From positions 1-35,407 of the forward strand of contig JASLVI010000001.1 of NCBI GenBank assembly GCA_030741455.1: DNA of 35,407 bases, read 5' to 3'. The notes beneath the pieces are model-generated. The model did not search any database. It was not told where the DNA came from and saw only the letters and a list, made by a program, of their open reading frames with translations. Source of the stretch: Candidatus Poseidoniaceae archaeon (GTDB taxonomy: Archaea > Thermoplasmatota > Poseidoniia > Poseidoniales > Poseidoniaceae). Positions 1-35,407 of the stretch are shown here, in pieces. The translations under genes were made by a program, and so were the position numbers. Positions within the stretch are counted from its first letter, which is position 1. Every line of letters starts with the position of its first letter.

Positions 1-2
1 CG

Positions 3-650
3 TTCCCAAGTGACGGAACACAATGGTCCGACCAGGATGGTGATGGTTATGGTGACAACCCAACTGGTACATTCCCAGATGCGTTCCCTACCGATGGAAC
101 TCAATGGAGTGACATGGACGGTGATGGTTACGGTGACAATCCAACTGGAAACAATGCTGACCTTTGGACCAACGATAGTTCACAATGGTTCGATACCGAT
201 GGCGATGGCTATGGTGACAACCCAACTGGAACAAACGGTGATGCCTTCCCTACCGATGGGACACAATGGTCCGACCAAGATGGTGATGGCTATGGCGATA
301 ATCAAAACGGCACCAACCCTGATGCATTCCCTGCAGATGCAACCCAGTGGATAGATACCGATGGCGATGGCTATGGTGACAACCGCAATGGCAACAATGG
401 CGATCGTTTCCCAACCGATGCAACACAATGGTCGGATATTGACTCTGATGGCTACGGTGACAATCAAGCAGGAAACAATCCTGATGCATTCCCAACCGAT
501 GGAACACAATGGGAAGACGCGGATGGGGATGGATTCGGTGATAATCAAGGCGGCGCCAATGCTGACAAATTCCCGAATGATAACACGCAATGGAGCGACG
601 TTGATGGAGATGGATACGGCGATAATGCAAACGGAAACAATCCTGATTTG
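3..650 (+). repeat. In-frame tandem array of 81-bp (27-codon) units, one partial unit plus about 8 full units
   Basis: Unit boundaries read directly from the sequence at 30, 111, 192, 273, 354, 435, 516 and 597. Each unit starts with GAY-NNN-GAY-GGN-GAT-GGN-TAY-GGY-GAY-AAY. Units are clearly similar at the DNA level but are diverged copies. Confidence 0.9.
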
Positions 651-1961
651 TGTCCAAATACACCATTTGGAAAGGCTGTGGATTCAACAGGATGTTCTGA
701 GAGTCAACTCGATGATGATGGGGATGGTGTCACCAACGATCTTGACGCCTGTCCAACGACGCCCGCTGGAGATACTGTCAATTTCAATGGCTGTTCAACC
801 ACCGAATTGGATGGTGATCTCGATGGTGTCATGGATGCTTACGATGATTGTGTTTCAACACCACTTGGCCTAACCGTTGATGCAGCTGGTTGTGCAGACT
901 CTGAGAAAGATACGGACATGGATGGAATCACCGATGATATCGACCAATGTCCATTCACACCAACTGGCAGTCCTCCGAACATCTTTGGATGTTCGGCTGA
1001 ACAACGCGACCAAGACAACGATGCAGTCTCAGACAGTGACGACCTTTGTTTCAACACTCCTGAAGGAGAATCCGTCGACATCAATGGATGTGCAGAGAGC
1101 CAGAAGGATGCTGATGGCGATGGCGTGTCCGATGCCGATGATACCTGTGCAGGAACAGCCCCTCTGTCACTCGTCAATGAGAACGGTTGCAGTTCATCAC
1201 AATTGGATGATGACATGGATCTCATCTTCAATAATGAAGACGTTTGTCCAGCCACACCAGCAAATGAAGCACCAAATGCAGAAGGTTGTTCAGCAAGTCA
1301 GGTTGATGATGATGGTGATACCATATTCAACAGCAACGACCTCTGTCCAATGACCAACGTCGACCCCTCACTTGATGCAAACGGTTGTGTCTCCAGTCAG
1401 AGAGATACGGACATGGACGGGGTTTTCGATAACCGTGACGATTGTCCTGAAACAAACATGACCAGTGTTGCTGATGATGACGGTTGTGCTCTCGAGCAAA
1501 TCGATTCTGATGGAGATGGTTACAACGATCTCATTGACGCATTCCCACTCGATGTAGAGGAATGGCAAGATGACGATGGTGATGGCGTACCAAACAAGCA
1601 AGATGCATATCCTGATGATCCGACCCAAACAAAGGCACAAGATGATGGCTCAGGCGGTGGATTCCTCATCTACACACTCGTAGCAATTCTCGTTCTGGGA
1701 GCACTTGCTGGACTTGGCGTCATGCGTCGCAACAACATGATGGCTGTGGAAAAGGTCAGTCCTTTCTCGCAAGAAGCTGCAACACAAGGTGCGATGGAAA
1801 CGCAAATGCTTGAACAGGAAGATTCTACCAGCGAAGAAAGTTCTTCCAACAACAATGAATGGGAAGAGAACGGTGTTCGATGGCTACGACAAGAAGACGG
1901 TTCTCTGTTCTATCTCGATCCTCAAGCCAATCAGTGGGTTCCATTCCAACAAACCGAATGA
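3..1961 (+). CDS. Cell-surface Ca2+-binding repeat protein (thrombospondin type 3-like repeats) with a C-terminal TM anchor. The 5' end is truncated by the window edge.
   Basis: The reading frame is open from the first in-frame codon (FPSDGTQWSDQDGDGYGDN...), so the listed ATG at 114 is internal. The protein has 8 units of DxDGDGYGDN...FPxDxTQW and 8 units of DxDxDGVxDxxDxCPxTPxGxxVxxxGC. The second unit type matches the TSP3 repeat pattern of OmpA-like proteins. A TM helix FLIYTLVAILVLGALAGLGVM lies at about 1662-1724, followed by RRNN and a 77-aa tail. Confidence 0.75.
   Translation, partial: FPSDGTQWSDQDGDGYGDNPTGTFPDAFPTDGTQWSDMDGDGYGDNPTGNNADLWTNDSSQWFDTDGDGYGDNPTGTNGDAFPTDGTQWSDQDGDGYGDNQNGTNPDAFPADATQWIDTDGDGYGDNRNGNNGDRFPTDATQWSDIDSDGYGDNQAGNNPDAFPTDGTQWEDADGDGFGDNQGGANADKFPNDNTQWSDVDGDGYGDNANGNNPDLCPNTPFGKAVDSTGCSESQLDDDGDGVTNDLDACPTTPAGDTVNFNGCSTTELDGDLDGVMDAYDDCVSTPLGLTVDAAGCADSEKDTDMDGITDDIDQCPFTPTGSPPNIFGCSAEQRDQDNDAVSDSDDLCFNTPEGESVDINGCAESQKDADGDGVSDADDTCAGTAPLSLVNENGCSSSQLDDDMDLIFNNEDVCPATPANEAPNAEGCSASQVDDDGDTIFNSNDLCPMTNVDPSLDANGCVSSQRDTDMDGVFDNRDDCPETNMTSVADDDGCALEQIDSDGDGYNDLIDAFPLDVEEWQDDDGDGVPNKQDAYPDDPTQTKAQDDGSGGGFLIYTLVAILVLGALAGLGVMRRNNMMAVEKVSPFSQEAATQGAMETQMLEQEDSTSEESSSNNNEWEENGVRWLRQEDGSLFYLDPQANQWVPFQQTE
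711..1502 (+). repeat. In-frame tandem array of eight 99-bp (33-codon) Cys-pair units
   Basis: All eight units are exactly 33 codons, starting at 711, 810, 909, 1008, 1107, 1206, 1305 and 1404. Each has a DxDxDG-type acidic loop plus two Cys (CPxTP...GC). Two degenerate acidic units follow at 1503-1650. Confidence 0.9.
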
Positions 1962-2013
1962 TTGATTCACTCGAGAGGCAAGGATTTAGATTCTCCTTCA
2001 ACAAAGGTGTATC

Positions 2014-2634
2014 ATGGAGGAAGGCTTCAAGCGCGATACTTGTGCAGAAGTCGCCCTAAGTGCCATGGTAAGTATGATCATGATTCTGCTCTTTTCAGCT
2101 CTTGTCGCTGGAATGGCATTGATGATGATTGAACAAGCATTCATGGAATCACGTACTCAAAGTGTTGAACAATCTGAAACACTCAATTCAGTTCCTTTGG
2201 TGTTGGTGTTTGAAGTTGAGCAATTAGATACAACTGGAAATACAAACGATCAACTTTACTTGATGTTCAAGTTCCCGTTCGCAGGTGATACCATAGCGGA
2301 TACGAACGTTAAATGGGCTATGATGTGCGATATCAATGACACAGGGCCACCACAAACAAGTTCCGCTCATACACTTGTTTATTCAAGTGGTAACTTTGAT
2401 GTCGCAACCGATTTGAACGGAAATGCGAATGATGCTGCTTCACTTGACGAATTCAATCCACAAACATACTATCATGTCCTCATCGATTTAACAAGCCCAA
2501 ATGGCAATGGTGATTGTGATTTGGTCGAAGATATGCATGCAACCTTGGTGATTGCAGTCGAGAAAGGACGAACAGTAGAACTTGATTTCTATGTTCCAGA
2601 TGATGTTACACCTGGATATGACCTGATGAGTTGA
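2014..2634 (+). CDS. Archaellin/type IV pilin-like protein with a divergent class III signal peptide
   Basis: An AGGTG sits 5 nt upstream of the ATG. The N-terminus has a short charged leader (MEEGFKRDTCA), then a hydrophobic helix EVALSAMVSMIMILLFSALVAGMALMMIEQ, then a polar stretch ESRTQSVEQSE as in archaellins. It is a paralog of the next gene, sharing LMF..G......V.W...C and a second Cys. Confidence 0.5.
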   Translation: MEEGFKRDTCAEVALSAMVSMIMILLFSALVAGMALMMIEQAFMESRTQSVEQSETLNSVPLVLVFEVEQLDTTGNTNDQLYLMFKFPFAGDTIADTNVKWAMMCDINDTGPPQTSSAHTLVYSSGNFDVATDLNGNANDAASLDEFNPQTYYHVLIDLTSPNGNGDCDLVEDMHATLVIAVEKGRTVELDFYVPDDVTPGYDLMS

Positions 2635-2639
2635 GAGCA

Positions 2640-3257
2640 ATGGAAAAACAGAACGATACACTTGCCCAAGTTGGCATCGGTGCAATGATTGTCTTCATTG
2701 GAATCATCATTGCTGTCACATCATCGATGTATGTCATGATCAATCAACTCGAACGAATCTCCCAAGGTGCAGAAGAAGCGGTTTCAGTAGCAACAAATGA
2801 AGCGCATACACAAGTGATTTTTGTTGGAGGATGGGTTGACGATGAGTATGATGATTTCCTATTGATGTTTGAGTATCAGAGCCTAGGTAAAAACGTACAA
2901 ACCGATGAGGTTGCTTGGGTTTTGTGGTGTGAATTTAACGGCGAGATTTTTAGAAGAATGGGTTACATGGGGGACCAAGTTTTCTCTGCACCCATCGGGA
3001 CGGACGGAGAAAGGACGACAATATGGGAAGTTGGCGCAGAGATTCTAAAACCAGATGAATTAATCTCAGGAAAGCGCTACTTCGTCATCGCAGATGGAGG
3101 AACTGGTACAGATAGTGGGAACGGTGCATTTTGTGGCCCTGAATGGATTTTTGATCGAGGTGTTACCGCCTATTATTCGATTTACCTCCCTGATGGTGGG
3201 CACACCACGCAAGAATTGCGCGTGAATGTGTTCGAGGTTGGTCAATCGGTCACTTGA
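2640..3257 (+). CDS. flaB: Archaellin (FlaB/ArlB family)-like protein
   Basis: The N-terminus MEKQNDTLAQVGIGAMIVFIGIIIAVTSSMYVMINQ matches the archaellin signature ..GQVGIGTLIVFIAMVLVAA..LINT. Its size of about 205 aa is typical. An alternative TTG start at 2631 would overlap the upstream stop (TTGA). Confidence 0.62.
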   Translation: MEKQNDTLAQVGIGAMIVFIGIIIAVTSSMYVMINQLERISQGAEEAVSVATNEAHTQVIFVGGWVDDEYDDFLLMFEYQSLGKNVQTDEVAWVLWCEFNGEIFRRMGYMGDQVFSAPIGTDGERTTIWEVGAEILKPDELISGKRYFVIADGGTGTDSGNGAFCGPEWIFDRGVTAYYSIYLPDGGHTTQELRVNVFEVGQSVT

Positions 3258-3278
3258 ACCCCATATTGGTGTGAAAGT

Positions 3279-3716
3279 ATGATGAACGACGATTCAGTTT
3301 CCGAGCCAGAGAAGCCTCCCTCCTCAGTGGTCATATCGGTTCCTTTGGTTCAGAAAGATTCTGAACAAAGGAGTATTCAACAGCAACCTGAAGTCATTCT
3401 GATCCAAGCACCGAAGTTCAATCATCCCGCTCGAACAATAAGTTCGATTGTAACGTTCCTTGCGATCTTTGTTTTCTTAATCTCATTCTTCAGCTTTGGT
3501 TCATCCTCAGGAGGATTCTCGCACCTGGAATTTGGTTTCCAAAGTTGTTGCTTTTTGTTCAATGTTGCATTCATACTGGAAATTGTCTATTATGGAAATC
3601 TGATAACACACAACAATACCTATGGTGAAGACAACACTTGGCCAACACTCAACCTTTTCCTTGCGTTGGTGTTGGCAGGGATAGGATTGTTGATTTTCCT
3701 AACGAATTTCTTCTAA
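3279..3716 (+). CDS. Small integral membrane protein of unknown function (about 3 TM helices)
   Basis: A 145-aa ORF with a hydrophilic 50-aa N-terminus. It has three hydrophobic segments (ISSIVTFLAIFVFLISFF, CCFLFNVAFILEIVYY, LNLFLALVLAGIGLLIFL). I recognise no family. Confidence 0.45.
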   Translation: MMNDDSVSEPEKPPSSVVISVPLVQKDSEQRSIQQQPEVILIQAPKFNHPARTISSIVTFLAIFVFLISFFSFGSSSGGFSHLEFGFQSCCFLFNVAFILEIVYYGNLITHNNTYGEDNTWPTLNLFLALVLAGIGLLIFLTNFF

Positions 3717-3717
3717 A

Positions 3718-5124
<1,407 letters not shown>

Positions 5125-5162
5125 TCATTGGATGAGTACCCATAATGCAGGTTTCAGAAGCC

Positions 5163-5600
5163 TTACAGAGGACACACGGTCATGAAGCGTTCAAGGCGTT
5201 CAATTCTCCGCTGACCTTGCTCATCGACATCAGCCATTGCATGTATTGCTTCCTCAATCATAGCGTGTTGATCGGGTTGAATGGAAAGTAATCGACGGAG
5301 ATGGTCAAGAAGGGCCCATTCATCTTCAGAAATGACTTCATCATCAAGAGCTGCAATCAATGCGGCTTGATAGGTTGAAACGGCCCCCATGGCCATTTCA
5401 ATCTCATCGGATTCCTCGAATGGATTCAACTCTTCCCCTCGAGCAATCGAAAGACACAGTGCTGTATCACTCGGCTGAACACCCAGTGTTGCACCAAGAA
5501 CTCTGAGAATCGCAGCCTCATCATCGGTGACAATTGAATCTTCGAGAGCGGTTTCAACCAATTGTAGGTAAAGGCGGTTTGCGGCGTTGTCTTCGAGCAT
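5163..5600 (-). CDS. Hypothetical acidic helical protein with an internal duplication. TerB-like is only a guess.
   Basis: The ORF track starts at a TTG (5618); the first ATG is at 5600. There are two similar segments, ALEDSIVTDDEAAILRVLGATLGVQPSD and ALDDEVISEDEWALLDHLRRLLSIQPDQ. I found no catalytic motif. Confidence 0.45.
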   Translation of the reverse strand: MLEDNAANRLYLQLVETALEDSIVTDDEAAILRVLGATLGVQPSDTALCLSIARGEELNPFEESDEIEMAMGAVSTYQAALIAALDDEVISEDEWALLDHLRRLLSIQPDQHAMIEEAIHAMADVDEQGQRRIERLERFMTVCPL

Positions 5601-5647
5601 AAACGTTGGACTGCGCAACAGGGTTTAGACTTAACCGTTAGAAATGC

Positions 5648-5687
5648 AACGTAATACATATCGTATGACAAACGTATTACTTTATAT
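5648..5687 (+). promoter_or_regulatory. Candidate operator (three phased CGTAWKAC boxes) abutting a TATA-like box for the RHH gene
   Basis: The boxes are aCGTAATAC at 5649-5657, tCGTATGAC at 5661-5669 and aCGTATTAC at 5672-5680, spaced 11-12 bp apart. Boxes 1 and 3 also form the inverted repeat GTAATAC/GTATTAC. TTTATAT lies at 5681-5687, AGGAGGG at 5711-5717 and the ATG at 5724. Confidence 0.3.
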
Positions 5688-5723
5688 GCTGGATGGTGCT
5701 ACATATGTTTAGGAGGGCAAGAA

Positions 5724-6095
5724 ATGAGCAACCCAAGCACGTTGACATCGATTCGTCTCGATGCAGATACCATGCAATCATTGGACATGCTCGTAGGACA
5801 AGACGGTCTGAACAACCGATCCGATGTCATACGCCTTGCAATACAACAACTCCTCCACGGGCAAGCAAAACTCCCTGGAATGAAGAGTGTTCGAATTCCT
5901 CTTGGTCGCCAAATGGAACTTCAACTCGCCTCCCTATACGAGTTGTTCGGGGTTACTCATGAACAAGCAGCCTCGGAAGGCTTGCAACTTTACATCGATA
6001 AGAAGGTCGAGAGTCTCGACCAACAAGACAAACTCAATGATGCCGTAGCAAAATCATTTGCTGCGACACAACCAAGCAAGGAATACCACGAATGA
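5724..6095 (+). CDS. Ribbon-helix-helix (CopG/MetJ-Arc superfamily) DNA-binding protein
   Basis: The N-terminus fits the RHH pattern: beta-strand TSIRLDADTMQSL, then helices with NRSDVIRLAIQQLL. A strong SD, AGGAGGG, sits 7 nt upstream. Confidence 0.65.
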   Translation: MSNPSTLTSIRLDADTMQSLDMLVGQDGLNNRSDVIRLAIQQLLHGQAKLPGMKSVRIPLGRQMELQLASLYELFGVTHEQAASEGLQLYIDKKVESLDQQDKLNDAVAKSFAATQPSKEYHE

Positions 6096-6174
6096 AAAGC
6101 GGTGAGAGCAGAGAGGGGATGGGATATGATTTGGCACGAAGAAGACAACACGCTTCCGAAGGCCACCTTCAATG

Positions 6175-6369
6175 CTGTGCAAGATCGGTCAGACTTGCAC
6201 GGATTAGCTACCTTGCGGATGCGTGCCCGTCGTGCACGACGTGACCAACGTGGACCCCAACACCACAACCCCCACAGCCCCCCGGATGACGGTCGGGGGG
6301 ACTCTGATTCCACACCTGTCTCTTGACGGTGGAAACCCCACACGTGCCGCGGCCCCCACTCCACGGCAC
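6175..6369. other. GC-rich cluster of five stem-loops/palindromes in a non-coding gap. It is a candidate structured RNA or regulatory DNA, and the strand is undetermined.
   Basis: The elements read from the sequence are as follows. CTGTGCAAG-N10-CTTGCACGG spans 6175-6202 (one G.U pair). The perfect palindrome CGTCGTGCACGACG spans 6228-6241. CCCCCCG-N9-CGGGGGG spans 6278-6300. TTCCAC-N15-GTGGAA spans 6308-6334. GTGCCG-N14-CGGCAC spans 6344-6369. By hand count, 101 of 150 nt are G+C in 6221-6370, clearly above the surrounding genes. Confidence 0.35.
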
Positions 6370-6407
6370 ACTTGACTTCAATCAGCGAATGCTTTCGACA
6401 CGAATCC

Positions 6408-6413
6408 TTTAGA
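6408..6413 (+). promoter_or_regulatory. TATA-like box (TTTAGA) positioned for a leaderless XPD transcript
   Basis: The box centre is about 26-27 nt upstream of the ATG at 6437, the usual archaeal TATA-to-TSS distance. There is no SD between the box and the ATG. Confidence 0.3.
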
Positions 6414-6436
6414 GGGGTCGTCATTGTTCTCAAGAT

Positions 6437-8545
6437 ATGTCAGGCCAAGAATCCTCCACTTTTTCGGGAGAGATTCGCTATCTTGCTCACGAAGAGGCGC
6501 GTCCTGGCCAACTCGAAATGATCCATGATTGTCTCAACGCACTCCATTCTGGAGGACATCATCTCGCTGCTGCACCAACTGGAATTGGTAAAACCGCTGC
6601 AGCGTTAGCAGCAGCCGTTGATGCTGCAAGGTTTGCGAATGGTCCACGAACCATCTTCTTCCTCACATCTCGGCAAAGTCAGCATAAGATTGTCATCGAT
6701 ACAGTTCGTCGAATCAATGCGCGACGACCTCCTCAAGAAAAAGTGCGGCTTGTTGACATGGTCGGTCAAGCGAGCATGTGCGTTCAGCCCTTTGCCAAGG
6801 AATCACCTCCACTCTTCTCACTCCTTTGCAACCAAGCTCGTTCCTCACGTTCATGCAAACCCTACTTGACGCAAGCGCCGGGTTTGCGTCAACGAATCCT
6901 TTCAGATCCGTTGCATGTTGAGGAACTCGTTCAAATGGCGCAAACACATTCGGAACATGGTGTTCCAACGCTCACATGTCCATGGAAGGCTGCACGCGAG
7001 GCTGTGTCCTCTGCTGATATCTTTGTTGGCGACTACAACCACTTGTTTGTAGATGCAGTTCGAGAAGCATCACTCAATGCAATGGAAGTGGATCTATCCG
7101 ATCTTATTGTCATTGTAGATGAAGCCCACAATTTACCAGATCGAATTCGTATGGGGATGGAGCGACGATTTACACCAACAGTGGTTCGCAATGCAGTCAT
7201 CGATCTAGAAGAATACACTGAACGAATGATTGAATCTGCCGCCTCACTCGGAACCGATGGCCTTGTTCTGCAATCATCGCTCGCTTCCTGGGCTCTCGAT
7301 GTCATGAAAGTCTGTCGAGGTCGAATGGCTGATTTGTTCAGAGACCTACTCAACGAACCAGCCGAATTTGAAGAACGACGTGTCAATGTTGAACGGTTGA
7401 GAAATATTTTCCTTGCATCTTGTGATGAAGTCGAAGGAAAAGTGGGACAACAACAATTGCAAGCTGAGCAAATACATGCTGTCGAGTCACCAGGCGAAGG
7501 ATTAGATCGGCTGAAGATTCTACGTGATGTCCTCCTCGATGTTGAAATCAAAGTCGATGCTGATGAAGAAAATCCCAATATTGACATTGATGCTCATCGT
7601 ATTGGACATCTTCTTGAGGACATGCTACGTTTTGGAGAAACCACTGCACTTGTCTATGTTCATGATGCAAAAGGAAAGGAAGGTAGAATTACATCACATC
7701 TCCTTGATCCTGGACTTGTTTCAGGACCTGTCCTCAAGAAGTGTGCAGGCAGTATTCTAATGTCAGGCACACTCTATCCTCCAAAGATGTATGCTGACCT
7801 CCTTGGAATTGGTCAACAAAAAACAACAAGTCGACAATACGAATCACCATTTGCAAGTCAGCGACGCCCAATCATCGTTGCAAAAGATGTTACGACACGA
7901 TATCAGGATCGAACCTACGAGAATACGCAACGTATTCGAAATCATATCCAAGCCCTTTGTGACTCATCACCCGGTCACGTAGCTGTTTTCACACCATCGT
8001 ATTCGATGCTCAATGAATACATTGGTGAAGGTCAGTTCCGTGGTGTTGTCGTTCGAATGGAGGATAGGACATGGTCAAAACAGGATGTCGATCAGTTGCT
8101 TGATGTCCTCGAAGATGCGAAGCAAGCAGGACGGCAAATTCTTCTCGCCGGTGTTTTTGGAGGACGACTCTCTGAAGGAATTGACTACCACAACGGAATC
8201 TTGGATGCTGTTGCTTGCATTGGGATTCCGAATCCACCTCCTTCAATTCATCAAAAGGCATTACGCACGTACATCGAGGGGCGGTTTGGGCGGGCAAATG
8301 CTTGGCGTTATGCTTCGACACAACCTGCGATAAATGCGATTCTCCAAGCGATGGGGCGACCGATTCGAAGTATTGCTGATCGAGCATTGGTGCTTCTTTT
8401 AGACAAGAGAAATACCGATCGAACCTACATCGAATGTTTCCCAAAAGACATTCGAATGAATACAACAACTGAGCCAGAAACAACGAAATCCTTCGCTCGT
8501 CGATTCTTTTCAAGAGTGCATCGACAATCCGAAGGTTCATCATAA
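6437..8545 (+). CDS. xpd: XPD/Rad3-family (DinG-like) ATP-dependent 5'-3' DNA helicase with an FeS-type 4-Cys module
   Basis: Walker A is AAAPTGIGKTAA. Four Cys lie between motifs I and II (CVQPF..., LLCNQARSSRSCKPY..., LTCPW). Further matches are GDYNHLF, the DEAH box VDEAHNL, SGTLYP and QAMGRPIRS..D. Confidence 0.9.
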   Translation: MSGQESSTFSGEIRYLAHEEARPGQLEMIHDCLNALHSGGHHLAAAPTGIGKTAAALAAAVDAARFANGPRTIFFLTSRQSQHKIVIDTVRRINARRPPQEKVRLVDMVGQASMCVQPFAKESPPLFSLLCNQARSSRSCKPYLTQAPGLRQRILSDPLHVEELVQMAQTHSEHGVPTLTCPWKAAREAVSSADIFVGDYNHLFVDAVREASLNAMEVDLSDLIVIVDEAHNLPDRIRMGMERRFTPTVVRNAVIDLEEYTERMIESAASLGTDGLVLQSSLASWALDVMKVCRGRMADLFRDLLNEPAEFEERRVNVERLRNIFLASCDEVEGKVGQQQLQAEQIHAVESPGEGLDRLKILRDVLLDVEIKVDADEENPNIDIDAHRIGHLLEDMLRFGETTALVYVHDAKGKEGRITSHLLDPGLVSGPVLKKCAGSILMSGTLYPPKMYADLLGIGQQKTTSRQYESPFASQRRPIIVAKDVTTRYQDRTYENTQRIRNHIQALCDSSPGHVAVFTPSYSMLNEYIGEGQFRGVVVRMEDRTWSKQDVDQLLDVLEDAKQAGRQILLAGVFGGRLSEGIDYHNGILDAVACIGIPNPPPSIHQKALRTYIEGRFGRANAWRYASTQPAINAILQAMGRPIRSIADRALVLLLDKRNTDRTYIECFPKDIRMNTTTEPETTKSFARRFFSRVHRQSEGSS

Positions 8546-8564
8546 TCAAGCAGGAGGAGAGAAC

Positions 8565-9017
8565 ATGAGCGAGTGGAAGCGTCTAGCCTTAACGGAAGAC
8601 AAGGAAGAGAAGCCAGAGGAAGGGGATTTCTCCTCAGCACCTCAATTGTTGCATCAAGAATTCCATGAAGAAGCACATCATTTGCACGAGGTACGGGCGA
8701 TGCATACCCATGTTCTCGTACAAGCAGGAATGCTTCCTGAAACCCATCTTGCAGAGGTTGACCCTTCTCAGCGGTTAGATTGGATCTTGCAAGAATTGCA
8801 TGGTATGCGTGATCCAGATGGCCTCACCATCCCATTGAAAGGTGTTTCATTCGAAGATGTTGAAGTCAACATCATGAGCAATGATTCAGAGACCAGCATA
8901 AAACTCACAATCCATGAGAACGGACATCAGCCGTTTGAACGCGTCCTCCCCCTCATGGGAGAAGATCTTGACGTTCAGGCTCATTTTGTCAATGGCCAAC
9001 TACGTCTTCGATGGTGA
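8565..9017 (+). CDS. Hypothetical protein with a His-rich N-terminal segment and a possible alpha-crystallin (Hsp20)-like C-terminal domain
   Basis: A strong SD, AGGAGGAG, sits 6 nt upstream. The segment HQEFHEEAHHLHEVRAMHTH has 7 His in 20 aa. The C-terminus LTIPLKGVSFEDVEVNI....IKLTI.....PFERVLPL...LDVQAHFVNGQLRLRW follows the ACD pattern (..ED+.V.+..L.I....F.R...LP.......A.+.NG.L.+). Confidence 0.4.
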   Translation: MSEWKRLALTEDKEEKPEEGDFSSAPQLLHQEFHEEAHHLHEVRAMHTHVLVQAGMLPETHLAEVDPSQRLDWILQELHGMRDPDGLTIPLKGVSFEDVEVNIMSNDSETSIKLTIHENGHQPFERVLPLMGEDLDVQAHFVNGQLRLRW

Positions 9018-9021
9018 GTCC

Positions 9022-12000
9022 TCAGTATTTCTTGTAACTGAGTTCCGTGATCATCTTGTCCAATGCTCCTTGTGCGGATTGTTGGTGTGATGGTCCCAAT
9101 TCTTCACGGCTATATCGAGCCATTTCGAACATGTTATCCAATGATTCGAGAGCTTCATCACTGATACCAGGAGTTGCTTGACGAATCGCTACTTCGAATT
9201 CACGAACCGTCTCAAAGTCACGTCGGAGGAGACCGCGCGTCTGCAATGTCGAACAAAGATTTTGATAACAGTTGAAGATGGATTCACGGATTGCATCACC
9301 AGCAGCAAGAAGTTCAGCAGTGTATTCGAAGACTTCCGTCATCTCTGAAAGCAACTCATTTTGTCGGTTCCGCCGATACATGACTGTTCCAAGAGCAACC
9401 GCAGCAGCAATGAAGATTAACGCAACATAGGTCCATGGACTGACTTCAGAAGCTTCTGCTTCAAATTCATATTCGGGTGCAAAACCAGCATCTCGTACAC
9501 TATCAAATTCAGCAATTGTGCGATCGGAGAGTCGTGGGTCATTGATGATGATCTTGAGACTTACTCGTCCATATTCCGAGTAATCACCGTACTGAGTTCC
9601 GTCCCTGTTAAACGCGAAATCAACAACACCATTTTCATCTGTCGAGTATTGTTTGCCTTCGCCAAGTTGAGAGCCATTTCCAGCATACAGATAGACTTGA
9701 ACAATAATTCCGGGAAGGCCTGTTTTGCTATCTTCAGCAATGATTGTAACTTGTCCATCTACATTCTCATCTACATTTTCTTCAATTGCATCAATTTCAA
9801 CCTCAATATCTGCATTCACCTTGATGTACACTACATGTGCTTGCGAAGCGCCATTGGTGTAGAGAGCAGTATCACGTGGAACATCAAGACTGATGAACCG
9901 AGCACCAGGTTGCATCGTTTCCGGTGAGACTGCATCAATTGAGAAGTTGCCAACGTCCCAGTCAACAGTAACTCGCTCGAAACAAACCGCTCCTTCGAAA
10001 TTGTTGATGCAATTGGAACCATTTCCAACATAGACGACGAGGTTTTCAAAGACCTCGCCAATACCGCCTACCTCTGCAACACTACCCGTCAATCGAATCG
10101 GGTTGGTTTCATCAGAACGTACAGTTTCAGGAGATGAGGTTGAATCAATGGTGATGACAATGTCCGCCCAAACCGTCACCGTACCATCTGCAAGTGTGCT
10201 GAGATGCTCCTGTGTACCTTCAAACACGACCTGGATGGTATGGCCATTTCCTCGTTCGAGATCCATTTGAGCATAGACTTGGCCTTCGAAGGTTCCATCG
10301 CTTGCCGTAGTGAGTGTCTCAATGTAGACGCCATCGAGATAAACAAGCACGTTCTCACCTGCAATTCCATCCTGATCAACTGTATCAATGTCATAGAGAC
10401 GTCCTTGGAAGGTCCAGAAGTCTCCTCGAGTAGCATCAGTACCATCATTGAATTCAAGTGTCATAGCAGAACGATGTGCAAGGAAGAAGGTCTGATTTGC
10501 AGACCCTTCTCGATAATAGCCTTGAGCAATGGAATTCGCTTCGAGCAAGTTATCACCGAAGTTAAACAAATCTTGGACCGTCCATTCATAGGAATAGGTT
10601 CCATCTGCACCGGTTGTGACCTGAGCGAGAACAAATCCATCGACCTTAAGTTCTACAATATGTCCCTCGATTGGTTGTAATTGGTTGTCAAGTACGCTTC
10701 CAGTAATGGTCGTCGTATCCGTAACTGCAAGAGGTGATGGAATCGAAACAGAGACCAAGATTTGGCTGAAAACAGTCCATGTTCCACTCGCTTCACTCGG
10801 CAGGTAAAACACGGTTCCATTGAATTTCGTATCCAATGAAACTGGACCTAGAGCTGCATCTGCAGGAACGGGTATAACCGCTGTAAACAAACCAGTTTCA
10901 TCGGTTGAAACATTGGTCATCCAAATTCCATTGAGGTAGATATCAATGCTTTGTTCAAACAATGGGTTATCGACAACATCCAACAGTCGACCTTGAACAG
11001 TCATTGTCTCCTCACGGTTGACTTCGCCAGTTGGTGTGATCAAGAGGATTTGTGTTGGAACACTTACATTGAAATCAACGCTTGCACTGCTCGGCAAGTA
11101 AAATTCTGGATCAACAGAATCACCAATTCCAACAGGATCAACCCAATCTCTGCCGCCTGTAAATCGAACTTCAACCATGTGTGCGCCAGAAGTGGTAGAT
11201 TCAGGGACCGAGTAGGAGATGGAATATGCACCCGTGAGTGCATCGCTCTGCACGCTTGCAACCGGCACGCCATCAATGAACAGGCGAACGATGGCAACAG
11301 ATGGAACACCATCAACGTACAAGGGCATACCGAGATCGTCGAGTAGCGTTCCATTCACGTAGATCATTTCTCCTGCGACAAGTGATTCTGTGTGCTCGAG
11401 AATGGTCATATTTGTTTCAGCAAGCGTCACAAATTCTGTCGAAGTATTGTACCCAGAAACACCTGTTGTCCCACTGATTCCATCGTAAGAGACGAGTACA
11501 TCGCTGAACCCAATCGATGCGTTGAACGGAACCAGAAGACTTGCGTTTGCAGTTCCATTCGCAAACGTATTCACTGAAACAGACACTTCATCGGTCGAGT
11601 TCGTAGCAGGTAATGAGAACGTTACTTGTTGCCCAGCAAGGGGTTGGCCCAAGTTATCTTCAAGCCTGATTCGAACATCGAGCATGGTGCCACGCTCTGT
11701 ACGATCGTTCAACGAAGGTTGGCCGAGTGAATCCAAGGATGGTTTCAAGAACGTAATCACAGAGAAGCCACGACTGTCAAAGGTTGAGTTGTTCTTTGAA
11801 CCAATGTAGAAGTTCACTGTTGGCACAAGCGATGCTTCCAAAACGTGCGAGCCTCGCTCAAAGCCTGGTGTGAGCGTGATAACTGCTGTCCAGAAGCCAC
11901 CTGATTGAACGGAACCGTTGCTTACTGCAAATCCAGTCGGAAGGTCATTGATTGTAAACAGAACATTGGAAATCAATGTTGAGCCATCACGGTTCTCGAG

Positions 12001-15000
12001 GCCACTTCCATTATCGGAAACAACACGTCCAGAGACGTTGAAACTCGATCCTGCAACTGGATTTTCTGTGATTTGGTCTACGACCATGAAGGTAAGCGAG
12101 CGTACAGTTACACTGCTGAGGTTCGCTTGTGTAGGTAGAAGGTCTGAACTTCCATTGTAGTAATAACTCACAACAATCAAACCGAGTGGATGCGTAAATG
12201 GAACGGTGAACGATGTGTTCGCAGTTCCTGAACCATCTGTTGTGACAGATGGTAACCACGTTTCATGGAATTTCGTCGTCACCTCTCGGCTACCAAGCGG
12301 TTGGAAATTGAAACTCGATTCGACCAATGTCGCACTCAAATTAACCGTTTCACCACGATTGATCAGAACCGGATTTCCAGGTTGTAATCCTTCAAGTTGC
12401 GTCACACCAAAGACAAAGATTGCAGAGGAGACGTTGGATGGTAGATAATACGGAGAGGAATCTTCCAGTACTTCGACAACCAGTGTTCGTGGTCCACGAA
12501 CCGTTCCGTTGTTGGATGTATCCGTTGGTACTGTGAGGTTGAAACTACCATTCGAGAGTGTTGGAACTCCAGAACGTAGAAGTTCTTCTGGGTTGGATTG
12601 CCAATAGACGTCAAGACGCACACCAGAAATCAAAGATCTGGCAGGATCATCATTGTCAAGGATTTGCCCCTGCATGTTGAATGGAACACCCGCTGTAATG
12701 GTCGATGGCAATACATCGATTCGAATATCGGTCGGAACTTGGACCGTGACGTCAACAAACGTACTGTTGCCAGTTCGGCGACTGTTGCCGATAGCAAGCG
12801 GGTCCGTTAAATCATCAACGACCAACATCTGAAGAACATAGTCACCTGGTGCAAGCGTGGACGTAGCCCATGTGAATGTAGCATTGCCTTCCGCATCCGT
12901 CACTGCAGTACCGAGCGATTGGTTTGAATTACCATAATCCCAGATGTATTCGACGGTCACATCAGAAATGTTCGATTTATCTGCAACATCAAACACGGTA
13001 GTGTTGAATAACACCTGATCACCCGAAACAAACTCTATCGCACTCCGTTCTTCTTCAAGAAGGAATTCAGATTCAATTCCAATCGTCAAACTTGGTAAGA
13101 CAGGCGGATTCGGTGGCGTTGATGAATCAACAACACGATAGTATGATCCACCTGGTGGAGCCATTGCTTCAAAGTTAAAGTCAACGTTCACTTGGTATCC
13201 ATTCGATGGAAGTGTTGTCGGCATAACAACCGAGAGGTTGAACGCACCTGTTGCATTATCGAGCATACCATTGGCGAGATCGATTGGGAAACCATCTGCA
13301 TCAAGCATGATCATCGAAATGACCGTATCGTTACCTAACACGGCTTCATTTGTGTACTGAGCATCGAATATATCTCCAACGATGTAAGTCATGTTTCCGA
13401 GATGTGTCCAATCTTGTAGTACGGTCAAATTCCAACCAATCTCAGCTTGGACTCGTATCGATTCTGATGCAGTACCTGGCTGGTACAAATCTGAACCGTT
13501 GTATTGGATATCAAACACATAGTCGTTTGGCCGAAGGCTTGAATCAAGTTGCCATGACAACGTAATCAGCGATGAATCCGGATCTGATGTTGTGTTCACC
13601 CATCTATTATTGAAAGTGAATGAATAATCACCTGGAACTGCTAAGCCGACTTCAACACCCATATGATCTGAAATTTGGACGAGGATATTGGTTGGTTCAC
13701 CTCTCAGCTGAGGTGTTGCAATCACTTCGAAATTGAGTATACCAACCAGAGCAAACGGATCACCCGTGCTTAGGTTTGCATCATCTGTAGATTCGTAGAG
13801 ATCAGGATAGAATCGCAAACGTACCTCAAGGATACCTGCAGCAACGTTGACATCGGTCGCATTGAGGAAGTGTTGAACACTGAACGCACCGTTGACGGAG
13901 ACATTGAAAATTTCAGTCCACTCGCCTCCGCTGTTGTTTTCTCGCATCGAGAATGAGAGGTTTCCAGACATACCAACCGGAGATGCCCCGATTGTGAGCG
14001 CAGTTCCATTGACCCAAATATCATCGTTGAGAAGGAGAAGACTCGAGTTTACACCAGGGCCTTCAAGTGTAGCGGTCAGGTTTGGTGCATCACGAATGTC
14101 CAGCGTGAAGGATTTCTGAACTGGACGAAGATGATGCGTTGGACCTGTGATTCCATCCTCAGTTTGCAACCAACCGTCGTAACCGAGTGTAGCGCTGACG
14201 TTGGTTTTGGTCTCTAACTCATCCAACGTAAGTTCGAAGGACCACGTCCCTGATGGACTGACCTGGGTTGTCAAGTTTTGTGCACCATCAACAGAGGACG
14301 TAAACGAAAGCCAAACCGTTGAATTGACAACCAACGAAGCATCGACGAATGGTTGTTGCTCATATCCAATGAATCCCTCAATGGTCGTTGTTGCACCTGC
14401 TCCAACGATTGGTGCATCGATGGCACCGGGCGATGTGTGGTTGAGTGTTGCATCATCTGTGACGTTCATCCACCATGAATTCGCAGGACCTGCAACGGTT
14501 GAGTTCGCAGTGAGTATTGTTTGGCCTGAAACATATCCTTTCTGCTCGACTTCGATCATGATGGCGCCAAATCCTGGTTCGATCATTTCGACAGGAGCAC
14601 CTTCGATGGTAAAGAACCCGTTCGAATCGGTCACGTTGACCTCAAGAAGGCGTTCTGGCGTGTTCAATCCACCCACACCATCGAATGCAGGAACCAATGG
14701 AACAAGATATGCACGCACAATGTGTTGTTCGATTGCAGTTTGGTTTTCAAGGAAAACAAGATTTCCGCTGATGGTGACATTCCCATCCGAACCATCTCGG
14801 TCGAAATTCGTCGGAGAGTAGAGGACATTACGGACATCGAGTTCCGCCGCATCTGGACATGGGTCAAATGGAACCCAGCCAAAGTCCAATCCGCCTGCTG
14901 AAGATGATTGTTGAATTCGGACTTCAGCCCAAGTTCGGAGATGCTGAGCACCTACTGCGTAACCATTTCCAGTCCAGTCACCGCCCTTGAATCCGCTCAC

Positions 15001-17979
15001 CAATCGAGCAGGCAGGCCGATGACACGTGCCATTGTCACGTACGTTGTTGCGAATTCAGCGCATGTACCTTCATTCGCTACTTCAAGCATGAACTGTGCC
15101 AAGTCTTCACCGTCGACAAGTCCAGAACCATCGAAGTTAAGCTTGTATTCTGTGCTCGCATTTCCGTCTTTCAGATAGGTTTGCAAAGCAAGTGCCTGAT
15201 CGTAGGCATTGACGGCAGATGCGTCATTAATGACAGCACTTGTAATGTTGAATACAACAGAGCGAGAATCGCTCAGATCAGTGTAATAGGACGGCAGAGC
15301 CGTCTCATATGGGAAGCCTTGTCCGGCAATACTTGTACTTGCGAGAGTACTCCAATCGAAATAATACTCTGGCTGTTGAACAACGATCTCTTCGACAAAT
15401 CCTCCTTCAACTTCGTATCGATGCGTGTCGTTGGTTCTCGAGAGAACGACCGCAGAATCCGCCCAGAAAGAGACATTCGTCGTCGAGGCAGGAAGGGGTA
15501 ACGCTCCTTCACCAACAGGGAAATTGTAACTGATTTGCCACGTGATTGTATCGTTCGCGAAACTTGTACTTGCCATGTGTGTGAGATTCGTAAATGGAGG
15601 TATGACCTCCTCACCGGGATGAACTGCATTGTCGTGCGTGTATGAATTCCCAGTTGGAATATCATTGGTGTATTTTCGCCAGTACTTTTCGATGTCGAGA
15701 TCGACAACACCCGTTGTATTGTTCGCCCAGAAGATGACATCGTTTTGAGGAAGATCATCGGTCGGATCGAACAAATTGAACGGAGCACCTACACAATTGA
15801 AGAACCAAAATTGCTGAGGACATTCTGCACCATCGAGCATTCCCCCACCATCGGTATCGGGATTACGCCAATCTGAACCCGTAGCGTTCTCAACTGCATC
15901 AGGAATGCCATCATTATCAAAATCGTCAGGAAGAATATCGTCAGAAGGATCATTTTCTGGATTTGTACTATCGAAGTATTCGGTTCGATCGTCAACTCCT
16001 CCGCTATCTGTGTCGACCGACTGATAGTCCGTGACCCAAATGTCGGTCGAACCGTTGGTAATTCCAATGAAAGCAAGGTTGCAACCCGTTGTATTCTCAA
16101 AGTAGGAGTTGATTCCATCACCATCTGGATCAAGGGTATTGAAACATGGCTCAGTTGGATCTGTGTTGTCAAACACTTCGTCGTAATCGTTGACACCATC
16201 ACCATCGGTATCTGCTAGTGTAGGGTTGGAAAACCATCCATAGGTGCCGAGCAGTTCCTCCCAGTTTGCCAAACCATCACCATCGCTGTCCGTGAAGTCA
16301 TCGTCACAGTACGTACGTGTTGTTCCAATCGTACCATCCTGGTTTGCTGCAGTATGACAGAATGAACCGTTTCTGCTCTCGATGGACGTTGGAGTTCCAC
16401 TCGGTGAGGGATTGACCCCAAGCAATGCATTGCTGGTCAAAGATATCGCAAGATACGTGAACGTTGTATAAGTCCCTGAATTGTTGTAGTACCCAACTCC
16501 ACCACTTGGATTGAATCCACTTGCATCGGCAAGGAAGAGTTGGTTTGCTGTACTAAAGGAAACAAATGTGGTTGCAAAATTGACCAATGAATCACACGGA
16601 TCTGTCCCATGGCTAACGTTTCGCTCGTCGCCATCGTTTACTCCGCCAAAGTCAGTATCTGCGACATTCCATTCTGTGCAAGTAAGATTCTCTTCCCAAT
16701 TTTGAATTCCGTCGTTGTCTTCATCACCTGAGTCTTCTCTACGCGTTGGATCCGTTTCACCAGGATCGACGAGGCCGTTTCCATTCGCATCTTCATCACC
16801 ATCGTCGAACGCATCGCCATCCGTATTGTTGTCACGCGGGTCTGATGCTTGTGCAGGGTTTCCATATGCTCCGTTGATCTCGATGCCATCAGGAATTCCA
16901 TCGCTATCTGTATCCGAACTTGTTGGATCTGTCAACAACGTCAACGCCTCGTAGGAATCGTTCAAGCCGTCATTGTCGGTGTCACTGTCTTGTGGGTTTG
17001 TTGAAGTAATGCCGTCGACTTCTGCGGTAAGTGTAGCACATGCACCAGGACCAATGCCTTGTACAGGGTCACATGGAGATACTGTTTCAGTAGGGACTCC
17101 GTCTGGGCCAGGGCGGAAACAAGGAACTCCACCGCAGTTCGTAGTCCATGAAGGGTTCACATATTCCATGAGGTTGATCAATCCATCTCCGTCGGGGTCA
17201 CCATTTGCTCCATCAGCATTTGATGCACTTGTTGCATTGAGACCGTTTGCAGCTTCCCAACCGTCAGGCATTCCATCGCCATCGGTATCCCATCCATTCG
17301 GGTCTTCATCGGAAACACCATCGCCATCGTCATCGTTTGATGAACAATCTGCATCGCCATCATTGTCGGAATCTGAACCGTCAACCTGTCCATCTTTGTC
17401 ATCGTCAAATCCATTCGCACAGACGTTTCCTACAGGGTCCTCATCGCAGAGGATGGTGTTGCCTTGACCATCACTCCCAGTATCACCACAGAGTGGTTGG
17501 TTAAATTGCATGGAATCTTCTTCGTTCCAATCGTTAACAGGAATGGTCCCGTTCCACCAAACACCGTTGTCCAAAACACCAGTAGTAGCAGGATTGTCCC
17601 AATTTGAGGGTTGAAGGTAGGAATATTCCTGGAGATTTGACATTCCATCACCATCAGGATCGCCAACGGCTCCATCTCCACCTGTTGCAGACAATGGGTC
17701 AAGACCGTACTTCCACTCCCAACCATCTGGAAGACCGTCATTGTCAGAATCCCAATCGGTTGCTGCCGTATTGATGAGATATTCGAGACCATATGTTAGC
17801 CCATCACCATCCAAATCGGATGCCGCACTCACCTCTTCAGTGACAAAATCGATTGCCGTTAGTGTTGAAAGAACCATTAAGGCAACCAAAAAGATAGACT
17901 GCGCAACAGTTCGCCGTTGTGAACGGTCGAGTTTCATTGCGCCAGAAGGACCAACTTTCAGCGTTTCCGCATCAATCAT
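9022..17979 (-). CDS. Giant (2985 aa) membrane-anchored surface protein. Domain order is N-terminal TM, TSP3-like Ca-binding repeats, transglutaminase-like Cys-His-Asp core, a long Ig-like/carboxypeptidase-regulatory-like beta-sandwich array, C-terminal TM, and a DUF4129-like tail.
   Basis: The 8958-nt ORF is uninterrupted. The N-terminal anchor is RRTVAQSIFLVALMVLSTLTAIDFV. At least 14 DxDxDGxxDxxE units (e.g. DSDNDGLPDGWE, DTDGDGVNDYDE) span about 15820-17817. The core reads EGTCAEFATTYVTMARVIGLPARLVSGF...AQHLRTWAEV...GWVPFDPCP. There are many modules of the type GxxxDxxGxPxxGxxV......TDxxGxF. The TM helix is WTYVALIFIAAAVALGTVMY followed by RRNR. The tail has ...TVREFE...LDNMFEMARYSREEL, typical of DUF4129. 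Confidence 0.88.
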   Translation of the reverse strand: MIDAETLKVGPSGAMKLDRSQRRTVAQSIFLVALMVLSTLTAIDFVTEEVSAASDLDGDGLTYGLEYLINTAATDWDSDNDGLPDGWEWKYGLDPLSATGGDGAVGDPDGDGMSNLQEYSYLQPSNWDNPATTGVLDNGVWWNGTIPVNDWNEEDSMQFNQPLCGDTGSDGQGNTILCDEDPVGNVCANGFDDDKDGQVDGSDSDNDGDADCSSNDDDGDGVSDEDPNGWDTDGDGMPDGWEAANGLNATSASNADGANGDPDGDGLINLMEYVNPSWTTNCGGVPCFRPGPDGVPTETVSPCDPVQGIGPGACATLTAEVDGITSTNPQDSDTDNDGLNDSYEALTLLTDPTSSDTDSDGIPDGIEINGAYGNPAQASDPRDNNTDGDAFDDGDEDANGNGLVDPGETDPTRREDSGDEDNDGIQNWEENLTCTEWNVADTDFGGVNDGDERNVSHGTDPCDSLVNFATTFVSFSTANQLFLADASGFNPSGGVGYYNNSGTYTTFTYLAISLTSNALLGVNPSPSGTPTSIESRNGSFCHTAANQDGTIGTTRTYCDDDFTDSDGDGLANWEELLGTYGWFSNPTLADTDGDGVNDYDEVFDNTDPTEPCFNTLDPDGDGINSYFENTTGCNLAFIGITNGSTDIWVTDYQSVDTDSGGVDDRTEYFDSTNPENDPSDDILPDDFDNDGIPDAVENATGSDWRNPDTDGGGMLDGAECPQQFWFFNCVGAPFNLFDPTDDLPQNDVIFWANNTTGVVDLDIEKYWRKYTNDIPTGNSYTHDNAVHPGEEVIPPFTNLTHMASTSFANDTITWQISYNFPVGEGALPLPASTTNVSFWADSAVVLSRTNDTHRYEVEGGFVEEIVVQQPEYYFDWSTLASTSIAGQGFPYETALPSYYTDLSDSRSVVFNITSAVINDASAVNAYDQALALQTYLKDGNASTEYKLNFDGSGLVDGEDLAQFMLEVANEGTCAEFATTYVTMARVIGLPARLVSGFKGGDWTGNGYAVGAQHLRTWAEVRIQQSSSAGGLDFGWVPFDPCPDAAELDVRNVLYSPTNFDRDGSDGNVTISGNLVFLENQTAIEQHIVRAYLVPLVPAFDGVGGLNTPERLLEVNVTDSNGFFTIEGAPVEMIEPGFGAIMIEVEQKGYVSGQTILTANSTVAGPANSWWMNVTDDATLNHTSPGAIDAPIVGAGATTTIEGFIGYEQQPFVDASLVVNSTVWLSFTSSVDGAQNLTTQVSPSGTWSFELTLDELETKTNVSATLGYDGWLQTEDGITGPTHHLRPVQKSFTLDIRDAPNLTATLEGPGVNSSLLLLNDDIWVNGTALTIGASPVGMSGNLSFSMRENNSGGEWTEIFNVSVNGAFSVQHFLNATDVNVAAGILEVRLRFYPDLYESTDDANLSTGDPFALVGILNFEVIATPQLRGEPTNILVQISDHMGVEVGLAVPGDYSFTFNNRWVNTTSDPDSSLITLSWQLDSSLRPNDYVFDIQYNGSDLYQPGTASESIRVQAEIGWNLTVLQDWTHLGNMTYIVGDIFDAQYTNEAVLGNDTVISMIMLDADGFPIDLANGMLDNATGAFNLSVVMPTTLPSNGYQVNVDFNFEAMAPPGGSYYRVVDSSTPPNPPVLPSLTIGIESEFLLEEERSAIEFVSGDQVLFNTTVFDVADKSNISDVTVEYIWDYGNSNQSLGTAVTDAEGNATFTWATSTLAPGDYVLQMLVVDDLTDPLAIGNSRRTGNSTFVDVTVQVPTDIRIDVLPSTITAGVPFNMQGQILDNDDPARSLISGVRLDVYWQSNPEELLRSGVPTLSNGSFNLTVPTDTSNNGTVRGPRTLVVEVLEDSSPYYLPSNVSSAIFVFGVTQLEGLQPGNPVLINRGETVNLSATLVESSFNFQPLGSREVTTKFHETWLPSVTTDGSGTANTSFTVPFTHPLGLIVVSYYYNGSSDLLPTQANLSSVTVRSLTFMVVDQITENPVAGSSFNVSGRVVSDNGSGLENRDGSTLISNVLFTINDLPTGFAVSNGSVQSGGFWTAVITLTPGFERGSHVLEASLVPTVNFYIGSKNNSTFDSRGFSVITFLKPSLDSLGQPSLNDRTERGTMLDVRIRLEDNLGQPLAGQQVTFSLPATNSTDEVSVSVNTFANGTANASLLVPFNASIGFSDVLVSYDGISGTTGVSGYNTSTEFVTLAETNMTILEHTESLVAGEMIYVNGTLLDDLGMPLYVDGVPSVAIVRLFIDGVPVASVQSDALTGAYSISYSVPESTTSGAHMVEVRFTGGRDWVDPVGIGDSVDPEFYLPSSASVDFNVSVPTQILLITPTGEVNREETMTVQGRLLDVVDNPLFEQSIDIYLNGIWMTNVSTDETGLFTAVIPVPADAALGPVSLDTKFNGTVFYLPSEASGTWTVFSQILVSVSIPSPLAVTDTTTITGSVLDNQLQPIEGHIVELKVDGFVLAQVTTGADGTYSYEWTVQDLFNFGDNLLEANSIAQGYYREGSANQTFFLAHRSAMTLEFNDGTDATRGDFWTFQGRLYDIDTVDQDGIAGENVLVYLDGVYIETLTTASDGTFEGQVYAQMDLERGNGHTIQVVFEGTQEHLSTLADGTVTVWADIVITIDSTSSPETVRSDETNPIRLTGSVAEVGGIGEVFENLVVYVGNGSNCINNFEGAVCFERVTVDWDVGNFSIDAVSPETMQPGARFISLDVPRDTALYTNGASQAHVVYIKVNADIEVEIDAIEENVDENVDGQVTIIAEDSKTGLPGIIVQVYLYAGNGSQLGEGKQYSTDENGVVDFAFNRDGTQYGDYSEYGRVSLKIIINDPRLSDRTIAEFDSVRDAGFAPEYEFEAEASEVSPWTYVALIFIAAAVALGTVMYRRNRQNELLSEMTEVFEYTAELLAAGDAIRESIFNCYQNLCSTLQTRGLLRRDFETVREFEVAIRQATPGISDEALESLDNMFEMARYSREELGPSHQQSAQGALDKMITELSYKKY

Positions 17980-18033
17980 GGTTTATGCTCGTCCCAATAG
18001 CACATAAGGGAAATGGTGCGTTGTTCATACAAA

Positions 18034-20946
18034 CTAGGATTCATCATCGGTGGATTCGATATCAATAAGTTCCAATTCAATGTCGTCAAATTCCTCTTCT
18101 TCAGGCTCTTCTGGAGCCATCTCAGTCTCCTCAACACCTTCACTCTCAAGAACTTCATGCGTCGAAGGGTCAACCATCGCAGCAAACATTTGAGCCTTCA
18201 TCTTGTTTTGGCCACGACGATACAATCCAAATCCAGCGAGAACAAGAACAGAGAGGAATAATACAATCGTCGTAGGTTCTGGATCTTCGATTTCACTCAT
18301 AATCGAGTTGAGAAGTCCGGAACTATCGGTCTTAAACTCAAAGGTTGGCTTTTGGATGTAACAGAGACTATCGGTACACTCTTGGTAATTTGTAGGCGTC
18401 ACAGTGAGTTCAAACTCAACGATTTGGCCGCTCTTGACCTTCTCAGGAGCGGTGATTTGCATTGTGAAATCTTCGGATGAAAAGGCATCGAGAGTGAAGG
18501 AGATAATCTCTCCAGAATCAAGTGTAGCATCCCATTCAGCAGGCGCATTTACAGAGATAACAACATCGACTTCAACGTTGTTGAGGTTGTCAATTCGATA
18601 TTCGACATCGATGGTCTGGCCTGATGCGATACGACTGGTTTGAGACTTCTGCTCTACGACGAGGTTACCAGGAACGACTTCTTCAGCGACTTCGATTGTG
18701 AGTGGAAGATCGAAATATCGGGGCACCTCATCACCATCAGGTTCCTCCGCAACTTGAAGATACACTACATGTTTACCTGCCTCAACTTGCTGTCGAATCG
18801 TAACCTCAACTTCAACGTCAATGTACTGCCCACCAGCGAGCGGAGCTACAAGCACAATGTTCCCTTCAATGTCCGTAATTTCATACAACCAAGTTGCATA
18901 GGCAGGATCGTTGTCAATGTTGCGCTGCAAAGCTGCTGGATTCTTGATGACCCAATTTGTCGAGCCTGCATCAAGTGTCGAATCGGTAATTCGCACGTTG
19001 TATGTAACCGTCGAGCCCGGTGCAACAGGACCAATTTGGCCGAGCACACCCCCGTCGGAATCTGAGATGACTTCTCCAACAATTCCGTATGTTCGGTGAA
19101 CAGTCCATACGACAGGGGTGGTGAAGACCTCATCAACACTGTTGTCAGAGGTGACGCTTAGTCGGACAAGAGAAATATCGTCCGCTTCTCTATCTGATGG
19201 AGGATAGGCCTCAACCTTGATGATGAGTTTCTCTCCTTGACCAATGATGGGTGTCAAAGCGTCAACACCTTGCTCAACAAGTTCAGATCCTGTTCCATTG
19301 ACGAGGAACTTCAACGTCCATCCAGGCTCAATTTCTTGGATTCGAATTCGATAACTATCATCATCAAAACCAACGTTGCTGATGCTGAGATAGAAATCAC
19401 CTACTTTGTCATAATCAACGTAATGTGAGAGATTTTCATTGTACAACTCAGGTCGATCTGATGCAAAGATTTGCTTTTGTTGCTCGACATCATCATACAC
19501 ATCGATTTGAGGTGGCCCAAATTGATTGACCTTCTCAACATTCACTGGAATCGACACCTTACGGACTTGTGAGCCACTATCGGCACCACTTGTCGAGAAA
19601 GCGTACGCCTCGATGATGATTTGGTAATTATCATTGATGGTGCTGAGGTCTTCAGGCGCTTGTACGGTAAGGAGTGGATTGACACTCGATCCACCTCCAC
19701 TAAGCGTATATCCTCCCGGGCTGTCCCAATTAGGATCCGACCAACCTGCAGGTAAAGATTGTTGAAGTTCCATCTCGATACGAAGTTCTGAAGCTACTGA
19801 CCCCGTGTGGAGGACGGCGAATTCAACGGAGGATGTCTGTCCGGGAGCAACAAGCAACTTTGGAATCTGATTAACTGGGAATTCGATGAAGATATCATGT
19901 TCAAGGAACGTAATTCCTTGTGGATGATTGTATGTGACCTCATTCCCTTGCACATCCGTAATCGTAAGGTTCAATGGATATTCACCTGAATTAATTCCAG
20001 ATTCGTAGACAAAGGTTGTGTTTCCAACCAACCCTTCGTTATCGAGTTTGAGTTCATTGTTTTCAAACTCATGATTAAACGCTGGAGATTGAATGTTCGG
20101 TTTGTCGATATTAATTGAAACTGATTCGATATCACTGCGGCCGAACGCATCTCGAACATCAACCGTTAGTTGTATTTTCCTTTGCTCTACTCGATGCGTA
20201 GGAGACCATTCTGTCTTTTCAGTTTCGCTCCAACCATCGCCGACTTCATGGATTCTGACTTGGGAACCTGCGAGCGCATTCGCTCGAAGTTCAATCATGG
20301 AAAACCCATTCGCAACTTTTCCAGCATATGCAAGTTCGAGAGAACACGAACCAAACGGGTTACTTCCGCCAGATTCACATGATGCATCTGCGCTTACCTC
20401 GAGACGAAGGCTGTCACCATCTTCAACGAGAATACTTGCATCACCCAAATCGAGATCAAAGCGGTATGAGGAAAAACCACAGTTGCTGAGAAATCCTCCA
20501 CAAGGGTCCGTCAATTGTTCCGTCATTGTAGCAACAACCGATGATCCTGAGAAGAGTGTGAATGTTACATCTGCTGTTGAACTGTTATCTGAGCTCTGAA
20601 ATTTCATGAACGCTGTAACTTTCACAATCTGTCCCGACTTGCCTTTCACCGTAAGATCGGAGAGTAATTCATTGGTTGGAAATTCAAGGCCCGCACCAAG
20701 TACACTTGCGACCACTTCGCTACCAGCCGGTTCGATTGTTGTTATGAAATCAACAGGTTGGTTGTTAACACTTTTTTGATCCAGGTACAACTCATAATCA
20801 ACAAATCCACCCGATGAAGACATGGGTTGTGAAATCTCTTCAAGCACAACTGGAGGAGGATTTTCAATTGGTATTACAGCCAGAAAGAGCGCGATGAGTA
20901 CTGCGAATACAACGGGCTTTGAAGACATGGTCATGACATCCCTCAT
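18034..20946 (-). CDS. Large secreted, C-terminally anchored surface protein (970 aa) with repeated beta-sandwich (CARDB/NEW3-like) modules. Possibly an S-layer or envelope component; function unknown.
   Basis: The signal peptide is MSSKPVVFAVLIALFLAVIPIE; in-frame alternative ATG starts are at 20934 and 20928. Repeated segments end in ..P.GW.. or ..PAEWD.. (LPAGWSDPNW, EPGWTLKF, NAPAEWDATL). The C-terminal TM is TTIVLFLSVLVLAGFGLY, followed by RRGQ and an acidic 61-aa tail. It lies 54 nt upstream of the giant gene on the same strand. Confidence 0.65.
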   Translation of the reverse strand: MRDVMTMSSKPVVFAVLIALFLAVIPIENPPPVVLEEISQPMSSSGGFVDYELYLDQKSVNNQPVDFITTIEPAGSEVVASVLGAGLEFPTNELLSDLTVKGKSGQIVKVTAFMKFQSSDNSSTADVTFTLFSGSSVVATMTEQLTDPCGGFLSNCGFSSYRFDLDLGDASILVEDGDSLRLEVSADASCESGGSNPFGSCSLELAYAGKVANGFSMIELRANALAGSQVRIHEVGDGWSETEKTEWSPTHRVEQRKIQLTVDVRDAFGRSDIESVSINIDKPNIQSPAFNHEFENNELKLDNEGLVGNTTFVYESGINSGEYPLNLTITDVQGNEVTYNHPQGITFLEHDIFIEFPVNQIPKLLVAPGQTSSVEFAVLHTGSVASELRIEMELQQSLPAGWSDPNWDSPGGYTLSGGGSSVNPLLTVQAPEDLSTINDNYQIIIEAYAFSTSGADSGSQVRKVSIPVNVEKVNQFGPPQIDVYDDVEQQKQIFASDRPELYNENLSHYVDYDKVGDFYLSISNVGFDDDSYRIRIQEIEPGWTLKFLVNGTGSELVEQGVDALTPIIGQGEKLIIKVEAYPPSDREADDISLVRLSVTSDNSVDEVFTTPVVWTVHRTYGIVGEVISDSDGGVLGQIGPVAPGSTVTYNVRITDSTLDAGSTNWVIKNPAALQRNIDNDPAYATWLYEITDIEGNIVLVAPLAGGQYIDVEVEVTIRQQVEAGKHVVYLQVAEEPDGDEVPRYFDLPLTIEVAEEVVPGNLVVEQKSQTSRIASGQTIDVEYRIDNLNNVEVDVVISVNAPAEWDATLDSGEIISFTLDAFSSEDFTMQITAPEKVKSGQIVEFELTVTPTNYQECTDSLCYIQKPTFEFKTDSSGLLNSIMSEIEDPEPTTIVLFLSVLVLAGFGLYRRGQNKMKAQMFAAMVDPSTHEVLESEGVEETEMAPEEPEEEEFDDIELELIDIESTDDES

Positions 20947-21021
20947 AACACCCGAAGAGAGCAGGCGTTAAACGGTTTTGCATGATTTGTGCGAACAAAT
21001 TGCGTTCCTTCACAAGTTTAT

Positions 21022-21108
21022 TGGTATCGAGGGAGGGATTTGAACCCTCGAACCCATCTGGGACCGGATCTTAAGCCCGGCGCCTTTGACCACCTCAGCC
21101 ACCTCGAT
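21022..21108 (-). tRNA. tRNA-Leu (anticodon UAA), type II with a long variable arm and genomically encoded CCA
   Basis: The reverse complement folds as a cloverleaf. The acceptor is ATCGAGG/CCTCGAT. The 3-bp D stem is GCT/GGC. The anticodon stem is CCGGG/TCCGG with loop CTTAAGA (UAA). The variable arm is TCCC-AGAT-GGG-TTC. The T arm is GAGGG-TTCAAAT-CCCTC, followed by discriminator A and CCA. From memory it is near-identical in architecture to haloarchaeal tRNA-Leu. Confidence 0.92.
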
Positions 21109-21139
21109 GACAGGACGACTTGGCGCCTCTATGAAATCC

Positions 21140-21880
21140 TTACGAAGGATTAATGCTCCATCCACCATCAACAAAGAGTTCCTGCCCAGTGAGATACGGA
21201 GATACTGCAAAGAAGTACACTGCGCCAGCAACATCGCTTGGATCACCAGAGCGTTGAAGAGGAATTGATTGCACTATTTTGCTAAAATGTTCATGTTCCC
21301 AATCAGCCGATAAAATCGCACCAGGGGCGACACAATTTACGCGGATATTCGGAGCATATTCTCCTGCAAGATTGAGCATCAATTGACGAAGACCTGCTTT
21401 ACTCGAGGTATAATGCGAGAGTTGTTTCCACGCTTTACCCGCTGAAGTGTCGGTCAAGGCAATTATCGAACCGTTAACATCGGAAAGCGAAGTTTGCAAA
21501 CCTTGCGACAATTGAAGCGGGGCTTCGACGTGCAATCGGTTCAAAAAACGCATGGTTTCGAGTGACAATTCATCAACAGGAATTTGGCTATAGACCGAGG
21601 CATTGTGAACCAGAACATCCAATCCTCCACGCTGTTGGACAAAGGGATGGTTCGAAACCATTGAAATCAATTGATTGGTTTGCTCTTCATCCGAAAGATC
21701 ACCTTGCAGTAAGTCTGCTTTGCAACCTTTCTCAACCAGTTTAGATTTGAGCAATTCACCTGCTTCGCGAGAGGTCGATACGTGAATAAGAACTGCGTAA
21801 CCTTCTTCTGCAAATTTTTGGATGATGGACGCCCCAATACGTCGCCCGCTACCAGTCACGAAACACACCTTGGCTGGCAT
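21140..21880 (-). CDS. Short-chain dehydrogenase/reductase, pteridine reductase/FolM-like subgroup
   Basis: The cofactor motif VTGSGRRIGASI has the TGxxxRIG form seen in pteridine/dihydromonapterin reductases. Other matches are NAS, the catalytic YTSSKAGL (YxxxK), and a C-terminal YLTGQELFVDGG. Confidence 0.8.
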   Translation of the reverse strand: MPAKVCFVTGSGRRIGASIIQKFAEEGYAVLIHVSTSREAGELLKSKLVEKGCKADLLQGDLSDEEQTNQLISMVSNHPFVQQRGGLDVLVHNASVYSQIPVDELSLETMRFLNRLHVEAPLQLSQGLQTSLSDVNGSIIALTDTSAGKAWKQLSHYTSSKAGLRQLMLNLAGEYAPNIRVNCVAPGAILSADWEHEHFSKIVQSIPLQRSGDPSDVAGAVYFFAVSPYLTGQELFVDGGWSINPS

Positions 21881-21996
21881 GAAATCCGCTCATCATCCTC
21901 ACACATATATGCTCGTATCCTTGCAAATCATCGAATTACGCCCCTGCACACCTTTTTGATGTCCGTTCATGTGGCCTAAAACAAGGGGGGCATCGG

Positions 21997-23010
21997 ATGG
22001 CTAAAAATCTCAAAATGGCAAGCCAGAAACCATCACGTCCGCGACTCCCTTCATGGTTCCGAACAAAGTTGCCATCAGGCACACAGCAAGCCATGTTCAA
22101 TGATACAATGGATGCTGTCAAAGACAACCAACTTCACACCGTTTGTCAAGAAGCAAAATGCCCCAACATTCACGACTGCTGGTCAAGTGGTGATGCAACG
22201 TTTATGATCGCTGGAAAAGAATGCACACGTGGATGCCGTTTCTGTGCAGTAGGGACTCGAAAAACACCACCTCCATTGGATGTTGATGAACCTCAACACC
22301 TTGCTGATGCCGTAGCATCGATGAATCTCCGCCATGCGGTCATTACAGTTGTCAATCGTGATGACCTTGAAGACTCGGCAGCCGATCACTACAAACAATG
22401 TCTTGCTGCGGTTGCAGAACGAAGCCCACATGTGAGTTTGGAATTATTGTGCTCGGACCTTGCTGGTGATTTGAACGACCTCGCTCACTTACTTGAAGGA
22501 AGTCCATTACGTGTATTTGCCCACAATGTCGAGTGCGTACCACGCCTCGATTCCGTCGTTCGTGACCCTCGTGCATCGTTTGAACAGTCGATTTCAATCC
22601 TTCGAGAAGCGAAACGGCTCCGTCCGGATATGTTGACAAAATCATCGTTGATGGTTGGTGTTGGTGAAACTGATGAAGAAATCGTTGAGGCGATGAAACT
22701 GCTTCGTAATGCAGGTGTTGACTTATTGACGATTGGCCAATACCTTGCCCCCTCAAAGAATCATCTTGCTATCGACCGGTTTCCCGATCCTGAGTTGTAT
22801 GACATATGGGCGCAAAAAGCGATTGAAATGGGCTTTTCAGGTGTTGCAAGTGGACCTCTTGTCAGGTCTTCTTACAAGGCAGGCTTATTGATGCGAAAGA
22901 CGCTTGATGAAAACAATACTGAAGAAATGCCCGGCGCCTATGTGCTGGTTCAACCCAAACCAACGAACCAACATGCCTTAATGCCGAGTCATGGTGAGGT
23001 GGAACAATGA
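21997..23010 (+). CDS. lipA: Lipoyl synthase (radical SAM)
   Basis: LHTVCQEAKCPNIHDCW is the auxiliary-cluster Cys motif. CTRGCRFCAV is the radical SAM CxxxCxxC motif. GPLVRSSYKA is the C-terminal cluster serine motif. Confidence 0.97.
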   Translation: MAKNLKMASQKPSRPRLPSWFRTKLPSGTQQAMFNDTMDAVKDNQLHTVCQEAKCPNIHDCWSSGDATFMIAGKECTRGCRFCAVGTRKTPPPLDVDEPQHLADAVASMNLRHAVITVVNRDDLEDSAADHYKQCLAAVAERSPHVSLELLCSDLAGDLNDLAHLLEGSPLRVFAHNVECVPRLDSVVRDPRASFEQSISILREAKRLRPDMLTKSSLMVGVGETDEEIVEAMKLLRNAGVDLLTIGQYLAPSKNHLAIDRFPDPELYDIWAQKAIEMGFSGVASGPLVRSSYKAGLLMRKTLDENNTEEMPGAYVLVQPKPTNQHALMPSHGEVEQ

Positions 23011-24248
23011 CGGAGCGATTGACGGCTACGACGGCACCCTACACCATCGGAATACCTCCGTTCCGACCAGGAGAAGATGCCGATTTCGGTGGAGCTTTCA
23101 AAGAACAACCGGGCGACCTGTGGCGCCCTGATCCCACTACATGTTCCTCTGAGGATACAGCACCACATGCACGTGGACTTCTTCGTGTCCTCAACGACAA
23201 AGGTGAAGCAAAAGGCGAATGGGACCCGAAACTCGATACAAGCGAATTGATTCAAGGACTTGAATACATGATGCGTCTTCGAATTTTCGATGACCGAATG
23301 ATTAAGATGCAGCGAACAGGAAAACTCTCCTTCTACATGCGATCATTTGGAGAAGAAGCAGTAGCAATCGCTCAAACTATGGCGCTCGAAAATCAAGATT
23401 GGATTTTCCCTTCCTACCGGCAACCGGGTGCACAATTCGTGCGCGGTCGAGACATGGTCAGTATGATTTGCCACTGCATTGGAAACACCGAAGATAACGT
23501 TCGAGGGCGCCAAATGCCCGTTCACTACACCTACAAGGAAGGTCGATTCATTTCGATTTCATCACCGGTAGGCACACAATTCTCACAGGCTGTTGGCGTT
23601 GCTATGGCCAGTGCATACCAAGAAAAGGACGAGGTTTGTATTTCGTGGCTTGGCGATGGAACCTCTGCTCAAGGAGACTACCATTATGCCCTCAACTTTG
23701 CATCGACATTCAAACCGCCTGTGATTCTCAACGTTGTGAACAACCAATGGGCGATTTCAACCCACGCAAATCTCGCAACAGGTGGCCGCACATTTGCAGA
23801 GCGCGGCCTTGCCTATGACATTCCTTCCTTCAGAGTCGATGGAAACGACTTCCTCGCTCTTTACAGCATCACAAAGTGGGCCCGAGACCGAGCCAGTGCA
23901 GGCATGGGACCAACACATATCGAAGTTTACACCTATCGAGCCGGAGCGCATTCCTCTTCCGATGATCCGTCTGCCTATCGTCCAAATGATGAAGCATCAT
24001 GCTGGCCAGGTGGAGATCCAATTCAGCGTTTGAAAGAACATCTTCTTCACATTGGTGAATGGGACGAAGAGAAGCACGAGGCACTTGCACAGAAGATCGA
24101 TGACGAGGTCATGGCTGCATACAAGGAAGCCTGTGAATTCGGTGATTTGGCATCAGGGCCGTATCCACCTGCTTCAACCATTTTCACAGAAGTGTACGAA
24201 ACTGTTCCGTGGCACATTCAAGAGCAACGAGAGGAGCTAGGGAAGTGA
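23007..24248 (+). CDS. 2-oxoacid dehydrogenase E1 component alpha subunit (TPP-dependent, branched-chain BkdA1/PdhA type)
   Basis: The ATGA overlaps the lipA stop, and GGTGAGGTGG lies upstream. The N-terminus LRVLNDKGEAKGEWDP...MQRTGKLSFYMRSFGEEA resembles Pseudomonas BkdA1. The TPP motif is GDGTSAQGDYHYALNFA...VVNNQWAIS (GDG-x-NN). Confidence 0.94.
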   Translation: MTERLTATTAPYTIGIPPFRPGEDADFGGAFKEQPGDLWRPDPTTCSSEDTAPHARGLLRVLNDKGEAKGEWDPKLDTSELIQGLEYMMRLRIFDDRMIKMQRTGKLSFYMRSFGEEAVAIAQTMALENQDWIFPSYRQPGAQFVRGRDMVSMICHCIGNTEDNVRGRQMPVHYTYKEGRFISISSPVGTQFSQAVGVAMASAYQEKDEVCISWLGDGTSAQGDYHYALNFASTFKPPVILNVVNNQWAISTHANLATGGRTFAERGLAYDIPSFRVDGNDFLALYSITKWARDRASAGMGPTHIEVYTYRAGAHSSSDDPSAYRPNDEASCWPGGDPIQRLKEHLLHIGEWDEEKHEALAQKIDDEVMAAYKEACEFGDLASGPYPPASTIFTEVYETVPWHIQEQREELGK

Positions 24249-24252
24249 TATC

Positions 24253-25263
24253 ATGGCCGATATGAACATGATCAAATCCCTCAATTCCGCGCTCTCCATT
24301 TCACTCAAGCAGGACCCAAATGTCGTCATCTTTGGAGAAGATGTAGGCTTTTTCGGAGGCGTCTTCCGCGTTACTGAAGGCCTTCAGAAGGAATACGGAC
24401 CTCACCGAGTTTTCGATTCACCTCTCGCAGAAGGAGGTATCGCTGCCATTGCAATGGGCATGAGTCTTAACGGACTTCGGCCCGTTGCTGAAATTCAGTT
24501 CGCAGATTACATCTTCCCTGCGTACGATCAAATCGTCAATGAGATTGCAAAACTTCGTCACCGCTCAGGTGGCGAATTTTCATCGCCAGTTACCATTCGA
24601 ACACCTGCTGGTGGAGGTATCAAGGGAGGACATCATCACTCGCAATCACCTGAAGCTCAATTCACGCATACACCAGGATTGAAGGTCGTTTACTGTTCAA
24701 ACCCATACAATGCCAAGGGCTTGTTGCTCGCATCCATTGAATGCAATGACCCAGTTATCTTCTTTGAACCGAAGCGATGCTATCGTGGACCGTTCTATGG
24801 CGATCCACACAACGTTCCAACATGGAATGGACACCCTGATGCTGATGTTCCTGAAGATCACTACATCGTTCCTCTGGAACAAGCACGAATCGTGCGCGAG
24901 GGTTCTGCTTGTACGGTCATTGCCTACGGAACCATGGTCCATGTTGCTGAACAGGCCATCAAGGATTCAGGAATTGATTGTGAACTAATCGATCTTCAGA
25001 CGCTCGTTCCTTGGGACCGAGATACGGTTGTTAATTCCGTCAAGAAAACTGGACGTTGTGTCATCGTTCATGAAGCACCAAAGACCAGTGGATTTGGTGC
25101 GGAAATGAGTGCATCGGTCCAAGAACGATGTTTCTATCACCTTGAAGCGCCAATTCAACGTGTCACCGGATGGGACACACCATTCCCACATACAACGGAA
25201 TGGGATTACTTGCCAAGTCCTCAGCGTATCGCTGAAGCCATTAAGAAAACACAGGAGGAATAA
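24253..25263 (+). CDS. 2-oxoacid dehydrogenase E1 component beta subunit
   Basis: FGEDVGFFGGVFRVTEGLQKEYGPHRVFDSPLAEGGI is the canonical E1-beta N-terminal block. The length (336 aa) and its position between E1-alpha and E2 also fit. Confidence 0.95.
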   Translation: MADMNMIKSLNSALSISLKQDPNVVIFGEDVGFFGGVFRVTEGLQKEYGPHRVFDSPLAEGGIAAIAMGMSLNGLRPVAEIQFADYIFPAYDQIVNEIAKLRHRSGGEFSSPVTIRTPAGGGIKGGHHHSQSPEAQFTHTPGLKVVYCSNPYNAKGLLLASIECNDPVIFFEPKRCYRGPFYGDPHNVPTWNGHPDADVPEDHYIVPLEQARIVREGSACTVIAYGTMVHVAEQAIKDSGIDCELIDLQTLVPWDRDTVVNSVKKTGRCVIVHEAPKTSGFGAEMSASVQERCFYHLEAPIQRVTGWDTPFPHTTEWDYLPSPQRIAEAIKKTQEE

Positions 25264-25265
25264 AC

Positions 25266-26549
25266 ATGGGAACATTTGCATTCAAACTACCAGATATCGG
25301 AGAAGGCGTTGTTGAAGGTGAAGTCGTCGAATGGATGGTCGCCGTTGGTGATACTGTCAAGGAAGACGATCCGATTCTTTCGGTTATGACCGATAAGGCA
25401 ACCGTCGAAATTCCAGCACCATGCGATGGAACCGTCACTAAAATCATTGGTGAAGCAGGTGACATCCTACCAGTCGGTGTTGTTTGTATAGAATTCGAAG
25501 TTGATGGTGATGGAAACGCATCAGCAAGCGAACCTGAGCCTGAAGCACCTGCTGTCGAAGAGGCGCCTGAGCCTGCAGCAGAGCCTGAACCAGAACCTGC
25601 TCCAGCACCCGAACCAACGCCTGCACCTGTTGCAGTTGCAGGACCGGCAGTTGAGCGTGCACCAGGTACGAAGCCACTTGCCGCACCTGCAGTTCGACAG
25701 CGGGCACGTGATGCTGGCGTCGATTTGTACCACGTTGCTGGATCTGGCCCTGCTGGAAGAATCACGCACGCTGACCTTGATGTTCATCTCAGTGGAGGTG
25801 CATCTCGTGCCTCTTCATCCATGCCGATGGGCAGTTCTGCAAAGGTTGCCAAGACTGGAACTGAAGAAATCAAGGTCATCGGATTGCGACGAAAGATTGC
25901 TGATTCGATGATGGCATCCTACAGTACCATCCCTCACTTCTCCTACTTTGAAGAGGTCGATGTAACCGAACTTGAATCACTACGACAGCATCTCAATGCA
26001 ACTCGACCAGAAGGTGCTCCAAAGCTCACCTATCTACCATTCATCATGCTCGCCCTCGTTAAGGGACTTGGACAGCGTCCTGAATGCAACGCTTTGTTCG
26101 ATGATGAAGCAGGTGTTGTCACTCGACACGAAGCTGTTCATCTCGGCATTGCAACACAAACCGATCGTGGACTCTACGTTCCAGTCGTCAAGCACGTCGA
26201 AGCAATGGATGTTTGGACCGCTGCAGCAGAAATGGGTCGAGTTACACAAGCGACTCGAGACGGAAAAGCAGGTGTTGACGAACTCACAGGTTCGACATTC
26301 ACAATCACCAGTCTTGGCAGAATGGGTGGTCTTGGAGCAACACCGATCATCAACAAGCCTGAGGTTGGAATCCTTGGCGTTCACAATGCCAAAGATCGTG
26401 CTGTGGTTATCGATGGCCGAGTTGAAGTTCGTCGAATCATGAATCTCTCCTCCTCATGGGACCACCGTGTTGTGGATGGGCATGATGGTGCAAGTCTTGT
26501 TCAACTGCTCAAGTCGATGCTGGAGCACCCAGCAACCATCTTCATGTGA
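25266..26549 (+). CDS. Dihydrolipoamide acyltransferase (E2) with a single lipoyl domain
   Basis: The lipoyl-Lys motif is SVMTDKATVEIPAP. A Pro/Ala/Glu linker follows. The peripheral subunit-binding domain is LAAPAVRQRARDAGVDL..V.GSGPAGRI. The catalytic motif is SWDHRVVDGHDGA (DHRxxDG). Confidence 0.95.
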   Translation: MGTFAFKLPDIGEGVVEGEVVEWMVAVGDTVKEDDPILSVMTDKATVEIPAPCDGTVTKIIGEAGDILPVGVVCIEFEVDGDGNASASEPEPEAPAVEEAPEPAAEPEPEPAPAPEPTPAPVAVAGPAVERAPGTKPLAAPAVRQRARDAGVDLYHVAGSGPAGRITHADLDVHLSGGASRASSSMPMGSSAKVAKTGTEEIKVIGLRRKIADSMMASYSTIPHFSYFEEVDVTELESLRQHLNATRPEGAPKLTYLPFIMLALVKGLGQRPECNALFDDEAGVVTRHEAVHLGIATQTDRGLYVPVVKHVEAMDVWTAAAEMGRVTQATRDGKAGVDELTGSTFTITSLGRMGGLGATPIINKPEVGILGVHNAKDRAVVIDGRVEVRRIMNLSSSWDHRVVDGHDGASLVQLLKSMLEHPATIFM

Positions 26550-26558
26550 GGTGTTTGG

Positions 26559-27989
26559 ATGAAAACTCGAAATTGCAAAGTTTTGGTGATTGGCGCAGGC
26601 CCTGGAGGATACGTTGCTGCAATTCGTGCAGGTCAACTCGGAATGGACACGGTCATCGTTGAAGGCCAACGTGCTGGAGGTACCTGTCTCATTCGAGGAT
26701 GTATTCCTTCAAAGGCGCTCATTCATGCTGCCCACACCTTCCACAAACTCGCAGGGCACGCTAAGAAAGGGGGCCACATGGGTATCAGTATTCCCGGACC
26801 TGCTGAACTCAAAATGGAAGATACGATTGCCTGGAAAGATGGAATCGTCGATCGACTCAACAAAGGCGTAGAAGCCCTCCTCAAGAATGCAGGTGTTGAA
26901 CTTGTGAATGGATGGGCTGAATTCCAAGATGCGAAGACGGTGAAAGTTGGTAAAGGCAAGGATGCACTGATCATTCAAGCAGAAAACGTCATTCTTGCAA
27001 ACGGATCCATCCCAATCGAACTCCCATTCATGAAGTATGGTGAACATGTTCTTTCGTCGAGAGAGGCGCTTTCTCTTCAGGAACTACCAAAGCGAATCGC
27101 GGTCGTTGGGGGAGGCTACATTGGTCTTGAGCTTGGCATCACCTTCCGAATGCTTGGAAGTGAAGTGACGATTGTTGAAGCAATGGATTCAGTTCTTCCA
27201 ATCTTCGACAAGGAACTTCGTCGACCGCTCGAAATTGCCATCAAGAAACAAAAGATTGCCGTTCACACCAAGGTCTTTGCAAAAGGCATTGAAGAAAACA
27301 AGGATGGAAGTGTTGATCTCCTTTACACTCCTAAAGATGCAAAGGAAGGTACAGATCCAGAACGACTTACAGTCGACAAGGTTCTCGTTACCGTTGGTCG
27401 TCGACCAATGAGTGCTGCTCTTGCACCAACAGGTGTTGCTCTCGATGAACGTGGATTTGTTAAAGTCAACAACAAGTGTGAAACCAACATGAAAGGTGTT
27501 TATGCGATTGGAGATGTGTGTGATCTTGGCGAAATGCTTGCGCACGTTGCATCCTTCCAAGGTGAAATGGTTGCAGAAATCCTTGCTGGTGAAAACCGAA
27601 TCTATGAGCCTGCAGCCGTTCCTGCCATCGTCTTCACAGAACCTGAAGTCGTCTCAGTCGGTCTTTCTCCTGATGAGGCAAAGGCTGCTGGCCATCCAGT
27701 CATCACGGGTAAATTCCCATTGGCTGCAAACGGCCGTGCACTGACGCAAGAAGCAGAAAAGACCGCTGGATTTGTTCGTGTCACAGCCCGTGAAGACGAT
27801 CATCGAATCCTCGGAATTCAAGCGGTTGGGACACACATCAGCGAGCTTGTTGGAGAATGGACACTTGCTATTGAAATGGGCGCGCTTCTCGAAGATGTTG
27901 CACACACAATCCACGCTCATCCGACCATGACAGAGATGACGCATGAAGGTGTTCTAGCTACACTCGGTCATGCAATTCATTCGATGTGA
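26559..27989 (+). CDS. lpdA: Dihydrolipoyl dehydrogenase (E3)
   Basis: The FAD fold motif is VIGAGPGGYVAAIRAGQLG. The redox-active disulfide is GGTCLIRGCIPSK. The NAD fold motif is VVGGGYIGLELG. HAHPTMTE lies near the C-terminus. Confidence 0.96.
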   Translation: MKTRNCKVLVIGAGPGGYVAAIRAGQLGMDTVIVEGQRAGGTCLIRGCIPSKALIHAAHTFHKLAGHAKKGGHMGISIPGPAELKMEDTIAWKDGIVDRLNKGVEALLKNAGVELVNGWAEFQDAKTVKVGKGKDALIIQAENVILANGSIPIELPFMKYGEHVLSSREALSLQELPKRIAVVGGGYIGLELGITFRMLGSEVTIVEAMDSVLPIFDKELRRPLEIAIKKQKIAVHTKVFAKGIEENKDGSVDLLYTPKDAKEGTDPERLTVDKVLVTVGRRPMSAALAPTGVALDERGFVKVNNKCETNMKGVYAIGDVCDLGEMLAHVASFQGEMVAEILAGENRIYEPAAVPAIVFTEPEVVSVGLSPDEAKAAGHPVITGKFPLAANGRALTQEAEKTAGFVRVTAREDDHRILGIQAVGTHISELVGEWTLAIEMGALLEDVAHTIHAHPTMTEMTHEGVLATLGHAIHSM

Positions 27990-28014
27990 AGCACTGAAAA
28001 ATGCGTGAGCAGAG

Positions 28015-28020
28015 TTTTTT
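28015..28020 (+). terminator. Oligo-T tract (T6), a possible archaeal termination signal after lpdA
   Basis: TTTTTT lies 26 nt after the lpdA stop (27987-27989). It is meaningful only if hemA starts at 28097 or 28175 rather than 28001. Confidence 0.2.
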
Positions 28021-28096
28021 ACCAAACCTCGTATCAAAACCGGTAACAAACTGTTGTATAGTCCCATTCATTGAACACACTAAGGCGGATTTGGGA

Positions 28097-29446
28097 ATGT
28101 CTGACTTCTTGGTGGAACTGAAGAACTTTGCTCGCCTTGCGCAAGCAAATTCCAAGCACGTTCAGCACGAAAAAATGTCATCAAAAGTTTGTCTCGTTTC
28201 ACTAAAATTCGATTCTGAAAATATCGAGATAGCAAAACGTCTCACGACGGAAGGGATGGAAAAGCAAGATCGCCTCAACTATTTGCAAACGTTAAGAGAA
28301 CATCTTGGCAAGGAAGTCTTTGAATTCTCCACCTGTAACCGCATTTTGTATGTTGGATTCGATATCGAACCTGAAGAACTTGTGGCAGGAGTTTCCACCG
28401 TCTCAAACATCTCCAATATTCCCTTCAAACACGCAACTGGTTCTGATGCCTGGAAGAACCTTGTAAACATCGCTAGCGGACTGGATTCGTTTATTGTCGG
28501 AGAATTACAAGTGATGTCACAGCTGCGCAACGCCATCAATTTCCATCGCGAGCATGCACTCATAGGAAACTACAACCTCGCTTTCTTTGATCACATTGTT
28601 TCAGCGAATCGTATTGTTCGCAAAGAATTGGGGTTCACGAGTTCCACCGAATCAATGCTCAATCTCGCAACCTCCTCGCTTGAAGACATCTTAGAACCAA
28701 AAGGGCAAGCCAAATCATTGGTACTTGGATTTGGAGAGATGGGTGCAAAAGCTGTCGAAACCCTCCTTCATGTCAACCAAGAAAACATCATCGTCGCCTC
28801 AAGGAATCCTGACGAATCGTCTACACGAAATCTAGACCTTGCATCGAAATGTACGATGATTACCTATCACGAAATCAAGGATTATGCTGAAGACATTGAC
28901 CTTGTCATTTCGACAAGACGATGTTCAACTCCTGCATACACAAAAGAAAATCCCCTTCCAATCACCTCGAAGGCAACACTTCTTGATTTCTCGTGGCCAC
29001 CGTCCATCGATTATGATGCAGTACCTCCGAATCAAACACTTCTTGGCATGGAACATTGGATCAAGTTAGCACGAAATCTTGACCAAGAAGCATACCAAAC
29101 CATGATGCATGAGGCGGAAGAATTGATTGAAAGTATCCAGAAGAGATACATGAATGCTCTTAGCGACCGAAATGAAGCCAACTTTAGAGCACTCATTTAC
29201 GGCCAAATGGAAAAACTCTCAAGCAGTTGGCAATCGTCTTCCAATGCTACTCAGGAGGATTCTCTACAAATGGGAGCATTTGCCAGAGAAATTGCAACTT
29301 GGATTTGTAAACAAAACAAAACATTCCATCTTTCTGAACTATCAACGTTCATCGAAGGAACGAATCGTCATTTGAGTCCTGATTTACTCCTCGAAGTAGC
29401 AAAAGATGTGGAGAGTTCAGTCATCTCCATGACCGCTGGAACCTGA
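28097..29446 (+). CDS. hemA: Glutamyl-tRNA reductase (divergent). The start is ambiguous among 28001, 28097 and 28175.
   Basis: The catalytic-Cys motif is FSTCNRILYV. Other matches are GLDSFIVGELQVMSQLR (GE.QI.GQ block) and the NADPH fold LVLGFGEMGAKAVETLL. In the family the first beta-strand begins within a few residues of the N-terminus. Here that strand is KVCLVSLKF, which favours the ATG at 28175. I report 28097 as a compromise because it keeps the T6 tract outside the CDS. Confidence 0.82.
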   Translation: MSDFLVELKNFARLAQANSKHVQHEKMSSKVCLVSLKFDSENIEIAKRLTTEGMEKQDRLNYLQTLREHLGKEVFEFSTCNRILYVGFDIEPEELVAGVSTVSNISNIPFKHATGSDAWKNLVNIASGLDSFIVGELQVMSQLRNAINFHREHALIGNYNLAFFDHIVSANRIVRKELGFTSSTESMLNLATSSLEDILEPKGQAKSLVLGFGEMGAKAVETLLHVNQENIIVASRNPDESSTRNLDLASKCTMITYHEIKDYAEDIDLVISTRRCSTPAYTKENPLPITSKATLLDFSWPPSIDYDAVPPNQTLLGMEHWIKLARNLDQEAYQTMMHEAEELIESIQKRYMNALSDRNEANFRALIYGQMEKLSSSWQSSSNATQEDSLQMGAFAREIATWICKQNKTFHLSELSTFIEGTNRHLSPDLLLEVAKDVESSVISMTAGT

Positions 29447-29455
29447 TTCTGGAGG

Positions 29456-31156
29456 ATGCTCATGACGATTCGAATTGGAACACGCTCATCGAATCTCGCA
29501 TTATGGCAAGCCCGTTCTGTTGCATCTGCACTCAAACAGGCAGGGATTGAAACCGAAATTATCGAGTTTAAATCAACTGGCGACCGAAGTCTAGGAGGGA
29601 ATCTATCCTCCTCTGTTGGCCAATTCATACATACAATCGATGATGGCCTTATCACTGGTAAGATCGATATTGCAGTTCATTCCAGCAAAGATGTTCCCGT
29701 CTCAATCAGCAAAGAAATTCGACATCTTGCCTACATGAAACGAGGTACAACAAGCGATCTCGTCTTGATGAAGAAAAAAGGGTTTGACTCCCTTGAAGAC
29801 ATTCTGAACTCTGTTGAATCCACACCTCTTTCAGACGTATTGGCCAGTTTCGGATCTGGATCAACATTCGGAACGGTTTCGGGACGGCGACAGTCCCTGT
29901 TGCTGAGCGAGCGTCCAGATATTATCCCGCTTGCTGTACGAGGTCATGTAGAAACCAGAATCAATCGCCTCCTAGAAGGTCGAGTCGATGCACTTGTCCT
30001 AGCAGAAGTTGGTATCAAACGATTGAATTCAATCGGTGCACTAGATTCGGTGAAAGGAAACATCTCTGCTGTTCGTTTGGATCAAAACGATTGGCCAACC
30101 GCACCTGGCCAGGGCGCAGTTTGCATCCATTGTAAAGCAGAACGATTCGATGAATTCATCAACCTGCGAGACGTTCTCAACCATCCACAAACCGAACAAG
30201 ACATTGTGAAAGAACGGGCCATTCTCGATAGAATAGGCGGGGGTTGTCTGTACCCTGCTGGAATAGAAGTTCAAGGTAACTTGACCCGCGTGAAAATCGC
30301 TCCAAAGGGTTGGAAGACAACATTCTGTGAAGGAAGGACGTATTCCATTTATTCCTATCAAGGAGATTATGAGAGCATGATGATTGATTTACCTCAGGAT
30401 GAGGATGCACCAATACGTTCAACTCCGATAGATGGGCCAAAATTTGTCTCAACGCTCAACTCTGATCGAATTTCCAATGTATTGGCGAATAACGGCATTC
30501 CAATGGAGAACATGTCTGTCATTGATTTGAGTCCGTCATTGGATGCTTGGCCCAGAGATTTCTTGAGTCAATATACAAGAAAGAGAGATTGGCCATACCT
30601 CGTACTCACGTCACCATTTGCGGCAAAATGTGCCATCATTGCTGCGGAGTCCAACCCGGACATCGCAAGGATACAATGGCTTGCTATCGGCGAAGGGACT
30701 GCTCGAGCATGTTTTCAACGCGGCGTCACTGTGGCCATTTGTGCTAAGGCAAGGAATTCGAAAGAGCTTGTTGCGTACATTGCAGAGAACATTGATGCCA
30801 AGACCCCACTACTGATACCACGGTCAAACGTTGCACCCAATGATGTCGTCCATAATTTGGAGAAACTAGGCTTCTCAATCGACCACTGGATAGGGTACGA
30901 AAACAAGCCCAAATCAGTTGATAATGCTCCTGTATCACCCGATGATGTTCTTCTCTTATCCTCTTCATCCTCTGCAATCTCGTGGGCAGAAAATGGGCTT
31001 GTGGTTCCAAATGAGATTATTTGTATGGGAAACAATGCGAAAGAAACAATCCACTCTCTGGATCATTTCCATGGAAGCAACGTTTCAGTTCTCAAAGGAC
31101 CAACGACGGAGTATCTCATGCAATGGTGGAAGGAGAATAGGGGGCACATGACATGA
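29456..31156 (+). CDS. hemC: Bifunctional hydroxymethylbilane synthase / uroporphyrinogen-III synthase (HemC-HemD fusion)
   Basis: The N-terminal roughly 330 aa match HemC through IRIGTRSSNLALWQA, GTVSGRRQSLLL and the cofactor Cys in GGGCLYPAG. The C-terminal roughly 230 aa follow the HemD pattern (WPYLVLTSPFAAKCAI, WLAIGEGTA, LLIPRSNVAPNDV, DVLLLSSSSSAISW). The second ATG at 29462 has the better spacing (6 nt) from GGAGG. Confidence 0.85.
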   Translation: MLMTIRIGTRSSNLALWQARSVASALKQAGIETEIIEFKSTGDRSLGGNLSSSVGQFIHTIDDGLITGKIDIAVHSSKDVPVSISKEIRHLAYMKRGTTSDLVLMKKKGFDSLEDILNSVESTPLSDVLASFGSGSTFGTVSGRRQSLLLSERPDIIPLAVRGHVETRINRLLEGRVDALVLAEVGIKRLNSIGALDSVKGNISAVRLDQNDWPTAPGQGAVCIHCKAERFDEFINLRDVLNHPQTEQDIVKERAILDRIGGGCLYPAGIEVQGNLTRVKIAPKGWKTTFCEGRTYSIYSYQGDYESMMIDLPQDEDAPIRSTPIDGPKFVSTLNSDRISNVLANNGIPMENMSVIDLSPSLDAWPRDFLSQYTRKRDWPYLVLTSPFAAKCAIIAAESNPDIARIQWLAIGEGTARACFQRGVTVAICAKARNSKELVAYIAENIDAKTPLLIPRSNVAPNDVVHNLEKLGFSIDHWIGYENKPKSVDNAPVSPDDVLLLSSSSSAISWAENGLVVPNEIICMGNNAKETIHSLDHFHGSNVSVLKGPTTEYLMQWWKENRGHMT

Positions 31157-32127
31157 ACATACGGCCACGAATCAATCGGTGGACTCAAGCGCGAAGAAGC
31201 ATGTTGTTTGGTAACGCTCCACTCCACGCTTTGGTTCAACCTCATTTTGTTGTTGCCGGGGAAAACATCGACACCCCAATCGAAAGCATGCCAGGCATCA
31301 ATCAACAGTCTATTGATGTCTTGATCGAAACCGTGCAGAACGATTATGACAATGGGATTCGAGCAGTAATGCTGTTTGGTGTTGTTGAACATTCGGAGAA
31401 AGATGATGCTGCAAGCAAGGCTTCAGATGTCGACTCGCATCTTCATCGGGCGGTTCAAGAATTAAAATCCATACACGGTGATTCGATTGTCGTTATGACG
31501 GATGTTTGTCTGTGTACTGCAACGAATCATGGCCATTGTGGTTTAGTTCACGAAGGTGAAATTCTCAACGATTCGTCCGTAGAGCGATTGTGTGAGATTG
31601 CAGTCTCCCATGCAGAGGTCGGCGCAGATTATGTCTGTGCATCAGATATGATGGATGGTCGAGTCATCGCAATACGCTCAGCGCTTGAGGCTGCAGGTTT
31701 CACAAGTACTGGCATACTCTCCTATTCTGTAAAATATGCATCTACGTTCTATGGTCCATTTCGTCAAGCTGCCGATTCAAGTCCCGAATTTGGCGATCGG
31801 TCCACACATCAAATGGACATATCATCAGGCTATGATGAAGCAATCTTGGAATCTGAATTGGACGTCAAAGAAGGAGCGGACATTGTCATGGTTAAACCCG
31901 CTCTTGCCTATCTTGACGTGGTTCGGAAAGTAGCAGACTCAATCAACAGACCCGTAGCAGTGTACAATGTAAGCGGAGAGTATGCTATGGTCATGAATGC
32001 TACAAAGGATGACAATTCACGAAGACGAATGGTTCGTGAAATAATGACAGCATTCAATAGAGCGGGTGCTGACGTCATCGTATCCTATCATGCTCGGGAA
32101 ATTGCCGAGAAGGGTTGGCTTGATTGA
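31153..32127 (+). CDS. hemB: Porphobilinogen synthase (delta-aminolevulinate dehydratase), Zn/Cys-rich type
   Basis: The metal site is DVCLCTATNHGHCG. The Schiff-base Lys lies in MVKPALAYLDV. SGEYAM is also present. The ATGA overlaps the hemC-D stop. Confidence 0.95.
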   Translation: MNIRPRINRWTQARRSMLFGNAPLHALVQPHFVVAGENIDTPIESMPGINQQSIDVLIETVQNDYDNGIRAVMLFGVVEHSEKDDAASKASDVDSHLHRAVQELKSIHGDSIVVMTDVCLCTATNHGHCGLVHEGEILNDSSVERLCEIAVSHAEVGADYVCASDMMDGRVIAIRSALEAAGFTSTGILSYSVKYASTFYGPFRQAADSSPEFGDRSTHQMDISSGYDEAILESELDVKEGADIVMVKPALAYLDVVRKVADSINRPVAVYNVSGEYAMVMNATKDDNSRRRMVREIMTAFNRAGADVIVSYHAREIAEKGWLD

Positions 32128-32136
32128 GGTATTGCA

Positions 32137-33432
32137 ATGGACAGAGCAAAATCCGACAGCATGCACAACGTTGCAATGGAGCACCTCGTAGGAGGCGTCA
32201 ACTCTCCGGTTCGCGCCTTCAAATCTGTTCACGGAAATCCGATTTACTTCGAGAAAGCATCAGGAGCGCATGTCACGGACATTGACGGCAACATACTTGT
32301 CGATTTTGTCCAATCTTGGGGCCCGCTTATCCATGGCCACTCGCATCCTGAAATTATCAAAGCAGTTCATGAAAAAATGCTGAATGGGACCTCATTTGGC
32401 GCACCCCATCTCGGTGAAATTGAACTTGCAAAGAAAGTCAAAAAACGATTCACTCACATGGATAAGGTACGTTTTGTTTCTTCAGGAACAGAGGCAGTAA
32501 TGAGTGCAGTACGACTCGCTCGAGGCTACACAGGTCGAGATCTACTTGTCAAGTTCGAAGGTTGCTATCATGGACATGTTGATTCCTTGATGGTATCTTC
32601 TGGAAGTGGTCTCGCAACCTTTGGAATTGCGAGCAGCCCCGGTATCCCAAACGATACAGTCGCTACAACTCTTATTTGTCCATTGGATGACATTGAGGCG
32701 GTTGAGTTCCTGTTCAAGGAACACGGTAATGAAATCGCAGCTGTAGTGATTGAACCGCTCCCTGCAAACAATGGACTGCTCATTCAACGAAACGAATTCC
32801 TAGTTCGACTCAGAACACTTTGCGATCAGCATGAATCCTTGTTAATCTTTGATGAGGTCATCAGTGGTTTTCGTTTCAAGCACGGAAGTTACTCTGATAT
32901 TTGTGGAGTCACACCTGACATAACTGCTCTTGGCAAGGTCATTGGAGGAGGGTTGCCTGTTGGAGCATACGGTGCACGAGACGAAATAATGGAACAACTT
33001 TCTCCTTTAGGACCAGTTTATCAAGCAGGGACATTATCTGGCAATCCACTTGCCATGGCAGCTGGTGCAAAAACCTTGGATCTCTTGGATGAAGATGCCT
33101 ACGATTACCTCGAGCAACTTGGATCCATGATGGAGACAGAGGTCAATCTTGTACTCAAAAAACATGGATTTCCAATGCGGCTTGTACGAATGGAAAGTCT
33201 GTTCTGGTTTTCACCTGGTGACGGAACCCCTGCAATTCGGGCCGACCATATACCAAAGGACGCAGGTAAGTTGTATGCTGATGTTCACTTGGAACTCCTA
33301 ATGAGAGGCTACATGCTTGCACCATCTGCTTATGAGATTGGATTCCTATCCACATCTCACGAAGAATCACACATCCATGGTTTTGTCCAAGCATTGGATG
33401 AATCTCTCTCCAGTTTGGGGCTGTCATCATGA
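32137..33432 (+). CDS. hemL: Glutamate-1-semialdehyde 2,1-aminomutase
   Basis: Matches are GGVNSPVRAF, SGTEAVMSAVRLARG, FDEVISGFR, and the PLP Lys in LGKVIGGGLPVGAYG. Confidence 0.96.
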   Translation: MDRAKSDSMHNVAMEHLVGGVNSPVRAFKSVHGNPIYFEKASGAHVTDIDGNILVDFVQSWGPLIHGHSHPEIIKAVHEKMLNGTSFGAPHLGEIELAKKVKKRFTHMDKVRFVSSGTEAVMSAVRLARGYTGRDLLVKFEGCYHGHVDSLMVSSGSGLATFGIASSPGIPNDTVATTLICPLDDIEAVEFLFKEHGNEIAAVVIEPLPANNGLLIQRNEFLVRLRTLCDQHESLLIFDEVISGFRFKHGSYSDICGVTPDITALGKVIGGGLPVGAYGARDEIMEQLSPLGPVYQAGTLSGNPLAMAAGAKTLDLLDEDAYDYLEQLGSMMETEVNLVLKKHGFPMRLVRMESLFWFSPGDGTPAIRADHIPKDAGKLYADVHLELLMRGYMLAPSAYEIGFLSTSHEESHIHGFVQALDESLSSLGLSS

Positions 33433-34457
33433 ATGGAAAGGAACGTATCGTTGGCGCGTTGAATCATCAGGAAGTTGACAGAACTCCAGTTTGGTTCATG
33501 AGACAAGCAGGCAGACACTTGCCAGAATACAGGAAGCTTGCAGCAGAACATAACTTCTGGGAGCGATGCATGGACATCGATTTATGCACGACAATCACAA
33601 TGCAACCAATTCACAGGTACAAGTCGATCGATGCTGCGATTATTTTCAGCGACATCCTCACCCCGCTGCCTGCACTCGGCTACGAAGTTGAATATGGAGG
33701 AGGAATTCGAATCGATCCTTTTGACTTCGAAGATGTTGAAGGATGGAGTGATTTTTCGGCTCGAAAACATGCTCCATGGGCTGCTGACGGACTCAAGGCC
33801 ATCGGCGAAGAAAACACTGATATTGCCCGACTTGGTTTTGTTGGGTGCCCATGGACCACATCGATGTATCTGATGGCAGGCGGCACTGGGGACAAAGAAT
33901 TTCATGAAACTCGAGCAAAGGTATACTCTGATCCAGATGCATCGATGCGAGTGTTGCTCAAAGTTGCGGAAGCCGTTGGTGACTTGCTTGCAGACCAAGT
34001 AAATCACGGAGGAGCCGATGCTGTGCAAATGTTCGATACATGGGCAGGACTGTTGACCGATGAAGATTATTGTCGGTTTGCAAAGCCTGCCACTGAACGG
34101 GCGATAGAGGTATTTCGAAACAAAGCAAACCGGCAAGTCCCGTTAATCCATTATGCAAAGGGAAGCTCACACTTGCACCATGAAATTCGCAAACTCGATA
34201 TTGAAGCAATCTCCTTGGATTGGAGAGATAACCTCAAGCAGAACAGAATTGAGTATGGTTCACAATTTGCATTTCAGGGCAATCTTGACCCATCGAGAAT
34301 GCACGGAACTCCAGAGGCCGCAGTTAATGCTGCAAAAGTAGTCATGGAGAATGCAGGCAATAAACCAGGCCACATCTTCAATCTAGGACATGGATTTGCA
34401 CCTGGTGCAAAAATCGAGTGTGTTGAAGCAGTTTTGAGACATGTCACTGGTGAATGA
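33429..34457 (+). CDS. hemE: Uroporphyrinogen decarboxylase
   Basis: Matches are PVWFMRQAGRHLPEYR, DAAIIFSDILTP, MFDTWAG, FQGNLDP and FNLGHG. The protein is collinear with E. coli HemE. Confidence 0.96.
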   Translation: MNGKERIVGALNHQEVDRTPVWFMRQAGRHLPEYRKLAAEHNFWERCMDIDLCTTITMQPIHRYKSIDAAIIFSDILTPLPALGYEVEYGGGIRIDPFDFEDVEGWSDFSARKHAPWAADGLKAIGEENTDIARLGFVGCPWTTSMYLMAGGTGDKEFHETRAKVYSDPDASMRVLLKVAEAVGDLLADQVNHGGADAVQMFDTWAGLLTDEDYCRFAKPATERAIEVFRNKANRQVPLIHYAKGSSHLHHEIRKLDIEAISLDWRDNLKQNRIEYGSQFAFQGNLDPSRMHGTPEAAVNAAKVVMENAGNKPGHIFNLGHGFAPGAKIECVEAVLRHVTGE

Positions 34458-35370
34458 AATGCGCAACAAAATGGTGGAAATGGTTCACGACCTCCAAGAT
34501 ATCATTTGTGAGGCAATCAAAACCATTGATGGGACCATGTATCGAGAAGATGTTTGGACCAGAGAAGAGGGCGGTGGCGGACGCAGTCGTGTCTTTTCTG
34601 AGGGAAATGTCTTTGAAAAAGCAGGTGTGAACGTAAGCGTTGTTCACGGTACGCTAAGCCCAGAGGCTGCTGAAAAGATGGGAGGGGGACATCAACTCGA
34701 GGGAAAAGATCTCGACTTTTTTGCAACGGGAATCAGTTTGGTTCTTCATCCAATCAACCCGATGGCTCCTACAGTACACGCAAATTATCGATATTTTGAG
34801 CGCGGAGCAGGACAAGCCGAAGGAAGTTGGTGGTTTGGTGGAGGAGCTGACCTGACACCATCCTATCTCTTTGAAGAAGACGCAATTCATTTCCATCGAA
34901 TTCACAAAGAGGTTTGTGACCGCCATGAAATCGCAGATTATAATCGATTCAAATCATGGTGCGATGAGTACTTCCACATCCCACACCGAAACGAAGGTCG
35001 TGGAGTTGGAGGCATTTTCTTTGACAACATCCATGGCTCGAGCAAACAAGAGTGTTTTGAATTCGTCAACGATTGTGCACATCGGTTTCTCGATGCTTAT
35101 CTACCGATATTAGAGCGTCGAAAGGACCTTGCATACACTGTTCAGCAAAAAGAATGGCAACAAATCCGTCGTGGACGATATGTGGAGTTTAATCTCGTGT
35201 ACGATCGAGGTACAAAATTCGGTTTGACAACAAACGGTCGAATCGAGAGCATCCTTATGTCGCTTCCACTAACTGCACGTTGGGAATATTGTCACGAAGT
35301 GCCAATTGGTACTGAAGAAGAAAAACTCCTAACTGTTCTAAAGAATCCAATGGATTGGTTGGGTGCGTGA
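34441..35370 (+). CDS. hemF: Oxygen-dependent coproporphyrinogen III oxidase
   Basis: Matches are REEGGGGRSRV, AGVNVSVVHG, HPINPMAPTVHANYRYFE, WWFGGGADLTPSY and RRGRYVEFNLVYDRGTKFGL. The protein is collinear with E. coli HemF. An alternative in-frame ATG at 34459 would remove the 17-nt overlap with hemE. Confidence 0.96.
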   Translation: MSLVNEMRNKMVEMVHDLQDIICEAIKTIDGTMYREDVWTREEGGGGRSRVFSEGNVFEKAGVNVSVVHGTLSPEAAEKMGGGHQLEGKDLDFFATGISLVLHPINPMAPTVHANYRYFERGAGQAEGSWWFGGGADLTPSYLFEEDAIHFHRIHKEVCDRHEIADYNRFKSWCDEYFHIPHRNEGRGVGGIFFDNIHGSSKQECFEFVNDCAHRFLDAYLPILERRKDLAYTVQQKEWQQIRRGRYVEFNLVYDRGTKFGLTTNGRIESILMSLPLTARWEYCHEVPIGTEEEKLLTVLKNPMDWLGA

Positions 35371-35407
35371 TGCTCTTGCATAGCCAAGATGATTGGATTC
35401 AATATGG

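Follow-up and report, generated by a model that had tools for sequence, protein, structure and literature searches.

A conserved gene pair encoding a giant transglutaminase-fold protein and a beta-sandwich surface protein: a candidate part of the Poseidoniales cell envelope

The DNA studied here (the window) is a stretch of 35,407 nucleotides, positions 1-35,407 of contig JASLVI010000001.1 in a metagenome-assembled genome of a Candidatus Poseidoniaceae (Marine Group II) archaeon (GCA_030741455.1). Its minus strand, on which all features discussed below are located, carries two intact open reading frames, one of 2985 aa at 9022..17979 (henceforth the giant) and one at 18034..20946 (henceforth up970), which measures 970 aa as the longest open reading frame and 966 aa in the GenBank annotation, where translation starts at Met5. 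Both frames lie exactly where the original prediction placed them and are translated without a stop; together they fill 33.5% of the window, i.e. the one third that had been predicted, and a frame of 2985 codons would stay open by chance at the base composition of the window with a probability of about 1e-69. A tRNA-Leu(UAA) gene is situated directly upstream of up970, and the spacer between the two genes (17980-18033) comprises 54 nt and is, as claimed before, devoid of an oligo-T tract, its longest T run being TTT.

The giant had been described as a combination of calcium-binding repeats, a transglutaminase core, Ig-like modules and a membrane-anchored DUF4129-like tail, and all of these parts were recovered. 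Two hydrophobic segments are recognizable, as judged solely from Kyte-Doolittle hydropathy, at aa 24-48 (17836..17910) and aa 2848-2870 (9370..9438). The first is a predicted Sec signal peptide or signal anchor; in the orthologs its n-region is basic, its hydrophobic core measures ~16 residues, and a conserved A-x-A-S-[TS] stretch immediately precedes the first DxDGDG repeat. It is followed by a thrombospondin type-3 (TSP3) calcium-binding repeat region (aa 55-740; 15760..17817), which was identified from DxDxDG motifs (15 within aa 55-700), from TSP3_bac matches and from partial matches to CglD and MtsD. Among the orthologs this region is the best-conserved part of the giant (36% invariant positions) and includes six Cys pairs that are conserved or co-varying in the alignment. 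The second hydrophobic segment is a transmembrane helix present in all orthologs, succeeded by a basic stretch (YRRNRQ) and a cytoplasmic tail (aa 2871-2985; 9025..9369), in which DUF4129 (PF13559; aa 2904-2973, 9061-9270) scores 27.7 bits against a cut-off of 24.8. This tail ranks second in conservation, with 25% invariant positions and the motif LAxGD..R..I..CY...G.LRR.FETVREFE.

Most of the ectodomain (aa 1061-2845; 9445..14799) consists of an array of divergent beta-sandwich (Ig/MG/Big-like) modules, referred to as the stalk in the following. Weak Pfam matches to Big, MG, SpaA and Invasin families extend across aa 1660-2800, and internal profile searches resolved the stretch from aa 1100 to 2830 into ~16-17 modules with a period of ~105 aa. 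These are divergent among themselves (best inter-module E ~1e-10), and complete orthologs, with identities down to 39-45%, are confined to 2951-3003 aa. Fixed length and unlike modules thus indicate a defined architecture rather than a repeat-expansion adhesin of the Bap, LapA or SiiE type, which is characterized by near-identical repeats in variable copy number. An alpha-2-macroglobulin or thioester reading of the MG2, MG4 and bMG3 matches was rejected, because aa 1042-2656 of the giant are free of Cys and hence of a CxEQ thioester; all MG-type matches also remain under their cut-offs. N-x-S/T sequons number 56 in the stalk of the giant, compared with 20 expected, and the 62 orthologs carry a median of 84 each (2.6 times the expectation), concentrated in the stalk, so that the giant is probably heavily N-glycosylated. 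The combination of membrane anchor and dense N-glycosylation sites that typifies S-layer glycoproteins is found in the giant only, sequons in up970 occurring at 0.88 times the expected number.

The smaller protein, up970, begins with a hydrophobic segment (aa 10-27; 20866..20919), continues with an ectodomain of ~8 tandem beta-sandwich domains (aa 46-885; 18292..20811), and ends with a C-terminal transmembrane helix (aa 890-912; 18211..18279) and an acidic cytoplasmic tail (18037..18210; net charge -20). Both hydrophobic segments were located by hydropathy and are helices in the AlphaFold2 (AF2) model, and the tail motif [YF]-[DE]-D-D-D-[IV]-E-L-[VI] occurs in all lineages examined, locus L114 included. 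The all-beta model was obtained with a diverse alignment of 13 sequences (mean pLDDT 79), while a shallow alignment (70-92% identity) yielded an unusable structure (pLDDT 47). Foldseek comparison of the model with the PDB returned just generic strings of MG, Ig and ASH domains (TM-score 0.10-0.18) and no specific structural relative, nor was there any PDB match by sequence or profile. The last beta-sandwich (aa 768-850; 18397..18645) is the sole domain recognized by Pfam, as NPCBM_assoc (PF10633; 26.3 bits against 24.4); eight of the 13 family members tested carry PF10633 (best E 7e-10), and FixG_C, DUF11 and CARDB match as well. An NPCBM_assoc/CARDB-type sandwich beside a membrane anchor is the arrangement of COG1470 proteins, and one member of an up970 cluster is indeed named 'COG1470 family protein' at NCBI. 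The family comprises 124 representatives among 1.84 billion proteins, and all named members belong to Poseidoniales; the metagenome search used a four-sequence sub-alignment, and a profile from 11 distant relatives matched just the cluster of its first sequence. Full-length relatives have 953-988 aa and 23-43% identity, and a paralog of ~750 aa exists without any transglutaminase-fold partner. Functional pairing is therefore no general trait of the up970 fold. Up970 and the giant have the same predicted topology, and the cytoplasmic tails of both are conserved. Charge complementarity between these tails was considered and rejected, since both are acidic (net -8 in the giant and -20 in up970).

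The original prediction had made the pairing depend on synteny in related genomes. In more than 100 Poseidoniales loci, with up970 identities down to 27-30%, the two genes are always adjacent, and the pairing passes this test of synteny. Across 99 loci, the junction between them spans ~0-91 nt without a single interruption, a complete giant ortholog follows up970 in every locus with enough downstream DNA, and the giant is a single-copy gene at a fixed locus in every lineage sampled. Upstream of up970, the junction with an SDR gene is 196-2211 nt long, has taken up tRNA genes on either strand, and harbours a six-gene insertion of 6.8 kb in L114. The giant orthologs were gathered from these loci; a homolog search with the transglutaminase region yielded no complete giant, just 14 short fragments (very long proteins are seemingly poorly retrieved), and a GTDB scan by very specific peptide patterns reached relatives of at least 56% identity. 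As the whole 20-kb block is collinear across the order, with E1a-LipA-SDR upstream and XPD downstream, the adjacency of the pair is only moderately informative.

The spacer contains a non-coding block of 31 nt (18000..18030) that is conserved throughout the order, present once per locus and confined to this position. In it, a CTTATG/CTTAAG box, 23 nt upstream of the ATG of the giant, comes after an imperfect palindrome (GAACG-A-CGCTC); similar YTTAWN boxes are found 20-30 nt before other unit-leading genes. Upstream of up970 lies a TATA-like box, CCGTTTAACGCC (20964..20975), and in other lineages 'GAAC[GT]CTTTAAC' is conserved ~20-35 nt upstream of the gene; in some lineages, a perfect hairpin follows the up970 stop codon. 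With an order-wide block and a TATA-like box at promoter distance, the giant probably has a promoter of its own, and co-transcription of the pair, which had been deemed plausible, is not secure. A structured RNA in the spacer was rejected: Rfam contains no family for the 31-nt block, returning just sub-threshold C/D-box noise that is probably explained by Asp codons (GATGATGA), and RNAalifold found no consensus structure among 91 distinct spacer sequences.

These observations allow for the possibility that the neighbouring genes are independent in function and that block collinearity alone keeps them together. The conservation of E1a-LipA-SDR and XPD in the same loci, the separate TATA-like boxes, the hairpin behind up970, the paralog lacking a transglutaminase-fold neighbour, and the unlike glycosylation signatures and evolutionary rates of the two proteins would all fit such independence, but it does not readily account for a junction that has remained intact in about 100 loci next to one that accepted tRNA genes and insertions of up to 6.8 kb, or for the strand, predicted topology and lineage restriction common to both genes. 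We therefore regard mere neighbourhood as a possible, albeit rather doubtful, explanation.

A second alternative concerns the giant in particular, which may mainly be a calcium-dependent adhesin to particles, phytoplankton or other cells, with up970 as an accessory. Widespread 'thrombospondin genes' of Poseidoniales have been interpreted as adhesion genes (Rinke et al., PMC6461757), and TSP3 repeats combined with long arrays of Ig-like domains are a typical adhesin trait. DxDxDGxxDxxE repeats with interspersed conserved Cys pairs, as in the giant, likewise characterize the eukaryotic thrombospondin signature domain and the Myxococcus adhesion proteins CglD and MtsD. The partial NCBIfam matches to the latter (60 against 400 and 35 against 800) are far under the equivalog cut-offs, and so only the repeats are common to these proteins and the giant. 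Moreover, the giant adhesins known to date have a variable number of repeats and a patchy distribution, whereas the giant has a constant length and unique modules and is encoded once, at a fixed locus, in every lineage sampled; an adhesin would also leave the strongly conserved cytoplasmic DUF4129 tail unexplained. A primary function in adhesion is consequently unlikely.

The remaining part of the giant links it to a known protein family. The module at aa 741-1060 (14800..15759), which includes a pre-core motif 'YWR..D.YTG', has its best PDB profile match (E 4e-8) in 6g49, the periplasmic domain of Pseudomonas aeruginosa TgpA and the closest solved structure by sequence. Within it, Transglut_core (PF01841; aa 924-1040, 14860..15210) reaches E 4e-14 and 53.2 bits against a cut-off of 23, so that the profile searches proposed with the original prediction place the giant above threshold for both Transglut_core and DUF4129. 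The predicted TgpA-like skeleton is borne out: TgpA (PA2873; 'DUF3488 and DUF4129 domain-containing transglutaminase family protein') has a homologous ectodomain and, as found in the giant too, a transmembrane helix followed by a cytoplasmic DUF4129. In contrast to TgpA, which has 668-683 aa, a polytopic DUF3488 N-terminus, a full Cys-His-Asp triad and a moxR-DUF58-tgpA operon, the giant is 4.4 times longer, in keeping with the predicted difference in size, possesses a single N-terminal hydrophobic segment, and is extended by TSP3 repeats (~690 aa) and beta-sandwich modules (~1800 aa). The polytopic DUF3488/TgpA_N domain (5-6 helices) is missing from it (no PF11992 match at E up to 0.01), and so is the catalytic His. 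Neither the window nor the 10-kb flanks of related loci contain a MoxR or DUF58 gene, as had been noted for the window, while the control tgpA loci do. The closest canonical relative tested is a haloarchaeal TgpA-domain protein from Salinibaculum sp. KK48 (WP_302083834.1; profile E 4e-23, with E 1.5e-5 for the pre-core motif, which it shares, and E 5e-19 for the core). It has 1011 aa, i.e. one third of the giant, retains His and Asp (NAHAWVEV, FDPT), and is encoded two genes away from a downstream DUF58 gene.

Does this module act as an enzyme? Cys973 (15061..15063), which in alignments matches the active-site Cys of TgpA and of Factor XIII (C314), is retained in all 62 aligned orthologs as well as in L114. 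Where the catalytic His would be expected, two residues ahead of the invariant Trp1017, the giant has Arg1015 (14935..14937); in the 62 orthologs this site is Thr (31), Arg (16), Ser (10), Ala (3), Asp (1) or Lys (1), and in L114 Ala, which amounts to His in none of 63 sequences. The ortholog alignment contains no invariant His anywhere within aa 741-1100. The Asp site (position 1039) is mostly Glu (E35/D21/Q4/N1/K1). Ralstonia and haloarchaeal TgpA controls keep Cys, His and Asp in the same profile alignment, and the complete triad of the TgpA family is thus absent from the giant. Two residues after the Asp site lies a second invariant Cys, Cys1041 (14857..14859). As extracellular Cys residues of the giant form consecutive pairs whose members co-vary (164/178, 282/287 and 2657/2666), the invariant pair 973/1041 would most simply be a disulfide. 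The transglutaminase core has 10% invariant positions, the same as the stalk and far fewer than the TSP3 region and the tail. All orthologs carry a His at W-4 or W+4 relative to Trp1017, which together with Cys973 may form a non-canonical active site; however, neither site is conserved from one clade to the next, and canonical TgpA has an aromatic core residue at W+4.

The enzymatic reading of the original prediction hence stands as far as homology to Transglut_core and DUF4129 is concerned, but its catalytic part is not supported, and the giant is probably non-catalytic. An active enzyme outside the cell, be it a transglutaminase, cysteine protease or deamidase that cross-links or trims proteins of the envelope and has up970 as substrate or scaffold, is quite improbable in spite of the Transglut_core score, the invariant Cys973, the ubiquitous nearby His and the in vitro transglutaminase activity of the TgpA periplasmic domain (TG180-544; PMC3507681), given the lost His and variable Asp, the shifting alternative His, the disulfide-like pattern of Cys973 and Cys1041 and a core conserved no better than the stalk.

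We favour, with somewhat less than even confidence, the interpretation that the pair is of ancient origin, has been passed on vertically within Poseidoniales, to which it is specific, and encodes surface proteins anchored in the membrane, the giant being a non-catalytic, TgpA-derived scaffold for the envelope or for adhesion and up970 its partner. The giant would descend from a TgpA-type membrane transglutaminase-fold protein and would have kept the whole TgpA ectodomain, the transmembrane helix and DUF4129; with the catalytic His and usually also the Asp lost, its role would most likely be structural or binding and not enzymatic. Its head would be a calcium-loaded, disulfide-stapled TSP3 region plus a disabled transglutaminase-fold module, its stalk a row, constant in length, of 16-17 unlike and heavily N-glycosylated beta-sandwich modules, and its C-terminal helix the anchor, with the conserved DUF4129 tail contacting a cytoplasmic partner inside the cell. 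Up970, a shorter and non-glycosylated chain of ~8 beta-sandwiches, would be anchored likewise and act as a proximal partner beside the giant, the pair constituting an envelope or surface-coat scaffold that is present constitutively and possibly mediates calcium-dependent adhesion. The physical partnership of the two proteins and their role in the envelope are deduced from gene sequences, and the cost of a ~3000-aa protein as a bulk S-layer subunit speaks against a scaffold. Because the two genes are neighbours throughout the order, the pair is nevertheless a good candidate for part of the Poseidoniales cell envelope. A more far-reaching version, which we consider unlikely, would make the pair the core of an undescribed envelope, with the giant, a glycoprotein of roughly 3000 aa, as principal surface coat on a ruler-like stalk, a TgpA-derived pseudo-transglutaminase in its calcium-loaded head, DUF4129 as its link to the cytoplasm, up970 as anchor and the 31-nt element as promoter or operator controlling it.

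Some known systems resemble the pair in part. The bifidobacterial PFNA cluster (pkb2-fn3-MoxR-DUF58-tgm) encodes an FN3 surface protein together with a membrane TgpA-like protein (PMC8430577), as up970 and the giant combine a beta-sandwich surface protein with a TgpA-like one. The PFNA cluster differs, however, in being bacterial and host-associated in including a Ser/Thr kinase, MoxR and DUF58, none of which was found in the window or the flanks, and in its FN3 protein, which bears no relation to up970. Among archaea, Staphylothermus tetrabrachion and the SlaA/SlaB proteins of Sulfolobales are long, N-glycosylated and C-terminally anchored, and adjacent genes encode anchor or stalk and canopy; their stalks are coiled coils, as opposed to the beta-sandwich array of the giant. 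The likeness to these S-layer systems is general only, and no relationship in sequence or fold was found.

Marine Group II comprises the most abundant planktonic archaea of surface oceans, which are uncultured and whose cell envelope is undescribed (PMC6461757). Our literature searches found neither a link between Poseidoniales or Marine Group II and transglutaminase-like proteins nor functional work on DUF4129. The giant represents a natural example of a TgpA/DUF4129 protein that lacks the catalytic His and the MoxR and DUF58 partners and yet is under strong purifying selection, and it therefore bears on non-catalytic roles of the DUF4129 tail and the transglutaminase fold. The 31-nt spacer element is a rare candidate for a cis-regulatory site in an uncultured archaeal order. 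Finally, as a single-copy, order-wide and lineage-restricted pair, the two proteins offer targets for metaproteomics, for cell sorting by antibodies or FISH, for the interpretation of cryo-ET data and for studies of virus receptors; if the giant indeed were the principal surface coat, it would be an obvious receptor candidate for the viruses of Poseidoniales.

The two large genes on the minus strand together account for 33.5% of the window, and their coordinates, strand and sizes agree exactly with the original prediction. The downstream gene (9022-17979) encodes a protein of 2985 aa, hereafter the giant, while its upstream neighbour (18034-20946), hereafter up970, encodes 970 aa in its longest open frame, or 966 aa from the GenBank start at Met5 (20934). 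This annotated start is favoured because a TATA-like box at 20967-20972 fits a transcript start between the two ATGs. Given the base composition of the window, 2985 codons would stay open by chance with a probability of ~1e-69. By hydropathy, each protein carries a hydrophobic segment near its N-terminus and another near its C-terminus. At the N-terminus of the giant, a basic n-region and a hydrophobic core ~16 residues long are followed by a conserved A-x-A-S-[TS] motif right before the first DxDGDG repeat. This segment may thus represent a signal peptide that is cleaved off, in place of a second anchor; the giant would then have type I topology, its head being distal. Around the pair lie a 150-aa ORF, a tRNA-Leu gene and genes for XPD helicase, an SDR, lipoyl synthase, a 2-oxoacid dehydrogenase complex and haem biosynthesis; as predicted, no MoxR or DUF58 gene occurs in the window. 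The ~150-aa ORF (8565-9017, plus strand), for which Pfam gave no match, follows XPD closely and points towards the giant. It keeps this place throughout the order Poseidoniales (giant-XPD gap 467-626 nt in 64 loci), while its sequence is barely detectable among loci (25-30% identity, in a few only). A second surface-protein cluster (114-3716, plus strand) comprises a 615-aa protein with TSP_3 repeats and, behind it, three ORFs of 206, 208 and 145 aa, the 208-aa one with an archaeal flagellin/pilin-like N-terminus.

An exhaustive HMMER search of 1.84 billion representative proteins recovered only 124 relatives of up970, of which about a dozen are full-length (953-988 aa, 23-43% identity, in a star-like relationship). 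Since the named ones almost all derive from Poseidoniales, 'Euryarchaeota' or Thermoplasmatota MAGs, save a few mis-binned bacterial MAGs, up970 is a lineage-restricted family of constant length. MAGs that include gene-pair contigs (L008, L025 and that of protein P0277) bear the names Rhodobiaceae, Salipiger bermudensis and Deltaproteobacteria, which probably reflects bin contamination by Marine Group II DNA. The sole Pfam-recognisable domain of up970 is an NPCBM_assoc/CARDB-type sandwich adjoining the membrane anchor. An AlphaFold2 model built from a diverse 13-sequence alignment (mean pLDDT 79) is all-beta, with about eight sandwich domains followed by a TM helix, and Foldseek retrieved from the PDB only generic multi-sandwich proteins at TM-scores of 0.10-0.18 (alpha-2-macroglobulin and complement, hydin-like ciliary proteins, PrgB). 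The PDB gave no match by sequence or by profile, and neither these searches, the model nor Foldseek revealed a catalytic fold. Sequons are not enriched in up970 (0.88 times expected), and its acidic tail motif, [YF]-[DE]-DDD-[IV]-E-L-[VI], is conserved. Paralogs of ~750 aa also occur in Poseidoniales (P0187, P0219, P0222). At locus L113 (10001-12280), such a paralog is flanked by a RimK-like ATP-grasp gene and an integrase; S8 peptidases with TSP3 are encoded nearby, and the paralog has no transglutaminase (TG)-like neighbour.

Conservation of the gene pair was followed in three sets of loci: GTDB species representatives contributed 23, TG-region fragments served as anchors for three more, and a deep-branching subfamily used as query retrieved 80 from metagenomes, to which the deep-lineage locus L114 was added. 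Wherever a locus extends far enough downstream, up970 is directly followed by a giant of TSP3-TG-Ig-DUF4129 architecture, so that the predicted pair is syntenic; complete giants measure 2951-3003 aa, yet are only 39-45% identical to that of the window, and up970 falls to 27-30% identity where the pair is intact. The collinear block reads E1a-LipA-SDR > up970 > giant < small ORF < XPD. Within it, the up970-giant junction (about 0-91 nt) shows no interruption in 99 loci, whereas the SDR-up970 junction ranges from 196 to 2211 nt, carries a tRNA on either strand and extra ORFs in L028 and L031, and in L114 holds a six-gene insertion of 6.8 kb. In the window, a tRNA-Leu(UAA) gene (21022-21108, minus strand) lies directly upstream of up970; most lineages have a tRNA there, but on the opposite strand in deep clades. 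The L114 insert (3199-8756 on a 3.0-Mb contig) comprises Aminotran_5, an unknown gene, GATase_6, Methyltransf_33, FGE-sulfatase and a short ORF, a set resembling that of ergothioneine biosynthesis. Because the first junction is never interrupted and the second tolerates insertions, there is moderate, though not decisive, reason to regard up970 and the giant as a constrained unit. That the two proteins function independently of each other, a question weighed separately from that of their role, would agree with the collinearity of the whole block from E1a-LipA-SDR to XPD and with the ~750-aa paralog lacking a TG neighbour, but is unlikely in view of these contrasting junctions.

The 54-nt spacer contains no oligo-T tract, as predicted, the longest T run being three. 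It harbours a conserved 31-nt non-coding block (18000-18030, minus strand; GTATGAACAACGCACCATTTCCCTTATGTGC, with the consensus GTCCGAACGACGCTCCATTCCTCTTAAGACC outside the window), which occurs once per locus and nowhere but in this spacer. Every lineage has it, the most distant (L032 and L114) included, despite just 27-45% identity of the flanking proteins. The block consists of an imperfect palindrome, GAACG-A-CGCTC, and a CTTATG/CTTAAG box 12 nt further on, 23 nt before the ATG of the giant. YTTAWN-like boxes also lie 20-30 nt upstream of other unit-leading genes of the window (up970 TTTAAC, XPD TTTAGA, SDR ATATAT, GDH CTTAAG), and up970 has its own conserved upstream box, GAAC[GT]CTTTAAC. 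An Rfam search with the block gave nothing above threshold, and 91 distinct spacers yielded no consensus RNA structure. The most economical reading would be a TATA box plus an adjacent transcription-factor site, i.e. a dedicated, tightly conserved promoter of the giant. Co-transcription, previously considered plausible, is possible from the up970 promoter, but given this promoter-like block it is not implied by the short spacer. In one clade only (L033, L035-L038, L040-L042, L045, L046), a perfect 8-bp hairpin, GACCCTCC-NNN-GGAGGGTC, directly follows the up970 stop codon, before the conserved block; it could be a transcript-end or stability element.

Pfam searches confirmed the predicted Transglut_core (giant aa 924-1040, E 4e-14) and DUF4129 (aa 2904-2973) homologies and recognised TSP3_bac repeats, with 15 DxDxDG motifs in aa 55-700, while Big, MG, SpaA and Invasin matches scattered over aa 1660-2800 are all sub-threshold. 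Internal profile searches resolve the beta-sandwich stalk into ~16-17 modules of ~105 aa, divergent from one another. Each giant bears 71-95 N-glycosylation sequons (median 84, or 2.6 times the expected number), concentrated in the stalk (56 vs 20 expected) and the TG module (8 vs 3 expected). Among orthologs, invariant positions amount to 36% in the TSP3 region, 25% in the cytoplasmic tail with DUF4129, 10% in both TG core and stalk, and 4% in the pre-core domain. The best-conserved part of an enzyme is expected to be its catalytic domain; in the giant, it is the Ca-binding head and the cytoplasmic tail that rank above the TG core. That the giant acts as an adhesin is rather improbable, at least for the classical variable type: its length is constant, each module is conserved individually, and every sampled lineage has it as one copy at a fixed locus.

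The closest solved structure to the TG module by sequence is the periplasmic domain of the P. aeruginosa membrane transglutaminase TgpA (6g49; E-value 8e-4 with the single giant sequence, 4e-8 with the family profile). Cys973 does not vary among 62 complete, non-redundant orthologs, and its aligned counterparts in TgpA and Factor XIII (C314) are the catalytic Cys residues. In transglutaminase-fold enzymes the catalytic His stands two residues before a Trp (H-x-W-x-E). In the 62 orthologs, the position two before the invariant Trp1017 holds T31/R16/S10/A3/D1/K1, the Asp site (1039) holds E35/D21/Q4/N1/K1, and no invariant His exists anywhere in aa 741-1100; the L114 giant has Ala and Asn at these two sites. 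As positive controls, the annotated Ralstonia tgpA and a haloarchaeal TgpA-domain gene, both in canonical neighbourhoods (moxR-hypothetical-tgpA and TgpA...DUF58), were aligned to the giant-family profile. Both keep the full Cys-His-Asp triad (GFCEHYAG...DAHAWAEV...VDPT and GYCEYFAS...NAHAWVEV...FDPT), their His falling in the Thr/Arg column of the giants. The Cys-to-His offset in the TgpA fragment is 44 residues, in agreement with the C404/H448 numbering of TgpA. Because the haloarchaeal protein also matches the pre-core motif 'YWR..D.YTG' (E 1.5e-5), the giant contains the whole TgpA ectodomain, not the core alone. A second invariant Cys of the module, Cys1041, presumably occupies the site of Thr360 of TG2, beside the active site. 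Since the extracellular Cys of the giant all come in consecutive pairs gained or lost together (164/178, 282/287, 2657/2666, and likewise 973/1041), we infer a C973-C1041 disulfide that would leave the site structurally kept and catalytically disabled. The originally predicted enzymatic activity thus finds its triad His replaced in all orthologs and its Asp site variable, where the controls keep both. A His does occur at W-4 or W+4 of Trp1017 in 62/62 orthologs (aa 1013 and 1021; 14941-14943 and 14917-14919), complementary between clades, which with the invariant Cys973 might allow a shifted active site; neither position is conserved from one clade to another, canonical TgpA has an aromatic core residue at W+4, and the pattern could be chance. 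With a core only as invariant as the stalk, an active TG-fold enzyme is quite improbable.

The nearest described systems differ from the pair. TgpA with its moxR-DUF58 operon has a complete triad, a polytopic N-terminus and MoxR/DUF58 neighbours, and haloarchaeal TgpA-DUF58 loci include a DUF58 gene, none of which accompanies the giant in the window. The bifidobacterial PFNA cluster encodes an FN3 surface protein with MoxR, DUF58 and a TgpA-like gene (PMC8430577), of which MoxR and DUF58 are again absent here. Of the predicted TgpA-like skeleton, Transglut_core, TM helix and DUF4129 stand; since three of five testable features (triad, polytopic N-terminus, MoxR/DUF58 neighbours) fail, the giant would be a derivative of the TgpA kind and not a TgpA member. 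A literature search found no paper connecting Poseidoniales or Marine Group II to transglutaminase-like proteins, and no functional literature on DUF4129; 'thrombospondin genes' have been reported by Rinke et al. as widespread in Poseidoniales and read as adhesion genes (PMC6461757).

The envelope module originally proposed is thus upheld in its domains, TgpA homology and synteny, but not in its enzymatic reading or in co-transcription implied by the spacer. The giant is best seen as a surface protein derived from TgpA. It retains the ectodomain fold, TM helix and DUF4129 tail; the catalytic His and the MoxR/DUF58 context are lost, while a thrombospondin-like Ca-binding region and a fixed stalk have been added, the latter made up of unique, presumably glycosylated beta-sandwich modules. 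A structural role is favoured over that of a cross-linking enzyme or of a classical variable adhesin by the unvarying length, the conservation of each module, the dense sequons, the single copy at a fixed locus and the occurrence in every sampled lineage. We therefore tentatively suggest that the giant and up970 may serve as structural components of the envelope or surface coat of these archaea, possibly with Ca-dependent adhesion.
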